Positions 1 to 64,000 of a DNA stretch of 64,000 nucleotides are shown here, piece after piece. The position numbers were made by a program, and so were the translations under genes. This stretch comes from an uncultured Candidatus Binatia bacterium (GTDB lineage: Bacteria > Desulfobacterota > Binatia > Bin18): NCBI GenBank assembly GCA_958296235.1, contig OY282457.1, positions 2,597,338-2,661,337 on the forward strand, in the 5' to 3' direction. Below the pieces are notes generated by a model that had not been told where the DNA came from, did no database searches, and worked only from the letters and a program-made list of their open reading frames with translations. Within the stretch, counting starts at the first letter, position 1. Every line of letters starts with the position of its first letter.

Positions 1-36
1 TCAGACGACGAGAGATACGGTAGCACCTTCTCTTCA

Positions 37-1701
37 ATGTCCGTGCATAGCCCTGCGATGAAGGATACTCCCTGGATACTGATTGATACCGAGACCACCG
101 GGATCAGGCCGCCGATATTCGTCGTTGAAATTGGCGCGCAACGGATGCGGGGCTGGGATCCGGAGGGGCCTCCGTTTCAGCGCTTGCTCAATCAGAACCG
201 GGATATTCCCCCCGAGGCGGCGCGCGTCCACGGCTATACCAAGGAAATTCTTGAGCGCGACGGCGAGCCTGCCGAGGCGGTGTATGCGGCATTCAAGGAT
301 TACGTCGGAGAATTGCCGCTCGTCGCTTACAATCTTCAGTACGACTTTGACCAAGTGCTCCTACCGGAATGGAAACGACTCGGCATCAGTCAGATTGGCG
401 TGCGGGGCTTCTGCGCGTTCCGCCTTGCACAGCGATTACTGGACCCGGTCCCAGCCGGAAATTGTAAATTGCAAACGCTCCGTCAGTACTACCGGCTGCC
501 CCAGCGTGGCGCGCATACTGCGCTGGGCGATGTGGAAACGGTTGTCGATCTGCTTGGGCAGGTGCTCCGTCCGCTTGCCGAGCAACGTGGCTTGGACTCC
601 TGGCAGCGCGTGTGTGACTTCACCACCCAGGACTGGTATCCGACCCGAATCGCTTTCGGTGCCTTTAAGGACCACCTGTTCTGGGATGCGGAGACCGACC
701 CTGCCTTGCGTGACTGGCTTGTCCGATTGTCGCAATCGTCCAACCGGCGCAACGCGGCTATCGGTCGGTGGTATCTGAGCCGATTGGCTGAGGGGAAACG
801 ATCGGACACGGTACTTCGACCGGCAGAGGTAAGCGCTCCAAGTGGTGCTGCCGGCAGTGCGCCGGACGCGGGCCTTATCATCTACACCGATCCAGCCATT
901 GAAGAATTGAAACAACTCGTCGATGCTGCACGCACCCGGCTTGCAGAAGTCGAAGCGGGATACATGACCGCTCGTAAGTGGACGGATTTCGTCAAGTCAA
1001 GACTCTACACCCTGCTGCGCGACCAATACCGCCGCCGCGACCGCCTGAAGCGGCTGGTGGAGTATCGCCGCCGTTATATAGAAACATTACTGCAAGACGG
1101 GGAGGAAGCGGCAGGCAGTATCGCCGATGCGCACGGCGTAGCGCAGGCGAGTCTGGACGCGGATTACGAAGCCCTTGACCAGGATGCCGACAGCCGCGTC
1201 GAACCGACCCCCGAGCAAGAGCAGGAAGTCAAGGCGCTCTGGCTCAAGCTGGTGAAAACGTACCATCCCGACCATTATGCCGATGAGCCGGAGAAACGGA
1301 CACGCTCCAATCAGTTGATGCAAGCCATAAATCAGGCCAAAGACAAGGGAAATGTCACCGCCCTACAGGAAATCGCGGATGATCCCGAAGGGTTTGTCCA
1401 GCGGCAGGGGTGGGGCACGCTGGCTCTTGACGATGACGATGATCTCAACCGTCTGAGGCACCTTTACGAAGGGCTCCAAGCACAGATTATCTCTCTGCTT
1501 GACCGTTTGAACGACCTCCAGGAAAGCCCCGCCTTCGACATATACCGGCGAGTCGAAGTCGAGCCGGACATACTGGAGGAGATGGCCGAAAGGCAAGGAG
1601 TGGTGCTGGACAAGGAAATAGCCGTGCTTGAAGCGGAAGCGCAACAACTGGCAACGGAAATAGAGGAATTGACCGGCGAGTCGTGCCAGGTAAGCCTGTG
1701 A
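37..1701 (+). CDS. DEDDh 3'-5' exonuclease (DnaQ/epsilon-like) fused to a coiled-coil region and a C-terminal J-domain-like module
   Basis: 554-aa ORF. Exo motifs DTETTG, AYNLQYDFD and HTALGDVE lie in the first ~180 aa, followed by an FGAFKDHLFWD...LRDWL segment. The C-terminal KTYHPDHYADEPEKRTRSNQLMQAINQAK carries an HPD tripeptide. Confidence 0.8.
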   Translation: MSVHSPAMKDTPWILIDTETTGIRPPIFVVEIGAQRMRGWDPEGPPFQRLLNQNRDIPPEAARVHGYTKEILERDGEPAEAVYAAFKDYVGELPLVAYNLQYDFDQVLLPEWKRLGISQIGVRGFCAFRLAQRLLDPVPAGNCKLQTLRQYYRLPQRGAHTALGDVETVVDLLGQVLRPLAEQRGLDSWQRVCDFTTQDWYPTRIAFGAFKDHLFWDAETDPALRDWLVRLSQSSNRRNAAIGRWYLSRLAEGKRSDTVLRPAEVSAPSGAAGSAPDAGLIIYTDPAIEELKQLVDAARTRLAEVEAGYMTARKWTDFVKSRLYTLLRDQYRRRDRLKRLVEYRRRYIETLLQDGEEAAGSIADAHGVAQASLDADYEALDQDADSRVEPTPEQEQEVKALWLKLVKTYHPDHYADEPEKRTRSNQLMQAINQAKDKGNVTALQEIADDPEGFVQRQGWGTLALDDDDDLNRLRHLYEGLQAQIISLLDRLNDLQESPAFDIYRRVEVEPDILEEMAERQGVVLDKEIAVLEAEAQQLATEIEELTGESCQVSL

Positions 1702-1716
1702 GGAGACAGAGAGCCC

Positions 1717-3066
1717 ATGAGTGACAAAGAGGACACCTCCCTTGTCCCGAGACCCGCCAGCGAGTTGGTGCGCATTCCGCCCGGAGCCAACGCAATCATT
1801 GATGGCATAGTCAGTGACGCGACGGACATCATTCGTGCGCGTGACGCTGTTCGACACAGGATTGGTGAGTACGAATTTCGTGAGCCCGACTACCGGCAAA
1901 TTCTGACCTGGGCCAAAGCTGCGGGGATGACGCCAGAGGGGTTGGTGGAGAGGATGCAAAGAGGTGGGCTTGAGGTCTCTGACGGTGTCCTCATAGATAT
2001 AGATGTCGGACGGATTTTTACGGGAATTGGGTTGGATTTTTCACATGTTTTGCACCTGGAGAAGCTTGATTGTAGGGATAATCATCTCACCAAGCTTGAT
2101 TTGGCAAAGGTACCGTATCTGAAGGTCCTCTGGTGCGGAGATAATCATCTCACCAAGCTTGATTTGTCGCAGGTATCACATCTGGAGGAACTCCATTATG
2201 AGGGAAACCAACTCGTCGAACTAGACCTGTCGCAGGTGCCGTGTCTAAAGGTCCTCTGGTGTAGGAATAATCGCCTCACCGAACTCGATTTGTCGCAGGT
2301 GCCGTATCTAGAGGAACTCCATTGTGAGGGAAACCAACTCGTCGAACTAGACCTGTCGCAGGTGCCGTGTCTGAAATACCTTAATTGCAAGGAAAATCGC
2401 TTCACCGAACTCGATTTGTCGCAGGTGCCGTATCTAGAGGAACTCCATTGTGAGGGAAACCAACTCGTCGAACTAGACCTGTCGCAGGTGCCGTGTCTAA
2501 AGGTCCTCTGGTGTGGGAATAATCACCTCATCAAGCTTAGTCTATCACGGGTACCGCACCTGGAGACGCTCCTATGCGAGAAAAATCATCTTACCAAGCT
2601 TGATCTGTCGCAAGTACCAAATCTGGAGGGGCTCAGTTGTGGAGACAATAAACTCTCCAAGTTGGACCTGTCAGAGGTGTCAATGCTGCAGAGCCTTTCG
2701 TGTGAGGGAAACCAAATCATCGAATTAGACCTGTCAGAGGTGCCAATGCTGCAGAGCCTTTCGTGTGAGGGAAACCAACTCATCGAATTAGACCTGTCAG
2801 AAGCGTCGAGCCTGGAGAGCCTCATTTGCGGGAACAATAGACTCACCAAGTTGGACCTGTCGCAGGTACTCGAACTGTGGAGGCTCCATTGCGAGGGAAA
2901 TGCGCTTACGGAGTTAGACCTGTCAGCGGTACTAGAGTTGGAGGTTCTCTGGTGCTGGAACAACCGGCTCACTGAGTTGGACATATCCGGTTTGGAGTCG
3001 CCAGAGTTGGTTGTTGAATACGATCAACACGTGGATATTCACACACGCGATGAGCAACTTTTTTAG
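1717..3066 (+). CDS. Leucine-rich repeat (LRR) protein with a unique ~100-aa N-terminal domain
   Basis: 449-aa ORF starting 16 nt after the exonuclease stop. About 15 consecutive 21-residue repeats of the form LxELDLSQVPxLxxLxCxxNx (e.g. LTELDLSQVPYLEELHCEGNQ). Confidence 0.85.
   Translation: MSDKEDTSLVPRPASELVRIPPGANAIIDGIVSDATDIIRARDAVRHRIGEYEFREPDYRQILTWAKAAGMTPEGLVERMQRGGLEVSDGVLIDIDVGRIFTGIGLDFSHVLHLEKLDCRDNHLTKLDLAKVPYLKVLWCGDNHLTKLDLSQVSHLEELHYEGNQLVELDLSQVPCLKVLWCRNNRLTELDLSQVPYLEELHCEGNQLVELDLSQVPCLKYLNCKENRFTELDLSQVPYLEELHCEGNQLVELDLSQVPCLKVLWCGNNHLIKLSLSRVPHLETLLCEKNHLTKLDLSQVPNLEGLSCGDNKLSKLDLSEVSMLQSLSCEGNQIIELDLSEVPMLQSLSCEGNQLIELDLSEASSLESLICGNNRLTKLDLSQVLELWRLHCEGNALTELDLSAVLELEVLWCWNNRLTELDISGLESPELVVEYDQHVDIHTRDEQLF
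2040..3000 (+). repeat. 63-bp LRR-coding tandem repeats, partly organised as near-identical 126-bp super-units
   Basis: The string gagggaaaccaactcgtcgaactagacctgtcgcaggtgccgtgtct recurs at 2200, 2326 and 2452, an exact 126-nt spacing. Confidence 0.85.
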
Positions 3067-3153
3067 GGTCTAGTGAAGGATCACTTTCTTTGACAGAGGC
3101 TTCTATTACCAAGCAGTCGCCTGCGCATCGTTGAGTTGACACGGACGGATATT

Positions 3154-3951
3154 TTAAGCTAGTCCGTTTATTCTTTCTTCTGCATACCGTTCAAGGTCGT
3201 TATTTCCCTGCTGGTGCGCCAGTGTGAGTGCTTGTTTGAAATCTGCCAAGGCTTCCTCGTTTCGCCCGAGTTCCTGCTTAGTGTCTCCCCGGTTGTTGTA
3301 TGCCTTAACATAGTCAGGCTTTAGCTCAATGGCTCGGTCATAGTCGGCAAGAGCTGATTCGTACTCCCCAAGGGCAGACTTGGCATTACCCCGGTTGTTG
3401 TATGCCTTAACACAGTCAGACTTTAGCTTAATGGCTCGGTCACAGTCGGCGATGGCTTCCTCGTTTCGCCCGATTTTTTGCTTAGTGTCTCCCCGGTTGT
3501 TGTATGCCTCAACACAGTCAGGCTTTAGCTCAATGGCTCGGTCATAGTCGGCAAGAGCTGATTCGTACTCCCCAAGGTCAGACTTGGCATTACCCCGGTT
3601 GATGTAGGCGTCAGACAGGTCCGGCTTCAACTTGATTGCCTCGTCGTAGTCCGCGATGGCGTCTCTGTACCGGCGAATATACTCCTTCACAACACCCCGG
3701 TTATGGTATGCATCGGCAAGGTCAGCAGCATCGTCAGGCTTTAGCTTAATGGCTCGGTCATAGTCGGCAAGAGCTGATTCGTATTGCTGAATCTCAAGTC
3801 TGGCAAGCCCTCGGTTGAAATAGGCACGAGCAGAATCAGGCTTGAGTTCAATGGCGCGCTCATAGTCCGCGATGGCTTTCTCGTATTTGCCTAATGCAGC
3901 TCTGACATTGGCTCTTTGAAAATAATCCTCACTGAGTGCTTCTTTATTCAT
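3154..3951 (-). CDS. Tetratricopeptide repeat (TPR) protein
   Basis: Seven 34-residue repeats with an ADYdrAIeLKPD...AYnNRG consensus. I chose the start at MNKEALSEDYF (3951) rather than the ORF-track start at 4149, which would run through the upstream FRG gene. At the DNA level the repeats are near-identical at 204-nt spacing. Confidence 0.8.
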   Translation of the reverse strand: MNKEALSEDYFQRANVRAALGKYEKAIADYERAIELKPDSARAYFNRGLARLEIQQYESALADYDRAIKLKPDDAADLADAYHNRGVVKEYIRRYRDAIADYDEAIKLKPDLSDAYINRGNAKSDLGEYESALADYDRAIELKPDCVEAYNNRGDTKQKIGRNEEAIADCDRAIKLKSDCVKAYNNRGNAKSALGEYESALADYDRAIELKPDYVKAYNNRGDTKQELGRNEEALADFKQALTLAHQQGNNDLERYAEERINGLA

Positions 3952-4753
3952 CGCCTTGGGCCTCCGCTTTTCTGATTTCTTCAGTGTAGTAATCCTCTGC
4001 GAGGTCCCGGTTATAAGCAGATTCGGCAGTGTTTCTTTCAAAAAAACCTGTAAGGTCTGAAAACAGTGTTTTTTCTGAAATGCCCATCGTCTCCAATTCT
4101 TGCAGCAACGTTTCCTTGTGCTCTTTAGGGATAAAAATTTCCCGCTCAATCATGCTTGCTTCTACTTCAGGCAAACCAAACAGGAAGACGGACTGCTGCA
4201 TGGTAATGCGTTGGGTATCTACGGTAGAATTGTCTATGGATGGTTGCCAGAGATGCCATTGGCCGTCTTCCTCAAAAAACGTCTTGAGTGCCTGACCCAA
4301 GGCTCCTTTCGTTTTGATTTCCCTTATCTTGTCAGGTTGGACATTGACCACAAAGACTTTCCCGTCCGTTGCCTCATCCGTTTCCCCATCCGTTTCACAT
4401 GCAAACCAGAGGGCAACCAGTGGATTGTAGGTAAAATCTATCAGCCCGGTGGCCCCTCTGTTGTGTTGCAAGTGCGCCATGCACTCCAATGCCGTCAGAT
4501 TACTATAGACGCTGGAGTAGCGGAGTTGAACTTCGTCAATAATCTGGTGGATGTATCCCTTGAAAAGATACCGCCGTAGCTCGGAGTGTTTCAATGGTTC
4601 CTTTTGTAGGCGACGGAGAGCCCCGCTTTGTATGTGCCAGGTTTTGTTTTTTTGTCCGCGATAAATATAGCGGTTATCCTCGTTCGGAACCGCAATCTTG
4701 TTTATTTCTACGATGTAGTCCACCAGGTTGGTTAGTTCTTGAGCACTGCTCAT
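3944..4753 (-). CDS. FRG domain-containing protein
   Basis: 269-aa ORF with NRYIYRGQKNKTWHIQSGALRR (the F/YRGQ signature of FRG domains). Its stop overlaps the TPR start by 8 nt. Confidence 0.7.
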   Translation of the reverse strand: MSSAQELTNLVDYIVEINKIAVPNEDNRYIYRGQKNKTWHIQSGALRRLQKEPLKHSELRRYLFKGYIHQIIDEVQLRYSSVYSNLTALECMAHLQHNRGATGLIDFTYNPLVALWFACETDGETDEATDGKVFVVNVQPDKIREIKTKGALGQALKTFFEEDGQWHLWQPSIDNSTVDTQRITMQQSVFLFGLPEVEASMIEREIFIPKEHKETLLQELETMGISEKTLFSDLTGFFERNTAESAYNRDLAEDYYTEEIRKAEAQGDE

Positions 4754-5152
4754 CTGCTTGCCTCTATGAGTTTTATTTCTCCGTCAGTCAACCCGTCCTT
4801 CGCATAAATTCGACATATATGTCTCGCGTGCAGGAACGCAAGCTCGGCAAGCTGTCACCCCTGCATTTGGTACTGGTACAGGTGTACCGTTTTCCGTTCG
4901 TCACCTATACGAGGCGGGCCGCACGGAGTTGGCTCCGCACCCCTGTGGCGATGACATCCCGCGTGAGACCCATCGCCCGCTTTTCCCCACGAACCGACTC
5001 GACAAACAGCGCCATCGGCTCACACTCATTTCCCAGCTACAACTCCTCTAACCCTGCATGTCTTGGCGTAGCCTTGGTGACGGAGCAATAGGTGAGCAAA
5101 ACCCCAACGAGAAGGAAGGAGCGCACGAGACGCTCCTTCTGGTCATGGGTCC

Positions 5153-5581
5153 CTACTTACAGTCGTTCCAGGTCTGCACCCCCCAGTTGCCGGAGCAGCG
5201 GTTGCCGCGCATCTGGTCCACCCAGTTCCGCTCATTTTCGATAGCAGCCCGCTCGCGTTCGATCTCAAGCATCTGCTGGAAGCGGCGCTCTGCGTTGGCC
5301 TCCGCCCTGCGCGCCCTTTGGTCCGCTTCTAACTGCGCCATCCATTCGCGGTGCTCCCGCTCCTGCCTGAGCCGGTCCTGCCTGAGCCGGTCCTGCCTGA
5401 GTTGCTCCTCATATTGCTGGTGATAGTCGGGCACGGACATCGGCCCCATATCCATATATTGCTCCTGATAGGGCTGGTCCCAGTTCGGCATCGGGATTTC
5501 AAATGCCAACCCCTGAGCGGCCGCGGGGCCGGCCCAGAAGACCATCCCTGCGATCATTAGTCCAACGAGAGAACTGCGCAT
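5153..5581 (-). CDS. Secreted hypothetical protein, charged Q/R/E-rich, with two C-terminal Cys
   Basis: Start at MRSSLVGLMIAGMVFWAGPAAAQ (signal-peptide-like) with AGGAG 7 nt upstream. Contains the RQDRLRQDRLRQ repeat. Confidence 0.55.
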   Translation of the reverse strand: MRSSLVGLMIAGMVFWAGPAAAQGLAFEIPMPNWDQPYQEQYMDMGPMSVPDYHQQYEEQLRQDRLRQDRLRQEREHREWMAQLEADQRARRAEANAERRFQQMLEIERERAAIENERNWVDQMRGNRCSGNWGVQTWNDCK

Positions 5582-5852
5582 TGTACATCTCCTGCTATCG
5601 TGCTGAACCACACGACAGGTGTACCACGTGGCCTTAACCTGCACCACTACCAGAAGACTGGCTGGAGGCATTGAATCGCCAACATGGGATCGACCGTAGA
5701 AGCCAGGAGGGGCGAGGTTGGCGTATTCTACAGGAGATGAACAACGGGTGGCCCACCATTAACCGTGAAATTTGTAATGTGCTCACGAAGAACGCGCGGG
5801 CACGCATTACGTGCTTGCAGGGGCTGCGCTCAAGAGCACATCAACAGCGGGA

Positions 5853-6065
5853 CTAGGCGTTTTCCTCTTTATATATTTCCAGCCAGGCCATTTGGATGGC
5901 TTCGAGTTTGCCCTCACTCGACTCCTGGGGGTCATCGCTGAAATCCTCCAGGTCTGTGACCCAGCGGAGCAGGTCGGTAAACCGGATGCTCAACGGGTCG
6001 GTCTCGGGCTGCGCTTCGAAGAGCTGCTCGGCAATATCTTCAGGCGTGTCCCAGTATAGCTTCAT
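5853..6065 (-). CDS. iscX: Fe-S cluster assembly protein IscX
   Basis: MKLYWDTPEDIAEQLFEAQPETDPLSIRFTDLLRWVTDLEDFSDDPQESSEGKLEAIQMAWL matches my recollection of the E. coli IscX/YfhJ pattern (RFTDL..W...LEDF.DDP). It starts 16 nt after the hscA stop. Confidence 0.8.
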   Translation of the reverse strand: MKLYWDTPEDIAEQLFEAQPETDPLSIRFTDLLRWVTDLEDFSDDPQESSEGKLEAIQMAWLEIYKEENA

Positions 6066-6081
6066 GGCTCCCTCCAGGTTG

Positions 6082-7905
6082 CTATAAGTCGGAGAGCTGT
6101 TTCTCACCCAGCGCCGCCTGGATTGAAGAATCCATAATCCGTTGGGCAAACGGAGTTGTCACCTGGCTCAACTCCTCAGTCAGGTCCCGGATCAGATCGT
6201 AATCTTCTCCAGCGCACGCCTCGCGGACCTTTTGCACGACCTGAGCAATCTGTTCTTCCTCGCCCTCTTGCAGAAACGAGGCATTCTGGCTCAGGGCCTT
6301 GTCGGTGGCGTGCAGTACGGTATCGGCCTCAGTCCGGGCCTCAATCAGCAAACGCTGCTCAATGTCCTCCTCCGCAAAGTCAATGGACTCTTCCAGCAGC
6401 CGCTCTACCTCTTCGTCGGTCAAGCCATAGGACGGTTTCACCTCAAGCGAACGTTCGCGCCCGGTCCGCAAGTCGGTTGCGGAAACGTTCAGAATACCGT
6501 TGGCATCGATCATAAATGTCACTTCGACGCGCGGGACTCCGGCCGGCTTGGGCTCAATGGGAATGGAGAAGCGGGCCAAGCTCCGACAATCCTGGACCAG
6601 TTCGCGTTCTCCTTGCAGGACATGAACGGCGACCGCGGTTTGGTCATCCACCGCGGTCGTAAACATTTCCTTCACACTCGCCGGGATGGTCGTATTGCGC
6701 TCGATGAGATGACTCATGACCCCGCCCATAGTCTCAATCCCTAAGGATAACGGGACTACATCGAGCAGCAGCATATCCCGCCGCCGCCCGGACAGGGTAT
6801 CCGCCTGGACAGCCGCCCCGAGAGCAACGACCTCATCCGGGTCGATGTCGGTGAGTGGCGTCCGGCCAAAAAACTCACCTACCCGCTGGCGCACCAGCGG
6901 CATCCGGGTCGAGCCGCCGACCAGAACGACTTCTTCAATATCATGGGTCTCAAGCCCGGCATCTTTGAGTGCCTGACGACACGGCTCAAGCGTGCGGGCC
7001 ACAATCTCCTCAACTGCGGCTTCCATCTCTTGCCGGCTCAGGCTGCGCGAGATCTGAATGCCTTTTTCCGGGAGCGTCAGATTGAGGACTGTCTCCTCCT
7101 GCTCGGATAAGACCTGCTTGGCCTTTTCAGCCGCACGGAGCGCGTTATTCAGTACCTGCGGATCATTGCGCAATGCTTCAGTCAGTTCCGCGAGGAGAAA
7201 GCGCTCGGCTATGCACTGATCGATATCGTCACCACCCAAGCGGGTATTGCCGTTGGTGGATAGCACCTCGAAGATGCCGGTGTGAAGCCGCAGAATAGAC
7301 ACGTCAAACGTGCCCCCGCCAAAGTCATACACCGCAATCAGCCCCTCTTCTTTTGTATGCAGGCCATAGGCGAGAGCGGCCGCGGTCGGTTCGTTGAGGA
7401 GGCGAATGACCTCAAGGCCGGCCAGCTTGCCGGCGTCTTTGGTCGCCTGCCGCTGCGAGTCGTTGAAATACGCCGGAACGGTAATGACCACCTTACGGAC
7501 CTCTGCTTGGAGGGCCGCCGTCGCCCGCTCTCGCAAGGCGCGCAGAATAACAGCCGAGACCTCCGGTGGTGTCACCTGCCGGTCGTGGATGGCAAAACGG
7601 ACCAGACTGGCGGAGTCCTCTTGATCGTCAACGAAGCGATAGCGCTTCCGATCAGCAGGGCTTATATGCCCCATACCGAGGCCCATAAAACGCTTCACTG
7701 ACCGAATGGTCGAGAGCGGCTGCGTTCGGGCTAACTCGCCCGCCTCGCGGCCAACAACAACCCGCTCATTCGGCAAAAAACTGACGATAGACGGGAGCGT
7801 CTTCTGCCCGGTTCCGCTATCGGCAACGACTTGTGGGCCAGCGTCGTCTACATACGCAATCAGACTATTGGTGGTGCCGAGATCAATCCCAACTATATGT
7901 TCCAC
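6082..7905 (-). CDS. hscA: Fe-S protein assembly chaperone HscA (Hsp70 family)
   Basis: 607 aa; [11 protein letters not shown] and [10 protein letters not shown] Hsp70 motifs; position within the isc cluster. Confidence 0.95.
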
Positions 7906-7922
7906 GATGCGCCTCTATTTTT

Positions 7923-8591
7923 TCAAAGGATGGAGAGGGCCTTTTCCACGTCGCGGGTTAATGTCCGCAGATAGGCCATCTCGGACAGCACCCGCTTCAG
8001 TTCGCTCAAGAGTGCGGACGAACCGTCAGCCTGCCCCCATTTGGAGAAATTGGCCGCCAGCCTGTGCTGTAAATCCCGCATCCGGTCGTCCAGATCATCT
8101 CGTACCTGAGTCATCTCGGCTCTGAGGCCCGCCAGCGCATCCTGCGTGCCTTCGGTCTCGGCAGGGCGGGCCTCCCGTACGGCTGCCAGCTTTTCCTGTA
8201 CCTCAAACACGAAGAGGGCCAGAGCAGGAGGGACTTTGTTATTTTCCTTGCCGAGAGGTTCCCCGTTGAGCGCAAGCCAGTACCGGCCGCGCTGGACAGG
8301 GTCGCGCAGTGTCCGGTAGGCCCGGTTCACCAGCGCTGTATTCTGAAGGCTGGCTTCCCGCTCCTGCGCAGTCCCGGTCTGGTGCAGGTCAGGATGGAGT
8401 TGGCGGCTCAGCTCATAATACGTCTGGGCCAGCGCCTGCTCATCAAGCCGCGGATGACGAGCCAGACCAAATAGTGTGAAATAGTCAATATCTGGAGGTA
8501 GAGGTTGGAGCGCCTCGCAGGCCGGGCAGAACACCTGGGGTCTATGCTCGTCCTGACAGCGCCAGCAGCGCGCCACCGTCGGCGTTGCCAT
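7923..8591 (-). CDS. hscB: Co-chaperone HscB with N-terminal CxxC...CxxC zinc-ribbon-like segment
   Basis: J-domain HPD (QLHPDLH). CWRCQDEHRPQVFCPACEA at the N-terminus. Start at MATPTVARCW (8591) avoids overlap with iscA. Confidence 0.85.
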   Translation of the reverse strand: MATPTVARCWRCQDEHRPQVFCPACEALQPLPPDIDYFTLFGLARHPRLDEQALAQTYYELSRQLHPDLHQTGTAQEREASLQNTALVNRAYRTLRDPVQRGRYWLALNGEPLGKENNKVPPALALFVFEVQEKLAAVREARPAETEGTQDALAGLRAEMTQVRDDLDDRMRDLQHRLAANFSKWGQADGSSALLSELKRVLSEMAYLRTLTRDVEKALSIL

Positions 8592-8604
8592 AGTGAATGG
8601 TGGG

Positions 8605-8952
8605 CTAGACAGAGAAGGAGCTACCGCAGCCGCACGCACGTTTGATATTGGGATTCGTCAGCTTAAAGCCCGAATCCATTAAAGTCTCGGAAAAATCCAA
8701 CTCTGTCCCGCGGAGATAGATAAAGCTTTTTCGGTCAACAATGACTTTGGCGCTTTCCCGCTCAAAGACACGGTCGCCGTCACGTGGAATATCCAGGTCC
8801 ATCTTATAGGACAAACCCGAACAGCCTCCACCAACCACCTTGACCCGCAAGCCGCAAGCCTGCCGCCCGTCCTGGACCGTCAGGTCTCCAATCTTTTTGG
8901 CTGCGTTTTCGCTGATGTCGATTTTGAGCTTTGCTTTCCCGCTTGCTGCCAT
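8605..8952 (-). CDS. iscA: Iron-sulfur cluster insertion/scaffold protein IscA (HesB family)
   Basis: 115 aa; GGGCSG and C-terminal CGCGSSF motifs. Confidence 0.9.
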   Translation of the reverse strand: MAASGKAKLKIDISENAAKKIGDLTVQDGRQACGLRVKVVGGGCSGLSYKMDLDIPRDGDRVFERESAKVIVDRKSFIYLRGTELDFSETLMDSGFKLTNPNIKRACGCGSSFSV

Positions 8953-8994
8953 ACCAGTTGTCCCAATCTGCTGTCGGTTTCGGTGTCCGTTGGT

Positions 8995-9408
8995 CTAGGC
9001 GGCATCCTTCTTGGGTGCCCCCGCTCCTTCTGCCCGGTCCCGCCAGTCCGCCACCGCCGCCTTGATCGCATCCTCCGCTAACACCGAACAGTGAATCTTC
9101 ACCGGCGGTAACGCCAACTCGGTCACGATCTCCGTGTTCTTGATCGCCCCCGCCTCCGCCACCGTCTTCCCCTTCACCAACTCCGTCACATAACTCGACG
9201 ACGCGATCGCCGACCCACACCCAAAGGTCTTGAATTTCGCATCTTCTATCACTTCGGTCTGCGGGTTGATCTTCAACTGCAACTTCATCACGTCCCCGCA
9301 CTCCGGGGCCCCCACCACGCCCGTGCCCACGTTGCCTTCCTCGGCCGCAAAACTCCCCACGTTCCGCGGCCGCTCGTAATGCTCTACCACTCGCTCGGTG
9401 TATGCCAT
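8995..9408 (-). CDS. iscU: Fe-S cluster assembly scaffold IscU
   Basis: 137 aa; YERPRNVG, GAPECGDVMKL, FKTFGCGSAIASSS and LPPVKIHCS motifs. Confidence 0.95.
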   Translation of the reverse strand: MAYTERVVEHYERPRNVGSFAAEEGNVGTGVVGAPECGDVMKLQLKINPQTEVIEDAKFKTFGCGSAIASSSYVTELVKGKTVAEAGAIKNTEIVTELALPPVKIHCSVLAEDAIKAAVADWRDRAEGAGAPKKDAA

Positions 9409-9451
9409 CTTCGCTTCTCCCTCAGTATATGGTGTTAAACGCTTGCCGCGC

Positions 9452-10672
9452 TCAGGTTTTCCACTGGACAGATTTGAGGTCTATGCCTTCCTTGGCCATC
9501 TCGTAGAGGGGTGACATTTCCCGCAATCGGACGACCACCTCGGAGACACGCCTGACAACGTAGTCCACATCCTCTTCGGTGTTAAAGCGTCCCAAGCCGA
9601 ACCGAATCGACGTATGGGCCAACTCTTCTCCGACACCCAGCGCCTTGAGCACATACGAGGGTTCAAGGGTCGCCGAGGTACAGGCGGAACCGGACGACAG
9701 CGCGATCTCCCGGTTGAGTCCCATCAGGAAGGATTCGCCCTCCACATACGAAAAGCTCAGATTCAGGTTGCCGGGAATCCGCTCGGTTGGATGGCCGTTC
9801 AAATACACCTCTTCCAGGTTCTCGGTCAGGCCAGTATAGAGTCTCTGACGCAGACTCATCAGGCGGCCGGCCTCGGCTTCCAATTCCTGCCCGCACAACT
9901 CACACGCCTTGCCAAACCCGACAATGCCGGCCACGTTCAGCGTCCCCGAGCGCATTCCCCGCTCATGGCCACCGCCGTGCATCTGGGCTCGCAGGCGGAC
10001 CCGGGGGCCCCGTGACCTGACATATAAGGCCCCACAGCCCTTGGGCCCATACATCTTATGGGCGCTCATCGACATCAGATCGATGCCGTCTTCATCAACA
10101 TTCACCGGAATCTTGCCCACGCCCTGAGTCGCATCACAGTGAAAGAGGATGCCCCGTTCTTTGGCGAGCGCGCCAATCGCTCTAATGGGATGCAGGGTGC
10201 CGATCTCGTTGTTGGCATACATCAGAGAGATCAGGATCGTCTCGTCTCGGATCGCCTTCTTCACATCATCGACATCCACCCGACCATACTGATCCACCGG
10301 TAAGTAGGTCACTTCCGCAAGATTCGCCCGTTCAAGAGCCTGACAGGTATCCAGGACCGCCTTGTGTTCAGTGACCGCGGTAATAATGTGATTGCCCTTA
10401 TCCGCGTAGAACTCCGCCACGCCCTTAATCGCCAGATTGTCCGACTCGGTCGCGCCACTGGTGAAAATAATCTCTTTGGGTCGTGCGCCGACCAAATTCG
10501 CAATCTGGCTGCGCCCCCGGTCCACCGCCTCTTCGGCCGCCCACCCAAAGGCATGATTCCGGCTGGCCGCATTTCCATATATCTCACCGAGAAACGGGAC
10601 CATCGCCTCAATCACGCGCGGGTCTACAGGCGTGGTAGCCTGGTTATCCATGTAGATCGGGTCGCGCTCCAT
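9452..10672 (-). CDS. iscS: Cysteine desulfurase IscS
   Basis: 406 aa; PLP-lysine context [10 protein letters not shown]; active-site loop SSGSACTS. Confidence 0.95.
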
Positions 10673-10710
10673 AATGCCCTTTCCTTGCCCAATACGAGTT
10701 GGGATTCTTT

Positions 10711-10737
10711 TAAGGTGGACTCTAAGGGTCCACCTTA
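10711..10737. promoter_or_regulatory. Perfect 10-bp inverted repeat upstream of iscS (candidate operator or 5' leader hairpin)
   Basis: taaggtggac (10711-10720) / gtccacctta (10728-10737), about 40 nt upstream of the iscS start codon. Confidence 0.3.
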
Positions 10738-10778
10738 GGATTTCTTCCCGAGCCTGTCAACCTGCGTGGCAAGGCCAG

Positions 10779-10869
10779 GGGAGAGGCCGCCCGCGAGTGG
10801 GGCCGCTGGCTTTTCACTATTCACTAGCCACTCACCACTAGGAGAGGCCGCCCGCGAGTGGGGCCGCTG
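10779..10869. repeat. Two perfect 29-bp direct repeats flanking a stop-codon-dense tract
   Basis: ggagaggccgcccgcgagtggggccgctg at 10780-10808 and 10841-10869. The spacer ttttcactattcactagccactcaccacta reads tagtggtgagtggctagtgaatagtgaa on the gene strand. It lies directly 3' of the uvrA-like stop. Confidence 0.85.
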
Positions 10870-10870
10870 C

Positions 10871-13405
10871 TCACAACAGGCTTTTCAAAAACTGGCCGGT
10901 ATACGATTGCTCAACGCGCGTCAGGTCCTCAGGCGTCCCGCAGGCAACGACCTTGCCCCCGGCCTCTCCCCCTTCGGGACCCAAGTCGATGATCCAATCT
11001 GCGGTTTTTATCACCTCCAGGTTATGTTCAATCACCACAACGGTGTTCCCCGCTTCAACGAGTAGGGTGAAAATATCCAGCAAGCGCTGAATATCGGCCA
11101 GATGGAGGCCGGTGGTCGGTTCATCAAAGAGGAATAAGGTCCGCCCCGTGCTTTTGCGGCTCAACTCTTTGGCCAGCTTGAGCCTCTGCGCCTCTCCACC
11201 AGACAGCGTTGGGGCGGCTTGGCCCAGACGCAAATATGCCAGCCCGACCGCGCGTAAGGTCTCCAGACGCGCCCGGATTTCCGGGATGTCGCCATAGAGG
11301 GCCACCGCCTCAGCGATCGTCATATTCAGCACATCGGCAATACTCTGGCCACGCCAGGTGACTGCTAACGTCTCTCGATTATAGCGCTGGCCGTGGCACA
11401 CATCACACCGGACATAGACATCGGGTAAAAAGCTCATCTCGACCGCGAAGACGCCATTGCCTTCACACGCCTCACACCGTCCACCTTTGACGTTAAAAGA
11501 GAAGCGGTCCGGGTTATAGCCACGCAGCCTCGCCTCAGGCAGTTGGGCAAAAAGGGCGCGCAGCGGGCGGAGGAGCCCGATATACGTGGCTGGGGTGGAG
11601 CTGGGCGTTCGCCCAATAGGAGCCTGGTCCACCATTATCATCTTGTTAAGCTGCTGCCATCCCGAGAGCTGGCCGAGGCCTGCTGCGGTCGAGGGCGTAC
11701 CCGCCAGCGCAGCCGCCAGAGCCGGGACGAGGGCGTCGCTGATAAGCGAACTCTTGCCCGAGCCCGAGACGCCAGTCACACACGTCAGCGCCCCAAGCGG
11801 GAAGTCCACGCTGATATCTTTGAGATTGTGCACCCGCGTATGCGCGAGGGTGAGCAAATGTTTCGCTGCGCGTCGTTTTGTCGGTATGGAAATCTGCGAC
11901 TCGCCGGAAAGATAGTGTCCGGTCAGCGAGTCCGGGGCATTTTTTACGTCCTGCGGTGTGCCGACGGCACACACCCGCCCGCCCTGCTCGCCGGCGCCCG
12001 GGCCTAAATCAATCAGATGGTCGGCAGCCAGCATGGTCTCAGGGTCGTGCTCGACCACCACAACCGTGTTCCCCTGCTGACACAGCCGTTTGAGCATCTC
12101 CAGGAGTTGCTTGGTGTCACGCGGATGAAGTCCGACTGACGGTTCGTCCAGAATATAGATGACCCCGGATAAGCCATTCCCAAGCAGCGTCGCGAGCCGG
12201 GTACGCTGGGCCTCGCCCCCGGACAGCGACACCATCGGGCGGTCCAGGCTGACATAGTCCAATCCCAAATCAACCAGGGCCTGGAGACGCGAGACAATCT
12301 CCTGGCAGAGCGGCCGGGCAATCGGTTCTGTCTGTCCGCAAAAAACGAGCTGAGAAAAAAAGTCAAGCGCCCCTCCAAGCTGCCGTGCGTTGAGCTCGCT
12401 CAGGCTCCTGTCCCCGAGGCGTATCCCCTGGGTCTCCGGGCGGAGGCGTGAGCCGTTGCACCCGGAACAGACCTGCGAGTCACCTGCGTCCTGGGCGCTC
12501 CCCCGCTTTTTTGTCGTCCGCTCCCGTTGTACGCCCAGCCCTTCGCAGGTCGGACACGCTCCTTCGGGGCTATTGGGTGAAAAGAAGGCCGGGCTCAGCT
12601 CTGGATAGGCAAAACCACACGCCGGACAGATGAGGCGCTGGGTGAAGAGCCGCTCCTCGTTTTCCTCAATCAGCACTGTGACCACATCCTTGCCATAGCG
12701 CAAAGCCGTGTCCAGCGAATCGGCGAGGCGTTGGGCCACGCCACTTTTGACCACAAGCCGGTCAACGACGATATCGAGTTGTGTTTCGGCGATCTCATCA
12801 GGACTCAGCTGCGCAATTTTTCCGGCCAGGTCCAGCTCCATCAGGTCGTGGATCGTTCCGTTCAACCGGATACGGACAAATCCCGCTCTGTGCAGGTCCT
12901 GGAGAACGGTGTCACCATCCTCAGGATGGAAAAGGCGGATGGGCGCCAAAAGCTGAAGCCGACTCCCTGCGGGTAAATCGAGCAATTGGTCTACAATCTG
13001 GGGCACGCTGTGGCGTTCGATGACACGTCCACATTCCAGACAGTGCGGCGTACCGACCCGGGCGTAGAGCAAGCGCAGATAGTCGGCGACCTCGCTGACC
13101 GTCCCCACAGTTGAGCGGAGTGACGACGTCGTGCGCCGCTGTTCCAGCGCGACCGCAGGCGACAGGCCACTGATGGCATCAACATCGGGTTTGGCCGGCT
13201 GCGTCAGAAACTGACGAGCCGAGGCGGATAGCGAGGCCATATAGCGTCGTCGGCCCTCGGCGTACAGGACATCAAAGGCCAGGGTCGATTTCCCCGACCC
13301 GGAGACGCCGGTAATCACAACGAACTTCTGGCGTGGAATTTCAAGGTCAATGTTTTTGAGATTATGTTGGCGCGCGCCTCGGATCTGAATCGTCTCCACG
13401 GCCAA
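10871..13405 (-). CDS. uvrA: UvrA-family excinuclease ATPase, short form (844 aa)
   Basis: Two ABC ATPase modules (GVSGSGKST twice, LSGGEAQR twice) and zinc-module cysteines. The segment between CPTCEGLG and CSGCNGSRL is only ~20 residues. Confidence 0.9.
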
Positions 13406-13473
13406 CAGCCTAGCAGAAAGCTGAAATGGAGGTTAGAGACTGAGGGTCAGGGATGAGGAGTTGACCCCATTCC

Positions 13474-14976
13474 TTATGAGTCTTGCGAGCGACTCCAGCG
13501 TAAGACTGGCCGGCGGGCGGCGCGGGTTTCATCCAGGCGACTGACTGGCGTGGTAAACGGCGCTTGTTTAAGCAGGTCGGGCTGGTCGGTAATCTCCTGG
13601 GCAATGGCCAGCAGCGCGTCGGCAAATTCGTCCAGGGTTTCTTTGGTTTCCGTTTCCGTCGGCTCAATCATCAGCGCCCCGCTCACCACTAAGGGGAAAT
13701 AAATCGTCGGCGCATAAAAGCCATAATCAAGCAGACGTTTGGCGATATCCAGGGTCTTGACGCCAGTCTGATGAAACGAGCGATCCGAGAAGACACATTC
13801 GTGCATGCAGGGCTCTTGGGTGGCCAGGGTGTATACGGATTCGAGTCGTTTGCGGAGATAGTTGGCGTTCAGAATCGCCATGCGTGTGGCGTGCGTGAGC
13901 CCGTCTCCACCCATCGCCAGAATATAGGCGTAGGCCCGCACCAGGATGCCAAAATTGCCGTAGAATGAGCGTACCCGCCCAATTGATTTGGGAGCGGCGT
14001 CACTCCAGGACCAGGTGTCGTTCTGCCGGACAATCCGAGGGATGGGCAGATAGGGCTCCAGAATTTTTTTTACGCCAACCGGCCCGGCGCCGGGGCCACC
14101 GCCACCGTGCGGAGTGGAGAAGGTTTTATGCAGATTGAATTGAATAACATCCGCCCCCATATGGCCCGGCTTGGCCACACCCATCAGGGCGTTGAGGTTG
14201 GCTCCGTCCATATACACCAGCGCTCCGTGCGCGTGCAGCACATCGGTGATCCGAAGAATCTCGCGCTCAAAGAGTCCGAGCGTGTTCGGGTTGGTCACCA
14301 TCAGGGCGGCCACTTCGGCGTCCGTACAGCTGGCCACGGCGTCGGCGCTGAGCAGACCGTCCGCGCCGGTGGCGACCTGCGCCACGTCATAGCCGCATAG
14401 GGCCGCCGAGGCGGGATTGGTGCCGTGCGCACTCGCCGGAATCAAGACTTTCTTGCGCGGTGTTCCCCGGTCCTGATGATAGGCCCGGACGAGCTTCATG
14501 CCGGTCAACTCCCCCTGCGCCCCTGCCGCGGGCTGCAAGCTGATCGCATCCATCCCGCTGATCTCGGCCAAACAACGCTCAAGCTCGGCGAGCAACATCA
14601 ATGCCCCTTGGGCCTGATCGTCAGGAGTCAAGGGGTGGAGCTGGGCCAAACCCGGCAGGCGGGCCATATACTCATTCACCACTGGGTTATACTTCATCGT
14701 GCACGACCCCAAGGGATAGAGGGTCGTTGCCGCACTCATATTCCACTGCGACAGCCGCGTAAAATGGCGGACCACTTCGCCTTCGCTGACCTCGGGAAAG
14801 TCATCGAGCGCCTCCCGGCACAGTGCGGCCGGCAGATCGCGGGCCTGATCACGCTCGGGGATATCGTCCCGTGGGAGCGCGTAGCCGACCCGTCCGACTG
14901 ATCCCCGCGCCGATATCAGGGGTTCGTTCAGCACCGTCCGTTTACCCGGACCGGGAGGGCGAGCTGGAGTCTTCAT
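13474..14976 (-). CDS. gcvPB: Glycine dehydrogenase (decarboxylating) subunit 2
   Basis: 500 aa; PLP-site context NLHKTFSTPHGGGGPG; 4-nt overlap with gcvPA. Confidence 0.95.
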   Translation of the reverse strand: MKTPARPPGPGKRTVLNEPLISARGSVGRVGYALPRDDIPERDQARDLPAALCREALDDFPEVSEGEVVRHFTRLSQWNMSAATTLYPLGSCTMKYNPVVNEYMARLPGLAQLHPLTPDDQAQGALMLLAELERCLAEISGMDAISLQPAAGAQGELTGMKLVRAYHQDRGTPRKKVLIPASAHGTNPASAALCGYDVAQVATGADGLLSADAVASCTDAEVAALMVTNPNTLGLFEREILRITDVLHAHGALVYMDGANLNALMGVAKPGHMGADVIQFNLHKTFSTPHGGGGPGAGPVGVKKILEPYLPIPRIVRQNDTWSWSDAAPKSIGRVRSFYGNFGILVRAYAYILAMGGDGLTHATRMAILNANYLRKRLESVYTLATQEPCMHECVFSDRSFHQTGVKTLDIAKRLLDYGFYAPTIYFPLVVSGALMIEPTETETKETLDEFADALLAIAQEITDQPDLLKQAPFTTPVSRLDETRAARRPVLRWSRSQDS

Positions 14977-16325
14977 ACGACCGCCTGCCTGAGCTGCTGT
15001 CCGAAGCGTTCAATCGCCTCCCGCGTGTGGAGCTCGGTTGCGCATACTAAGAGACAGTCACGGAGGTCCGCATACCAATCTTCCAAAACGATGCCGGCAA
15101 TGACCCCTCGCTCTTTGAGGCGCGCCCACACCTGGCGTGCCTGGGGCACGGTCAGCACCCACTCATTAAAAAAAGGACTCGGAAAACGCGGCTGCACGCC
15201 AGCCGTCTGTTGGAGCGCCTCGGCCAGATAATGGCTGTTCTTCACGTTCCGCAGCGCCAGCTCGCGCAGCCCCTGTTTGCCCAACAGGCACAGAAAGACG
15301 GTGGCCGCCAGGGCACACAGGCCGTGATTGGTACAAATGTTTGAGGTCGCCCGCTCCCGCCGGATGTGTTGTTCGCGGGTGGCCAGGGTCAGGACAAATC
15401 CGCTCCGCCCCTCCTGATCGACCGTCTCCCCAACCAGACGACCGGGCATATTGCGGACATACCGACTCCGGCAGGCAAAGAGCCCCAGGCCGGGTCCGCC
15501 ATAGCTGAGAGGAATACCCAGACTCTGGCCCTCGGCAACCGCGATATCCGCTCCGAGTTCGCCTGGAGATTTGAGAATGCCTAAGGCCACGGACTCAGGG
15601 GTCACAGACAGGGTCAGCGCGCCAGCGTCCCGCGCGCTGCGACCAATGGCCGCAATATCCTCGATTACGCCGAAGACGTTTGGATAGCCGACGACCACGC
15701 CGCACACACGCTCGTCCAGGTGGCGCGCCAGGGCCGCCGGCTCAAGCCGGCCGGTTTCATCCCAACCCAGCTCAACCAGCGACAGACCGGGAAACCCATC
15801 CAAATAGGTCTGAATGACCTGGCGGTATTGGGGGTGCAGAGAGCGGGCGACCAGCACCCGCGAGCGTTTGGGCAAAATGCGCTTGGCCATGAGGACCGCT
15901 TCAGCGCTCGCGGACGCGCCATCGTACATACTGGCATTGGCGACTTCCAGGCCCAACAGGGAAGCGACCAGCGACTGGAACTCGAAAATGACCTGGAGCG
16001 TCCCCTGGCTGACCTCGGGTTGATAGGGCGTATAGGCCGTGGCAAACTCTGCCCGCTGCACCATCTGGTCAACCACGACCGGCACAAGGTGCGGGTAGGC
16101 CCCGGCTCCCAGAAAAGACTGCTCTGGACTATAGCCGGTCTGCTGTTCAGCCAACGCGGTCAGGCGCTTGCTGATTTCAGACTCCGCCAGGCCGGGGGCG
16201 AGCTTGAGGCTGGCGCGTTGCCGCAGGTCCTCGGGCAGGTGGCGAATCAAAGCCTCAACGGAATCCACCCCAAGGACGGCCAGCATAGCCTGAATATCGT
16301 GCTCAGTATGCGGGATATAACGCAT
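14973..16325 (-). CDS. gcvPA: Glycine dehydrogenase (decarboxylating) subunit 1
   Basis: 450 aa; MRYIPHTEHD N-terminus and YTPYQPEVSQG motif typical of GcvPA. Confidence 0.95.
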   Translation of the reverse strand: MRYIPHTEHDIQAMLAVLGVDSVEALIRHLPEDLRQRASLKLAPGLAESEISKRLTALAEQQTGYSPEQSFLGAGAYPHLVPVVVDQMVQRAEFATAYTPYQPEVSQGTLQVIFEFQSLVASLLGLEVANASMYDGASASAEAVLMAKRILPKRSRVLVARSLHPQYRQVIQTYLDGFPGLSLVELGWDETGRLEPAALARHLDERVCGVVVGYPNVFGVIEDIAAIGRSARDAGALTLSVTPESVALGILKSPGELGADIAVAEGQSLGIPLSYGGPGLGLFACRSRYVRNMPGRLVGETVDQEGRSGFVLTLATREQHIRRERATSNICTNHGLCALAATVFLCLLGKQGLRELALRNVKNSHYLAEALQQTAGVQPRFPSPFFNEWVLTVPQARQVWARLKERGVIAGIVLEDWYADLRDCLLVCATELHTREAIERFGQQLRQAVV

Positions 16326-16392
16326 GGATTACCCCTCTGTGTCCCCCTATAACGTGTGATGTAGATTACATGGCTGGCCCCCAGACGTTCGG

Positions 16393-16494
16393 CCCTCACC
16401 CCACCCCCGCTCCCAGCGGGAGCGGGACTCTTGTTTTTCCCTCTCCCCTGGAGGGAGAGGGTGGCCCTGAGCCTGTCGAAGGGCCGGGTGAGGG
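16393..16494. repeat. REP-like nested palindrome cluster between gcvH and gcvPA
   Basis: Outer arms ccctcaccc (16393-16401) / gggtgaggg (16486-16494). Inner hairpins ccgctccc-agc-gggagcgg (16407-16425) and ccctctccc-ctgga-gggagaggg (16439-16461). Also contains gccctgagcctgtcgaagggc. Confidence 0.85.
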
Positions 16495-16573
16495 GGCGGA
16501 CGGACCACCTGGGGGCCGGCGACACAATGGGCATCACACGTCTATTAGGAGAGAAGTACTATTCCGCCGCCGT

Positions 16574-16978
16574 TTATTCATCCGCGCTTTCCTGTTCTTC
16601 TTCAACAAAGCGTTCATATTCCTCAGCGGTCATGAGCGCGTCCAGCTCTTCGGGATCATTCATTTCAACCTGGACCAGCCACGCATCGCCATACGGGTCT
16701 TCATTCAGCGTCTCCGGCGTGTTCAGCAGTTCGGTATTGACTTCTTTGACCGTACCGCTGACCGGGGCGTAGATGTCAGACACCGCCTTGACCGATTCCA
16801 CCACGCCAAAGGGCTCATCTTGGGTCAGCTGGGTATCGGGCTCGGGCAACTCGACAAACACGACATCTCCAAGCTGGTCTTGGGCGTGATCGGTGATGCC
16901 GATGGTTGCCAGATTATCTTCCTCCACCAGGACCCACTCGTGCTCTTGTGAGTAGCGTAACTCCTTTGGGGCTTCCAT
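16574..16978 (-). CDS. gcvH: Glycine cleavage system protein H
   Basis: 134 aa; lipoyl-lysine context ESVKAVSD. Confidence 0.95.
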   Translation of the reverse strand: MEAPKELRYSQEHEWVLVEEDNLATIGITDHAQDQLGDVVFVELPEPDTQLTQDEPFGVVESVKAVSDIYAPVSGTVKEVNTELLNTPETLNEDPYGDAWLVQVEMNDPEELDALMTAEEYERFVEEEQESADE

Positions 16979-16998
16979 AACCTCCTCCCTACTGACTT

Positions 16999-18138
16999 TT
17001 AGCTCCTCCGATAAAATGGCGGCTTGACGACCGTTGCCGGAATACGGCGATTCCGGATCGCAACTGCCAGCGGTGTCCCAGAAGAGTAAACGTGCCCAGC
17101 TTTGTCGGTTTGGAGGGCGCGTTTACTCTTTTCGTCCGCGCATGATGGGGAAACATAGCCTAACGCAATACCAACGCCCAGCATGGGAGACTGGGTTCCA
17201 CTTGTCACCACACCGACCTGTTGTTCTCCACTCCAAATCGTATACCCCTGGCGCGGAATACCCGCGGCTTCCATCTTGATCCCCACCAGTTGTTTTTCAA
17301 TCCCGTCAGCCTGCTGCTTGCGCAACGCCTCGGACCCAACAAAGGGGCCAGCCTCAAAATAGACGAGACGCCGCAAACCGGCCTCCAGCGGTGTGGTCCG
17401 GGCATCAATATCGTTGCCGTACAAAAGATAGCCGGCCTCCAGGCGCAGCGTATCTCGCGCCCCGAGGCCGACGGGGACCAGGTTCGCCGCCCGTCCCGCT
17501 TCGCCGCACGCCTGCCAGATATGTTCGGCCCGCTCAGCCGGGACAAACAGCTCAAAACCATCTTCTCCGGTATAGCCGGTGCGCGCCAGCAGAGTCGGGA
17601 CCCCGGCCACCTCTCCCTGTGCTGCCCAATAGCGACGAATGGCTGAAAGATTGGGCGGTGTCAGATGAGACAGAACCGTCCGTGCCTGCGGACCCTGGAG
17701 GGCGAGCAGCGCGTACTCGTCACTCCGGTCGATTACCTCAGCCCGGTCACGATTGTGCTGCGCCATCCACTCGTAGTCGGTCGTCCGATTGGCGGCATTG
17801 ACACACACCAGATAGCGCTCCTCAGCGAGGCGATAGATAATGACGTCGTCGACTATGCCGCCGTCGGCAAAACACATGACCGAGTACTGGGCCTGCATGA
17901 CCTGTATGCGGGCAATATCCGTGACGAATAATTCCTGACAGACCTCATACGCACGGGGACCAGCTATCTCGATCTCACCCATATGGCTCAGATCAAACAG
18001 TCCGACCTGCGTCCGCACGGCCCGGTGTTCGGCGAGAATCCCGCTATACTGCACCGGCATCTGCCAGCCACCAAATTCAATCATGCGCGCACCCAAGGCA
18101 CGATGCACCTTATACAGCGGCGTTCGGTTGGCCGTCAT
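16999..18138 (-). CDS. gcvT: Aminomethyltransferase (glycine cleavage T protein), carrying an in-frame 18-codon insert
   Basis: Start at MTANRTPLY (18138), forming an ATGA overlap with the folD stop. GcvT-like throughout. The C-terminal SCAD[EKSKRALQTDKAGHVYSS]GTPLAVAIRNRR contains the hairpin-element insert. Confidence 0.9.
   Translation of the reverse strand: MTANRTPLYKVHRALGARMIEFGGWQMPVQYSGILAEHRAVRTQVGLFDLSHMGEIEIAGPRAYEVCQELFVTDIARIQVMQAQYSVMCFADGGIVDDVIIYRLAEERYLVCVNAANRTTDYEWMAQHNRDRAEVIDRSDEYALLALQGPQARTVLSHLTPPNLSAIRRYWAAQGEVAGVPTLLARTGYTGEDGFELFVPAERAEHIWQACGEAGRAANLVPVGLGARDTLRLEAGYLLYGNDIDARTTPLEAGLRRLVYFEAGPFVGSEALRKQQADGIEKQLVGIKMEAAGIPRQGYTIWSGEQQVGVVTSGTQSPMLGVGIALGYVSPSCADEKSKRALQTDKAGHVYSSGTPLAVAIRNRRIPATVVKPPFYRRS
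17081..17134. repeat. 54-nt hairpin repeat element (copy A), inside the gcvT coding sequence
   Basis: gaagagtaaacgtgccc...gggcgcgtttactcttttc; arms are complementary. Related copies at 19052-19108 and 54498-54552. Confidence 0.8.
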
Positions 18139-19046
18139 AGCACCTCTGTACCTTTCCACCCCTCTCCCTCTGGGAGAGGGGCAGGGGTGAGGGTCTGCTT
18201 TTCCGCAGTCTGGACAGTGTTGGCTAAGAGCATAGCGACCGTCAGCGGTCCGACCCCGCCTGGGACCGGGGAAATATAGGCGGCGCGGTCCTTGGCAGAA
18301 GCGAACTCCACATCCCCTTTCAGCGACCCATCAGGGCTCCGCGAGATGCCAACGTCAATGACACACGCTCCGTGTTTTATCCAGTCCCCTTTGATGGTGT
18401 TAATTTTCCCGACTGCGGCCACAACAATATCAGCCTGGCGTATGTGGTCGGCGAGGTCGGCCGTGTGCGAGTGGCAGGTCGTCACAGTCGCGTTTCGCTC
18501 CAGTAGCAGGAGAGCCAGCGGTTTGCCAACCAGATTGCTCCGACCAACGACGACCGCGTGCTGACCCTCGATAGCCATACCGCTCTGACCGATGAGATGT
18601 ATGACACCCAGCGGGGTGCAGGGCCGGAGCCCGTCCTGGCCTGATAGCAGCCGCGCCTGATTCACAGGGTGGAGGCCATCCACGTCCTTGTCCGGCTGGA
18701 TGGCCTCAATCAGGGTCGCCGGCTCCAAATGGTCCGGGAGCGGCAGTTGGAGCAGAATACCGTGGACATCGGGACGCGCGTTGAGCCGACCGATGAGCGC
18801 GACGACTTCGGCGGCTGAGGCGGTCGGCGTCAGGCGATGGCCGAATGGCGCGATGCCGACCGCACGGCAGGCTTTTTCCTTGGCGCTGATATAGGCGCGC
18901 GAGGCCGGGTCCTCTCCGATCAGAATCGTCGCCAGCCCCGGCTGCCAGTCGTGGCGTCCCGGCTGGTGCCGAATCCGGGCAATGCGCTCCTTCAGACCCT
19001 GGCGGACCGTTCGCGCATACTGCTTTCCATCAAGTACCACACCCAT
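18135..19046 (-). CDS. folD: Bifunctional methylenetetrahydrofolate dehydrogenase/cyclohydrolase FolD
   Basis: 303 aa; MGVVLDGKQYA N-terminus and VVGRSNLVGKP, PVPGGVGP motifs. The last ~18 codons (TPAPLPEGEGWKGTEVL) are encoded by a REP-like palindrome. Confidence 0.9.
   Translation of the reverse strand: MGVVLDGKQYARTVRQGLKERIARIRHQPGRHDWQPGLATILIGEDPASRAYISAKEKACRAVGIAPFGHRLTPTASAAEVVALIGRLNARPDVHGILLQLPLPDHLEPATLIEAIQPDKDVDGLHPVNQARLLSGQDGLRPCTPLGVIHLIGQSGMAIEGQHAVVVGRSNLVGKPLALLLLERNATVTTCHSHTADLADHIRQADIVVAAVGKINTIKGDWIKHGACVIDVGISRSPDGSLKGDVEFASAKDRAAYISPVPGGVGPLTVAMLLANTVQTAEKQTLTPAPLPEGEGWKGTEVL
18159..18193. repeat. REP-like palindrome overlapping the folD 3' end
   Basis: cccctctccc (18159-18168) / gggagagggg (18172-18181) followed by caggggtgaggg. 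Same sequence family as 16393-16494. Confidence 0.8.
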
Positions 19047-19051
19047 GCTAC

Positions 19052-19108
19052 AAGGAGTAAACGTGTCCAGCTTTTTTCTATCTCATTGGAAGACACGTTT
19101 ACTCTTTC
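19052..19108. repeat. Hairpin repeat element (copy B), abutting the folD start codon
   Basis: aaggagtaaacgtgtcc...ggaagacacgtttactctttc; 13-bp perfect arms gagtaaacgtgtc/gacacgtttactc. Confidence 0.8.
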
Positions 19109-19185
19109 GTCAAGATACGCGAAGCACTTCTCCAATGTAAAGCAAAGACCGGCCTGTCCTGAGCCTGGTCGAAGGGAGCGCTCGT

Positions 19186-20313
19186 ATGGTGATTGGTATT
19201 CCCAAGGAAATCAAAGCTGAGGAGACCCGCGTGGCCATCACGCCCAGCGGCGTCGCCGCCCTGGTGGCGCACAGTCACCGCGTTGTGGTTGAAACCCAGG
19301 CTGGTGCCGGGAGCAGTATTCCAGATGAGCAGTATGCCGCGGCCGGGGCGCATATGCAGGGCTCCGCCCAAGAGGTCTGGGCGCAGGCCGACCTCATTCT
19401 CAAGGTCAAAGAGCCCCTGGCCGCCGAGTACCCGTTGCTGCGTCCCGGCCTCGTCCTGTTTACCTATCTGCATCTCGCCGCAGCAGAACAACTCACCCGA
19501 GTACTACTGGACCGGCAGGTAACAGCGCTCGGCTATGAAACCATTCAGTTGGACGATGGCTCATTGCCGCTGCTCGCGCCCATGAGCGAGGTAGCCGGGC
19601 GGCTGGCGCTTCAAGTCGGAGCCTGGAGTCTCCAGGCCCATAATGGTGGCCGGGGCGTATTGCTGAGCGGCGCGTCCGGGGTAAAGCCCGGTCATGTGGT
19701 CATTCTCGGAGCCGGCATAGCCGGAGCAAATGCCTGTCAGGTCGCCGTCGGCATGGGGGCCTATGTGAGCATCCTGGACGTCAATCCGGCGCGGTTGCGC
19801 TACGTTCACGATATTCTTGGGGGCCATGTCACCACCGTCATGTCCAACCGGGCCAACATCGAAGAGGAGGTGACGGCTGCCGATCTGGTCATCAGCTCGG
19901 TCCTGGTTCCGGGCGCACGCACGCCCAAGTTGCTGACGCAGGACCTGTTCCGGCATATGCGCGCCGGGGCGGCGTTTGTTGATATCTCCATCGATCAGGG
20001 CGGCAGCGCCGAAACCTCACGTCCGACCGTCCACCACGACCCGATTTACCGCGAGGAAGAAGTAGTGCATTACTGCGTCACCAATATGCCGGCCATCGTG
20101 CCCCACACCTCGACCTATGCCCTGACCAATGTCACCCTGTCCTACGCCCTTGAGCTGGCCGACAAAGGTGTGGCCGCTGCCCTACGCGAGAACCCCGCCC
20201 TGCAACGCGGGCTGAACACCATGAACGGGCAGGTTGTCCACCCCGGCGTGGCTGCCGCCTTCGACCTGCCCCGCGCCGACACAACCGCGAAACCGTCCGC
20301 CAAGGCTGAATAA
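19186..20313 (+). CDS. ald: Alanine dehydrogenase
   Basis: 375 aa; MVIGIPKEIKAEETRVAITP N-terminus; VVILGAGIAG NAD-binding motif. Confidence 0.95.
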   Translation: MVIGIPKEIKAEETRVAITPSGVAALVAHSHRVVVETQAGAGSSIPDEQYAAAGAHMQGSAQEVWAQADLILKVKEPLAAEYPLLRPGLVLFTYLHLAAAEQLTRVLLDRQVTALGYETIQLDDGSLPLLAPMSEVAGRLALQVGAWSLQAHNGGRGVLLSGASGVKPGHVVILGAGIAGANACQVAVGMGAYVSILDVNPARLRYVHDILGGHVTTVMSNRANIEEEVTAADLVISSVLVPGARTPKLLTQDLFRHMRAGAAFVDISIDQGGSAETSRPTVHHDPIYREEEVVHYCVTNMPAIVPHTSTYALTNVTLSYALELADKGVAAALRENPALQRGLNTMNGQVVHPGVAAAFDLPRADTTAKPSAKAE

Positions 20314-20412
20314 TCGTGCAGAACTCTCCACGGATGACTCAGCCCGGTTCCAATTTGACAAACCTGGAGAGATAAACTTAAACGGATTGCAGAAACACGA
20401 GGAGAACCGAGC

Positions 20413-20715
20413 ATGAGCGAATTTGAAGCCGCTGCCATTGCCTACCAACAGGCCAGCCTCGCGGCTCAGCAAGCCGGGCTGGAGATCAGCCGGGCGGGGG
20501 TGACTGCGGCTTATGTGCAAGCCGCCGCCGCCGTGGCGGTGGGTATTTTACAGGCTGGAATTTTGGCCTGGGGTATCCGGGCCATGACCAAAGAAAGCGC
20601 CAAGCGGGAGCAGCACCACGCCGACCGGCACGACGAAACCATGCGGCACCTGGACACCCAGCATGAAGCCACCCTACTCGCCTTGCGAGAACTCATCTCC
20701 CGGACTGCTAAATGA
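20413..20715 (+). CDS. Small hypothetical membrane protein (one hydrophobic helix plus a charged His-rich tail)
   Basis: 100-aa ORF with AAAAVAVGILQAGILAWGI followed by REQHHADRHDETMRHLDTQHEA. No family recognised. Confidence 0.4.
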   Translation: MSEFEAAAIAYQQASLAAQQAGLEISRAGVTAAYVQAAAAVAVGILQAGILAWGIRAMTKESAKREQHHADRHDETMRHLDTQHEATLLALRELISRTAK

Positions 20716-20748
20716 CTCTCGCAGTCACCCCAGCATAGAGGGAGGGGC

Positions 20749-21960
20749 TTACGATCCTATTAGTTCTGCGAGAATGTGGTCGAGTTCGCCAGGCGCTCCG
20801 AGGAAAGCAAGGAAGCCCTTGTCCCAAATGGCGCACGTGCGATCCTTGGCCAAGGTCCAGCCGCTCCCGTACTTATCGCCCCCATAGGAGTCGTAGTTCA
20901 CGCGCATATGAAGTGCATGGAGCATCTCTATGGTCTTATGGTCTGACCCAATCTTAAAGGCCGTGTCTTCAAGAAAGCTATTGGGCCAATAGTCAACGAA
21001 GATAAGCGGTGGCTTTGGGTTTTTGCGGCGCGCCTCACGCAGCCGGGCATTGAGGTGCAGGTCGCTGAGGCCATAGCCGAGCACGTAAATGATATCGGCT
21101 ACCATCGCATCGCGGGTTATGCTTGCGTAGTAATGCGAAAATGGCTGATGCTGCAAATGGGAGAGCTTGTCGAGGCCAGTAATCACCGAGGTGCGCCGAG
21201 TTTCGCTCCCGTCCATGCGGCGCTCTCCTGACCCGCTGTAAGATGCGTAACGCAAAGCCTCAGCTCGGCCATCAAACCAATGAAGGGTGCCCAAGTCTGC
21301 ATCTCGTGTCTGTGGGAGACCGAAGCCGAGACGCACCGAACCGTGCAGGTGGAAGACGCAGTCGGCATCAGTCTTCTGCCAGAATTCTTGACCGTCAAAG
21401 CCTTTGGCGTCAGGACGCAGGGCAGAATCAAAGCCGGTGTACAGGTCGGGCGCAGCTTGCAGCAGAAAATCGTCGTAGTTGGTGGTATAGATGCGGGTGA
21501 TATGGTGCTCCCGTAGCTTGGCAAGGAACGTGGTAAGCGGATCAAGACTTGGTGTCGGCTGCTCACAGGCCACAGACACCTCGGCGACGATGAACTTCGC
21601 CATACCCTCGACCAGTGCTCGTAACGCTTGCTGTTCTACCGCGATCCGACATGTGATAAGCGGCACGAGAAGCGGTCGATACTCGTTCACAGCTCCGGGG
21701 ATAGGCTCGAAGGTGAACAGGAGCTCATGGGCACAGTGATAAATGTGCTCGAAGTTGACTGCGTGCTCACCGTCTTCGAGGTAGCCCGCGAGGGCCTGGC
21801 TAATCTGCAAGTAGGCGTCGTCGCCACCGCATTTCTGCATCCACTCGTCGGCACGCACCCTCGTCTCGATAGCTTTTGTCAGCTCGGCAGTGCCAGGTGC
21901 CCCGAATTCAAGTGAGGCACCCGCCCCTGCTAAAATCAGCGCACGCTTCTTCCGTTCCAT
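20749..21960 (-). CDS. SIR2-like (SIR2_2 family) protein, stand-alone
   Basis: 403 aa; LILAGAGASLEFG, YTTNYDDF and FHLHGS motifs characteristic of defence-type SIR2 domains; uncharacterised C-terminal ~150 aa. Confidence 0.75.
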   Translation of the reverse strand: MERKKRALILAGAGASLEFGAPGTAELTKAIETRVRADEWMQKCGGDDAYLQISQALAGYLEDGEHAVNFEHIYHCAHELLFTFEPIPGAVNEYRPLLVPLITCRIAVEQQALRALVEGMAKFIVAEVSVACEQPTPSLDPLTTFLAKLREHHITRIYTTNYDDFLLQAAPDLYTGFDSALRPDAKGFDGQEFWQKTDADCVFHLHGSVRLGFGLPQTRDADLGTLHWFDGRAEALRYASYSGSGERRMDGSETRRTSVITGLDKLSHLQHQPFSHYYASITRDAMVADIIYVLGYGLSDLHLNARLREARRKNPKPPLIFVDYWPNSFLEDTAFKIGSDHKTIEMLHALHMRVNYDSYGGDKYGSGWTLAKDRTCAIWDKGFLAFLGAPGELDHILAELIGS

Positions 21961-22175
21961 CCCTACATCACTTTCCGGTTCCCTTCGCTTAGCCGAGAGT
22001 CTTTATATCATAATGCTGGAATTGAGTCATGCTCTGAGGTTGCTGCCAGCTTTCCGCTCAAGGAGTTAGGACCACACATTGCCAATTGGAGCGAGTTTTG
22101 GACGGAGCGCAATGAGCCGCAGAGCAGATTGAGAGGCGAGTTGGAGCGTATCCGAACAGCCTGCTCGTCTCACCT

Positions 22176-24965
22176 TTACCGCTTCCGTCTTCGACGTTTT
22201 CTCTTGATCGCGGCTGCGAGCGGAGCCCTCATCTTCTCATACAACCCAAACAGATGTTCCACCCGCTCCCGCTCGGAGGCAAAGCCGCCGGGGCGGTACA
22301 GCCGGTCTACTGTGCGGTTGAGGGCTTGGTGGGCCTTGCGTAGATTGGGCGGCATCAGGTCGGGGTCGTACAGGTCGGCCAGGGTTGCGCCGGGATGGGC
22401 CGTGCGGGCGTCAAGGACGGCCTGTGCCAGCGCTTCCAGTTTTGTCAGCTTCGTGCCTTCGGGCGGGAGAGGAAAGGTGTTGTAGACCAGGCCGATAGAA
22501 TAGCGATAACGGCTTTCCAGCCGTCCGCCGACGTGGCGTAACCAAGCCATGTGCATGGCGGAGGTCAGTAGAGCAAAATCCGAGAGAGTGGCGTTCTCAA
22601 TAACCCGAACCAGATTGCTCGGAATCACTGGCGGCTCCAACCAACCTATCGGTACATATTCCCGCCGTTCAGAACTCACTTCCGGGACAACCAGAAACGG
22701 CGCGGTCGGGATGACATTCACATGATAGAGGGTTGGCGTTGCAGCCAGCGCTTGCGTAGGTTTGCTCTTGCTGGCTTGGCGGTAGGCGCGAACCGCAGCG
22801 ATGCGTTCCTTGATATGTGGCAGCCTCGCCAGTGCTGTCGGTGGCGCGTCATGCAGGGCAAAAATCCAGCGTGTTCCGCCTTGCAGATATTCACGCGCCC
22901 CGATAAAGGGCCGCAGGAAGACTGCGGCGTCCGGCTCAGCGTCCAGGAAGGCCGCGCGTTCCTCGGGATCGAAAATATAATGGCCGCCGTCAATGGGCTT
23001 TGAACCGATAATCAGCTTTTCCATCCCGTTAATCGGGCGGTTTTGTTTGCGCACGGTCAGATGCGGGTCGGCCAAGCCGTCGGCGTCGAACAGGTAGGGC
23101 GACAGCGCGGTATGGCGGGTTTCCTCCGGGTCGCCGTTGAGGTCGGGGTAAGAAAAGAGGCGCTTCTCCGTCCGGGCGTTGTCCCGCCGGTCCAGCCCGA
23201 GAATGACGACATGGACATGCGCCTTGCCGCGTGCATCCGAACCCCAGGCAAAGGTACGGTGGGCAAAGGCAATCTCCAGCCGGTAGCGGTTGAACAGAAG
23301 AGGCCAGAGTTGTCCGACCTGCTCACCCTGCGTGGTCGAATTGGTCGCCACAAAGCCAATCCGAGTCTGCCCGGTGGCATACGCGCCCGCCTTGAGGAAC
23401 CAGGCCGTCACGTAATCCAGGGTCCCACCGCTCCCGCCCAGACCGGCGATGCTGCGCACCTGCGCTCGCTGTGTCCGGTTCTGAAGCTTCGCGCCGACAA
23501 ACGGCGGATTGCCGAGCACGTAACGGCACTGCTCCGGCAGAAGAACATCCGTCCAATCGGTTTCCAGGGCATCGCCGTGTACGATATGGGGCGAGACGGT
23601 GAGCGGAATACGTGCGTAGGTCTGGCCGAATTCCAGGCTGAGCCGGTTGTTCATGATGTGGTCCATAATCCACAGCGCGGTCTCGGCAATGCGGGTGGGG
23701 AACGCACCGATCTCAATGCCGTAGAACTGGTCCACATTCACCACCGACAGAGTGGTCACGTCCAGCTCGCCCGTCCTGGCGTCATCCCGATAGGCCCGTA
23801 GCTCCTGTAGGACCTCCATCTCCAGGGTGCGTAACTCCCGGTAGGCAATAATCAGAAAATTGCCACAGCCACAGGCCGGGTCCAGAAAGGTCAGTTGCCC
23901 GAGCCGCTGCTGAAACCGTTGAAGCTCCACCCGCCGCCGGCTGTCCTTGCGGGCCTTCAGGCACATGAACTCCGCCTTGAGGTCGTCCAGGAACAAAGGC
24001 TCAATCACCTTCAGGATGTTCTGCTCGGTGGTGTAATGCGCGCCTTGAGAACGGCGTTCGGCAGGTTGCATGACCGACTGGAACAGCGCGCCAAAAATTG
24101 CCGGAGAGATGGCGGTCCAGTCAAATCGGCAGGCGTCAAGCAGGGCCTGACGCATGGGGGCGGTGAAGGACGGAATGCGGGCCGGCTCCCGGAACAGCGC
24201 GCCATTCACATACGGAAATCGGGCTAAATCTTCGTCCAGCGTGGCCGGGCGGTTGGCCTCGGGCGTGTCCAACACCTGAAAAAGCTGAGCCAGCCACGGC
24301 CCCAAGTCAGCACCGTCCTCACCTGTGCGGATTTCCAGGAAATCAAGAAAGCTGTCGCGCGGCTCGAAGATGCCGGTATCGTCCGCAAACAGGCAGAACA
24401 CGGTACGCACCAGAAACAATTCCAGGTCGTGGCCGGCATAGCCGGACTGTTCAAGCGCGTCGTGCAGGTCGCCCATGAGTTCGGAGGCTTGGATATTGAC
24501 CGGGTCCTGATCCTTGAAGGCGCGCTTTTGTACGCCCAGGATGAAGCCGAACTTCTCGACGTGTTGGGCGAGGTCGGCCAGGGCAAAGGAGGCGCGCTCG
24601 CGTTCGTCCAGGTCGTGCAACTCGAAGGTCTGGAAGTCGCTGACCAGGATGTAGCGCGGGCGGTCGCGTTCGGGCAGGGCGTCAAAATAGTGGCCAGCCT
24701 GCCCGAACGCCTGGGTCAGGTCACGCCCGGCGCTCTTGTGTTCAACCAGCAGCACGCCCGGCCAGAACAGGTCGATGAAGCCAGAACGATTGTCCAGCTT
24801 CTTAATATGCTCTTCGTAGCGCGCCACCGAACGGCGCTGTACGCCGAAGACCTCGAAGAAGTCATTATAGAAGCTCTGCGTCTCGCCTTTCTCATAGGCC
24901 GCATCGGCCCACTTCCGGGCAAACCCCGCGGCGCGGGCGCGTACTTCGTTCCAGGAGAGGCGCAT
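22176..24965 (-). CDS. MmeI-like type IIL/IIG restriction-modification enzyme (fused nuclease plus N6-adenine methyltransferase plus specificity domain)
   Basis: 929 aa. The N-terminus MRLSWNEVRARAAGFARKWADA...FFEVFGV...IDLFWPGVLLVEHKS parallels my recollection of the MmeI nuclease domain. SAM motif DPACGCGNFL and catalytic NPPFVG are present. Confidence 0.9.
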   Translation of the reverse strand: MRLSWNEVRARAAGFARKWADAAYEKGETQSFYNDFFEVFGVQRRSVARYEEHIKKLDNRSGFIDLFWPGVLLVEHKSAGRDLTQAFGQAGHYFDALPERDRPRYILVSDFQTFELHDLDERERASFALADLAQHVEKFGFILGVQKRAFKDQDPVNIQASELMGDLHDALEQSGYAGHDLELFLVRTVFCLFADDTGIFEPRDSFLDFLEIRTGEDGADLGPWLAQLFQVLDTPEANRPATLDEDLARFPYVNGALFREPARIPSFTAPMRQALLDACRFDWTAISPAIFGALFQSVMQPAERRSQGAHYTTEQNILKVIEPLFLDDLKAEFMCLKARKDSRRRVELQRFQQRLGQLTFLDPACGCGNFLIIAYRELRTLEMEVLQELRAYRDDARTGELDVTTLSVVNVDQFYGIEIGAFPTRIAETALWIMDHIMNNRLSLEFGQTYARIPLTVSPHIVHGDALETDWTDVLLPEQCRYVLGNPPFVGAKLQNRTQRAQVRSIAGLGGSGGTLDYVTAWFLKAGAYATGQTRIGFVATNSTTQGEQVGQLWPLLFNRYRLEIAFAHRTFAWGSDARGKAHVHVVILGLDRRDNARTEKRLFSYPDLNGDPEETRHTALSPYLFDADGLADPHLTVRKQNRPINGMEKLIIGSKPIDGGHYIFDPEERAAFLDAEPDAAVFLRPFIGAREYLQGGTRWIFALHDAPPTALARLPHIKERIAAVRAYRQASKSKPTQALAATPTLYHVNVIPTAPFLVVPEVSSERREYVPIGWLEPPVIPSNLVRVIENATLSDFALLTSAMHMAWLRHVGGRLESRYRYSIGLVYNTFPLPPEGTKLTKLEALAQAVLDARTAHPGATLADLYDPDLMPPNLRKAHQALNRTVDRLYRPGGFASERERVEHLFGLYEKMRAPLAAAIKRKRRRRKR

Positions 24966-25199
24966 CAGGTTGTTGCGTCCCTGGCTGCCCGTAATGTTGC
25001 ATTCGCTTCAGACATCGGAATCATCTGCATCTCACGATGCTTCGCCCACTTTGCGGCGAGCGTTTCCCGCCCGTCTCTTGGGGTCGAGCTTTAAGGACGC
25101 ATCGACGCGGTAGAAATCAGCGGTTTCGGCGCAAGCCGGTTGCATCGCATAGTCCCCCTCTCCGCCAATCCCATGATTTTTTGTGGAGTCCCGCAACGC

Positions 25200-26081
25200 T
25201 CACACCCCTTGCGCCCGGTCCACAATCGGCGCTACGCGGTCGAGCCATTCGTGCACTTTTCCGTCGGCAATCTCGGTGCCCATCTGTTGGTTGAACACTA
25301 CGACTCCGGCCACGCCGGCCTCCTGATAGCGCTTCAGCGTATCAACGGACAGGTTGCCGTTGTCAGGATCGATAATAGGGGTCACCGGCACGCGGTCGGG
25401 GTCACGGCCCGCCTCTGTGACGAGCGTTCGGAGTTCCTCGATCTCAGCCCCCAACGCCTGTGGACTCCACGCCAGCGGAAACCAGCCGTCGTAGGAACGC
25501 GCGACCCGTTCCAGGGCTTTGGGACCATGCGCGCCAAGCAACACCGGCGGACCGTTTGGCTGCGCCGGCTTGGGCTCGCAGCGGACCGCCGGGAATTGCA
25601 CCAGCTCTCCGTCATAACTGGCCTCTTGCTGCGTCCACAGCAGCCGCATGGCCTCGACGGTCTCGCGCAGGCGTCTCCAGCGTAGCCGAAAGGAGGTCCC
25701 CATGAGCTCGGTTTCTTCGCGCAGCCAGCCGCCGCCAATGCCCAGGATCACCCGGCCGTTGGCATACAAATCAAGGCTGGCAATCACCTTGGCCGTCAGG
25801 AGCGGATCACGCTCGGGCAGCAGACAGATCCCGGTGCCGAGTTTGATGCGATTCGTCACCCCGGCCGCTACAGTCAGCGCAATAAACGGATCGGCCCAGC
25901 GGTTGTAGTGCTCTGGCAGCACGCCATCGGCCGCTCCAGGAAACGGCGTGGTATGCCCAACCGGGATGACCGGGTGTTCAGGAATCCATAGAGAAGCAAA
26001 CCCCAGCGCCTCTGCCCTGCGGGCCACTGCGCTCAGGTCTCCGCTCTCCGCCGTCGCTGTTACCAGTACGCCAACGTCCAT
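25200..26081 (-). CDS. LLM-class (luciferase-like) F420/flavin-dependent oxidoreductase
   Basis: Start at MDVGVLV (26081) with GAGGGG upstream. SLWIPEHP and ILGIGGGW motifs. Confidence 0.8.
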   Translation of the reverse strand: MDVGVLVTATAESGDLSAVARRAEALGFASLWIPEHPVIPVGHTTPFPGAADGVLPEHYNRWADPFIALTVAAGVTNRIKLGTGICLLPERDPLLTAKVIASLDLYANGRVILGIGGGWLREETELMGTSFRLRWRRLRETVEAMRLLWTQQEASYDGELVQFPAVRCEPKPAQPNGPPVLLGAHGPKALERVARSYDGWFPLAWSPQALGAEIEELRTLVTEAGRDPDRVPVTPIIDPDNGNLSVDTLKRYQEAGVAGVVVFNQQMGTEIADGKVHEWLDRVAPIVDRAQGV

Positions 26082-26264
26082 AATCCCCTCCTTCAATAAT
26101 ATGCGCCTCAAAACACCATATTCCCTACCCCCGGACAAGCCTTTCCTTGACAGGGTTCTCAAGCTCCAGATAGCTTGACCGGCTATGCAGCGACACGGCC
26201 CCTTCGCCCTTTTTGTATGCCCTTTCCTGTGTAGCGTTTCCTCTGTAGTGAGGAGCGCGCCCCA

Positions 26265-27554
26265 TTGAGCAGCTCCCCGTCCACACCCTCAGCAGCGACA
26301 ATCGAAAAGACCGACAAGACCCTTTTTGGTTGTTCCCTGCCCTATGCCTTCCGGGCGCTCGGTCATCGAAACTTTCGCCTCTTTTTTGTCGGTCAGTTTG
26401 TCTCCCGGACCGGATTCTGGATGCAGAACATGGCCCAGGCCTGGCTGATCTATCGGCTGACCGAGTCCTCCCTGATGCTTGGGCTGGTCGCCTTTGCCGG
26501 TCAGGTGCCGACCCTCCTTTTTGGGCTGCTGGCCGGGGTTGTGGCCGACCGCTTCAATCGTTACCGGGTCATTCTGATTGCCCTCTGGCTCGCCATGTTG
26601 CAGGCCTTCGTGTTGGGTATTCTCACTATGAGTGAGTGGATTACCGCCTGGCAGGTCTTTGTCCTGGCCCTGGTTGCCGGCACGATTCAGGCCTTTGAGA
26701 TGCCCGCCCGCCAGAGTTTTCTGATGGAGATCGTCGGCAAAGACGACTTGGCGAGCGCGATTGCTCTCAACTCGACTCTGGTCAACGCGGCCCGGATTCT
26801 CGGTCCGGCCCTGGCCGGGCTGCTGGTGGCCCAATTTGGCGAAGGCGTGTGCTTCACCTTGAATGGCTGTACCTTCCTGGCCATTATCGTGGGCTTTCTC
26901 GCCATGCGGCTCCCCCCGCGAGTTGTTGAGCCGCACCCCGCGCGGTCAACCTCCACCTTTATTGGGGAAGGTATCCGCTATGCCCTGCATACCCCGGCGA
27001 TCCGGCTGTTGCTGATCCTGGTCAGCCTGCTCAGCCTGCTCAGCACCCCGTACACCGTTCTGATGCCGGTCTTTGCCGGCGATATCTTACATAGCGGGCC
27101 AAACGGCATGGGTCTGCTGATGGGCGCGGCCGGCGCAGGAGCCGTGGTGGGTGCCCTGCTGATGGCCCGTCACCAGGGCACGGAACAGCTCGGCCGGGTC
27201 ATGGCCTTTGCCTTTATTCGGTTTGGTCTTGGCCTCATCCTGTTCTCACTGTCCCACAACTTCTGGCTGTCCATGCTCGTCCTGCCGCTTGTCGGCTCCG
27301 GCTTCATGGTGCCTCTGGCCGCCACCAACACTTTGCTCCAGACCTTAGCGCCGGACCATCTGCGCGGGCGGATCATGAGCCTGTTCTTCATCATGCTTAT
27401 GGGGGCCACGCCTCTCGCCAGTCTGCTGGCGGGTTTTCTGGCTCCTCTTATTGGCGCTCCGCTGACGGTCGGCGGGACGGGCGTTCTCTGTCTGCTCGTG
27501 TCGGCCTATGTTTTCCTGAAGCTGCATGTGCTGCGGGCCGCGCAGCATTCCTAG
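26265..27554 (+). CDS. MFS transporter (EntS/MFS_3-like)
   Basis: 429 aa, about 12 hydrophobic helices, FRNFRLFFVGQFVSRTG N-terminal motif; TTG start per the ORF track. Confidence 0.85.
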   Translation: MSSSPSTPSAATIEKTDKTLFGCSLPYAFRALGHRNFRLFFVGQFVSRTGFWMQNMAQAWLIYRLTESSLMLGLVAFAGQVPTLLFGLLAGVVADRFNRYRVILIALWLAMLQAFVLGILTMSEWITAWQVFVLALVAGTIQAFEMPARQSFLMEIVGKDDLASAIALNSTLVNAARILGPALAGLLVAQFGEGVCFTLNGCTFLAIIVGFLAMRLPPRVVEPHPARSTSTFIGEGIRYALHTPAIRLLLILVSLLSLLSTPYTVLMPVFAGDILHSGPNGMGLLMGAAGAGAVVGALLMARHQGTEQLGRVMAFAFIRFGLGLILFSLSHNFWLSMLVLPLVGSGFMVPLAATNTLLQTLAPDHLRGRIMSLFFIMLMGATPLASLLAGFLAPLIGAPLTVGGTGVLCLLVSAYVFLKLHVLRAAQHS

Positions 27555-27578
27555 ACCCAGGGCCGGCCCTGGGTCGCC

Positions 27579-28559
27579 TCAGCCGGTCGCATCGGCCTTT
27601 TCCTGCCGCAAGACAGGACCGGCTTCCCGTGTCGCCGCCGACCGGGACGCCCTGCTGCTATTCACGATATAAATGCCGACACACACGCCGGCCACGCCAA
27701 GGAGCTGGACCACCCCCATGTGTTCACTCAGCAAGAGCCAGCCGAAGAGTACGGCGAACACCGGGGTGAGAAACGTCAACGAGGCAACGCGTGTGGGCGA
27801 ATGGCGCTGAATCAACCAGGCGTAGGCCACAAACCCGAAGGCCGCGGAAATCACACTCAGATAGGCAATGGAGACGAGCACGCGGGGCGAGAGGAGAAAC
27901 GGTTGATCCGCCTCAAACATCCAGGAGCATACGGTCAGGATGGGCCAGGCGATCCAGGTTTGCCAGCACACCAGCGCAACCGGATGAATCCGGCCGGCGA
28001 CGCGCTTGGTGATAATGCCGGAGACGCCAATCGTCAGGGCTGAACTCAGGACAATGGCGTCGCCCATAATCGCCTCAGTCAGGCCACCGCCGAGCTGAGC
28101 CGAGAAGAGGACGACGATGCCGCTGAAGGCCAGACCCAGGCCGTATACCTTGCGGGCCGTCAGGCGGTCCCCAGGCAGAAAAAAGGGCGCCAGCAGGGCG
28201 ATAAAAACAGGCTGGGCGCTAAAGAATACGGCCGAGCGGCCGGAGGTCGTGAGCGCTGTGCCCAGATAGACCGCCATATTGCCGTAGCAGAACAACAGTC
28301 CAAGCAGACCCAATATCTTGAGTTCGTTCCAGCCAAAGCGGAGTTGCACCCGCTGATACCAGGCCAGGGCCAGGAGCACGAGGGCCGTCACCCCGAACCG
28401 AAGGGCCGCGGCCCCAAGGGGTGGCATATCGAAGAGCCCGACCTTGATCGCCACAAACGATCCGCCCCAGATCGCGCTCAGCAGCGCCGTCAGCGCGAGC
28501 GCGGACAGCTCCAGCGGCCGGTCGTCCGTGTGCGCGCTCGGTCCGGCGGAAGCGCTCAC
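27579..28559 (-). CDS. EamA/DMT family transporter
   Basis: 326 aa, 10 predicted helices in two EamA-like halves. Confidence 0.85.
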   Translation of the reverse strand: MSASAGPSAHTDDRPLELSALALTALLSAIWGGSFVAIKVGLFDMPPLGAAALRFGVTALVLLALAWYQRVQLRFGWNELKILGLLGLLFCYGNMAVYLGTALTTSGRSAVFFSAQPVFIALLAPFFLPGDRLTARKVYGLGLAFSGIVVLFSAQLGGGLTEAIMGDAIVLSSALTIGVSGIITKRVAGRIHPVALVCWQTWIAWPILTVCSWMFEADQPFLLSPRVLVSIAYLSVISAAFGFVAYAWLIQRHSPTRVASLTFLTPVFAVLFGWLLLSEHMGVVQLLGVAGVCVGIYIVNSSRASRSAATREAGPVLRQEKADATG

Positions 28560-29002
28560 GACCGCTCGGCTCGTTCCACAAAATGAATCAGCACGCCGCC
28601 GGTACTCTTGGGATGAATAAAGGCGACTCTGGAGCCGCGCGCGCCTGGGCGGCCCTTCTCGTCAAGAACGCGCAAGCCTTTGGCTTTGACTTCCTGAATG
28701 GCCGTGTCGATATCGTCTACCCGCACGGCAATATGATGGAGGCCCTCGCCTCGTTTTTCTATCCAGCGCGAGATGTCGCGCTGATCCGTCACCTTGTCGC
28801 CCAACTCGGGCATCCGGTCCTGCAAAAACTCGAAATCGGCCTCCCCAATCCTGGCAAAGGCAATCCGTAAGCCCTCATACGGGTCGGCCTCCTCAAAGTC
28901 GTGGATTTCCAGCCCCAGGATGTCCCCAAAAACGTGGAGATAGGTATCCAGGTCTTTCACTGCCACGCCAATATGATCGATTTGACGGATATGCATACGC
29001 AC
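28556..29002 (-). CDS. Methylmalonyl-CoA epimerase-like VOC family protein
   Basis: 148 aa; IDHIGVAVKDLD and LHHIAVRVDDID duplicated VOC modules; C-terminal HPKSTGGVLIHFVE. Confidence 0.8.
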   Translation of the reverse strand: MRMHIRQIDHIGVAVKDLDTYLHVFGDILGLEIHDFEEADPYEGLRIAFARIGEADFEFLQDRMPELGDKVTDQRDISRWIEKRGEGLHHIAVRVDDIDTAIQEVKAKGLRVLDEKGRPGARGSRVAFIHPKSTGGVLIHFVERAERS

Positions 29003-29004
29003 TC

Positions 29005-30465
29005 CTAAATGTCATCGAGGGGAAAGACCGGCCGCCGGATTTTTTCATACGGCAGCCGCGCATGCACCTGGGTTGCCCGCCCCGGCGTGTCCACGTCAAT
29101 AAAGGCGCTGGCGATACCGGCAAAGCCGGCACGGTGTTGCAGTTCGGACTTGACTGCCAGGATTTTTCGTTGGGTCGGTTCAATGCCAAGGCTGCGGAAA
29201 TGGTTGGCTTCAAAGCCGTGGGTCGGACGCGAAGTCAAAATAACCTCAACCCCGCCGCAATCCACTACTGCGGTTGCCCCACGGCGATACGTGCCGGCAT
29301 TAAACGCGGTTGCCGCGCTATAGACTCCATCCTGAATGACGCGCACCCGGCCGCTGATCTCAACCGGCGCTCCGTGGAAGGCGTCCACCTTGCCGCCCAC
29401 ACTGAGGGTGACTTGTTTGCCAATACCGGCCCGGACAGCCTCCTGCGCGGCCTCCGGATCGGTAATATTGCCGACCACCGCCCCCTGGGCATTTTGTCTG
29501 AGCAGTTCCGCCAGCAAGACGGTCCCGTCGCCGGGCGTGCCAGCGCCGCCACTATCGGCCAGGTCTCCCAGCACGACCAGGCCATCCTCGGCTTCAATGG
29601 CCGCCCGCACGCCCTCCTCCACCGGAACCATGTCGGTATGAAACGCCTGCCGCTTGGCCCAGCAGGCGTCTTTGACGCGCTCGGCAATATCGTGAGCCAG
29701 GGCCGGTTCGTTATTCGTAGTCACCGTCACACTGATGCCGGTCTCGGGAATGTCGGAACAAAAGAAGCCGCCCAGCAACGACACATCAAGCACGCGCGGG
29801 TCACGTCCCAGGTGATGCGCCTGCCGCATCAGCGCTTCCATGGGCCAGCCTGGGGCGATATAGATTTTTTGCAGCGCCGGAGCCATAGCCGGTTGCGCCC
29901 AGGCGCTTGTCGGCGTGACACTCCCGTCAAACATGCCGGCCATGACCCGCGCCGCCTGTTCGCCGCCGGGGAAAAAATCATAGTGTGGGTTGGTTTTTAC
30001 ACCAATCAGCATACTGGCCTGCTCGACCATCAGCGGGGTGGTATTGGAATGGCCGTCCAAAGTCGCCAGGATGGGCGTCTTGTCGCCCAGAAACTCGCGG
30101 AGCGTGCTGAGCAAATCGCCCTCGCAGTCATCGCACTCGTCTGACACGGCTGTGCCGTGCAGTTGGAGAAACACGCCGTCAACCGGCGGATTCTGACGCA
30201 AAAGGTCGAGAAAGCCGGCCGTGGCCGCTGTATGCGCTTCCGCCGTGACCTTCCCCCCAACGCCGGGTACCACAAACGGAAGCGGCACAATGTCCCAATG
30301 GCGCTGCCGCGCTCCGTGCAGAAAGCCAGCAATCGAGCCCTGAGCGCCCCCCACCTGAAGCGCTCGTTCTCCGCTCAGCGTTGCCCGTTGAAACAGGTCC
30401 AGCCCCATTTTCTGGGTTGCAAAGGTATTCACGGCGACCAGATATCCACCAACGGCTACCCGCAT
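29005..30465 (-). CDS. M81 family metallopeptidase (MlrC-like)
   Basis: 486 aa; MRVAVGGYLVAVNTF N-terminus typical of MlrC/DUF1485 proteins. Confidence 0.8.
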   Translation of the reverse strand: MRVAVGGYLVAVNTFATQKMGLDLFQRATLSGERALQVGGAQGSIAGFLHGARQRHWDIVPLPFVVPGVGGKVTAEAHTAATAGFLDLLRQNPPVDGVFLQLHGTAVSDECDDCEGDLLSTLREFLGDKTPILATLDGHSNTTPLMVEQASMLIGVKTNPHYDFFPGGEQAARVMAGMFDGSVTPTSAWAQPAMAPALQKIYIAPGWPMEALMRQAHHLGRDPRVLDVSLLGGFFCSDIPETGISVTVTTNNEPALAHDIAERVKDACWAKRQAFHTDMVPVEEGVRAAIEAEDGLVVLGDLADSGGAGTPGDGTVLLAELLRQNAQGAVVGNITDPEAAQEAVRAGIGKQVTLSVGGKVDAFHGAPVEISGRVRVIQDGVYSAATAFNAGTYRRGATAVVDCGGVEVILTSRPTHGFEANHFRSLGIEPTQRKILAVKSELQHRAGFAGIASAFIDVDTPGRATQVHARLPYEKIRRPVFPLDDI

Positions 30466-30851
30466 ATCGTTCCTTCCTGCTCTCTTCCCGCTCCCGCGGG
30501 GTGAGGGCTTGCTCCCAGCCAGCTCTGAATCTCGTCCTCAATACTGTCTATCGAACCCCACGTCACAAAGTCCGGCCGGCCCGTCGGTCGTTGGCGTTTG
30601 ATATAGCGTACCCGCGTGTCGTCCTGCATCAGGTCCAGCCGCGGGCCGACCGGACAGCTCGACATGCACGCCGCCGCGCGAACTTCCGCCACCCCTCCGA
30701 GCCTGCGTTCAGCAACGAGTTTCCGCGCCGCGGCCAGCAGCGTGAGCCCGGTATGGACAACCGGCCCAGCCTCGGTACGGCGGACCTTGACCTCAACCGT
30801 TCTGTTCGTACACTTGGTCTTGGTACAGATATGAATTTCGAGTTTTCCCAC
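30456..30851 (-). CDS. Thioredoxin-like (2Fe-2S) ferredoxin domain protein (tentative)
   Basis: GTG start at 30851. LEIHICTKTKC ... ACMSSCPVGP cysteine pattern. 10-nt overlap with the mlrC-like start. Confidence 0.45.
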   Translation of the reverse strand: MGKLEIHICTKTKCTNRTVEVKVRRTEAGPVVHTGLTLLAAARKLVAERRLGGVAEVRAAACMSSCPVGPRLDLMQDDTRVRYIKRQRPTGRPDFVTWGSIDSIEDEIQSWLGASPHPAGAGREQEGTICG

Positions 30852-30966
30852 TCGCGCCCCAACTCGTCTCACACGCTTTTCGTGCGCTTTTTTGGCTTCG
30901 CCTACAAAGACACAGGCACGGCGCAAATACAAGAGGCTTCCCAACGACCCGGAAAAGGAACCCCCC

Positions 30967-32085
30967 ATGCATCCAGACGACATCAAAGAATACCGCCGCC
31001 AGCACGTCCCCGTTTTTAATACCAATACCATGAAGCTGGGCATTTTTGGTCAGAACTGTAGCTATGGCTGTACCATCACCCATGCCGAGTCCACCTTTGA
31101 GCCCACCTATGAACATAGTGTGCTGATTGCCCAGCAGGCCGACGCCTTGGGATTTGAACTCCTGGTTCCCGTCGGGCGCTGGAAGGGCTTTGGCGGGAGC
31201 ACCGATTTTAATGGCACCTGCATGGAGACCTATACCTGGGCCACGGCCATGGCCACCCAGACCAAAAACATCATGCTCTTCTCCACCTCCCACGTCCCGA
31301 CCATTCATCCGATTATGGCTGCCAAGCAGGGCGCCACGATTGACCATATTTCCCACGGACGCTGGGGTTTGAACATCGTGTGCGGCTGGTTCTCGCCCGA
31401 GATGGAAATGTTTGCGGCCAAGCAGATGGAACACGACGAGCGCTATCGCTATGCCGGCGAGTGGCTCCAGGTTATCAAGCGCCTGTGGACCGAGCAGAAT
31501 TTTGATCACACCGGCGAGTTCTTTCAGGTCAAAGACGGCTATCTGCTGCCCAAGCCGGTCCAACAGCCCTATCCGGCTTTGATTAACGCTGGCTTCTCGC
31601 CCGCCGGCCAGGATTTCTCTGCGCGGGAAGTGGACTTTAATTTTATCCAGGTCGATACCCTGGAGCACGGCAAAGAGGTCGTCGCAGATGTGAAGAAACA
31701 GGCCAATGCCTATGGCCGAGAGATAGGCATGATGTCCTACGGTTTTGTCGTCTGCCGCGACACGGAAAAAGAGGCCAAACAGGCCTATGATTACGTTGTT
31801 GAAAAAGGGGACTGGACCGCGGCCCGCAATATCCTGAACCTTCTCGGCGTCGAGAGCCAGTCCTTCAGCGAAGCAACGCTCACCCAGTTTGCCGAACGTT
31901 TTATTGCCGGCTGGGGCGGCTATCCCCTGGTCGGCACGCCGGAGCAGGTCGTCGATGCAATGGTCAAAATCGCACACACCGGTATTGAAGGGCTGATTGT
32001 TTCCTGGCTGGATTATAACCAGGAGCTGAAGTATTTCGGTGAGCGCGTCATGCCGCTGCTGCGCCAGGCGGGATTGCGGGAGTAA
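30967..32085 (+). CDS. LLM-class flavin-dependent monooxygenase (NtaA/SsuD/DszA-like)
   Basis: Start at MHPDDIKEY. MKLGIFGQN...VPVGRWKGFGG... pattern. The opposite-strand 553-aa ORF is considered spurious. Confidence 0.85.
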   Translation: MHPDDIKEYRRQHVPVFNTNTMKLGIFGQNCSYGCTITHAESTFEPTYEHSVLIAQQADALGFELLVPVGRWKGFGGSTDFNGTCMETYTWATAMATQTKNIMLFSTSHVPTIHPIMAAKQGATIDHISHGRWGLNIVCGWFSPEMEMFAAKQMEHDERYRYAGEWLQVIKRLWTEQNFDHTGEFFQVKDGYLLPKPVQQPYPALINAGFSPAGQDFSAREVDFNFIQVDTLEHGKEVVADVKKQANAYGREIGMMSYGFVVCRDTEKEAKQAYDYVVEKGDWTAARNILNLLGVESQSFSEATLTQFAERFIAGWGGYPLVGTPEQVVDAMVKIAHTGIEGLIVSWLDYNQELKYFGERVMPLLRQAGLRE

Positions 32086-32160
32086 ACCTTTCTTCCCGGC
32101 TCTCGGAATTGCCGCCTGACGCATTGCTCCGGCCCGCCCTTCGGCAGTACAATACCGTTT

Positions 32161-32985
32161 ATGCCCCAGGCCAAACCGGACCTGACATATGAATCCTATC
32201 TCCGCCTGCCGGAACTGCTCAGCCTCCAGACGCTTCAGTCCGACCCACCCGCTCATGACGAACTCCAGTTCATCATTGTCCATCAAAGCTATGAACTGTG
32301 GTTTCGGTTGCTGCTGTACGAAGTGCGCGCCATCATCGGCCATCTGCGCGCCGGGCGAGTGCGGCAGGCGGTGTGGCTGATGCGGCGGCTCATTGAGGTC
32401 GAGCGGGTGATGATCCAGCAGGTCCAGGTGCTGGAAACCATGTCGCCAGTGCATTTTCTTGAGTTTCGCGATCTGCTGAGGCCGGCCAGCGGCTTACAGT
32501 CCTTACAGTTTCGGGAGCTCGAATTTCTGTCCGGTCTCCGAGACGAACGCTTCTTTGACGTGTTCGCTGGGAGTGAGGCCGCCGGGCAACGCCTGCGGGC
32601 GGCCTATGACGGACCCAATCTGTGGAGCGCGTTTTGTGAACTGTTACAGAGCCGCGGCTTTGATACGGACACTCCTGAGCAACAGGAGCGGGCGGTTGAG
32701 CGCATCTACACCGACCCACGACATCTGGATTTGCAGCAGCTGTGTGAAATCATGGTCGAATATGATGAACAGTTTTGTATCTGGCGCTCCCGCCACGCCT
32801 TAATGGCCGAGCGTATGGTTGGAACAAAATCCGGTACGGGAGACGCGCACACCGGAAAACTTGTCGGTCAAGCGTCCTTCCAAGCTCCAGGAGTACGCTA
32901 TCTTCAGGGCCGGCTCGGCGTCCATTTTTTCCCGATTCTCTGGGATGTCCGAACCCAACTCGGCGGAGGGCCGTATGACGCATGA
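32161..32985 (+). CDS. kynA: Tryptophan 2,3-dioxygenase
   Basis: 274 aa; YESYLRLPELLSLQ...HDELQFIIVHQSYELWF signature. Confidence 0.9.
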   Translation: MPQAKPDLTYESYLRLPELLSLQTLQSDPPAHDELQFIIVHQSYELWFRLLLYEVRAIIGHLRAGRVRQAVWLMRRLIEVERVMIQQVQVLETMSPVHFLEFRDLLRPASGLQSLQFRELEFLSGLRDERFFDVFAGSEAAGQRLRAAYDGPNLWSAFCELLQSRGFDTDTPEQQERAVERIYTDPRHLDLQQLCEIMVEYDEQFCIWRSRHALMAERMVGTKSGTGDAHTGKLVGQASFQAPGVRYLQGRLGVHFFPILWDVRTQLGGGPYDA

Positions 32986-34117
32986 TCTCTACCGCTGGCG
33001 GACGGCATTTCCCATCCTCGAAACCTCAACCTATCTGATTTCGCATTCCATGGGCGCAATGCCCAGGGCCACAACAGACCGCCTGCGCGAGTATGCCGAA
33101 AGCTGGCAGCAGGAAGGGAGTGCGGTGTGGGAGCGCTGGATGGGATTTTTCGAGGAAAGCACCGGCCTCATTGGCCGGTTTCTCAATGCTGAGCCAGGCA
33201 GCGTGGTCCTGCACCAGAATGTGTCCGCCTTGTTTAACGCCGCGCTGTCCTGTTTTGACTTTGGCGGCAAGCGCAATAAAATCCTGTATGCCGAACTGAC
33301 CTTTCCCACCCTGCGCTATAATATTCAGTCCCGAGCCCGACACGGCGCCCGGCCCGTGATGATCCCCTCTCCTGACGGCATCCGGCAACCCGCCGAACGC
33401 TTTATTGAGGCCATTGATGACGAGACGCTGCTGCTGGTCCTGGACCACGGACTGTATCGCTCCGGGGCCTTAATCGACATTGCCCCCGTTGTTCAGGCCG
33501 CTCATGCGCGCGGAGCCCAGGTTATTGTCGATGCGTATCAAACCGTTGGGACCGTCCCGATTGATGTGCAGGCCTGGCAGGCCGACTTTGTGGTGGGTGG
33601 ATCACACAAATGGTTATGTGGTGGACCAGGCGCAGCCTACCTGTATGTCTGTCCAGATCAACTCCTGTCACGCCACCCCGTTATGACCGGCTGGTTCTCG
33701 CAGGCACAGCCCTTTGCCTTTGGCGATGACATTGATTACGCCCGCAGCGCGCAGCGTTTTCTGGGCGGCACGCCCGGCATGTCAGCCATATACGCCGCCC
33801 GCTCCGGCTACGAGATTCTGCTGAAAGTCGGCCCGGAACGGATTCGACAACGCAATATCGAATTATGCCAGCGCTTGATCGACGGCGCTCTTGCCCGCGG
33901 CCTCCATATCAACACGCCGCAAGACGCCCAGGAACGCGGCGGTCTGGTGTGTATCGACTTCGACGGCGCAGCCCAAGCCGAAGAACAGCTCGTCGCCCGG
34001 CGGGTCTTTGTCGATTACCGCCCACGCTGCGGTCTGCGTATTTCGCCCCATTTTTACACCACGGAAGACGAAATCGACCGTGTATTTGAGGAGCTTGACG
34101 CGATCCGCACGGGATAA
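32975..34117 (+). CDS. kynU: Kynureninase-like class V PLP-dependent enzyme
   Basis: Start at MTHDLYRWRTAFP (GGAGGG upstream), 11-nt overlap with kynA. GGSHKWLCGGPGA PLP-lysine context. Confidence 0.75.
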   Translation: MTHDLYRWRTAFPILETSTYLISHSMGAMPRATTDRLREYAESWQQEGSAVWERWMGFFEESTGLIGRFLNAEPGSVVLHQNVSALFNAALSCFDFGGKRNKILYAELTFPTLRYNIQSRARHGARPVMIPSPDGIRQPAERFIEAIDDETLLLVLDHGLYRSGALIDIAPVVQAAHARGAQVIVDAYQTVGTVPIDVQAWQADFVVGGSHKWLCGGPGAAYLYVCPDQLLSRHPVMTGWFSQAQPFAFGDDIDYARSAQRFLGGTPGMSAIYAARSGYEILLKVGPERIRQRNIELCQRLIDGALARGLHINTPQDAQERGGLVCIDFDGAAQAEEQLVARRVFVDYRPRCGLRISPHFYTTEDEIDRVFEELDAIRTG

Positions 34118-34212
34118 GCTCTCCCTTGTGACAGAGAACGGCTGGCTTCACCCCTGGATATCAGCTTTGCGTTGAATCCACACGCGGACTTATGGCAAGA
34201 TGCGGGGCCGAC

Positions 34213-34632
34213 ATGTCAACCCTACAAGAAAAACCGCGCCCCCTGATAGACGACCTCACCCGTCCGTTCTGGGAGGCGGCCAGGGAACATCGTCTGGTCA
34301 TCTAGCGCTGCCGGGACTGTCGCTATTTTAATCACCCGCCGCGCCCGGTGTGTAATGCCTGTCATAGCGCAGCCCTCACGTTCGAGCCGGTCAGCGGCCG
34401 CGGCACGATCTACAGTTTCAGTGTGATGTATCAACCTAACGTGGCCGGTTTTGGGGACGAACTGCCCTACCTCAATATTCTCGTTGAGCTTGAAGAACAG
34501 TCGCAGCTCTTTCTGGTCTCCGACCTGCCAGGGGCGCAACGCGAGCAGGTCCGGGTCGGCGGGAAGGTCGAGGTCTCTTTCGAGGATGTTGACGCGGAGC
34601 TGACGCTGCCCAAGTTTCGGCTTTTAGTCTAA
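34213..34632 (+). pseudogene. DUF35 Zn-ribbon/OB-fold protein interrupted by one in-frame TAG (codon 31)
   Basis: ATG 34213 ... RPFWEAAREHRLVI-TAG(34303)-RCRDCRYFNHPPRPVCNACHS... in one frame. The remainder matches the listed ORF 34348..34632. Confidence 0.7.
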
Positions 34633-34657
34633 CGCCGGCTGAGCAGAGGACACACCT

Positions 34658-35845
34658 ATGACCTGGCAAGGGAAAGGCAAAACCGCCATCGTTGGCATTG
34701 GCTACTCCGAGCTGAGCCGCCGACCGCAGAAGTCCCTTGGCGCGCTGAGCCTGGACGCGTGTCGGGCCGCCCTTGATGACGCCGAGCTGCCGGCCGAGCG
34801 GGTTGACGGCCTGGCCACCTTTCCTGAAGCGCCTTTTCACGGCGCGGGCGCCCAGGACGGCGAGCATATTGTCAGCGTCGAATACCTGATGAACCATCTC
34901 CCGCTCGCGCCCGATATTCGGTGGTATGCCCAAATCGAAACCGGTCTGGTTGCGAGTGCGGTTATTGAGGGGGTCAACGCTCTTTTGGCTGAGGCGTGCG
35001 AGTATGTGCTGGTCTGGCGCGCGCTCCACAATCCGCGCGGTCGCTATGGGGCATGGTCCGGTAACCGGGCTCCAGGCGACGCCCAATTCATGGCACCCTA
35101 TGGCTGTACGAGTATTTTTCAGTGGCACGCTATGGCCTGGCAGCGCTATATGTATCGCTACGGTGCCACCCGGGAGCATCTGGCGACCTTGGTGACGAAT
35201 AGCCGGCGGAATGCGAACCGCAATCCGAACGCCTATTTTTATACCACGCCCATGACCCGTGAGGATTATTTCGCCGCCCGCTGGATCGCAGAGCCCCTAT
35301 GCTTGTTTGACTGCGATATTCCGGTGGAAGGCTGTGTCGCCCTCATCTTGACCACGGCGGAACGCGCCGCAGACCTCCGCCATCCCCCGGCCTATATCGC
35401 CGGCTACGGACAGAACACGAGTCGCCGTCGGGCGCTGTTTCACTATTCGCTGGCTAATTATATGGAGTCCGGCCACTCGCTGGCCAGCAAGCTCTGGGCG
35501 TCTTCGGGCTTAGGGCCCCAGGCCATGAGTGCCGCCGAGCTGTACGACGGATTCAGCCCCTCCAGCCTGTACTGGCTGGAGGCGGCGGGCTTCTGTGGAG
35601 AAGGCGAAGCCTACAGCTTTATCCAGGACGGACGCATTGCCCTGGAAGGCGAGCTGCCGGTCAATACCTTCGGCGGCAGCCTGAGCGAAGGCCGCCTGCA
35701 CGGTATGGGTCATATTGCCGAAGCGGTCATGCAGGTGACTGATCGCGCGGAAAGGCGTCAGGTCCCCAACGCCTCAGCCGTGTGTGCCATTGACGGTTCC
35801 CCCATGCTGCGCGGGAGCGGCCTGGTGATTACCCGGGAGCCGTGA
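34658..35845 (+). CDS. Thiolase-like / SCP-x-type lipid-transfer protein (usual partner of DUF35)
   Basis: 395 aa; thiolase fold motifs (NTFGGSLSEGRLHGMG); adjacency to the DUF35 gene. Confidence 0.85.
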   Translation: MTWQGKGKTAIVGIGYSELSRRPQKSLGALSLDACRAALDDAELPAERVDGLATFPEAPFHGAGAQDGEHIVSVEYLMNHLPLAPDIRWYAQIETGLVASAVIEGVNALLAEACEYVLVWRALHNPRGRYGAWSGNRAPGDAQFMAPYGCTSIFQWHAMAWQRYMYRYGATREHLATLVTNSRRNANRNPNAYFYTTPMTREDYFAARWIAEPLCLFDCDIPVEGCVALILTTAERAADLRHPPAYIAGYGQNTSRRRALFHYSLANYMESGHSLASKLWASSGLGPQAMSAAELYDGFSPSSLYWLEAAGFCGEGEAYSFIQDGRIALEGELPVNTFGGSLSEGRLHGMGHIAEAVMQVTDRAERRQVPNASAVCAIDGSPMLRGSGLVITREP

Positions 35846-35924
35846 TGCAGTATAAAAAACAGCCCGCACCGAGTTTATTACGCATTATCGGTACTCATTG
35901 TCTTTGCCAGATACTTCCTGTCTC

Positions 35925-37043
35925 TTACGCATGACTGGCGTAAGCATTGAGTTTTTTAATGTGCTCCTTCAGTGCCAGTATACCTGGATTATCCGGTTTC
36001 CTTTCGACGAGCCGGGTCGCAAACCTCGCCAAGCTTCTCGCGTTCTCAATATGATCCTTTTTCCACCATTGAGAGCAGACATGGAATTTGTCAGCATACC
36101 GTCTCTTCCAGTACCTGGAGTGACCGTTCACTTCTCTTCCGTCTTCGCTATGGCGCAAAAGTGCAAAATTACTGATTTGGAGTCTCAAAGCTCCTTTACA
36201 GTATTCCCGGTCCATCAAGTCATCTCTCTCTGCGTCCTCAAGAAGCGTTGGGTGATCCTCCAGTAGTGTTTTCATAAGATTTTCGACAATTGACTGTAGG
36301 CGCTCCTCAGTTCCAAGGGCTTTTTCGTTCGTTTGGCGGGCGCGGGTATTCCTAGCTCCCGCCTCTGGTATTCCGGTGAGGTTCAAGAGTCTTGCAGCGC
36401 GTACGAACAACTCGGATGAGTCTGAAATGGTCTCCGTCGCTTCTAGCGTTTTTTGCAGTATCTCATCCGTGAAATCGCCATTGGTTATAAGATTCCAGTC
36501 GATTCTCGGGTATTCATTTCGCAATGTGATAAAAATATCTTCCAACGGTTTCTGCGTGATGGGATTTACTTTTGGAGAGGCAAAAGAGATGTGGAATTTT
36601 GTTTCGGAGCGCTGATAGACCTGCAATATCATATGGGTCCGTAGCAATTTCTTAAGCACCCTGTTGTCAGAACCACCTCCATAATTCAAACCAGATTCGT
36701 GAAAAGCGATTTCCAACGCATGGACATCACCTTGCAGGTCTATCCCGACAAGATCGATTTCGCCCTGTTTCAAAAATTGCTCGGCATTCTTTGTTTCCTT
36801 GAAAACCTTTCCATCTTCGTCAAACTTTTGCTTCATAAGACGAAATATCGTCTCTAGTTCCGCGTCGCTTTTATATCTCGGCCAATGTTCGGACGCTTTC
36901 CAATTGGTCTGTACTAACCAGCACTGCTTGACATGTCGCAGATAGGAATAGCCGAGTGATTCGCCAATCTCTATTTTCATGTGGTCACCAATCTTCTTGA
37001 GCCTACACGAAATAATACCAAAAGGCTCGCATTCTGCTGTCAT
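35925..37043 (-). CDS. Hypothetical protein (orphan, AT-richer than its flanks)
   Basis: 372-aa ORF (alternative start at MKIEIGE, 36980). No family recognised. Weak PD-(D/E)xK-like string GEIDLVGIDLQGDVHALEIAFHE. Confidence 0.6.
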   Translation of the reverse strand: MTAECEPFGIISCRLKKIGDHMKIEIGESLGYSYLRHVKQCWLVQTNWKASEHWPRYKSDAELETIFRLMKQKFDEDGKVFKETKNAEQFLKQGEIDLVGIDLQGDVHALEIAFHESGLNYGGGSDNRVLKKLLRTHMILQVYQRSETKFHISFASPKVNPITQKPLEDIFITLRNEYPRIDWNLITNGDFTDEILQKTLEATETISDSSELFVRAARLLNLTGIPEAGARNTRARQTNEKALGTEERLQSIVENLMKTLLEDHPTLLEDAERDDLMDREYCKGALRLQISNFALLRHSEDGREVNGHSRYWKRRYADKFHVCSQWWKKDHIENARSLARFATRLVERKPDNPGILALKEHIKKLNAYASHA

Positions 37044-37182
37044 TCCAGCAATCTCTTTTCAGAGTGGAAGGACAGGGGGAAGTCAAATACCCAACTCATA
37101 CGAATAGAGCGTCTGCCCGAAGCCAAGACGGCCCGCGTCCGGCCTTCCCCACGCTCGTGAATCCTGAAATACTACTGGCGCT

Positions 37183-38205
37183 ATGGCTGAGCCAAAAGAG
37201 CGGATTGTTTTCTGTGACGCTGAGCGGATTCCAGTCCATTTGATTTCCGGCTTTCTGGGCAGCGGCAAGACAACCCTCCTGCGCCGCCTGCTCGATTATT
37301 GCCTGAGCCAGGGTCTTAAACCCGCGGTCATGATGAATGAGTATGGAGAAGTCAACATCGATGGCGAGTTGCTGCGCGGGCAAGGCTATACCATCCGGGA
37401 AATGACCAATGGCTGCATTTGTTGCACGATTGGCGGCACCCTGGGCCTCGCGCTCCAGGACGTTGCCGCCCTCAAGCCGGATGTCATTTTTATTGAAGCC
37501 ACCGGTCTCGCCGACCCGGTCGAACTCATGGACCAAGCCACAAAAGAAGAAGTCCTGCCCCTGGTCCGATTGGCGTCGCTGGTTGCCGTTCTTGACCCTG
37601 TTCATTTCAGTCGCCTGGCCGAAGAAATACACTCGGGCATCCGGCAACAGACGGCCCTCGCCGATATCGTGGTGTTAAACAAACGGGACCTGGCAGACGA
37701 GTCGGTCCTGGCTGAACTGGAGAAACAGATTCGTCGGTTAAATCCGCGCGCGGCGATTGTTCGGACCGAACGCGGGGACATGGATTACGCTCAGATTGTC
37801 TACCGCCAAACAGACAAAAATGCCGGACACGTTTCCTCTTCGCGTCGGGCGCCGGTGCACGACCATTTTCATACGCTGACGTGTCTGTGCGAAGCCCCCC
37901 TGGTCCGAGAACGGTTTGAGCGGCTGATGCGCGGCCTGCCGGACGCGGTGTGGCGCGCCAAAGGGTTCGTGCGCTTTACCGACTCGGACGAGCAGTGGAT
38001 GTTTCAATATGTGACTGGCGAATTCGACATGGAGTGGCTGGATTTATTACCCGAACCACCCGAACACGTCGTTTTTATCGGCAAGGGTTTTGACCGGGAC
38101 GGGCTGCAACACGATCTCCGGGCATGCGCCGCTGATAGCGGCCGGCTCAGCGTAGCGGACGCAAAAAGACAGCAAGCCGACAAGGAGAACCAGTATGATG
38201 TATGA
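37183..38205 (+). CDS. CobW/COG0523 family GTPase metallochaperone
   Basis: 340 aa; GFLGSGKTTLL P-loop, GCICCT metal motif, C-terminal CobW_C-like domain. Confidence 0.9.
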   Translation: MAEPKERIVFCDAERIPVHLISGFLGSGKTTLLRRLLDYCLSQGLKPAVMMNEYGEVNIDGELLRGQGYTIREMTNGCICCTIGGTLGLALQDVAALKPDVIFIEATGLADPVELMDQATKEEVLPLVRLASLVAVLDPVHFSRLAEEIHSGIRQQTALADIVVLNKRDLADESVLAELEKQIRRLNPRAAIVRTERGDMDYAQIVYRQTDKNAGHVSSSRRAPVHDHFHTLTCLCEAPLVRERFERLMRGLPDAVWRAKGFVRFTDSDEQWMFQYVTGEFDMEWLDLLPEPPEHVVFIGKGFDRDGLQHDLRACAADSGRLSVADAKRQQADKENQYDV

Positions 38206-38809
38206 AGTCAGGACCTACCGTCTCAAACCTGGGACGCTGGCCGAATGCGAACGGCTCTTTGGCGAGGCCCTGCCGCGACGCGAGGAATTTTCCTCACTCG
38301 GAGCGTTTTGGCATACCGAGATCGGCCCGCTCAACGAGATTATTCATGTCTGGCCGTATGAGAGCCTTGAGCAGCGGACGGAGGCGAGAGCGCAGGCCAT
38401 GCAAAGCGGGGCGTGGCCGCCCCCGATTGGCGCTTTCATCGAACACATGGAGTCTGAAATCTTCATCCCTGCGCCTTTTATGGAACCGCTCGGCGCGCGG
38501 CAGCTTGGCCCGGTATATGAGATACGCACTTATATATACCGACCGGGCGCCCTGCCGACCGTGCTGGAGCGTTGGGCCAAAGCCCTTCCCGACCGAACCC
38601 GACTCTCGCCCCTGGCCGCCTGCTGGTACAGCGATCTCGGGACGCTCAATAAATTTGTCCATATCTGGCCCTACACGAGCCTGGACGAACGTAACCGCGT
38701 CCGGGCAGAAGCCGCCCACCTGCCCAACTGGCCGCCCGGCACCAAGGAGTTGCTGCTGACGCAGCAGAGTAAAATCGTCCTGCCGGCAGCGTTTTCGCCC
38801 ATGCAGTAA
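38195..38809 (+). CDS. NIPSNAP family protein (two tandem NIPSNAP halves)
   Basis: 204 aa; YEVRTYRLKPG and YEIRTYIYRPG duplicated modules. Confidence 0.8.
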   Translation: MMYEVRTYRLKPGTLAECERLFGEALPRREEFSSLGAFWHTEIGPLNEIIHVWPYESLEQRTEARAQAMQSGAWPPPIGAFIEHMESEIFIPAPFMEPLGARQLGPVYEIRTYIYRPGALPTVLERWAKALPDRTRLSPLAACWYSDLGTLNKFVHIWPYTSLDERNRVRAEAAHLPNWPPGTKELLLTQQSKIVLPAAFSPMQ

Positions 38810-38853
38810 ATCGGCTGGTAGCTCGCCACAAAAAACGGGAAAGACACAACGCC

Positions 38854-40413
38854 ATGAGCTGGGAAAAAGAAGTCCAGGGCATTGAGCGGCGCAGACAGCT
38901 CGCCCGAGAGCTGGGTGGGCCTGAAGCGGTTGCCAAGCACCATGACCGGGGGCGGTTGACCGTCCGCGAGCGCGTGGACCAGTTGCTCGATACCGACTCT
39001 TTCCGCGAGCAGGGGCCGATTGCCGGCTACTCCGAAACCGACGAACAGGGCCAGCTCCACTCGTTTACCCCCGCGAATTATGTGGTTGGCTTCGGCAAGA
39101 TCGAAGGGCGTCCCTGCGTGGTCGGCGGCGAGGACTTTACCCTCAAGGGCGGCTCGCCCTCGTCCGCGGGCTTTCGCAAGAGCGTGTGGGCCGAAGAGCT
39201 GGCGTGCCGCTATCGGCTGCCCCTCATCCGCTTCCTCGAAGGCGGCGGTGGGAGTGTCCCCCGTGGGAAGAACAGCGGCGAAACAACCGGCAGTACGGAG
39301 TCGGTGAACGCCCCGCCCCGGTTCATGTCGGTCATGCAGGCCATGTCCATAGCGCCGGTTGCGTCTGCCGCCTTGGGGGCCGTGGCCGGCCTGCCCGCGG
39401 CCCGCCTGGTTGCCGCCCATTTCTCGATCATGACCCAGAAGTCCTCGCAGGTGATGATCGGCGGTCCGGCTCTGGTTGAGCGCGCCTTTGGACAGCCGAT
39501 CACCAAGGAGGAACTCGGCGGCCCGCATATTCATCTTCGCAGCGGAGTGGTGGACAATGTTGCGGAGGATGAAGCCGGCGTATTCGCCCAAATCCGACAA
39601 TTTCTGAGCTATCTGCCGACCAATGTCTGGGAAGTGGCTCCGGTCCGGTCCGGCGAGGACGACCGCAACCGCCAGGAAGAAGAACTGCTCAGCATTATTC
39701 CGCGCAACCGCCGGCGCGCATATCCGATGCGGCGGGTGATCGAATGCGTCGTTGACCGTGGCTCATTTTTTGAGATTGCGCCCCTGTACGGTCCGTCTCA
39801 GATTACCGGCCTGGCCCGGCTGAACGGCCAGCCGGTCGGGATTCTGGCAAACGACCCGCAGTGGTATGCCGGGGCCATGACCGCGGCGGGTGCCCAAAAA
39901 GTGAAGCGGCATATCGATCTGTGTGACACGTTTCACCTGCCTGTGGTCAGCCTGGTGGACGAACCCGGTTTCATGATCGGACCAGAGGCCGAGCAGAGCG
40001 CCACCATTCGCTATGGGACCGCGGCCATCTTTGCCCTCATGCAATCCACCATTCCCTGGGTGTCGGTCATCGTCCGCAAGGTCTACGGCGTTGCCGGCGT
40101 GGCCCACTTTGGGCCGGGCGGGATGGTGTTTGCCTGGCCGTCGGCCGAGAGTGGCGCCCTGCCGCTGGAAGGAGGTGTGGCGGTGGCCTACCGGCGCGAG
40201 ATCGCCGCCGCGCCAGACCCGGAGGCCAAGCGCCGGGAGATTGAAGAAGCGCTCGCCAGCAAGCGCTCCGTCTACGCCCGCGCCGAAGGCTTTGCCGTCC
40301 ACGATATGATCGACCCCAGACACACCCGACCGGCGCTGTGTGACTGGGTGGACTGGATTCAGCCTCAACTCAGCGCGCATACCGGCCCGCGCGCCTATAC
40401 GATCCGGCCCTAG
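38854..40413 (+). CDS. Acyl-CoA carboxylase carboxyltransferase (beta) subunit
   Basis: 519 aa; GGEDFTLKGGS...; typical N- and C-terminal crotonase-like CT domains. Confidence 0.9.
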   Translation: MSWEKEVQGIERRRQLARELGGPEAVAKHHDRGRLTVRERVDQLLDTDSFREQGPIAGYSETDEQGQLHSFTPANYVVGFGKIEGRPCVVGGEDFTLKGGSPSSAGFRKSVWAEELACRYRLPLIRFLEGGGGSVPRGKNSGETTGSTESVNAPPRFMSVMQAMSIAPVASAALGAVAGLPAARLVAAHFSIMTQKSSQVMIGGPALVERAFGQPITKEELGGPHIHLRSGVVDNVAEDEAGVFAQIRQFLSYLPTNVWEVAPVRSGEDDRNRQEEELLSIIPRNRRRAYPMRRVIECVVDRGSFFEIAPLYGPSQITGLARLNGQPVGILANDPQWYAGAMTAAGAQKVKRHIDLCDTFHLPVVSLVDEPGFMIGPEAEQSATIRYGTAAIFALMQSTIPWVSVIVRKVYGVAGVAHFGPGGMVFAWPSAESGALPLEGGVAVAYRREIAAAPDPEAKRREIEEALASKRSVYARAEGFAVHDMIDPRHTRPALCDWVDWIQPQLSAHTGPRAYTIRP

Positions 40414-40474
40414 CCGGCGTTCGGGAACAGGGCTGCCTCCCCTTCGTCCCCGGCTTCACCCTGTTCCACAGGGG

Positions 40475-41029
40475 CTACGACCACAACCCGAGTACTGCGA
40501 GAAGCTTTCGTAAGTGTTGATCGTATGTGGCCGCACGCCGAACATCATCCAGTGTGAAACGTTGGCGCAACTGCTCGGCTGTCGGCGGTTTTTGATACGC
40601 AGGCCACATCTTCCGTAGCTCGCTTTCCGAGTCGGATGCCCTAATCTTTCTTTGTTCCTGTCCTGCATGTAGCCGGACTAAGAGGCCTTCCAGATTAGGG
40701 TCTTGAAAAATGACTTCGAGCTTATAGCGAGTTGCGGCGGCCTGAGCCTGAATCCCTTCTTGCGGTTCGGCTTCAATCCGGTCGCGGTCCAGCAATACCA
40801 ATCTCGCCTGGTATTCGCGCCGGGAACGATTCCTTTTTAACCAGCGTCCTGCTTGTTCGATAACGGCCACGGAGCCACCGCCGTCTTGTGGCTTAATGTC
40901 AAGATGCACATACAAGCCTGCCTCATCGCAAAGGTACTGAAGAAAACGCGCAAAGGGACGCTCGCTCTGGCCTTCGCCAGCTATGAAGAAGCTACGACGT
41001 GGCCGAACCGGACGTCGGCGAGCGCGCAT
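40475..41029 (-). CDS. RloB-like (Toprim-related) protein, AbiLii-like
   Basis: 184 aa; FFIAGEGQSERPFARFL resembles the RloB (I/V)xCEGxxTE motif. It lies 6 nt downstream of the AAA ATPase gene. Confidence 0.7.
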   Translation of the reverse strand: MRARRRPVRPRRSFFIAGEGQSERPFARFLQYLCDEAGLYVHLDIKPQDGGGSVAVIEQAGRWLKRNRSRREYQARLVLLDRDRIEAEPQEGIQAQAAATRYKLEVIFQDPNLEGLLVRLHAGQEQRKIRASDSESELRKMWPAYQKPPTAEQLRQRFTLDDVRRAATYDQHLRKLLAVLGLWS

Positions 41030-41035
41030 CGTGCC

Positions 41036-42241
41036 CTAACCGATTTTCGGAATGCCACCCAGCACGCCGGCACGATACTTAGGGTAGAGCCGCGTGTCAC
41101 GCCGCAGCCCGCTCACGTCCTGGGCGGCGTGTACGCGAGTTGCGCTGTCCGGGCCCTTTTCAACAATGAAGAGTTCTTCCTTCTCCAGATCGTCAAGCAG
41201 GCCAACATTGTGGGCGGTGACAAGGAGCTGGGCGTTGTGCGGATTCGTCTTGCGGTCGTGAAACCAGTGGATGATCTCGTTGACGATATCTACGTGCAGG
41301 TCACCGTCAATCTCGTCAAGGATGACCGGATCGGCGGTGGCAAGGGCAAACCGGATTTGAGGCAAAATGTGGAACAAGCGTTTTGTACCGCTGGACTCGA
41401 ACGGCAGGGGGACAGCACCGTCGAGTCCGTGATGATGGAAGAACGCCTGCTTCTTCGTACCGTCGAGACGGATATCCACGTCCTGGATTGCCAGGTCGCT
41501 ACGCTGCATCTGCCGTTTCATCCAGCTTTTCATGGCGTCGTCCGCGTAGAGGTCCATAACCCTTTCGGTCGAAGGCTGCCAGTTGCCCTGAGTGGTAATG
41601 TTCGAGAATACATAGCCTCGTTGCAGCCCGTTAGCCATCTGTCTGGCGATATGGACGTTAAGCATCATAAGCGTCGCTATCACCGAAGCGTCAGCCTGAA
41701 CTGCATCCAGGCGCGGGTCTTTTGGCTTCAGCCCGAACTTGGGAGAAACGTAGATCGCTTTCCCAGGTGTGCCACGTTCAAAGAGTCGTCGAGGCCGGCC
41801 TTTCGGAAAGTGGAACAAGGCTTCGCGAAGGATGAAATTGGAAGTCGCAGACGGCTCACGTCCCACGGAGAGTTCATAGCGGAATAACTCTCGGGCTTTA
41901 CCTGGAGTCAGCCAGTCGGCGTCAAATTCTACGCGAAACCTAGTCGGCTCATTTTGGGCCTTTTCCGATAAAAAGGGGAGAATCTCGTTAATTGGAGCCT
42001 CTGCTGTTGATAAGCTGGGTATCGAGGCAATCCGCATAACGTCCACCAAAGCTCGGAGCAAGGTCGTCTTGCCCGAGCCGTTCGGGCCCATGATGACAGC
42101 CACAGTCGGAAGCCGAACATCGGGCTTAGCCTTGCTCTGTCGAAAACGCGGCAAGGCGGGCGCTGTGCCGGGTACGCGCAAATCGAGAACGGCTTCCTCG
42201 TAGATAGAAAAATAGTTAGACACTGAAAATTCATAAATCAC
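41036..42241 (-). CDS. AAA_15/21-type ATP-binding protein, AbiLi-like
   Basis: 401 aa; MIYEFSVSNYFSI N-terminus, GPNGSGKTTLL Walker A, PVILDEIDGDLH Walker B, LLVTAHN. Confidence 0.85.
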   Translation of the reverse strand: MIYEFSVSNYFSIYEEAVLDLRVPGTAPALPRFRQSKAKPDVRLPTVAVIMGPNGSGKTTLLRALVDVMRIASIPSLSTAEAPINEILPFLSEKAQNEPTRFRVEFDADWLTPGKARELFRYELSVGREPSATSNFILREALFHFPKGRPRRLFERGTPGKAIYVSPKFGLKPKDPRLDAVQADASVIATLMMLNVHIARQMANGLQRGYVFSNITTQGNWQPSTERVMDLYADDAMKSWMKRQMQRSDLAIQDVDIRLDGTKKQAFFHHHGLDGAVPLPFESSGTKRLFHILPQIRFALATADPVILDEIDGDLHVDIVNEIIHWFHDRKTNPHNAQLLVTAHNVGLLDDLEKEELFIVEKGPDSATRVHAAQDVSGLRRDTRLYPKYRAGVLGGIPKIG

Positions 42242-42415
42242 AAGACGATTCTAGCATTTTTTCGTCAGGATCGGAATAAAACAGGTTAAAATACTCATCC
42301 CAATAAGTGAGCTGAGTACTCACATTCTAGTGCCACGGGAAAGTGTGCGTCCACGGCCTATGCGGACCATGGCGTCGCTGGCGGCTCCGGGCGTGAATCG
42401 GCGGAGATAGTATCG

Positions 42416-42859
42416 TCAGCCCTCTTCCGGGCTCTTCTCTTCAGTCTTATTCTTTTTGAGGGTGACGATATTGCGCCCTCCTTCGCGCCGATACTCGACG
42501 CTATCCATCATCTGATGCACAAGGAAAAGACCGAGTCCGCCCAGGGGCCGCTCTTCAAGAGAGGCTCCGATATCGGGTGTCGGCGCGTTCGACAGGTCAA
42601 ATGCCGCGCTGTCGTCCGTGATGACGATGTCCAGCGCTTCCGCTTCCAGACCGACGGTAATCTCGATCCGATGCGGCTCGTCATCGTCATACCCGTAGCT
42701 GATGGTATTGGTCAGGAGTTCGTCCAGTGCCAGGTTGACCGCATAGGCGACTTCCGACGTAATGTCTCGGGAGGCGCAGAACTCGTCAATCTGCGCCGCG
42801 ACGCGGGCGATCTCCCGCAGATCGTTCACCAGTGAGATTTCCAGCGTTTCTTCGTTCAC
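42416..42859 (-). CDS. Anti-sigma regulatory factor (RsbW/SpoIIAB-like HATPase_c kinase)
   Basis: GTG start at 42859 with AAGGAGGGG upstream. LALDELLTNTISYG and GGLGLFLV motifs. The longer 272-aa ORF would overlap the rhodanese gene. Confidence 0.75.
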   Translation of the reverse strand: MNEETLEISLVNDLREIARVAAQIDEFCASRDITSEVAYAVNLALDELLTNTISYGYDDDEPHRIEITVGLEAEALDIVITDDSAAFDLSNAPTPDIGASLEERPLGGLGLFLVHQMMDSVEYRREGGRNIVTLKKNKTEEKSPEEG

Positions 42860-42944
42860 GGCCCCTCCTTGTGTCTCCGAACCGCGTCTGTCAGCCCTCC
42901 CGGAGCGCGCGGAGAAAAAATCCGTCAACGGTCTGGACATCTCA

Positions 42945-43844
42945 CTACGACGCCGGCCGTCCGGCGGGTGAGGCATCCGTCTCCATCGGCAGACTCGTAT
43001 CCGCGGCCCATTCCATGAGCGAACCATCGTAGACGGCAACGTCTTCCAAGCCCAGCAGCGTGAGGACGAAGGCCTCACTACTCGCCGCGATCCCAGCCCC
43101 ACAATAGGTAATGACGCGCGTACTGCCGGTTGCGCCCACGGCCTCGAATTTTTCGCGGAGTTGTTCGGCAGGCAGATAGGCGTGCGTCTCCGCATCGACC
43201 AGATCATAAAAAGAGACATTCTCACTTGACGCAATGCGTCCCGGCCGGGGATAGCGAATCAGCCCTCCTGTACCAGCGTGATCCTCGGCGGTCAGGGCGT
43301 TCAGCAGGCAGCTTGACGGTGTCTGTAGCGCCTCCAGAACTTCCTGTTTACCAGCCATCAGCGCGGGTCGCGGGGTGGAGACGAACTGGCCCCGTACGGG
43401 GGGAGCGGGACGGTTCGAGACAGGTCGCCCCTCCTGCGTCCACTTGTGCCAGCCGCCGTTGAGGACCGCCGCATTATCAAAGCCGCTCGCACGGAGCATC
43501 CACCAGACGCGGGCCGCCCAGATATTATAGAAATCGTCGTAGAGAATGACGCGGGTGTGGGCACTCACTCCAGCGCGCGTCATGGCGTCGGCAAATTGAT
43601 CGGGGGGTGGCATCATCAGCGGCAGATCGCTGTGCTGGTCGGACAGGTCGGTGACGAAATCGACAAAGCCGCTGCCAGGGATGTGGCCCGTTTCCCAGGC
43701 GGGCCGACCGCTCTCCAGGCGGAAGCCGCCGGAATCCTCGGGGATCAGGTGGACCTGGCAGTCGAGCAGGCACAGGTTCGTATCGTTCAGATGTTCTTCC
43801 AGCCAGTTTGTCTCAACCAAGGCGTGGGGGTTGGCCTGCGACAT
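42945..43844 (-). CDS. Two-domain rhodanese sulfurtransferase (SseA/TST-like)
   Basis: 299 aa; tandem rhodanese domains, active-site loop YCGAGIAAS. Confidence 0.9.
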   Translation of the reverse strand: MSQANPHALVETNWLEEHLNDTNLCLLDCQVHLIPEDSGGFRLESGRPAWETGHIPGSGFVDFVTDLSDQHSDLPLMMPPPDQFADAMTRAGVSAHTRVILYDDFYNIWAARVWWMLRASGFDNAAVLNGGWHKWTQEGRPVSNRPAPPVRGQFVSTPRPALMAGKQEVLEALQTPSSCLLNALTAEDHAGTGGLIRYPRPGRIASSENVSFYDLVDAETHAYLPAEQLREKFEAVGATGSTRVITYCGAGIAASSEAFVLTLLGLEDVAVYDGSLMEWAADTSLPMETDASPAGRPAS

Positions 43845-43956
43845 AGCGTCCTCCTTGCTGTTTGCCGGCTGGTGTGAATGATATATATTCAGCGCCGGTT
43901 AGGCTAGAGCGAAACAGCGCGGTAGCCGACCGATCTTCTGAGCCAACGAGCCGCAG

Positions 43957-45423
43957 ATGAGTACCCGGACAACCCGCCATTTTATTAACGGCGCCTATAC
44001 CGAAGGGACGAGTGGTCGCACCTTTGAGAACCGGCGGCCTGTCGATAATGCGCTTATCAGTCATGTGTGCGAAGCCGGCCGGACCGAGGTTGATGCCGCG
44101 GTCCAGGCGGCCAGGACTGCCCTTGACGGACCCTGGAGCCGGCTGACACTGGCCGAACGTACCGAGATATTATACGCGGTTGCCGCCGGCATTGAGCAGC
44201 GTTTTGAGCAGTTCCTTGAGGCCGAGGTGGCCGATACTGGCAAGCCGGTGAGCCTGGCCTCTCATATTGATATTCCACGCGGCGCGGCCAACTTCCGCAT
44301 CTTTGCCGATGTGGTCAAAAACGTATCCGGCGAATACTTCGACACCCCTACCCCGGACGGGACCGGAGCGCTGAACTACAGCCTGCGCGTCCCAAAAGGC
44401 GTGGTTGCGGTGGTGTGTCCGTGGAATCTGCCCCTGCTGCTCATGACCTGGAAAGTCGGACCGGCCCTCGCCTGCGGGAATAGTGTGGTCGTCAAACCCT
44501 CGGAAGAAACGCCGAGCACGGCCAGCCTGCTGGGCGAGGTGATGAACGAGGCCGGCGCGCCTCACGGCGTCTATAATGTCGTGCACGGGTTTGGGCCGGA
44601 CTCGGCCGGAGAATTCCTGGTCAGCCATCCGGGTGTTGACGCGATTACGTTTACGGGCGAGACCGTCACGGGCGAGGCTATTATGCAGCGCGCAGCCGTG
44701 GGCGTGCGGGATGTATCGTTTGAGTTGGGCGGGAAAAACCCGGCGGTTATTTTTGCCGACTGCGACCTTGAGGCGGCCATTGAGGGCATCGGCCGGGCGT
44801 GCTTTGCCAATACCGGCCAGGTCTGCCTGGGAACCGAGCGGGTGTATGTTGAGCGGCCGATTTGTGATGAGTTTCTGGCCGCGCTGAAAGCCAGAGCCGA
44901 GTCCCTCACGCTCGGTGATCCGCACGATACGGCCACGACCCTGGGGCCGTTGATCAGCCTCGAACATCGCCGGAAAGTCCTCTCGTATTATGAGCGCGCC
45001 CGTGCCGACGGAGCAACGCTGATTACCGGTGGCGGCATCCCCGACATGACCCCCCCGTATACGCAAGGAGCCTGGGTCGAGCCCACCATCTGGACGGGTC
45101 TGGCGGAAGACTCCCCGGTTGTGCGGGAAGAAATTTTCGGGCCGTGCTGCCATGTCCGGCCCTTTGACTCGGAAGCCGAAGCCGTGCGTCTCGCCAACGA
45201 CACGCCTTACGGGCTGGCCACCTCAATCTGGACGCAGAATGCGGCCCGGGCCAACCGGGTGGCCCGGCAGATCAAGGTCGGCATTACCTGGATTAACTGC
45301 TGGTTCTTGCGCGACCTGCGCACCCCGTTTGGCGGAGCCAAGCACTCCGGCATTGGCCGCGAGGGCGGGGTGCATTCGCTGGAATTCTATACGGAATTGC
45401 GCAACGTCTGTCTCAAGCTGTGA
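43957..45423 (+). CDS. amnC: NAD-dependent aldehyde dehydrogenase, 2-amino/2-hydroxymuconate semialdehyde dehydrogenase-like
   Basis: 488 aa; ELGGKNP and catalytic-Cys context NTGQVCLGTER; directly upstream of amnB/amnA-like genes. Confidence 0.8.
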   Translation: MSTRTTRHFINGAYTEGTSGRTFENRRPVDNALISHVCEAGRTEVDAAVQAARTALDGPWSRLTLAERTEILYAVAAGIEQRFEQFLEAEVADTGKPVSLASHIDIPRGAANFRIFADVVKNVSGEYFDTPTPDGTGALNYSLRVPKGVVAVVCPWNLPLLLMTWKVGPALACGNSVVVKPSEETPSTASLLGEVMNEAGAPHGVYNVVHGFGPDSAGEFLVSHPGVDAITFTGETVTGEAIMQRAAVGVRDVSFELGGKNPAVIFADCDLEAAIEGIGRACFANTGQVCLGTERVYVERPICDEFLAALKARAESLTLGDPHDTATTLGPLISLEHRRKVLSYYERARADGATLITGGGIPDMTPPYTQGAWVEPTIWTGLAEDSPVVREEIFGPCCHVRPFDSEAEAVRLANDTPYGLATSIWTQNAARANRVARQIKVGITWINCWFLRDLRTPFGGAKHSGIGREGGVHSLEFYTELRNVCLKL

Positions 45424-46380
<957 letters not shown>

Positions 46381-46429
46381 GGAAGAAAGAACTCTTTCCT
46401 AAGCTGCCCGCAAAACGAAGGGAACAACT

Positions 46430-47242
46430 ATGGCTGTGGTCTCTGCCTTTCTCGTCCCTGGCTCGCCCCTGCCCTACGTCAAACGTGACAATCCGCCCTG
46501 GGGCAAAATTGCGACGGGCCTGGAACGCGCCGGCGCGGCGCTCGTCCGGTCCGAACCGGATGTGATTCTCTTATATTCAACCCAGTGGATCGCCGTCCTG
46601 GACCAACTATGGCAGACCCGTCCGCGGGTAAGCGGTCTGCACGTTGACGAAAACTGGCACGAGTATGGCGAGCTGCCCTACGCGCTGAAAATTGACACCC
46701 GGCTGGCCAAAGCCTGTGTCAGCGCGACCGGCACAATCGGGGTCAAGTCCAAGGCGGTCAATTACGACGGGTTTCCGATTGATACGGGCACGATTGTCGC
46801 CGCGAATTTCCTGAATCCGGGCGGCAAAATCCCGATGGTGCTGGCCTCGAACAATCTCTACCACGATTTTGCGCTGACCGAGAAACTCGGACGCTTGGCA
46901 GCCAGATTGGCGAGAAAACAGAAAAAACGGGTGGCGGTGGTTGGCGTGGGAAATTTCTCCGGCGCGTTCTTTCGGCACGAGATCGATATTGCCAAAGACA
47001 AAATCGTCGCTCCCAAATATGACCGCTGGAATAAAAAGATTCTGGCTCTGCTGCAAGCCGGCGACGGGAAAGGACTGTCTGCCGCCCTGCCCGAGTTTGC
47101 CACAAAGGGCAAGGCCGACATGGGCTTTAAGCACGGCGCCTGGGTATTGGGCGCGCTGGGCGGGAAGTTCACCGGCGCGCAGGTGCACGCCTATGGCCCG
47201 CTCTACGGCAGCGGTGGCGCGGTGGTCGAGTTCGACTTGTGA
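46430..47242 (+). CDS. amnA: 2-aminophenol 1,6-dioxygenase alpha subunit-like (non-catalytic LigB paralogue)
   Basis: 270 aa; MAVVSAFLVPGSPLP..., NYDGFPIDTGT and YGSGGAVVEF resemble AmnA. Confidence 0.8.
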   Translation: MAVVSAFLVPGSPLPYVKRDNPPWGKIATGLERAGAALVRSEPDVILLYSTQWIAVLDQLWQTRPRVSGLHVDENWHEYGELPYALKIDTRLAKACVSATGTIGVKSKAVNYDGFPIDTGTIVAANFLNPGGKIPMVLASNNLYHDFALTEKLGRLAARLARKQKKRVAVVGVGNFSGAFFRHEIDIAKDKIVAPKYDRWNKKILALLQAGDGKGLSAALPEFATKGKADMGFKHGAWVLGALGGKFTGAQVHAYGPLYGSGGAVVEFDL

Positions 47243-47267
47243 AAGAGAGGAGAGAGGGATAGAGCAG

Positions 47268-47292
47268 GTCGGATTACGCTACGCTAATCCGA
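47268..47292. repeat. Hairpin cggatta-N8-taatccg (left copy)
   Basis: gtcggattacgctacgctaatccga. Sister copy at 47725-47750. Confidence 0.8.
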
Positions 47293-47388
47293 AAAGGAGA
47301 GAGAACATAGAGAAATCATTATCAGAATATGCAGAGAGTTTATTGACCGAATACGAGGCAGAGCAGGGAAGAAAGATAAGGAGAGTGT

Positions 47389-47574
47389 GTGATGGGAGAG
47401 TGTGTGATAGAAGAGTTAAGATCGCTATTGAGAGAGTTCAACACATTAGGTGAAGAATATATAAAGTTGGATGACGTGGATGAACCGGCCAGAGTAGAGT
47501 GGAACAAGAAGTGGAAGGCAAACGAAGAGAAGTGGAAGGCGTGGAGAGAGAAGTACGGGATAGCAGAGCTTTAA
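47389..47574 (+). CDS. Small hypothetical protein (K/E/W-rich)
   Basis: 61-aa ORF in a purine-rich AT-richer patch. Preceded by the direct repeat gagagtgtgtgat x2. No homology recognised. Confidence 0.3.
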   Translation: MMGECVIEELRSLLREFNTLGEEYIKLDDVDEPARVEWNKKWKANEEKWKAWREKYGIAEL

Positions 47575-47724
47575 GACCCCCGTGGGACCCTGTGGCGAAA
47601 CGCTAGCAACCGTCCTACACCGACAATGGAATGGGGTTTTTTGTACATATAATTTGTGGAAATGGTGGAGAAAGATAAGGGGTAATTGGGCGAGGCGTGT
47701 TTCCTTGTCAATAAAGATGAGTAA

Positions 47725-47750
47725 GTCGGATTAGCGCAACGTAATCCGAC
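47725..47750. repeat. Hairpin gtcggatta-N8-taatccgac (right copy)
   Basis: gtcggattagcgcaacgtaatccgac, 9-bp arms. Confidence 0.8.
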
Positions 47751-47819
47751 AGGGACAGGCCGCCGGGCTGTCTCTCCTTAGCGTCTCTGCAATTCCAACT
47801 TGTCCAGGCGTTTGCGCAC

Positions 47820-47957
47820 CTAGTCAATACGCTCGTTGCCCCAGAAGGGCTCGCCGCGGACAAAAACATCGGCACGCCAAAGACCTGATCTTTTTCCGCG
47901 CGTGCTTGGATTGCGGCGAGTTCGCGCGGACCGTCCTCCTCGACGACCCGCGTTCCC
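47820..47957 (-). pseudogene. C-terminal remnant of a DsbA/HCCA-isomerase-like thiol oxidoreductase, frameshifted
   Basis: The minus-strand translation gives ...AEKDQVFGVPMF. After a 1-nt shift in a T-run it continues VRGEPFWGNERID-stop. There is no N-terminal half. Confidence 0.35.
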
Positions 47958-48551
47958 TTAACAGCCCGGCTGTTCCGCTTCTGCCTGCATGTCCTGATGC
48001 GCGAACGACAGCGGACACGGTTGTCCTACCCCGTCGAGTCCAACGGCGTAGACCAGCCGTCCGTAGCCAATAAAAATAGCTATCCGCCAGCCCAGGGCCA
48101 TGATCTCGGGCTCGCTGTAATGGGTGCGCAGCTCGTCAAAGAGGTCTTGGGAGACCTGTTTGTGGTCGCGGGCCAGGGTGTCCGCAAAGCGCAGGGCGGC
48201 TTTTTCGCGTGGCGTGAACAAATCGCTGTCCTGAAAATGGGGCAGGGCGTGAATCATCTCCTCCGTCAGACCTTGTTGCCTCGCCGAGGCATACACGGCC
48301 GTCATTCAAAGCTGGCATTCGTTTATTTGGGCCACCTTATGCCGAATCAGTTCGGTCAGCTTCACGCTGATCCCGTCAGTATCGGCCATAATATGGGAGT
48401 AGTAAAAATCGACGAAGTGTTTGTAGAGGTCCGGGGTATGGGCAAAGACCTGTATCCATTCCGACCCGCCGAGCGCCTCGTCGCTCTGCTGCATGGTTTT
48501 TTGCAGATCGGGATCAACCTTCTCAAACGGCACTTTGCTGACACGGAGCAT
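47958..48551 (-). CDS. AhpD/carboxymuconolactone-decarboxylase (CMD) family protein with in-frame UGA, candidate selenoprotein (CxxU)
   Basis: ORFs 48306..48551 and 47958..48305 are contiguous in one frame, separated only by TGA (48308-48306). The junction reads VAQINECQL-U-MTAVYASARQ, i.e. the family's CxxC redox motif with the second Cys at the UGA. A hairpin lies 10 nt downstream. Confidence 0.6.
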
Positions 48552-48621
48552 TGCTCTCCCTCCTTAATTGTGCAGTGGGTTTCCTTTGCCAATAAACCAA
48601 CGCGGACGTATTTGGAAGAGC

Positions 48622-50556
48622 TTAGTCCGATAGATTCTCAATAGTCAGGGGCTTAACGGCTTCAGCCAAGGAGAAGCCAAAAATTCGTGAGTAAAAATAC
48701 AACTCGCCGTCCAAAGCGCGTTTGATATTCTCGGCTTTGCGAAAGCCGTGCTGTTCGCCCGCAAACAGGACATAGGCGACCGGCAAGCCTTTCGCTCTGA
48801 GGGCCGCTACCATCAGCTCGGCCTGATTCGGCGGAACGATCGTATCTTCTGCGCCCTGGAAGACAATCAAGGGACACGAGAGCTGGTGGGTAAAATGAAC
48901 CGGCGAGCGCGCCTGATAGACGTCCCGGCGTTCCGGGTAGGGTCCAACCAGATTGTCCGGGTAGCGAGACTCGAATTTATGGGTGTCCCGCGCCAGCGCT
49001 TCGAGGTCACTGATCCCGTAATGACTCGCCCCGGCCCGAAACGTATTGCGAAAGGTCAATGCGCACAGGGTCGTATAGCCCCCGGCACTGCCGCCGGTAA
49101 TAGTCAGTCGCTCAGCATCAACCTCGCCCCGGGCGACGAGAGAGTGCGCGCCGTTGACACAGTCATCCACATCGACAATCCCCCAGTGGCCGTTCAGACG
49201 TTGCCGATAGGCCCGCCCATAGCCACTGCTGCCCCCATAGTTCACGTCCAGAACGGCAAAGCCGCGACTCGTCCAGTATTGAATGCGCAGATCAAGCGCC
49301 GTTTGCGCGGCCGAAGTCGGTCCGCCGTGGCTTTTGACGACCAGCGGCGGGCGTTCCCCTTGTGGAGCAACGTAGTCAGCGTTTGTGGGCGGATAGAACA
49401 GACCGTACGCGGTCCGGTCATGTTCGGTTGGAAAGGCAACGGCCTGGGGCGCTGACAGAGAGTCCGGGTCCAGGCCGAGTTGGCTGGATTGCCGCAGGAC
49501 GGTGCAGGTGTGTGTTTCCAGGTCGAGTTGGACGACCGCGAGCGGCTCGGTTGGCGAGCCCGCCAGAAATATGGCTTTACCGGCTGAAGCGTGCACTCCG
49601 CTCACTTCGGTATACGGCAGCGCAATGGCGTCGCATTGCCGTGTCCCCGGATCAAGGCTGGCCATATGCCAGGTCCCGTTTTCCGTGTAGGTGCAGATAA
49701 TTCGGTTGGCAGAAGCAAAGGCATAGGTCGCCATACCAAACATCCACTGCGGTCGGCCAAAATCCGCGGTCTTTTCCCACAGCGCCTCAATGCTGTCGTT
49801 ACGGACTCGATACAGATTCCACCAGCCGGAGCGATCCGAAACAAAGTACAAGATACCGAGCGGAGACCATTCGGGCTGAAAAATGGACTCCGCGGTGCCG
49901 CCGGCTACCCGCCTGACGGCCGCCAGGGAACCGTCCGAGTGGACCGTTCCCACCAACAGTTCGGTGCCGTCCCAGGGCATCTGCGGATGGTTCCACGCCA
50001 GCCAGGCGAGCTGGGTGCCTTCCGGGTTGAGCCGGGGGTTGGAATAAAAATCGCTCCCGGAGACGAGGACCGTCTCTTCCCCGCTGGCGAGATCAATACT
50101 GGTCAGGCTGTTTACCGCTTCCTGCCCTGTAACCCGATGATCTTCGCGCACGCAGATCAAACGGCTGCGCTGGGTATCAACAACCGCGTCGGCATAGCGC
50201 AGCCCGTCTGCTGCGGTCAGGGGCGTGGGCTCGTCCGCTCCAGTCTGACGATACAGCCGCTGATCGGTGAAATTTGAAAAATAGAGCGCGCCGTCCCGGA
50301 CGGCATACGCCCCGCCCCCATACTCATGCACACGCGTCCGGACATTAAAGGGCACCGGCGTCAGGTCCGCGATTGTTCCGTCAGGCGTGCGTCGCACTAT
50401 GACGTTCCGCCCGCCTTCAGTCGGCCGCTGTTCTATCCAGTACACCGCCTCTCCATCCAGCCGAACCTGGCCCAAGCCAACTGTTCCGGCCACAATCAGG
50501 TCTGAGGTAATAGTCGACTTCCACGAACCGTATGGGGCGATTTTTTTGTCAGGCAT
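48622..50556 (-). CDS. S9 family serine peptidase (beta-propeller plus alpha/beta hydrolase)
   Basis: Start at [14 protein letters not shown] (50556). GGSAGGY nucleophile elbow and C-terminal GEQHGF. The upstream 219 codons of the listed ORF look non-coding. Confidence 0.9.
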
Positions 50557-50712
50557 GTCTGCTCCTCGGAGTGTTCCTACTGCCGTCTGGGTAACAGACC
50601 GAGCGGACCAGGGACAACTACCTGTCTGTTCACGACGGGCCTCCTTCTTCCCTTTACTCCTCCCCGTTCGCAGCGCTATGCTCCCTGGTAGCAGCTTCAA
50701 GGAGGTAGACGT

Positions 50713-51876
50713 ATGGAAACGGTCCAGCCCTCGGCGTGCGGGTTTGACGCGGCGCGACTTGACCACTTCGTGGCGTGTATGCAGAACGATATTGAACAGG
50801 AGCAGTATGACGGAGCGGTCGTTATCGTCGCGCGTGGGGGACAAGTCGTGTTGCGCCAGGCGCTCGGCTTTGCCGAGCGGGTCAGCCGGCGCGCCATGCA
50901 GGAGGACGATGTTTTCTATCTCTTTTCCGTGACAAAGGCGCTGACGGCTACCGCAATTCTTGCCCGCGTTGACCGGGGCCAACTTGCCCTGACAACGCAC
51001 GTGGCCGAGATTATTCCCGAATTTGCGAGCAAGGGAAAACAGCGAGTGACGATCGCTCAGCTTCTGACCCATACCGCCGGCATGTCGGCCGGGTTTCCAC
51101 CCGTAGCCCAGGAGATGATGGGTAATCTTGAAGCAGTGGTCGCCGCGGTCTGCCAGCAGGGGCTTGATGCTTTGCCTGGAGAGGTCGTCAGCTATAGCCC
51201 GATTACCGCCCATGCGGTCCTGGGCGAAGTGGTCCGCCGGCTTGATGGAGGAGAGCGGTCGCTGCGGCAGATATTTGCGGAAGATATCTTTACTCCGCTG
51301 CGGATGCCCGATACGGCCCTGGGCCTTCGGTCTGACCTGGCTGAGCGCAGGGTTCCGGTTGTGGTGCGAGACCGGCGGGAAGGGCTCTTTCCGCCGGAAG
51401 TCCTTGAAGGCTTCAACCTCATGCTTCAGGAGGACACGGAAATTCCGGGCGGCGGCGGGGTCGGAACTGCCGCCGATATCTTCCGCCTGGCGGAAATGCT
51501 GCGGCGCGGCGGGGAGCTGGACGGCGTCCGCATCTTATCGCCGGCTGTCATTCGTCTGGCCGCCACCAACCACACGGGTCTCAGGCCGAATAATCTGTGG
51601 AACTACACCAGGGAAGTCCGTGGCTGGGACGAGTTTCCGGCGTCGCTCGGCCTGGGCTTCTTTGTGCGCGGAACGGGCATTTCCCCCAGCTATTTCGGGA
51701 CGCTGGCGTCGCCCAACACGTTTGGGGCGGTCGGGGCGGGCTCAACCCTGTTCTGGATCGACCCGGAGCGCGATATCACCTGTGTGTGCCTGACCGCCGG
51801 AGCCCTGGAAGAGTCGTACAGCATGGAGCGCTTCCAACGTCTGTCCGATCTTGTTCTCAGCGCGGTTGTGGAGTAA
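50713..51876 (+). CDS. Serine hydrolase, beta-lactamase/transpeptidase-like (class C family)
   Basis: 387 aa; SVTK (SxxK) motif in [11 protein letters not shown]. Confidence 0.9.
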
Positions 51877-51912
51877 GCCTGTCCTGAGCTCGCTCAAAGG
51901 GCCCGCGCTGGC

Positions 51913-52983
51913 ATGATTACCGAAGCGCAGCTCCAGCAGATATTTACCCCGTTGACCGGGGAGCCGTCCCCGCGTCTTTGCCTGACGCTGGCCGGCAATA
52001 TCAATACGATTCTCAAGGTTGAAGCCAGGGGACAGATGTACGGCCTGCGTATTCGGAGCCAGGAGCAGGTCTATCGCTACGAGCCGGACCTGATGAAAGA
52101 GGTCTTCATCAGTTGGCTGCTCGACCCCGCTCATGCCGGGGCGAACGATATGGAAAAAGCGCGAGCGCTCAGCCAGTTGTGGGAGGCGCAGCGTGGGGCC
52201 GGCCGGAAGAGTTCCGGTATCGAGCCCACCGGACTGGCCTTTGACTGGAGCCGGCAAATCCTGCCGCAGCCGTATTTCGTGTATGAGTGGATCGAAGGCC
52301 AGCCCCTGTGGGACGACCCGGACGAACAGTTATACCGGGCGGCTGGCCACACGCTGGCAAGCCTGCATCGGGTGCGCTTCGATGCCTTCTACGCCGATTT
52401 TTTTGCCATCGGCAACACGCCGCAGGCCTGGGCGGACCGCTTTCGGGCCGCGCTGGACAAGGAGGTCGGCGAGGCGCAGAGCCGACTCAGCCCGACGCTC
52501 TTACCGGCGCTGGAGCCTCTCTCCATTCCGGCCACGCTGCCGTTCTCTCCCTGTCTTATCCATAACGATTTCTCCCCAGGCAATATTCTCGTTCGGGACG
52601 GGCGCCTCGCCGCGGTTATTGATTGGGATAATGCGGTCGTGGATGTGGCGCCGCTCGATTTTGTGAAAATGAAATACTGGACGGCAAAAGACGCCCGTGG
52701 TCAACTCGGCCACAACCCCGCCCTCTTCCGGGCATTTGTCACCGGGTATGGTCCCCGCGGTACTGAGATCGTTGAGTCGGAGACCTTTGCCTGGTACGAA
52801 TTATTGTGGCTGTTGCGCGTATGGAATTTTGAACGGTCCAAGCAGGAACGTGGGCTGGAGCGCGCTCCTGGATACCCGGCTGCGGCCGAGTATGCCGCAG
52901 CGCTGAAAGGGGTCATTGGCCGACTGAGCGCAGGTCACGGCTCTTTGAGTCCCACCTCCTCATCTGATCCTTTGAAAAAATAA
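51913..52983 (+). CDS. Aminoglycoside phosphotransferase (APH)/kinase-like family protein
   Basis: 356 aa; LIHNDFSPGNILV catalytic loop and VIDWDNA motif. Confidence 0.85.
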   Translation: MITEAQLQQIFTPLTGEPSPRLCLTLAGNINTILKVEARGQMYGLRIRSQEQVYRYEPDLMKEVFISWLLDPAHAGANDMEKARALSQLWEAQRGAGRKSSGIEPTGLAFDWSRQILPQPYFVYEWIEGQPLWDDPDEQLYRAAGHTLASLHRVRFDAFYADFFAIGNTPQAWADRFRAALDKEVGEAQSRLSPTLLPALEPLSIPATLPFSPCLIHNDFSPGNILVRDGRLAAVIDWDNAVVDVAPLDFVKMKYWTAKDARGQLGHNPALFRAFVTGYGPRGTEIVESETFAWYELLWLLRVWNFERSKQERGLERAPGYPAAAEYAAALKGVIGRLSAGHGSLSPTSSSDPLKK

Positions 52984-53083
52984 GGCGTCTCTTTCCAGCG
53001 GGCCTGATCAAAATAGGTGATGCGCGCGGCCTTAGATGAGAAGATGAGAAACCGCTCGAAAGTCGGTATAATGATTCTTACCT

Positions 53084-53713
53084 ATGAGTCAGGCCGCCGA
53101 AGATCGTGAAGAGACCGCTTCTCCTGAAGAAGTACAGACCGGGATGCCGCGTCGGCTAGCGCGCTGGAAGATCGTTCTGGTCAGCCTCGCTCTGCTGATG
53201 GGTGTGGCCGGCATGGCGCTGCATCCTCAGTCGCCTTCGGGCATTCAGGAAACGCGGACCGTGGGGAATCTCTCTGCCTCTGGAGCCGATACGCTGCCGG
53301 ACCCGCCGGCTTTTCAGTCTGCCCCGGCTCCAGCCCTTGACCCGGCCTTCGATAGAATGGAGGAAACGACTGAAGCGCCTCTCCCTCCAGACTGGGAGCG
53401 GCGGTTGGAGGACTGGTCTCCTCTGCTCACGAAACTGGGCTTCAGCTTTGTTGTCGGATTCAGCATTGGCTATGTGCTGCTGATTTTTCTGCGCACGACC
53501 GCCTTTCTGGCCGGCGTAGTCATGCTGGCGCTGTTTGGTTTGCAGTATCTGGGCGTGCTGTATCTCAACTGGCAGAATATCGAGACGAGTTATCAATCGG
53601 TCCTGAGTTGGGTGTTGCCTCGGGCAGAAAACTTTCGGGACTTTATTACGCACAATCTCTCTTCGTCCGGTATGGCGGCGATGGGGATTCTCACGGGTTT
53701 GACGCGACGCTAG
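53084..53713 (+). CDS. Membrane protein, FUN14-like (tentative)
   Basis: 209 aa; one N-terminal TM helix, a Pro/Ala-rich linker and a C-terminal multi-helix hydrophobic region. Confidence 0.55.
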   Translation: MSQAAEDREETASPEEVQTGMPRRLARWKIVLVSLALLMGVAGMALHPQSPSGIQETRTVGNLSASGADTLPDPPAFQSAPAPALDPAFDRMEETTEAPLPPDWERRLEDWSPLLTKLGFSFVVGFSIGYVLLIFLRTTAFLAGVVMLALFGLQYLGVLYLNWQNIETSYQSVLSWVLPRAENFRDFITHNLSSSGMAAMGILTGLTRR

Positions 53714-53743
53714 GGGGCTGGGGGGAGTATTCCCCTGAGATCA

Positions 53744-54457
53744 ATGGCCAATTTCAAAACTCACTTGGCCGTCGCCGCGGTGGGGAGCGGACTCCTGGCG
53801 ACGGTCTGTTTGGGCGCAGGGATGAGCAGCCCGCAAGAAGTCGTCACCCTGTCTGTGGTCGGGACGGTCGGCGGGCTCCTGCCGGACATCGATCTCGACC
53901 ACTCCAGTCCGACCAGGTTGATCTTTACCGCTCTGGCTATTGTGTTTGCCTTTCTGGCCGCGTTCAATCGGGCCGCCAGCTACTCGATTGTCGAACTCTG
54001 GATAGTCTGGGGGGTGGCGTATGGCGCAGTCCGCTATCTTGCCTTGGGCGTCTTCTCTGCGCTGACGGTCCATCGCGGCATATTCCATTCGCTCATTGCC
54101 GCCCTCTTTTTCTGGTTCCTGGCCACCAGCCTGAGTTATTCTCTGTTTGCCCTGAGTGCGCTGTTTGCCTGGTCTATCGGCTTCTTTCTCTTTTTTGGCT
54201 ATATCGTCCATCTGCTGCTCGACGAGCTTTTCAGTGTGGACCTCTTGAACTCGCGGCTCAAAAGCTCATTCGGGACAGCGCTCAAAATCGCTGATTTTCA
54301 CAACGCGCGGACCTCCCTGCTAATGACGGCCGCGGCGCTGCTGACATTCTTTTCAACCCCAAGCGCCCAGCCTTTCCTGGACTGGGTCATGAACAAACAG
54401 ACCTACCTCAGTATTGCCGATCGATTTCTCCCCGAAGCGCTATGGTTTACGCTCTAG
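53744..54457 (+). CDS. Membrane-bound metal-dependent hydrolase (YdjM/DUF457 family)
   Basis: 237 aa; MANFKTHLAVAA N-terminus and LLPDIDLDHS motif. Confidence 0.75.
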   Translation: MANFKTHLAVAAVGSGLLATVCLGAGMSSPQEVVTLSVVGTVGGLLPDIDLDHSSPTRLIFTALAIVFAFLAAFNRAASYSIVELWIVWGVAYGAVRYLALGVFSALTVHRGIFHSLIAALFFWFLATSLSYSLFALSALFAWSIGFFLFFGYIVHLLLDELFSVDLLNSRLKSSFGTALKIADFHNARTSLLMTAAALLTFFSTPSAQPFLDWVMNKQTYLSIADRFLPEALWFTL

Positions 54458-54497
54458 CCTGTCCCTCCTCTTGACCCGACTTGGACAGCGGGTCATA

Positions 54498-54552
54498 AAG
54501 AGCGAACGTGTCCTTTCCCCAGCGAGCAAAGCCGGACACGTTCACTCTTTTC
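54498..54552. repeat. Hairpin repeat element (copy C)
   Basis: aaagagcgaacgtgtcc...ggacacgttcactcttttc. Same family as 17081-17134 and 19052-19108. Confidence 0.75.
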
Positions 54553-54608
54553 ATGCTTCGGCTTGATTTTCTACGAGAGGACAAAACCGATTCTATGCTA
54601 GGACTTCC

Positions 54609-55124
54609 ATGTTAGGACGGCTTGGCGCGGTGTGGGGCATTGGCGGTGTCGTCCTCTTACTGGTCTATTCTATCGCCCGACTCTCTGCCGTTACGCTGGA
54701 CGCCTTTCACTACGAGTTTTCCTGGTATCACTGGCTGGCGCTCGGCTTGAATGTCGGCTGGATGGCCTACTCGGAAGGCTATTACGGCTTTCAGTGCGGC
54801 TTTGCGCCGCGGGTCGCGGCCCGCGCAAAATATCTGTCTGCCCATCCGAGTCCGCTCTGTGCGGTATTGGCGCCTGTCTTTTGCATGGGTTATTTCTCCA
54901 TTCACCGACCCCGACAAATCTTCATCTGCGCTCTCACCGCCATGATCGTTGTCTTTGTCCTTGTTCTGCCCTATCTGGCGCAGCCGTGGCGCGGCATTGT
55001 CGATGCCGGCGTTGTTGTCGGCCTGCTCTGGGGGTTGGTTACCATTGTGGTGTTTGCCTTCCGGGCCTTTACGTCGAACGATTTTTCGTATTCGCCCGAG
55101 GTGCCGAACTACACACCGGAGTAG
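54609..55124 (+). CDS. Hypothetical integral membrane protein
   Basis: 171 aa, about 5 hydrophobic helices; no family recognised. Confidence 0.55.
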   Translation: MLGRLGAVWGIGGVVLLLVYSIARLSAVTLDAFHYEFSWYHWLALGLNVGWMAYSEGYYGFQCGFAPRVAARAKYLSAHPSPLCAVLAPVFCMGYFSIHRPRQIFICALTAMIVVFVLVLPYLAQPWRGIVDAGVVVGLLWGLVTIVVFAFRAFTSNDFSYSPEVPNYTPE

Positions 55125-55335
55125 CAACCCGCGCTGTCTCATGGCGCTCCTCCGACGGCTTCTCAGGCATAAGGCCCCATAGACGCCCCCGGAGCGGAAC
55201 AATCGTCACGTGTCTCGGACCGTCCACGCCTTATGGTGTCCAAATACAATGCGCCGGATGCCTGTCGCTTGACAGTGCTGGATAGCTTCAGGCAAAACCA
55301 GAACGAGAAACTCTACCGTACCGAGGAGACGACTC

Positions 55336-56523
55336 ATGTCAGGACCATTGGCTGGTTATCGCGTTATTGACGTTACCCAGATGTTGTCAGGCCCTATGGC
55401 CACTATGATGCTGGGCGATCAAGGGGCGGATGTCATCAAGGTCGAACCGCCGGAAACGGGCGATCTGACCCGTGCCCTGGGTGGGAAGTCACGGCCCATT
55501 TCCCCGTTTTTTTCCACCTTGAATCGGAATAAGCGCTCGGTGGTCCTGAATCTGAAAGACGAAAAGGGAATTGGGTTGCTCAAAGACCTCGTCGCCGGGG
55601 CGGATGTGTTTGTCCAGAATTTCCGGCCCGGCATAGCCGAGCGCATGGGCATTGGTGAGGATGTTCTGCGCCAAGTGAAACCGGACCTCATCTATGTATC
55701 CATCAGCGGCTTTGGCGAGAAAGGACCGTATGTTGGCAAGCGCGTCTATGATCCGGTCATCCAGGCGCTGTCCGGTCTGGCCGATATTCAGGCCGACCCG
55801 GATACTGGCCGACCGCGTATGATGCGGCTCATCATTCCCGACAAGGTCACGGCCCTGACCGCGGCCCAGGCCATTACCGCGGCACTCCTGGCCCGGGAAC
55901 GGACCGGGGAGGGGCAGCATGTCCGGCTCGCCATGCTGGACGCGGTTGTCTCGTTTCTGTGGCATGAGGGCATGACGCAGTACACCTTCATGGGCTCGGA
56001 CATCGGCCCGGCCCGACCGGCTGACACGCGGGATATGGTCTTTGAGACCGCGGACGGCTATATCACCGCGGCTGCGGTCTCGGACAAGGAGTGGCAGGGC
56101 ATGACGCGTGCCCTGGAGCGGCCCGAATGGCTGGAGGACGCCCGGTTCAGCACGCCTGCCGGGCGGGTCAAATACGCCGACGTGCGGTTGGATATGACGG
56201 CCGAGGTCTTGAAAGAAAGAAGCTCGACCGAATGGCTGGAACGTCTCGATGCCGAGCAGGTGCCGTGCGCGCCGGTCAATCGCAAGGCCGACGTATTGAC
56301 CGACCCGCAGGTTGCGGCCAACAATCTGATTGTTGAATCCGATCATCCGCACGCCGGCCATATGCGCCAGGCCCGGCCGGCGGCGCGGTTCGAGGGCACG
56401 CCCGCAGAACTCCTGCGTCAGCCGGCCCCGCTGCTGGGCGAGCAGACAGACGCGATTCTGGCCGAACTGGGCCTGTCGGCGGACGCCTTGGCAGAGTTGC
56501 GTGAGGCCGGGGCGATTGCCTGA
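55336..56523 (+). CDS. Family III CoA-transferase (CaiB/BaiF)
   Basis: 395 aa; GPLAGYRVIDVTQMLSGP N-terminus and catalytic-Asp region typical of the family. Confidence 0.9.
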   Translation: MSGPLAGYRVIDVTQMLSGPMATMMLGDQGADVIKVEPPETGDLTRALGGKSRPISPFFSTLNRNKRSVVLNLKDEKGIGLLKDLVAGADVFVQNFRPGIAERMGIGEDVLRQVKPDLIYVSISGFGEKGPYVGKRVYDPVIQALSGLADIQADPDTGRPRMMRLIIPDKVTALTAAQAITAALLARERTGEGQHVRLAMLDAVVSFLWHEGMTQYTFMGSDIGPARPADTRDMVFETADGYITAAAVSDKEWQGMTRALERPEWLEDARFSTPAGRVKYADVRLDMTAEVLKERSSTEWLERLDAEQVPCAPVNRKADVLTDPQVAANNLIVESDHPHAGHMRQARPAARFEGTPAELLRQPAPLLGEQTDAILAELGLSADALAELREAGAIA

Positions 56524-56542
56524 CGCCTGGTCTCCGCAAGAA

Positions 56543-56836
56543 ATGAAACTCCTTGGGCGCGCTGTCCGATGGGACAACGAAAAAAATATACGGCTCAAAA
56601 AAACAAGAGGGATCGGGTTTGAAGAGATTGTAGAAGCGATAGAGGATAACCTGCTGGACGATATGAGACATCCCAATGCGGAACGCTATCCGCATCAGAG
56701 GATATTTGTTGTTCGACTTAATGAGTACGCTTACGTCGTCCCCTATGTAGTAGCGGACGACAATTCATACGTTCTCAAAACAGCTTATCCAGATAGAGCT
56801 ATGATGAAAAAGTATTTGCGAGAAGGTGAGGACTAG
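56543..56836 (+). CDS. BrnT-like (DUF497) toxin
   Basis: Start at MKLLGRAVRWDNEKNIRLKKTRGIGFEEI, which matches the BrnT W-D-x-x-K-N...HG(I/V)xFEE pattern; 97 aa. Confidence 0.65.
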   Translation: MKLLGRAVRWDNEKNIRLKKTRGIGFEEIVEAIEDNLLDDMRHPNAERYPHQRIFVVRLNEYAYVVPYVVADDNSYVLKTAYPDRAMMKKYLREGED

Positions 56837-56838
56837 CC

Positions 56839-57534
56839 ATGCCCGCCGAGTATGTTCACTTTCACGACGAGCCGCTGGACGAGGAGGAACGACAGTTGAT
56901 GAAGGAACTGGACGCTGGGGAATGGGTTTCCGATCCTGACTTTCTTCGTACAGGTCCGTTTGTGGAGACTATCTCTGCACTCGAAGTGGCTGCTGACGAG
57001 CTTGCACGCACCCGAACGGACTCGTATCGCTGGAAATGGGTTATCCTGGCATTGCACAGCGCCTTACAGGGCATGATGGCCCTGGCGCTTGAAGGGGGTA
57101 ATGGGCTCAGAGTGCTGAAACCCAAGGACGCAAAGCGATGGCTGGACGCTTACGAAAGCGGTGCCCCGCTCCCGGCAGACCTGGAAATGGACAGCTTTCT
57201 CAATCTGTATGAGAAGATCAAAAGCGAGACCCTTCGTTTTTATGTAACCAGCAAAAAGCTTACGCCTGAAGAAATTCAAGAAAAGTCGATCAAGGACCTT
57301 AACCGGCTCCGAAATCAATTCATCCATTTCACCCCGTGTACCTTGTCTCTCATATTGAACGGACTTCCAGAAATGACGCTTGACTGCCTGAACATTGCTC
57401 GGTTTCTTGCCTATGACTCGGGGAACATAGATTGGCCTGAAGAGTTGGTTGAGCGACTGGAAAAAGCCTTCAGGGCCGCGGCTCAGGCAGCACGGGAGAT
57501 AAAAGAAGCCTACGCTCTCCCGCCTCAGGTATGA
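56839..57534 (+). CDS. Hypothetical protein: antitoxin-like N-terminal motif fused to a helical domain with an R-x4-H (HEPN-like) motif
   Basis: 231 aa starting 3 nt after the BrnT-like stop. LDEEERQLMKELDAGEWVS resembles the N-terminal motif of BrnT-associated CopG-type antitoxins. NRLRNQFIHF is present later. Confidence 0.65.
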   Translation: MPAEYVHFHDEPLDEEERQLMKELDAGEWVSDPDFLRTGPFVETISALEVAADELARTRTDSYRWKWVILALHSALQGMMALALEGGNGLRVLKPKDAKRWLDAYESGAPLPADLEMDSFLNLYEKIKSETLRFYVTSKKLTPEEIQEKSIKDLNRLRNQFIHFTPCTLSLILNGLPEMTLDCLNIARFLAYDSGNIDWPEELVERLEKAFRAAAQAAREIKEAYALPPQV

Positions 57535-57549
57535 GAATATTCCTCTCGC

Positions 57550-57639
57550 ATGGGCGAGCAAACGGACGCGATTCTGACGGAACTGGACTTGTCTGCGGAC
57601 ACAGTGGAGGAGCTGCGTGAGGCTGGCACGATTACCTGA
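57550..57639 (+). other. Duplicated copy 2 of the CoA-transferase 3' end (30 codons, intact frame and stop)
   Basis: MGEQTDAILTELDLSADTVEELREAGTIT-stop versus the native LGEQTDAILAELGLSADALAELREAGAIA-stop. 72 of 90 nt are identical by hand alignment to 56434-56523. Confidence 0.85.
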
Positions 57640-57712
57640 CCGAAGAGGGCGGCATGGTGAAGCAGTAACTGAGAATTATCAGCAATAATGCTACTCCAAG
57701 ATAAGGACCGTC

Positions 57713-57907
57713 ATGACACCAGAACTGATCGCTATCATCGCCGCAACCGTGGCACTAGCCGGACTTATTCTGAACGGCAATCGCGGTCTGACCCAGCGCA
57801 TGGACCGTCTGAAGGATCGACTTGCAAGCGTGGAACGCGAGCAAGCCCACTTGGCGGGATTACTCGAAGGGCTTCGGGAAGCTATCAGCGGCCACCTCGC
57901 CGCTTAA
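57713..57907 (+). CDS. Small membrane-anchored coiled-coil protein
   Basis: 64 aa; LIAIIAATVALAGLIL followed by RMDRLKDRLASVEREQAHLAGLLEGLREAI. Confidence 0.45.
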   Translation: MTPELIAIIAATVALAGLILNGNRGLTQRMDRLKDRLASVEREQAHLAGLLEGLREAISGHLAA

Positions 57908-57970
57908 GCATCGCTTATACTCTCTCGCCTCAGCTAGGAGAGCATTACTCCCGTGTCAATCTCGCTACCG

Positions 57971-58054
57971 GGCGAGAAGATGGGCGCGATTCTGATGGAA
58001 CTGTTCTTGTCTACGGACACAGTGAAGGGTTTGCCTGAAGTTAGAAATATTGCC
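57971..58054 (+). other. Degenerate copy 3 of the CoA-transferase 3' end
   Basis: GEKMGAILMELFLSTDTVKGLPEVRNIA. 64 of 84 nt are identical to copy 2 by hand alignment. The homologous stop codon is lost. Confidence 0.75.
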
Positions 58055-58118
58055 CGCTTCCCTGTGGACGAGAATGTCTTTGATTTACTGAATTAGTGGT
58101 TAGGGGGTTGGGTCGCTG

Positions 58119-58411
58119 TCAAGCGGAGTTTTGTTTTTCTTTTTCGTATTGCTCCCATCCGAAACTGGTCAAGTCAACCACGAAAAACTTGGAACTTCCA
58201 CAGGTTTTGACAGGATGCAACATGGTAATGACTCTCTCATCAGACAGCTCTTCCATAAGTTGACAAACAACTTGGTTGTCCCGTGCGCCTATTTCTTCCT
58301 GGATGTCTTTCCACCAAAGTTCCAGAATCGGTCCCTGTAATTGCGATATTTTGTCTCCAATATAAAGACTAAGCTCTCGTTTTGTTGTGTAGGACTAATG
58401 AATTCACTCAT
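58119..58411 (-). pseudogene. Small gene downstream of the 738-aa gene, apparently frameshifted
   Basis: ATG at 58411 with GAGGAGGA upstream gives MSEFISPTQQNESLV..., which stops after 38 codons. A second frame continues SLYIGDKISQLQGPILELWWKDIQEEIGARDNQVVCQLMEELSDERVITMLHPVKTCGSSKFFVVDLTSFGWEQYEKEKQNSA-stop at 58119. The span is 293 nt, not a multiple of 3. Confidence 0.35.
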
Positions 58412-58444
58412 AATCTAGTCTCCTCCTCAAACTCGGGAATGCCG

Positions 58445-60661
58445 TTATGTTTTCGACCGCCAGGGAATAGCGGCGAAAAAACTTTTCAACTCCTCGCAAC
58501 GTTGCAGCCTGAGTTCGAGAATCCGAAGGTTCTCTTGCGAGCCTCCAAAGGCAGTTCGCAACTCCTCCACATACTTCTTGTGAGCCTCGTCAAGGCTATC
58601 TGCTCCCTCTTGAAAGGCGGCCAAAGTTTCGTCCCAAAACTTCTTGACTGTCCCTTCAAGAGTCGACAAAACTCGTTCTTCAACAAACAATTCTCTAATT
58701 TTTTTGGCTAAACGATACCGCCAATTGCCTGCGAAAATCCGCCATACCAGTGCTCCGACGCCAACAGCTATTGCTAACCCCAAAGTAACCGGCCCCCCCA
58801 AAGTGGCGACAATTGAGGTCACGCCAGCCGCTCCAGCCGCCGACGCGGAAGAGATGCCCAATGCAGCGGCCGCCTTGGCAACTATGATATACCCGCCAAG
58901 ATTTCCTAACGTGGCCGCCCAGGCTCCAAGCGCCCCAAGCGTTCCGAGCCCGGCTAATCCGCCCAGAAATGCTGCCTTTGCGTCAAATGAAAATCCAGAA
59001 TCTCCCGGTGCCGCATCGCTAAACTCTCCCATTTTCTCATCATAGTCTTGCACGAATTTTTCAATGAGGTCCCGAGTATCGTCAATTAGCCCTGATCGAA
59101 AACGCGCTGTCTTGGATTGAATCTCTTCCAGGACGTATCCAGCGGCAAGCTTTTGCGCGTCTTTTTTATTTGCGTAGCGCCGTTCGATCATCGCTTCCAG
59201 GTTTTCAATCCACGTTTCGTTCTGGAAGACCGTTCGTACATTTTCCAGGTCTCGGTCCTTGAAAGAGGTTATTTTGTGTTTGACGCGCTCAACTAGCGTG
59301 CCATGTTCCTTTCTTCTTGCGGGTTCCGCCTCTTCCAGCTTCTCAAGGAGGCTCTTTGCCTCATTTTTCTTTCTCAGAAGTTTTTCATACTTGCCAATTC
59401 GCTTCGCATAGAAGGCTGGTCCTTCCTCCTTGAAGCGGCGAATTTCACGTCCCGCGTCTCTCGTCTGAATAGTTGGCATACGTGCCTCCAGGAGAAGCTT
59501 CAGCGCGTATTCCAGCTTTTGCCGTCGTGCGGGAGTTTCCTGGTAAAAGCTGAAAAAGCGGGCTTGAACGTCCTCGAACGCGATGGGCCGTCCAATCTGA
59601 CGCTTCAAGTCCTCAAAGAGATTCCCTTCAAAATGCCGGTAAAAATCCTGCGCTCCCTTCTCCAAAATTTCACCGGTGATCTGGTCGATTGTGATACCCG
59701 GATGAGCGTGTGAGGCAACGATGAAAAAGTTGCCGAGAACCGGGAAATGCTCGTCGCTCGCTTCATAGTGAGGAATCTTGCGCAACAAATGACCGATACG
59801 CATGAAGTCTCCGCTATCCAGGAATCCTTGAGCGCGGCAGATGTAGATCAAGGCAGAAGCTTGACTCCCAGCTTGGTCAATGAGCGTGGCTTTGGTCTGC
59901 GTGTCATCGTAGCCGGGCAAATCTACGAGGACGCATGAGTGGAGCAGCGGAGCGTTGACGAAAGCCAAGACGGCCCCTTCCTTATCGCTATCGTCCGCAC
60001 TGTGGAGCGTTGCGTGTTCTTTGAGCGTATCCCAACTCCCGGCCAGTCTCCGGTTTTCTGTACAGTGCTGTTTGTCATGCCACTTCTCAGGCTCGAACTC
60101 CGGCCCCATGAGCCATAGGTCTTCCTTGAGCCAGTCGGGACGGTCGGACGTATGGTGAACAAAGGTCGGATATTTTGTCGTCGGACGGTAGGCGGTCGGC
60201 AGATATGGGCCACCGAGATAAAAATTACAAAGATGGGATTTGCCCGCGTCGAAGTGTCCGGTGACCACGATCCACGGTTTTTCTGTGAGGGCAGTCACGC
60301 GGTTACGGAATTGCGCGACAGTAAAAGGGCCGTCTTCTCCCTCACTTGTCTCCTCCAGATTGGGAAAGCGGTCGATGTATTGCTGGAGCAGGTGCAAATT
60401 TTCGGTCAAGTCGGCGTAAGGGCTGTCATCAAAACCAAAAATAGGCGTCATATCGACTGACTCATTATCGCCGGGTAAGATGTCGTCCGCCGTTACGCCG
60501 AGGAGCCGTGCCCACAGTTTTATCAGGCGAGGAGGAATTTCTTCGCTTTCCTCATATTTAGAGATTTGACCCTGCGTAATCCCGAGCTGTTGAGCGAGAT
60601 CAGCTTGGGTCAATCCTGCCTGTTGCCGGAGTTCCGCCAACCTGGACCTATTTGAAACCAT
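58445..60661 (-). CDS. XRE-type HTH / dynamin-like P-loop NTPase / coiled coil / Gly-Ala-rich membrane hairpin fusion protein
   Basis: 738 aa. N-terminal LRQQAGLTQADLAQQLGITQGQISKYE (Cro/C1 HTH). GHFDAGKS (G1) and VLVDLPGYDD (G3-like DxPG). Long charged helical region. FLGGLAGLGTLGALGAWAATLGNLGGYIIV...LGLAIAVGVGALVWRIF hydrophobic hairpin. GAGGAGGA RBS. Confidence 0.85.
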   Translation of the reverse strand: MVSNRSRLAELRQQAGLTQADLAQQLGITQGQISKYEESEEIPPRLIKLWARLLGVTADDILPGDNESVDMTPIFGFDDSPYADLTENLHLLQQYIDRFPNLEETSEGEDGPFTVAQFRNRVTALTEKPWIVVTGHFDAGKSHLCNFYLGGPYLPTAYRPTTKYPTFVHHTSDRPDWLKEDLWLMGPEFEPEKWHDKQHCTENRRLAGSWDTLKEHATLHSADDSDKEGAVLAFVNAPLLHSCVLVDLPGYDDTQTKATLIDQAGSQASALIYICRAQGFLDSGDFMRIGHLLRKIPHYEASDEHFPVLGNFFIVASHAHPGITIDQITGEILEKGAQDFYRHFEGNLFEDLKRQIGRPIAFEDVQARFFSFYQETPARRQKLEYALKLLLEARMPTIQTRDAGREIRRFKEEGPAFYAKRIGKYEKLLRKKNEAKSLLEKLEEAEPARRKEHGTLVERVKHKITSFKDRDLENVRTVFQNETWIENLEAMIERRYANKKDAQKLAAGYVLEEIQSKTARFRSGLIDDTRDLIEKFVQDYDEKMGEFSDAAPGDSGFSFDAKAAFLGGLAGLGTLGALGAWAATLGNLGGYIIVAKAAAALGISSASAAGAAGVTSIVATLGGPVTLGLAIAVGVGALVWRIFAGNWRYRLAKKIRELFVEERVLSTLEGTVKKFWDETLAAFQEGADSLDEAHKKYVEELRTAFGGSQENLRILELRLQRCEELKSFFAAIPWRSKT

Positions 60662-60825
60662 GACCTATCCTCCTCTGTACCGTATATGCTGAGACAGATA
60701 TAAATATAAAAAATATAATTGTCAAGGATTTTATTAGTGAAAATAATCTATATTTGTATATATTTACGTTAATAATTCCATAATTATCTGTTGATGTTGA
60801 TAATTAATACACATAAAATATCCAC
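60662..60825. promoter_or_regulatory. Extremely AT-rich divergent promoter region between the HTH-NTPase gene and the RHH-MazF operon
   Basis: A 164-bp spacer consisting almost entirely of A/T runs (atataaatataaaaaatataattg..., ttgtatatatttacgttaataatt...) in an otherwise GC-rich window. Confidence 0.45.
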
Positions 60826-61056
60826 ATGAAAGCAATACAAATTACCTTTGACGAAGGGCTCTTGGAAACGCTCGATCAGGACGAAGAGGTCCAACAGAAA
60901 GGCCGCTCGGCGGTCATCCGTCGAGCGGTGACTGACTATTTGCGCAAGAAACACCGGGAGGCGATTGCAGCGGCCTACCAACGCGGCTATGGCAAACACC
61001 CGACAGACTCAGACCTCAATGGCTGGGCGGATCAAGGAATATGGCCAGACGAGTAG
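60826..61056 (+). CDS. Ribbon-helix-helix (CopG/MazE-like) antitoxin
   Basis: 76 aa; MKAIQITFDEGLLETLD...RSAVIRRAVTDYL RHH pattern; 16-nt overlap with the mazF-like gene. Confidence 0.8.
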   Translation: MKAIQITFDEGLLETLDQDEEVQQKGRSAVIRRAVTDYLRKKHREAIAAAYQRGYGKHPTDSDLNGWADQGIWPDE

Positions 61057-61373
61057 AAATCGCCAGGGGAGAAGTCTGGACGTACGAGTTTCGGCGACCG
61101 GATAAACGCCGCCCTGTCTTAGTCCTCAGCCGGTCAGAGGCTATCAATATACTTCATACGGTACTCGTCGCCCCGCTCACGTCAACGATTCGTGGCCTTC
61201 CTAGCGAAGTCGTAGTCGGAACGACAGAAGGCCTTAAGCGTGAGTCGGCGATCAATCTCGATCATATTCAGACTGTCGAACGCACTCATTTATCTCACTA
61301 TATTGGTCGCCTGAAGCCGGATCAGATGCAAGCAGTATGTCGGGCAATAGCTGTTGCAACCGGATGTGACTGA
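61041..61373 (+). CDS. mazF: MazF/PemK family endoribonuclease toxin
   Basis: 110 aa; RGEVWTYEF...KRRPVLVLS...VLVAPLTST...INLDHIQTV pattern. Confidence 0.9.
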   Translation: MARRVEIARGEVWTYEFRRPDKRRPVLVLSRSEAINILHTVLVAPLTSTIRGLPSEVVVGTTEGLKRESAINLDHIQTVERTHLSHYIGRLKPDQMQAVCRAIAVATGCD

Positions 61374-61393
61374 ACATCTGGCAGAGTTCTTTC

Positions 61394-62587
61394 TTACCGC
61401 CACAAGCGGCCGGCCTTCCAGAGCAGGCTCAGCAGCACGACCCAGAACACCTGGGCGCCAAGCGCCGCCGCCCACAGGAACCAAGCCAGTTTATCGGCAA
61501 GGGCGCACAGCAGCACGAGCAGAGAATAATCGCGGCTGGTCAGCCCGGCGACCATCTTGTCAATCCAGACATCTTCCCAGCCACCGCGCGCCCGGCCGGC
61601 GTCTTCGGTTTTCTCAGCCCGTGTCACCAATGGGAAGGAAATGAACGCGGCCGCGGCCAGCAGACCGCCGAGCAGCGGAGCGGCAGCCAGTCCATCCTGT
61701 TTCCACACCGCCACCCCAACCCCGAGAAAAATGGCAATATGGACCACCGTATCCAGCGTGATGTCGAGCCACTCTCCCAGCGGCGATTCCAGCATTTTGA
61801 CCCGCGCCACCTCCCCGTCCACGCAGTCAAGAACGGTTGAGAACTGAAGCAACAACGCCCCAAGCACCGACCCGCCATAACTGCCAAACAGGAAGCAACT
61901 CGCGCCCAGCAGTCCGGTCAGAAACGACAGGACGGTAATCTGATTGGGCGTCAGCGGGGTGCGGAGAAAAAGGCGGGTGAGCAGCCGGGAGCAACTGCGA
62001 TTGAGGTAAGCATCAACCAGACCGTCACGCGGGTTTTCCAGGGTGAGGAGAAAGGTGTGTTCGACCGCGCCCCAGTCGTCCTGTTGGGTCAAACGACGCA
62101 AGAAGTGCTGACCGGGGGGCCGCGCCGGAAGCGGTTCTGTCTGCTCTGCCGGCAGGCGGCCCTCCCTCGTCCAGGCCGTCAGCAGCAAAGAGAGTTGCGC
62201 CAGCGGGGCAACTGCCAGGCTGGCATGATTGGGTCCGCCACGCACCCGCCAGCCGTCCTCGTGTTCTCGTCCCACGTCCTGAATCAAGGCTGGGCGGAAA
62301 AGCGTATCGCACGAAAAAACCAGACAGGGCCGGCTGTCGGAAGGGAGATGCGCCGGCAGCGGACCGTGCGGCGTGACCCATACTATGTCTGCGGTGAGGC
62401 GCGGGTCATTCGCCAAAGAATCTTGCAGGGTTGCTGCCTCTTCATTATGAGCCAATACGTAGCAGACCTGTGCGCCCGCTCGCTGGGCGGTCAGCAGCGC
62501 TCGCTTCAGCAGCGAGAGTCCGCCAAATTGCGTCAGTGGAGACGGGACGTCCACTCCTCCGGTTGAGATCACAGCAGCATGAACCAT
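61394..62587 (-). CDS. Fusion of a nucleotidyltransferase-like N-domain with a CDP-alcohol phosphatidyltransferase membrane domain
   Basis: 397 aa; DCVDGEVAR...D (D-x2-DG-x2-AR) motif within multi-TM helices; soluble ~170-aa N-terminal domain with FGGLSLLKRAL. Confidence 0.8.
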   Translation of the reverse strand: MVHAAVISTGGVDVPSPLTQFGGLSLLKRALLTAQRAGAQVCYVLAHNEEAATLQDSLANDPRLTADIVWVTPHGPLPAHLPSDSRPCLVFSCDTLFRPALIQDVGREHEDGWRVRGGPNHASLAVAPLAQLSLLLTAWTREGRLPAEQTEPLPARPPGQHFLRRLTQQDDWGAVEHTFLLTLENPRDGLVDAYLNRSCSRLLTRLFLRTPLTPNQITVLSFLTGLLGASCFLFGSYGGSVLGALLLQFSTVLDCVDGEVARVKMLESPLGEWLDITLDTVVHIAIFLGVGVAVWKQDGLAAAPLLGGLLAAAAFISFPLVTRAEKTEDAGRARGGWEDVWIDKMVAGLTSRDYSLLVLLCALADKLAWFLWAAALGAQVFWVVLLSLLWKAGRLWR

Positions 62588-62712
62588 ATGTGACCCAAAC
62601 CGATATAGACGGATGCGGCTGACAGCAAGTCCTGTCCTGAGCTCTGTCGAAGGAAGGGCTGAGAGTGTCCTTGATTGCCTCCGTATGCTTGAACGCTTAG
62701 GATGCTTTCAGC

Positions 62713-63513
62713 ATGAGTATGGAACGGTCTGATATGAAGCCTGGGTATGGGGTGTCCCGCCTGGTCGCGTGCGGGCTGAGTGGCCTGCTTCTGGTCGCCT
62801 GCGCCACGGAGAAAAAAAATTTCATGACCTCGGCGAGAGAGCTTGAAAGCCGGACATTATTTGCCCCGGCGATGAAGCAGTACGAAGAGGCCATCGAAGA
62901 GAACCCCAATAATGCCGAAGCCTACTATCGTATTGGGGCGTTGGCCAACGAGATTGGCAACACGGAGTTTGCGGCCCAAAAGTTTCGCCAGGCCCTGCAT
63001 ATCGACGCCAATCATCCGGGGGCGAAACGGGCGCTGTCAACCTACCATATCAATCGTGGGACGATTGCTCGGCAACAGGGCAGGCTGAGCGAGGCCCGGA
63101 GCGAGTTGCAAGCCGCGGCGCGGGTTGATCCAGGCTCAAGCGTAGCCCAGCTTGAACTCGGACGGGTCCACGAAGCCGAGGGCCACCTTGACGACGCCCT
63201 GCAAGCCTACAGCGCCGCGGCTGCGGCCGACCCGCAAAACATTGACACCCAACTGGCGCTCGGACAGGGCTATCTCGTCCAAAAGCAGTACGCTAAGGCG
63301 GTGACAGCGCTGAAGGTGGTGCTGGACACCAACCCGGACAGGGCGGAAGCCTATGCTGGTCTGGGGGAAGCCTATTTTCACCAGGGCAAGAAGCAGGTGG
63401 CCCGGCAATCCTTTGAGCAGGCTATTCGGCACTACCTGCTCACCGGGCGGCGCGACTTGGCCAGGCAGGTTCAGGAGAGGATGGACGCCTTGAGAGTGAT
63501 AAGTGGAGAGTGA
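62713..63513 (+). CDS. TPR-repeat lipoprotein
   Basis: 266 aa; lipobox-like LLLVAC; multiple TPRs (AEAYYRIG, AEAYAGLGEAY). Confidence 0.8.
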   Translation: MSMERSDMKPGYGVSRLVACGLSGLLLVACATEKKNFMTSARELESRTLFAPAMKQYEEAIEENPNNAEAYYRIGALANEIGNTEFAAQKFRQALHIDANHPGAKRALSTYHINRGTIARQQGRLSEARSELQAAARVDPGSSVAQLELGRVHEAEGHLDDALQAYSAAAAADPQNIDTQLALGQGYLVQKQYAKAVTALKVVLDTNPDRAEAYAGLGEAYFHQGKKQVARQSFEQAIRHYLLTGRRDLARQVQERMDALRVISGE

Positions 63514-63540
63514 TAAGTGGAGAGTGATAAGTGGAGAGTC
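63492..63540 (+). repeat. 14-bp tandem repeat gagagtgataagtg x3.5
   Basis: Read directly. It overlaps the last codons and the stop of the TPR lipoprotein gene. Each unit contains tgataa. Confidence 0.9.
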
Positions 63541-63580
63541 TTTCCTCCACTCATACCGGAAAGCAAAGGAGGGAACCCGC

Positions 63581-64000
63581 ATGGCAACTGCTGCACTCGA
63601 CGCGCCGCTGACAAACGGAGCGGATCTGACCTGGCACGAGAAGTATAACTTTGACACCGCCCCCATTCCGATTGAGCCGTATATCTCCGAGGACTATTTC
63701 AAGCTCGAACAGGAGCGCGTCTTTCGGAAAGTCTGGCTGAATGTCGGTCGGATTGAGCAGATTCCGAATCCCGGTGATTATTTTGTCAAAGATCTGCCCA
63801 TGTGTCGCACCTCCCTGATTGTGACCCGTGACAAACAGGGCCAGATTCATGCCTTTCACAATATGTGCGCCCACCGCGGCAACAAGGTGGTGTGGAACAG
63901 CGGCGGTTCCTGCCAGAACTTCACCTGCAAGTTCCACGGCTGGAGTTATGGACTCGACGGAACTCTGAAATTCGTGCCGGACGAGGAGAGCTTTTTTGAT
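63581..64000 (+). CDS. Rieske (2Fe-2S) aromatic ring-hydroxylating oxygenase alpha subunit (5' partial, runs off the window)
   Basis: ATG 63581 with AAGGAGGG upstream. CAHRG...CKFHGW Rieske motif. Open to the window end. Confidence 0.85.
   Translation, partial: MATAALDAPLTNGADLTWHEKYNFDTAPIPIEPYISEDYFKLEQERVFRKVWLNVGRIEQIPNPGDYFVKDLPMCRTSLIVTRDKQGQIHAFHNMCAHRGNKVVWNSGGSCQNFTCKFHGWSYGLDGTLKFVPDEESFFD

Follow-up and report, generated by a model that had tools for sequence, protein, structure and literature searches.

Displaced copies of a CoA-transferase gene tail delimit cassettes in a strain-variable islet of Candidatus Binatia: a candidate case of array building by homologous recombination

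A ladder of displaced copies of a gene tail is usually read as the footprint of an integrase. In Rhs, CDI and T6SS effector-immunity loci, displacement arrays have been attributed to homology-anchored recombination (PMC5361080). PMC5704250, where Pavlovic 2004 and Bellanger 2011 are cited, describes how ICE, IME and CIME elements accrete in tandem behind a target gene, at its 3' end. Minimal mobile elements and hotspots flanked by core genes are treated in PMC3787668 (citing Saunders & Snyder 2002), PMC5635113 and PMC10250203, and the H47 island of E. coli is a small recombinase-less island which excises between short direct repeats (PMC5426353). Here, we describe three copies of the 3' end of a CoA-transferase gene in a 64-kb window, by which we mean the whole stretch of DNA that was analysed. 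We hold with moderate confidence that they mark an array built by recombination in a strain-variable islet, through host homologous recombination and with no dedicated integrase.

The islet (56524-61390, about 4.9 kb) sits between convergent genes of the CoA-transferase and CDP-alcohol phosphatidyltransferase families and is AT-richer than its surroundings, with a GC content of about 0.45-0.55 as compared with 0.60-0.66 in the flanks. The window was compared with related Candidatus Binatia loci, numbered L001 and so on, all of which come from metagenome assemblies, independent ones agreeing; a metagenome scan contributed one close locus only (L083). An intact orthologue of the 395-aa CoA-transferase, invariant in product length, is present in every related locus. 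The right-flank gene is syntenic in all close loci, and native sequence resumes at ~61378. The features of the locus are as follows.

55336-56523, plus strand: family III CoA-transferase gene, 395 aa, the conserved left flank (Pfam CoA_transf_3, E 2e-110).
56404-56523, plus strand: T1, the functional last ~120 nt of this gene (Text + T), which is the repeated sequence (alignment of functional tails with pseudo-tails).
56524-57507, plus strand: cassette A, a BrnT-like ORF (56543-56836, weak BrnT Pfam match) and a 231-aa HEPN-like ORF (56839-57534, final codons inside M, Rx4H).
57508-57536, plus strand: M2, the cassette-end motif GCCTACGCTCTCCCGCCTCAGGTATGAGA (conserved sequence).
57537-57639, plus strand: pseudo-tail of unit 2, a truncated Text (57537-57549) and T2 (57550-57639, stop codon kept) (alignment).
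57640-57912, plus strand: cassette B, a 64-aa membrane/coiled-coil ORF (57713-57907) with no family match.
57913-57941, plus strand: M3, the second copy of the cassette-end motif, non-coding here (conserved sequence).
57942-58054, plus strand: pseudo-tail of unit 3, Text (57942-57970, with the common 4-nt deletion) and T3 (57971-58054, stop lost) (alignment).
58055-58444, unstranded: lineage-specific spacer after T3, seen only in the window, L001 and L002.
58445-60661, minus strand: segment C, a 738-aa HTH and dynamin-like NTPase gene (Pfam HTH_3 and Dynamin_N).
60662-60825, unstranded: AT-rich (~34% GC) divergent intergenic region with promoter-like sites (GC and site prediction).
60826-61373, plus strand: segment D, an RHH antitoxin (60826-61056) and a MazF/PemK toxin (61041-61373) (Pfam RHH_1, PemK_toxin).
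61394-62587, minus strand: CDP-alcohol phosphatidyltransferase-family gene, the conserved right flank (Pfam CDP-OH_P_transf).

The three direct copies of the gene end had been noticed in an initial annotation of this DNA, and its hand counts were exactly reproduced: copy 1 (56434-56523) and copy 2 (57550-57639) are identical at 72/90 positions, copy 2 and copy 3 (57971-58054) at 64/84. Between copies 1 and 3, the identity is 55/84. The similarity survives statistical alignment: copy 1 aligned with the 4.9-kb islet gave a best local score of 55, as compared with 11.2 ± 1.4 (maximum 17) for 200 shuffles, and copy 3 scored 27 with copy 1 and 45 with copy 2. In a separate repeat search, the copies were grouped as one family (D1) at 56435-56524, 57551-57640 (81%) and 57969-58058 (63%), and no further tail copy was found within the window. 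The pseudo-copies are longer than first noted, extending ~33 nt more upstream, to the equivalent of 56404, for a length of ~120 nt. The idea that this upstream extension of copies 2 and 3, with its common TCTCGCTACC, was native intergenic spacer was rejected, as the better-preserved copies of L164 and L173 consist of CoA-transferase sequence with a 4-nt deletion. A diversity-generating retroelement, with template and variable repeats at the gene 3' end, was also discarded: the differences between copies span all base types, and no reverse transcriptase was found in the window.

Copy 2 retains its ATG, frame and stop in the window, L001 and L002, where it forms an intact 29-codon ORF. Such retention is what would be expected if the copies were kept for a function of their own, either as this ORF or as a regulatory or terminator RNA, a reading that we judge extremely improbable. 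Copy 3 no longer has a stop codon and has accumulated many substitutions, and the points at which pseudo-tails are truncated differ among L005, L164, L169, L172 and L175. Moreover, neither the copies nor their joint with the neighbouring motif matched an Rfam family at E ≤ 1, and no conserved structure or terminator-like site was found at the tail copies. Copy 2 displays no significant excess of synonymous change (6:6, p = 0.09), and this ratio was likewise dismissed as proof that it once served as a functional tail.

Fused to the left of each pseudo-copy is a motif of ~30 nt, M, which the initial annotation had missed and which forms the conserved end of the cassettes. An array unit is therefore laid out as cassette, M and a pseudo-copy of the CoA-transferase gene end, ~120 nt in length. 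The first 18 nt of M (GCCTACGCTCTCCCGCCT) are nearly invariant, all six codon third positions being unchanged in 10 alleles that are only ~75% identical upstream. The joint between M and Text is the same in units 2 and 3 of the window and in L001, L002, L005, L164/165, L169, L172, L173 and L175. Because all these joints have the same 4-nt deletion, relative to every functional gene, it was concluded that the M-plus-tail module arose once. The joint looks as if the terminator hairpin of the cassette had been fused to the gene at a microhomology (CGCA). An attC-like folded site or a known RNA at this place was rejected: the consensus of six joints folds with -7.2 kcal/mol and 0 compensatory pairs, no inverted-repeat structure is conserved, and the Rfam search was empty. 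A match to M in a viral contig (L174), the sole one in the scan, proved to be an unrelated chance 18-mer.

Concerning the cargo, most of the gene calls first proposed stand in Pfam (the CoA-transferase, a weak BrnT, the HTH-NTPase and the RHH and PemK/MazF genes). The BrnT-like ORF of cassette A scores 22.3 bits, under the 34.5-bit cut-off. In the HEPN-like ORF, R158 and H163 (Rx4H) are invariant in 30 homologues; the protein model has a pLDDT of 84.5, and HepT, HEPN and Csm6 appear only among weak Foldseek fold matches, no significant match being obtained in Foldseek or in a PDB sequence search. In L008, cassette B, which is unrelated to cassette A, stands directly behind the functional gene; in L163/L168, it comes after M. 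The spacer at 58055-58444 contains no gene remnant and has no protein or DNA similarity to other parts of the islet. In the defence-system libraries, the sole match was a weak PADLOC LeoBC assignment for the dynamin-like protein. The RHH_1 and PemK/MazF pair exceeds the Pfam cut-offs, which is the signature of a type II toxin-antitoxin module; the BrnT-like and HEPN-like ORFs are a candidate pair of this type.

The HTH-NTPase and MazEF-type genes had been taken together as a third cassette, following the tail copies. T1 and T2 flank cassette A, and T2 and T3 flank cassette B; segments C and D have no such flanking. As a fourth copy is absent at the right end of the islet, no cassette other than A and B has copies at both ends. 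Neither do these genes form one unit, C and D being independently variable segments: segment C is missing from L002 and found in L009 and L173, and segment D is cut to an RHH remnant, with loss of MazF, in L005, L008, L009, L164, L169, L170 and L173.

The comparison with relatives established that the site is a strain-variable insertion hotspot, as had been proposed: among related Candidatus Binatia genomes, some sites are empty and others hold alternative cassettes. The site is empty in four close genomes (L003, L004, L007, L083) and in three more distant ones (L010-L012), and about 15 relatives carry differing islets. The window and L002 differ only across 56536-57530, within flanks that are 99.5% identical; there, cassette A of L002 is a ~73%-identical allele of that of the window, the whole cassette having been swapped. 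Between L006 and L083, in which the gene is 99.6% identical, a 1051-nt cassette replaces a 69-nt spacer. This replacement is accompanied, in the right flank only, by a divergent tract of ~1.25 kb with 8, 10, 19, 42 and 29 mismatches per 250 nt, after which background is reached. Whole islets are thus exchanged through flanking homology. Other loci display contraction products: L169 carries an A1/A2 chimera without the intervening unit, tandem-HEPN fusion proteins are found in L002, L009 and L173, and deletions, some with visible microhomology, in L001, L005, L008, L163 and L170. These products show arrays becoming shorter, both when units recombine with one another and through deletion at microhomologies.

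The crossover was located by aligning the copies with those of relatives: it lies inside the tail, at a position that differs between sister genomes. The functional tail of L164 has 0/52 mismatches to its relative L009 in the 5' part and 14/78 in the 3' part (Fisher 8e-4), whereas its pseudo-tail has 16/52 and 2/78, respectively (Fisher 6e-6). In the sister genome L173, the 3' halves are reversed, with mismatches to L009 at 2/67 positions in the functional tail and 12/67 in the pseudo-tail, as compared with 10/67 and 2/67 in L164 (p 0.03 and 0.009). The sequence after the stop is L009-like (0/21 mismatches) behind the pseudo-tails of both genomes. L164 and L173 thus form with L009 a reciprocal mosaic, in which a heterologous cassette was inserted by one crossover within the tail. 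The crossover coincides with the stop codon in L173 and precedes the stop by ~75 nt in L164; these are two configurations only, from one pair of related genomes, and could in principle represent one integration followed by further exchanges.

The tail copies are consequently by-products of insertions through crossover within the gene tail, as the initial annotation had supposed. Furthermore, the newest unit lies nearest the gene, because the junction between T2 and cassette B (TGA followed by CCGAAGAGGG) is that of the functional gene of L008 with cassette B. The accretion ladder originally envisaged is thereby retained for the hotspot, the insertion by tail crossover and the position of the newest unit; its integrase-borne element finds no support, and its third cassette has no tail copy as a boundary.

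The same data bear on a purely local origin, in which the last 120 nt and the downstream cassette would have been tandemly duplicated or triplicated in place and would then have diverged, with no foreign import. The BrnT-HEPN cassettes present in both units of the L164/L165 arrays, the tandem-HEPN fusions and the single, CGCA-like origin of the joint are all consistent with such a process. However, in L164 the neutral pseudo-tail and the functional tail share 86% identity, but the inserted cassette A1 and the resident A2 only 72-73%; moreover, A2 (88% identical to the A cassette of L009) and the 3' half of the pseudo-tail match that relative. In addition, cassette B is unrelated to A, the ~73%-identical A cassettes of the window and L002 lie within nearly identical flanks, and the pseudo-tail of L175 is closer to foreign alleles than to its own gene. 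Cassettes and pseudo-tails of one genome largely group with those of other genomes and not with each other. A local origin is therefore considered very unlikely.

No recombinase gene was found in the 64-kb window (Pfam, on the islet proteins and 40 further ORFs, among which there is no transposase either) or in the gene tables of ~20 related loci; a trans-acting recombinase may be encoded elsewhere in the genomes. The only mobile-element genes in these tables are unrelated IS transposases, in L001. These results lend no support to the earlier assumption of an integrative element, whether its integrase was its own or had been lost. A site-specific form of accretion can nevertheless be formulated, in which A and B would be decayed, integrase-less, CIME-like elements whose attP (M plus tail) recombined with an attB in the CoA-transferase 3' end, by means of a tyrosine recombinase located elsewhere in the genome or lost. 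Direct repeats of a gene 3' end around stacked foreign cassettes are its textbook signature (PMC5704250). It would also account for the same joint beside different cassettes, for the conservation of M at the DNA level, like that of an arm-type binding site, and for L175, in which the module lies behind a CoA-transferase gene that is 77% identical and has other neighbours; the 3' part of that gene displays no clear identity step marking a donor tract.

Against this reading, the unequal crossover positions of L164 and L173 argue against a fixed core, and the single-cassette loci L006, L008, L163, L168 and L170 possess M but no right-hand tail copy, tail duplicates being limited to a few lineages. 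L006 differs from L083 by a spacer replacement and a flank import tract, not by a precise insertion. The units measure merely 0.4-1.1 kb, the joint lacks inverted repeats, and the module was found on no plasmid, phage (blastn) or viral contig. Together with the lack of a recombinase in the loci searched, these observations make site-specific accretion unlikely.

The evidence favours the third option of the initial annotation, homologous recombination with foreign alleles. Following this preferred model, incoming DNA containing a cassette, M and a tail, perhaps a fragment of an array or a circle released from another one, would recombine once and reciprocally with a resident tail copy. The crossover would leave an intact gene in front, and the displaced half of the tail, with whatever followed it, would be pushed downstream; repeated additions would give the ladder T1-A-M-T2-B-M-T3. 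The catalyst would most likely be the host homologous recombination machinery, with the tail as a portable homology arm. The first joint of M with a tail would have been formed by one illegitimate event, that is homology-facilitated illegitimate recombination or a microhomology duplication. Later, arrays would contract between units or via microhomology, and islets would be swapped or lost through the flanking genes.

Homologous recombination also has points against it. A tail of ~120 nt with ~85% identity would serve RecA-type recombination poorly, and M is conserved at synonymous sites, as a protein-recognised site would also be. M and the captured tail might be the dedicated attachment module of an unrecognised cassette-capture platform of Binatia, integron-like in its outcome, a reading which we regard as very unlikely. 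It would be driven by a trans-acting recombinase recognising the synonymous-site-conserved M, or would be a self-propagating, recombinase-free "homology-arm parasite" moving as small circles and targeting the end of a housekeeping gene, across genera as L175 hints.

The present case suggests that a ladder of this kind can arise and persist without an integrase. A conserved piece of a host gene, once captured in an islet, would become a portable homology arm with which small toxin-antitoxin and defence cassettes could stack, swap and spread between strains, possibly between genera. This is relevant to island predictors that score gene-3'-end repeats as att sites, and it bears on the diversification of integrase-free defence hotspots in Binatota, a phylum known only from metagenomes. 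The locus is also a concrete system in nature in which recombination between short repeats that have diverged can be studied.

Among known systems, integron arrays share with this locus the ordered stack of small, promoter-poor cassettes beside a fixed site, the oldest being farthest away; unlike integrons, the locus has no IntI, no attI and no attC-like folded site. Like the H47 island, it is small, bounded by direct repeats and devoid of a site-specific recombinase of its own, which implies host functions. However, the mobility of H47 was demonstrated experimentally and is RecA-independent, whereas here mobility is deduced from comparative sequence, and the repeats derive from the end of a coding gene.

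As in minimal mobile elements, alternative cassettes enriched in toxin-antitoxin and defence genes lie between the same two conserved genes, and vary among the closest relatives, homologous recombination in the flanks being the means of their exchange (L006 and L083, the window and L002). The models of such elements, as presented in the sources cited, yield no internal duplicates of the end of a flanking gene; here, the captured tail adds recombination anchors and stacking. ICE, IME and CIME accretion has in common with the locus the direct repeats of a gene 3' end which bound stacked, partly decayed foreign segments, and the restoration of a functional end at each insertion. Those elements rely on an encoded integrase and a fixed core, whereas no integrase was found in the loci searched here, the crossovers are variable, the units are below 1.2 kb, and many occupied sites have no right-hand repeat.

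In Rhs, CDI and T6SS arrays, as here, modules enter via a conserved stretch of the upstream gene, old 3' ends and their partners are pushed downstream into a decaying ladder, no integrase is involved, and blocks are later moved by ordinary homologous recombination. The modules are likewise heterologous and horizontally acquired (73% identity of A1 and A2, allele swap, low GC). In those arrays, it is part of the toxin gene itself that is repeated, and what is displaced are its alternative toxic tips with their immunity genes. At the present locus, an unrelated metabolic gene supplies the anchor with its tail, the cassettes are free-standing toxin-antitoxin or defence ORFs, and each cassette ends on the right in M, a second conserved element. 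The locus is an integrase-free variant of the known displacement or accretion arrays.

The 3' end (tail) of the CoA-transferase gene is present three times, at 56434-56523 (copy 1), 57550-57639 (copy 2) and 57971-58054 (copy 3). The triplication reported in the initial annotation is real, and its identities were recounted exactly: 72/90 for copies 1 and 2 and 64/84 for copies 2 and 3. Copies 1 and 3 are identical at 55/84 positions. A repeat finder grouped all three as a single family (56435-56524; 57551-57640, 81%; 57969-58058, 63%). Local alignment of copy 1 with the islet scored 55, against 11.2 ± 1.4 (maximum 17) for 200 shuffles, and copy 3 scored higher with copy 2 (45) than with copy 1 (27). 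No further tail copy was found elsewhere in the 64-kb window. The pseudo-copies (2 and 3) begin about 33 nt further 5' than had been noticed, at the equivalent of 56404; this extension was named Text. The islet (56524-61390) has a GC content of ~0.45-0.55, compared with 0.60-0.66 in its flanks. Native sequence restarts at ~61378, a few bases past the MazF stop, and no fourth tail copy is present at the right end of the islet, so the third delimited cassette that had been proposed is not upheld.

In Pfam and family searches the gene content first described was retained, with caveats on the BrnT-like and HEPN-like assignments:

CoA_transf_3 gene, left flank of the islet
BrnT-like ORF (cassette A), score under the Pfam cut-off
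231-aa protein (cassette A), HEPN-like, without family match
64-aa ORF (cassette B), membrane/coiled-coil
738-aa protein (segment C), HTH and dynamin-like, weak LeoBC match
RHH-MazF pair (segment D)
CDP-alcohol-phosphatidyltransferase-family gene, convergent, right of the islet

An R-x4-H motif is invariant across 30 homologues of the 231-aa protein, the structure model of which is confident and all-helical (pLDDT 84.5). As HEPN toxins were found only among its non-significant fold matches, the HEPN-like designation is plausible and the assignment stays predicted. A divergent, very AT-rich stretch (~34% GC; 60662-60825) separates the dynamin-like gene from the RHH-MazF pair; of the seven promoter-like sites in the 5.2 kb scanned, five fall within it. 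Elsewhere in the window, the following were observed:

20749-24965 (-), MmeI-type restriction-modification fusion with all five MmeI domains, adjoining a SIR2_2-domain protein; probably a second defence locus
40475-42241 (-), AAA_21 ATPase (AbiEii/OLD-like family), then a weak RloB-like protein; candidate two-gene defence pair
1717-4753, clustered LRR, TPR and FRG-domain proteins
63492-63539, perfect tandem repeat of period 14 nt, three overlapping copies of GAGAGTGATAAGTGGAGAGT, immediately after a TPR gene

The comparison covered about 25 Candidatus Binatia loci in which the two flanking genes are the same; all the evidence is comparative and derives from metagenome assemblies. Empty sites and alternative cassettes were found between the same flanking genes, bearing out the proposed insertion hotspot.

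State of the site in related loci (L numbers); M is a cassette-end motif of ~30 nt
L003, L004, L007, L083: empty, two stop codons 64-70 nt apart
L010-L012 (more distant): empty
L006, L170/L171: cassette A alone
L008: cassette B alone
L163/L167: A-M-B-M-hairpin-Uma2
L168: islet of 6 kb with additional genes
L009: A (tandem HEPN), one extra gene, C, RHH remnant
L173: A1-M-tail-A2-M-C-RHH remnant
L164/L165: A1-M-tail-A2-M-partial tail
L169: A-M-partial tail
L005: A-M-partial tail-RHH remnant
L002: window-like, other A allele, without C
L001: window-like, A deleted

When 162 CoA-transferase loci were fetched and scanned, the gene end could be located in 155, among which tail duplicates were detected in L001 and L002 only; the shorter, truncated copy of L005 fell under the scan threshold and was found separately. 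Among loci fetched later, L164/L165 and L173 contain full copies and L169, L172 and L175 truncated ones. L001, a strain co-occurring with L002 in one metagenome, has IS1595- and IS4/5-type transposase genes (5264-6136 and 12206-14651) which are absent from the window and replace the right part of the islet beyond window-equivalent 58418. Some islets have extra genes beside the dynamin-like gene. The one in L009 (12973-13830, -) has a 285-aa product that combines a Cys-His (CEHF) motif with a long Gly/Ala-rich C-terminus and gives a weak PADLOC BnzA match; those in L168 (8123-9091, -) encode two uncharacterised proteins, of 322 and 232 aa, together with an HTH protein and Uma2.

Fused to the left of each pseudo-copy is M (GCCTAYRCTCTCYCGCCTCAGSTAKGAGA; 57508-57536 and 57913-57941), which had also been missed. 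After cassette A it codes for the final residues of the HEPN-like protein; after cassette B it is non-coding. Relative to every functional gene, the pseudo-copies have in common a 4-nt deletion (GTCAGCCGGCCCCGCTG to GTCA-ACTCCGCTG) and the same M fusion, seen in unit 3 of the window, L001, L002, L164, L169, L172, L173 and L175; in unit 2 and L005, the stretch concerned has been lost in a larger deletion. The M|Text joint thus originated once. In the single-unit loci L006, L163 and L168, a palindromic terminator-like hairpin replaces the tail directly 3' of M. The 5' half of this hairpin is similar to the M-proximal part of the joint, which suggests that an illegitimate, CGCA-microhomology fusion joined a cassette end to the gene at a point 120 nt short of the stop codon. 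No conserved fold (0 compensatory pairs) was found at the joint, and the region matched no Rfam family.

In ten A alleles that are ~75% identical just upstream, M hardly varies over its first 18 nt (GCCTACGCTCTCCCGCCT), and all six third-codon positions there are unchanged. Homogenisation by repeated crossovers in M could produce this conservation; a protein-recognised site would give the same pattern, and the unexplained third-position invariance keeps alive the explanation that a trans-acting site-specific recombinase acts at the tail or M. Against it, no integrase, transposase or resolvase domain was found in the islet proteins or in 40 further ORFs spanning the rest of the window, and in the looked-up loci, whose gene tables had Pfam annotation, the only such domains were those of the unrelated IS transposases in L001. 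Plasmid and phage collections gave no match to the region, and the sole match of M in viral contigs was an unrelated chance 18-mer.

The addition of a unit left traces in L164, the flanks of which are 94-98% identical to those of L009. Its functional tail differs from L009 at 0/52 positions in the 5' part and 14/78 in the 3' part, and its unit-2 pseudo-tail has the reverse pattern, 16/52 and 2/78 (Fisher tests, p = 8e-4 and 6e-6). This pseudo-tail runs on into post-stop sequence and a cassette, both L009-type. A2 is 88% identical to the A of L009; A1 is 72-73% identical to both. The mosaic is the footprint of a single reciprocal crossover within the tail, by which a heterologous unit (tail 3' half-A1-M-Text-tail 5' half) was inserted. 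That the array grew by purely local duplication seems to us very improbable.

Homologous recombination predicts a variable crossover point within the ~120 nt of homology, and a site-specific recombinase a fixed one. In L173, a sister genome of L164 with the same A1, the tail 3' halves are swapped relative to L164: compared with L009, the functional tail is alike throughout (2/67), the pseudo-tail is foreign (12/67) and the post-stop sequence behind it is still L009-like (0/21). The difference from L164 has p = 0.03 and 0.009; the L173 crossover lay at the stop codon. The crossover point thus differs between the two genomes and, furthermore, many occupied sites have no attR. These observations also leave the integrase-borne elements of the initial annotation unsupported, and we regard a site-specific recombinase as unlikely. 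On balance, the array was probably built by homologous recombination at the captured tail.

In the window, the T2-B junction (TGA|CCGAAGAGGG) is identical to that of the functional gene with B in L008, so it represents a relic of a former gene-B state, in front of which unit A would have been added after B. The proposed ladder order, with the newest unit nearest the gene, agrees with this junction. Of the earlier reading, the hotspot, accretion through crossover in the tail and the ladder order are retained, but not the integrase-borne elements or the third cassette.

Units are also lost, and islets exchanged. L169, compared with L164, is 97-100% identical to A1 over the first ~830 columns and 98-100% to A2 thereafter; it arose when recombination between these two units collapsed them into one. 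Tandem two-domain HEPN-like proteins of 425-430 aa (L002:11507-12784, L009:11507-12799, L173:8138-9427), where the window has a single 231-aa domain, look like in-frame fusions of two array units by such collapses. In L001 the HEPN gene is reduced to its final 50 nt, A having been removed by a GGCAG-microhomology deletion; other deletion joints occur in L005, L163 and L170, and an RHH remnant (GGGCGGATCAAGG) is the shared end of L008, L164 and L169. Between L006 and L083 (genes 99.6% identical), a 69-nt spacer is cleanly replaced by a 1051-nt cassette. Mismatches per 250 nt of right flank are 8, 10, 19, 42, 29, then ~2, the raised divergence being limited to the first ~1.25 kb, an import tract of homologous recombination. 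The window and L002 have flanks 99.5% identical and differences confined to 56536-57530, where the single-HEPN A is swapped for a ~73%-identical tandem-HEPN A, itself 92% identical to that of L009.

Islet sequence was also found at other sites. L172:6948-8366, at an unrelated locus adjoining luciferase-like and other CoA-transferase-family genes, contains the BrnT 3' end together with HEPN, M and Text, and also a 75-nt stretch of tail, an ORF for a Gly-rich product of 70 aa and a 3' fragment of the dynamin gene; being truncated at both ends, it was moved by illegitimate recombination. In L175, a 6-Mb genome, the CoA-transferase is 77% identical (split by the gene caller into 119 + 270 aa, the tblastn alignment running end to end) and lies in a different neighbourhood, with a BrnT-HEPN-M-Text-partial-tail module directly 3' (7522-9764). 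Its pseudo-tail scores 26 against window-clade alleles and 18 against L175's own tail. L176 has a BrnT-HEPN pair at a site without CoA-transferase.

Taken together, the comparisons are consistent with an array in which a housekeeping-gene tail, captured once with a cassette-end motif, would act as recombination anchor for TA/defence cassettes. The outcome is like that in the effector-immunity arrays of Rhs, CDI and T6SS loci, where sequential displacement is ascribed to homology-anchored and illegitimate recombination (PMC5361080), although one test separates it from Rhs/CDI, its anchor gene not being a polymorphic toxin. It is similar to ICE/IME/CIME tandem accretion at a gene 3' end (PMC5704250), but lacks what defines integrase-mediated accretion: a recombinase, a fixed crossover and an attR at many of the occupied sites. 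Integron tests were negative. Its population behaviour matches that of minimal mobile elements and core-flanked hotspots (PMC3787668, PMC5635113, PMC10250203), and excision of a recombinase-less island between direct repeats has been documented experimentally (PMC5426353). Because it resembles displacement and accretion arrays and departs from integrase systems, integrons and, in one test, Rhs/CDI, we file the locus as a putative integrase-free accretion array.

Follow-up and report, generated by a model that had tools for sequence, protein, structure and literature searches.

In a 64,000-nucleotide stretch of DNA from an uncultured Candidatus Binatia bacterium (the window), we identified a gene for a dynamin-like protein (DLP) that carries an XRE-type helix-turn-helix (HTH) domain at its N terminus, and found that it belongs to a widespread family with the same fusion, here called HTH-DLP. 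The parts follow one another in the order XRE HTH, dynamin-like G domain, helical neck and trunk, hydrophobic hairpin and C-terminal helices (Table 1). The preliminary description of the window knew of no described architecture of this kind, and our literature search found no account of an HTH–dynamin fusion nor of a lactococcal Abi system of such a kind; a review of cyanobacterial DLPs makes no mention of the class, and a dedicated model is absent from Pfam, NCBIfam and PADLOC. Members are currently annotated as "dynamin family protein", "helix-turn-helix domain-containing protein", "50S ribosome-binding GTPase" or "hypothetical". To our knowledge, dynamin-like proteins are common in bacteria and only a handful have a known role. 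A putative DNA-binding domain wired to a dynamin-like membrane engine may give a handle on the signals that such proteins read and on how their expression or targeting is controlled. The plasmid copies in Lactococcus lactis, Lactiplantibacillus and Acinetobacter offer tractable members for assigning a function, and the non-canonical G4 motif, the variants without HTH and the clade with a Tox-GHH cassette offer natural comparisons within the family.

The fusion is not a peculiarity of the window. Dynamin_N was detected in all 58 genome homologues and HTH_3 in 51 of them, 544 clusters at 50% identity scored E ≤ 1e-30, and the top 150 cluster representatives were nearly all full length, aligning from profile position ~3–6. 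Protein length in the family is conserved at about 730 aa. Judged by these sequences, the HTH–dynamin fusion is real and selected and not an assembly error, one of the outcomes that the preliminary description had named as refuting its proposal. We thus give a negligible probability to the alternative that a mistake in assembly or sequencing joined an HTH regulator to a DLP, or that the gene is a decaying pseudogene. The adjoining 97-aa gene does carry a 1-nt frameshift, so indel errors or decay occur locally, and some relatives lack the HTH; however, the same single ORF recurs in independent genomes of many phyla, all catalytic motifs are intact, and upstream of the HTH-less variants there is no HTH encoded on its own. 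Those variants are natural close relatives within the same clade (P0016 and P0060), and they indicate that the DLP body can stand alone.

Table 1. Features of the HTH-DLP gene and its surroundings in the window
Feature	Residues	Position (nt)	Strand	Basis or remark
HTH-DLP gene		58445..60661	-	Intact ORF, 738 aa, ATG start
XRE/Cro-C1 type HTH domain	7-62	60476..60643	-	Pfam and model
Dynamin-type G domain	~128-372	59546..60280	-	Dynamin_N
G1 GHFDAGKS	135-142	60236-60259	-	
Candidate G2	P160/T162 (PTT)		-	
G3 DLPG	247-250	59912-59923	-	
G4-like S-H-A-H	S317 to H320	59702-59713	-	
Neck and trunk helices	377-546	59024..59533	-	AF2, BDLP alignment, LeoBC match
Gly/Ala-rich hydrophobic hairpin	560-646	58724..58984	-	Hydropathy; site of DLP paddle/transmembrane region
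C-terminal return helices	647-730	58472..58723	-	AF2: 647-661, 664-706, 710-730
Divergent intergenic region, AT-rich		60662..60825	.	164 nt, by sequence
Candidate HTH-DLP promoter		TTGACA 60720-60725, 17-nt spacer, TATATC 60697-60702	-	
Imperfect inverted repeats upstream of HTH-DLP		60731-60745/60761-60775 and 60781-60788/60799-60806		
MazE-like RHH antitoxin		60826-61056	+	RHH_1 8e-6
MazF/PemK toxin		61041-61373	+	PemK_toxin 2.8e-20
Downstream gene, 97 aa		58119..58411	-	Disrupted by 1-nt deletion between 58380 and 58381
BrnT-like small toxin gene		Likely 56543-56836	+	BrnT_toxin 6e-4, DUF4258 0.06, both weak
231-aa gene, family not assigned		56839-57534	+	

The first 60 residues had been described as a Cro/C1-type HTH, and they match Pfam HTH_3 (residues 8–60, 8.6e-12), HTH_31 (1.1e-9) and HTH_19 (1.5e-8), all above the gathering scores, with the phage 434 repressor as the best PDB sequence match (4e-6). 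In the sequence alignment, Gln19 and Gln30 fall under the DNA-contacting Gln17 and Gln28 of the 434 repressor, and both are at least 90% conserved among homologues. The AlphaFold (AF2) model gives the five helices of an HTH_3-type domain (7–14, 19–26, 30–39, 44–54 and 58–61) with pLDDT of 84–91, and joins them to the rest of the chain by a low-confidence linker at residues 65–70 (pLDDT < 50). The PADLOC capH, RmrA, HTH_VI and control-protein models also match this region. The domain thus resembles the XRE/Cro-C1 class in profile and in its conserved glutamines, and it probably binds DNA. The XRE repressors and antitoxins 434 cI, HipB, PezA, CapH and the C-proteins are, unlike HTH-DLP, small or fused to sensor or peptidase domains, and we found no other protein of this class fused to a dynamin-like NTPase.

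The G domain was matched by Dynamin_N over residues 131–279 (1.7e-12; score 48 bits, cut-off 27). HTH_3, HTH_31 and Dynamin_N all lie above the Pfam cut-offs. The Walker A/G1 motif and the DxPG-type G3 motif are located as first described (Table 1). G1 to G3 are invariant over 58–68 homologues, and residues G135, D138, G140, K141, P160, T162, D247, P249 and G250 are invariant in 68. A canonical N/TKxD G4, the motif on which guanine specificity depends, had been reported missing, and indeed FFIVASHAHP (residues 312–321) stands in its place. In the profile alignment, the family's "SQAH" falls under "NQKD" of Campylobacter DLP2 (5owv_C), as does the S-H-A-H of the window protein. The family pattern is [ST][HQ][AV][HD], with His in place of the Asp in most members; only the cyanobacterial clade, P0079, L050 and pIL7 retain the Asp. 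HTH-DLP is predicted from its motifs to use a nucleotide but, as its G4 lacks the guanine-binding Asp, use of GTP is uncertain.

The AF2 model of the complete protein (pLDDT 77, pTM 0.75) places a helix at residues 83–124 before the G domain and, after it, neck and trunk helices at 377–430, 432–482, 485–495 and 499–546 with pLDDT of about 80–95; Pfam Dynamin-like_hel_bact matches one family member. Two hydropathy windows (563–606 and 611–647) lie between the trunk helices and form a hairpin of ~86 residues, flanked on the C side by a basic RYRLAKKIR and present in nearly all of 59 homologues, with a mean Kyte–Doolittle value of about 1.1–1.5 and many glycine-zipper-like GxxxG repeats. AF2 confidence is low over the hairpin, a candidate transmembrane or monotopic segment. 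A conserved FFxxIPW motif (residues 728–734) follows the return helices, and W647, W676, F728, F729, P733 and W734 are conserved in the C-terminal part. Searched with Foldseek, the model returned full-length matches to Nostoc BDLP (2j69, E 3.4e-12, TM 0.43–0.46), Campylobacter DLP1/2, IniA, mitofusin/Fzo1, SynDLP and LeoA, including full-length alignments to 2j69, 6j72 and 5owv. The central region is thus modeled as a dynamin-like protein and, by its predicted fold, HTH-DLP is a complete protein of the BDLP/mitofusin class. Together, the Pfam matches, the hydropathy and this fold bear out the combination of HTH, dynamin-like NTPase and membrane hairpin proposed in the preliminary description, and each sequence feature that it listed lies where it had been placed.

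HTH-DLP shares with BDLP, mitofusin/Fzo1, Campylobacter DLP1/2 and IniA a neck helix, a G domain, a neck and trunk, a paddle or transmembrane hairpin at the tip and return helices, and the Foldseek E-values against this class range from 3e-12 to 1e-8 over the full length. It differs from them in its N-terminal HTH, in the His for Asp of G4 in most members and in a long (about 86 residues), GxxxG-rich hairpin, and its sequence identity to them is 11–16%. It is also solitary, whereas the genes of many bacterial DLPs lie in tandem pairs (PMC4159319).

A second comparison is with Eleos, the "Dynamins" system of PADLOC/DefenseFinder, in which the dynamin-like genes LeoA and LeoBC (or LeoB + LeoC) lie side by side; the pair is listed among antiphage systems (10.1101/2022.12.12.520048). 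Of 58 family members, 56 match PADLOC LeoBC (best 7e-24) and 45 match LeoA, a sequence-level relation to known DLP defense; for the window protein, the LeoBC match is partial and weak (6.6e-8, 30 bits, residues 426–704 to profile positions 334–563 of 601). In both systems, long helices and then a hydrophobic membrane segment come after a dynamin-type G domain, and both are accessory and horizontally distributed. Eleos, however, requires two DLP genes, whereas HTH-DLP is a single gene. A search of the surrounding 6 kb for a LeoA-like partner turned up no other dynamin-like ORF, either in the window or at 58 of the 59 further loci; the exception is the Myxococcales locus L016, where a DUF4365-dynamin gene is a neighbor. 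Furthermore, LeoC provides an N-terminal membrane anchor (PMC4159319), where HTH-DLP has a predicted cytoplasmic XRE HTH. As the LeoBC scores are weak, we regard HTH-DLP as a distant relative of Eleos and not a member. A description of how Eleos-type dynamins stop phage was not found in the literature available to us. How a solitary DLP might plausibly act is suggested by DynA of Bacillus subtilis, which is reported to contribute to phage defense at the membrane (PMC12998192; 10.1101/2025.03.27.645684). DynA differs in consisting of two complete DLP units fused, in lacking an HTH and in being a core chromosomal gene, and the NCBIfam DynA model matches the window protein at the level of the P-loop only (0.034).

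The chances seem to us about even that HTH-DLP is a dynamin-like NTPase of the BDLP/mitofusin class that is complete in itself and anchored in the membrane, distantly akin to LeoBC, with a flexibly tethered XRE HTH and a probable antiphage role. Its Gly-rich hairpin would hold the protein in the inner membrane, leaving the N and C termini in the cytoplasm. When nucleotide makes the G domains pair, the protein may assemble and so remodel, seal or perturb the membrane, by analogy with other bacterial DLPs. Pairing of the G domains or stalks would bring the HTHs together as well, and these would bind DNA; their target would most likely be an operator at the gene's own AT-rich promoter, coupling expression to the assembly state, or alternatively incoming foreign DNA. 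The family may act as a horizontally moving accessory module for conflict or stress. It is usually solitary and often beside toxin–antitoxin (TA) genes, and in one clade it heads an operon that also encodes a membrane-anchored GHH nuclease toxin and a putative SUKH-like immunity protein. Because the family is horizontally spread, adjoins TA genes and heads a cassette, we infer an antiphage or abortive-infection-type role as its most likely biology; we found no paper linking the family to defense. A more specific version is tentative and, in our judgment, more probably wrong than right: a single-polypeptide sensor–effector in which nucleotide drives a membrane-anchored dynamin engine to dimerize or polymerize and so directly gates DNA binding by the HTH, or the reverse, making it a one-gene relative of Eleos and a membrane-based defense against phage or foreign DNA, in which the His-for-Asp G4 might alter the specificity from GTP, with the cassette clade as an unrecognized four-gene conflict system containing a membrane-embedded GHH nuclease.

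The upstream region bears on the regulatory part of this proposal, and on the control of the gene by its own repressor domain that the preliminary description had put forward as a possibility. The single ORF was said to have a strong ribosome-binding site, and we located GGAGG at 60669–60673, 7 nt upstream of the ATG. The divergent promoter was said to be extremely AT-rich, and the intergenic tract lies within a 200-nt upstream stretch with 27% GC. A candidate promoter within this tract escaped our consensus scan because its TATATC lacks the final T. The same −35, 17-nt spacer and −10 layout with an A/T-rich block upstream occurs in L001, L003, L004, L062 and L065, the A/T block being common to the window and L001, and the sigma-70-like TTGACA-17-TATATT/C and the A/T block are kept in GC-rich hosts. 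The candidate promoter thus appears to travel with the gene. A palindromic operator conserved across relatives was sought in the upstream regions and not found.

A promoter of its own and, mostly, no partner genes would also suit a sensor of membrane stress, in which the DLP, by analogy with DynA, would be recruited to damaged or curved membrane for repair, the HTH would be titrated off its operator and the gene would be derepressed; the logic would be similar to that of PspA/PspF or PutA, collapsed into one polypeptide. The full BDLP-class fold with a membrane hairpin, the HTH on a flexible linker and the stable synteny of the locus between Binatia species are consistent with this. However, patchy distribution over phyla, carriage on plasmids and association with TA genes and with a Tox-GHH/SUKH-like cassette are more in keeping with accessory conflict genes than with general envelope maintenance, no operator was found, and with a truly transmembrane hairpin the protein would always be at the membrane, such that simple relocation could not be the switch. 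We consider this alternative rather unlikely.

The family occurs in at least 10 phyla, the taxa including Binatia, Latescibacterota, Poribacteria, Nostocales, Myxococcales, Acetobacteraceae, Firmicutes, Bacteroidales, Treponema and Fusobacterium. Chromosomal, single copies make up the majority; others reside on mobilizable plasmids of Lactococcus (pIL7), Lactiplantibacillus, Acinetobacter and Carboxydocella, those on small plasmids adjoining replication, mobilization and hsdS genes. Neighbors of family members include integrase, resolvase and transposase genes, STAND-type ATPases, SIR2_2 and TA genes, in agreement with the mobile-DNA context expected from the preliminary description. The family is widespread, patchy across phyla and horizontally scattered. 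No phage-encoded copies were found, the only phage matches being to four Vibrio phages by the G domain alone.

The small mobilizable plasmids, and the presence of a DNA-binding-type domain and a membrane anchor in one chain, raise the alternative that the HTH binds DNA, whether specific or non-specific, and the DLP anchors or moves it at the membrane, serving plasmid or chromosome maintenance or the exclusion of incoming DNA. A loose parallel would be CrfC of Escherichia coli, a dynamin-like protein that binds the clamp, and NCBIfam CrfC does give a weak match to the window protein (0.025). That similarity is nevertheless confined to the P-loop, most copies are not on plasmids, HTH-less variants occur in the same clade, and the surroundings of the gene showed neither partition-type repeats nor centromere-like arrays; a tether of this kind has, in our view, a slim chance of being the explanation.

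Returning to the reading as an accessory conflict module, we identified 16–18 loci in Firmicutes, Bacteroidales and Treponema where HTH-DLP heads a co-oriented four-gene cassette, in which the other genes encode a protein of 278 aa, a Tox-GHH nuclease (6e-14) bearing transmembrane segments at its C terminus and a SUKH-like protein whose assignment is weak (0.014). One could suppose that the DLP assists in deploying such a toxin, driving vesiculation or the membrane insertion and release of its partner, which for the window would act in trans or be lost. LeoABC and IniA/IniC have both been linked to vesicle release. Knockouts of LeoA and LeoB lower it (PMC4159319), and mycobacterial DLPs are reported to mediate vesicle secretion (PMC10240201). 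Against it, the cassette is absent from the window and its whole clade, the SUKH match is poor, and nothing ties the MazF or BrnT-like toxins of the window to membranes; we regard a helper role as very improbable. At the non-cassette loci, the 150 nearest neighbors spread over 152 Pfam families, each seen at most three times. No neighbor family dominates outside the cassette clade, and "defense island" enrichment is thus not demonstrated statistically. Most members have no fixed partner.

Around the gene in the window, GC content drops from 0.58–0.66 to 0.44–0.55 between about 56500 and 61250, and this segment, the AT-rich island first described, is rich in TA genes. NCBIfam and PADLOC scans gave no defense-system matches among the island's neighbors. 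The notion of an inserted island needs qualification: the locus is syntenic with that of another Binatia species (L001), the flanking genes being 77–95% identical and the DLP about 71%, and the island is thus older than the split of the two species. In Binatia, HTH-DLP therefore behaves as a stably inherited gene. The divergent MazEF pair was correctly placed but does not belong to the HTH-DLP module, as it is present in a syntenic relative with 94% identity (L061) and absent from L001 and other relatives; it is a lineage-specific neighbor. The "coupled small gene" of 40 aa (58289–58411) is the 5′ fragment of the frameshifted 97-aa gene, intact in L061 (10251–10544; DNA alignment 98% identical with a single gap). 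The 97-aa gene has no Pfam match and is absent from L062, L063 and other relatives, unrelated genes taking its place in L062, L063, L070 and the Latescibacterota loci. It is thus a pseudogene in the window and rejected as a conserved partner. The 231-aa protein is not a relative of the DUF3944/Ubiq_cyt_C_chap proteins found near other members (BLASTP E 2.4 and 0.61). Together with the BrnT-like gene it forms a pair co-conserved with HTH-DLP in L061 and L001, the BrnT-like and 231-aa orthologues in L001 being 64% and 70% identical, respectively.

The HTH-DLP gene, whose product joins an XRE helix-turn-helix (HTH), a dynamin-like G domain, long helices, and a hydrophobic hairpin, is a single ORF as first described, with a GGAGG ribosome-binding site 7 nt before its ATG. 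Profile searches of the kind that the preliminary description had proposed matched HTH_3, HTH_31, HTH_19, and Dynamin_N from Pfam, placing a Cro/C1-type HTH at the N terminus as it had claimed. The three quoted motifs lie where it had put them, and hydropathy reproduced the hairpin as two hydrophobic stretches (see table). Across alignments of 26, 68, and 58 homologues, G135, G140, K141, P160, T162, D247, P249, and G250 are invariant; two HTH glutamines equivalent to Gln17 and Gln28 of the 434 repressor are preserved in HTH-DLP. The G4 motif is indeed noncanonical: in the family profile alignment, S-Q-A-H falls under N-Q-K-D of Campylobacter DLP2, a solved structure. Across genomes the motif reads [ST][HQ][AV][HD], and its Asp is kept only in the cyanobacterial clade and a few other members; replacing this Asp by His may affect which nucleotide is used. 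The hairpin (~86 residues) and a C-terminal FFxxIPW motif are retained in nearly all family members.

Coordinates of features in the window and at related loci (L, genomic loci with family members; L061, 94%-identical syntenic relative; L001, syntenic locus of a second Binatia genome)
Feature	Coordinates	Strand	Remarks
HTH-DLP ORF	window 58445-60661	-	single, unbroken, 738 codons, ATG start
HTH_3	HTH-DLP residues 8-60		Pfam, 8.6e-12
Dynamin_N	HTH-DLP residues 131-279		Pfam, 1.7e-12, 48 bits vs. cut-off 27
GHFDAGKS	HTH-DLP residues 135-142
VLVDLPGYDD	HTH-DLP residues 244-253
FFIVASHAHP	HTH-DLP residues 312-321
Hydrophobic stretches	HTH-DLP residues 563-606 and 611-647		hydropathy; basic flank after
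Imperfect inverted repeats	window 60731-60745/60761-60775		upstream of HTH-DLP
Perfect 8-nt inverted repeat TAATTATC-N10-GATAATTA	window 60781-60806		just upstream of mazE-like gene
97-aa gene	window 58119-58411; L061 10251-10544	- (window)	no family; directly downstream of DLP
BrnT-like small toxin gene and tightly following 231-aa gene	window 56543-57534	+	BrnT 6e-4, DUF4258 0.06, both weak
LRAT-family gene, 285 aa	L001 12344-13198		4.7e-21
HTH-less DLPs	L070/L071 3001-5010; L072 3001-5013		669-670 aa
Two-gene pair of P0006/P0009/P0016 subclade	L062 10619-11213; L063 10647-11241; L070/L071 5412-5991
DUF4365 and second Dynamin_N gene	L016 12408-14834		808 aa; 5e-9 and 1.6e-12
Tox-GHH cassette	e.g. 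L023 2683-5086		L018, L023, L030, L031, L033, L034, L042-L047, L049, L053, L055, L056, L059
DUF4258 / DUF3944 loci	L068 1030-2040 (pMsp11); L029 12241-12963; L036 5074-5796; L004 13094-14838; L065 9298-9567, 11328-12566; L002/L005/L006 about -379		also L019, L022, L028

An AlphaFold2 model built from a 68-sequence alignment (mean pLDDT 77, pTM 0.75) has low confidence only in the linker between HTH and body (residues 65-70) and in the hydrophobic hairpin (548-557, 571-644). It runs from a five-helix HTH through a neck helix, a mixed alpha/beta G domain, and three very long helices (377-546) to the hairpin and return helices (647-730). The top Foldseek matches in the PDB are whole bacterial dynamin-like proteins (DLPs): Nostoc BDLP (2j69/2j68; E 3e-12, TM 0.43-0.46, ~750 columns) and, also early, the Campylobacter DLP1/DLP2 pair and mycobacterial IniA, with mitofusin/Fzo1, SynDLP, LeoA, Drp1, Mx, and EHD4 following later. 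As whole bacterial DLPs are returned first, the central region is predicted to fold as a dynamin-like NTPase, in agreement with the first reading, and the model makes everything past residue ~83 a DLP of the BDLP/mitofusin class. We are highly confident of the overall architecture, a BDLP-class engine with intact G1-G3, a hairpin, and a flexibly linked HTH.

The same architecture is widespread. A word-indexed search gave 84 clusters at 90% identity, the most distant sharing 29% identity with the query and nearly all carrying HTH and Dynamin_N matches in Pfam. Scanning a single genome of each GTDB species gave 60 loci. In that scan, Binatia and Latescibacterota members are 52-71% identical, and further hosts are Poribacteria, Nostocales cyanobacteria, Myxococcales, Acetobacteraceae, many Firmicutes, Bacteroidales, Treponema, and Fusobacterium. 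All 58 full ORFs from the scanned loci contain Dynamin_N and 51 contain HTH_3 (E<=0.001). The fusion is thus real and conserved, not two genes merged in error, and that HTH-DLP is an artefact is scarcely conceivable. When 1.84 billion representatives were searched exhaustively with a profile, 544 proteins scored E<=1e-30, so the family is large and not peculiar to the window; almost all of the best 150 are ~730 aa long and match from profile position ~3-6. Where family members are named at all in their sources, the labels say little ("hypothetical protein," "helix-turn-helix domain-containing protein," "dynamin family protein," "50S ribosome-binding GTPase"), and NCBIfam, Pfam, and PADLOC hold no dedicated model. 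We found no literature description of an HTH-dynamin fusion. The preliminary description is accurate, and, with the corrections given here, its main claim holds up: an HTH-dynamin-hairpin architecture not yet described, in an accessory setting. The family unites two activities not previously reported together, and is of interest as widespread, unnamed, and experimentally accessible through plasmids of laboratory-friendly bacteria; Paenibacillus/Exiguobacterium also have copies.

Two members, P0016 (78% identical to the query) and P0060, begin exactly at the equivalent of HTH-DLP Met70. In P0016 this start has its own GAGGAGG ribosome-binding site, and the DNA upstream contains no HTH-coding sequence, neither a distinct gene nor a leftover of one. 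The HTH is therefore an accessory module on a DLP body able to exist alone; that it is a separate gene wrongly merged was rejected on the same ground. By analogy with these starts, an internal start is conceivable in the HTH-bearing genes of the P0016 subclade.

The closest named relative is found among defence proteins. The PADLOC profile for LeoBC, a component of Eleos (formerly named "Dynamins"), matches HTH-DLP residues 426-704 (6.6e-8) and 56 of the 58 genome homologues (best 7e-24); the LeoA profile matches 45 of 58. Eleos is defined as a two-gene pair, LeoA and LeoBC (10.1101/2022.12.12.520048), whereas the HTH-DLP family has one gene, and the N-terminal membrane anchor provided by LeoC of ETEC (PMC4159319) contrasts with an N-terminal HTH predicted to be cytoplasmic. 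No second dynamin-like ORF lies nearby in the window or in 58 of the 59 other loci. We rejected membership in Eleos, since a single gene with no nearby dynamin-like partner and an HTH at its N terminus argues for a distant relative of LeoBC and against an Eleos system. The family consists of bacterial dynamin-like proteins, nearest to LeoBC. The sole locus with two dynamin-like genes, from a Myxococcales MAG (L016), has a DUF4365 protein with a second Dynamin_N domain directly downstream of HTH-DLP.

Around the window gene, GC falls from 0.58-0.66 to 0.44-0.55 between ~56500 and 61250. The locus of the closest relative (L061) is fully syntenic, and gene order is also shared with the second Binatia genome (L001, OY761159.2): TPR lipoprotein (77% identical), CDP-alcohol phosphatidyltransferase (80%), HTH-DLP (~71%) followed by variable cargo, 231-aa protein (70%), BrnT-like protein (64%), and CoA-transferase (95%). 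In the slot downstream of the DLP gene, L001 replaces the window's 97-aa gene with an LRAT-family (NlpC/P60-like acyltransferase/phospholipase) gene, an instance of cargo turnover at a fixed site. Because synteny persists despite swapped cargo, the low-GC segment is accessory DNA of long standing that occupies a set place in the chromosome; of the inserted AT-rich island first described, the low-GC accessory character stands, but the locus is old. The divergent MazEF-type module was likewise correctly recognized (RHH antitoxin and PemK/MazF toxin in Pfam), but it is no partner of the family, is absent from L001, and is a lineage-specific addition. The 40-aa "coupled gene" proposed as a partner is the 5' part of the 97-aa gene, which is intact in L061 and frameshifted in the window by a 1-nt deletion between 58380 and 58381; the window copy may be a genuine pseudogene, or the missing base may be a sequencing error of the homopolymer type. 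The 97-aa gene has no family assignment and was not found beside other relatives, so it does not qualify as a partner. The BrnT-like and 231-aa genes, the latter with no family match, stay together beside the DLP gene in both L061 and L001; the pair may be a toxin-antitoxin-like module with an unusually large partner. In L001, two tandem copies of the 231-aa gene form a single 430-aa ORF.

In GC-rich hosts the HTH-DLP gene has its own AT-rich tract upstream (27% GC over 200 nt in the window), with a candidate promoter of TTGACA/TTTACA, a 17-nt spacer, and TATATT/TATATC, and an A/T block just upstream of the -35 that is ~80% identical between window and L001. No palindrome common to relatives was found upstream of HTH-DLP; the perfect repeat is plausibly an operator of the RHH antitoxin rather than of HTH-DLP. 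Autoregulation of HTH-DLP is plausible.

The hairpin would anchor HTH-DLP in the inner membrane with both termini cytoplasmic, as suggested by the basic C-side flank and by the HTH and G domain, which both require the cytoplasm. By analogy with other DLPs, nucleotide binding would lead to G-domain pairing, assembly, and membrane remodelling. XRE HTH domains are usually dimeric on palindromes, so when two DLP bodies pair, their HTHs would be juxtaposed, and DNA binding would depend on the state of assembly. HTH-DLP could instead be a DNA-membrane tether, which we consider quite improbable, or a general membrane-stress sensor and repair loop, a tentative reading that deserves somewhat more credence. 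The family's distribution is accessory and horizontally scattered, with links to toxin modules. In the likeliest reading, to which we give about an even chance, HTH-DLP serves at the membrane as a module against phage or stress and controls its own expression through the HTH. Repression and defence are both hypothetical here, and any specific step of the mechanism has much less of our confidence than this overall reading.

The strongest contextual evidence for a role in conflict, not directly applicable to the window, comes from 16-18 loci in Firmicutes, Bacteroidales, and Treponema where three co-oriented genes follow HTH-DLP. After a gap of ~61 nt comes a 278-aa protein with no Pfam match, then one of ~390 aa that combines a Tox-GHH HNH-type nuclease domain (6e-14) with a C-terminal half that is hydrophobic and multi-pass, and finally a ~125-aa protein weakly similar to SMI1/KNR4 (SUKH; 0.014). 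Toxin-immunity pairs of the Tox-GHH/SUKH sort are hallmarks of conflict systems (PMC3482391), and the cassette looks like an undescribed conflict system of gut and anaerobe Firmicutes, Bacteroidales, and Treponema. A helper that deploys membrane toxins or vesicles is a very improbable reading of HTH-DLP. In the clade of the window gene, other members lie beside integrase, resolvase, and pentapeptide genes, STAND-type ATPases, DUF433/DUF5615, SIR2_2, nucleotidyltransferase, and VapB genes, or GIY-YIG and transposase genes. The 150 nearest neighbours of the noncassette loci gave 152 Pfam families, none more than three times; HTH-DLP has no obligate partner.

By tblastn, family members occur on ten plasmids, all typed mobilizable: Carboxydocella pCCELLA01, where the family profile matched end to end; Acinetobacter pMsp11, divergent from a DUF4258 and DUF3944 operon; two of Lactiplantibacillus plantarum; and six of Lactococcus (e.g., pIL7, WP_014011569.1, with hsdS on one side and an IS3 transposase on the other). 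Pfam scans of three plasmid copies found HTH_3 and Dynamin_N in each; phage genomes gave matches at the G-domain level only. Two neighbours recur more loosely. At least nine loci, spread over three phyla, have a small DUF4258 gene directly adjacent to HTH-DLP, and five loci have, within 5 kb, a ~240-aa DUF3944/Ubiq_cyt_C_chap protein whose Acinetobacter, Megasphaera, Clostridium, and Binatia versions share 42-60% identity. In the P0006/P0009/P0016 subclade, the DLP gene is followed by a variable first gene and two Pfam-less genes (146-151 aa and 51 aa); this pair is absent from the window, and its called sizes and spacing agree between loci.
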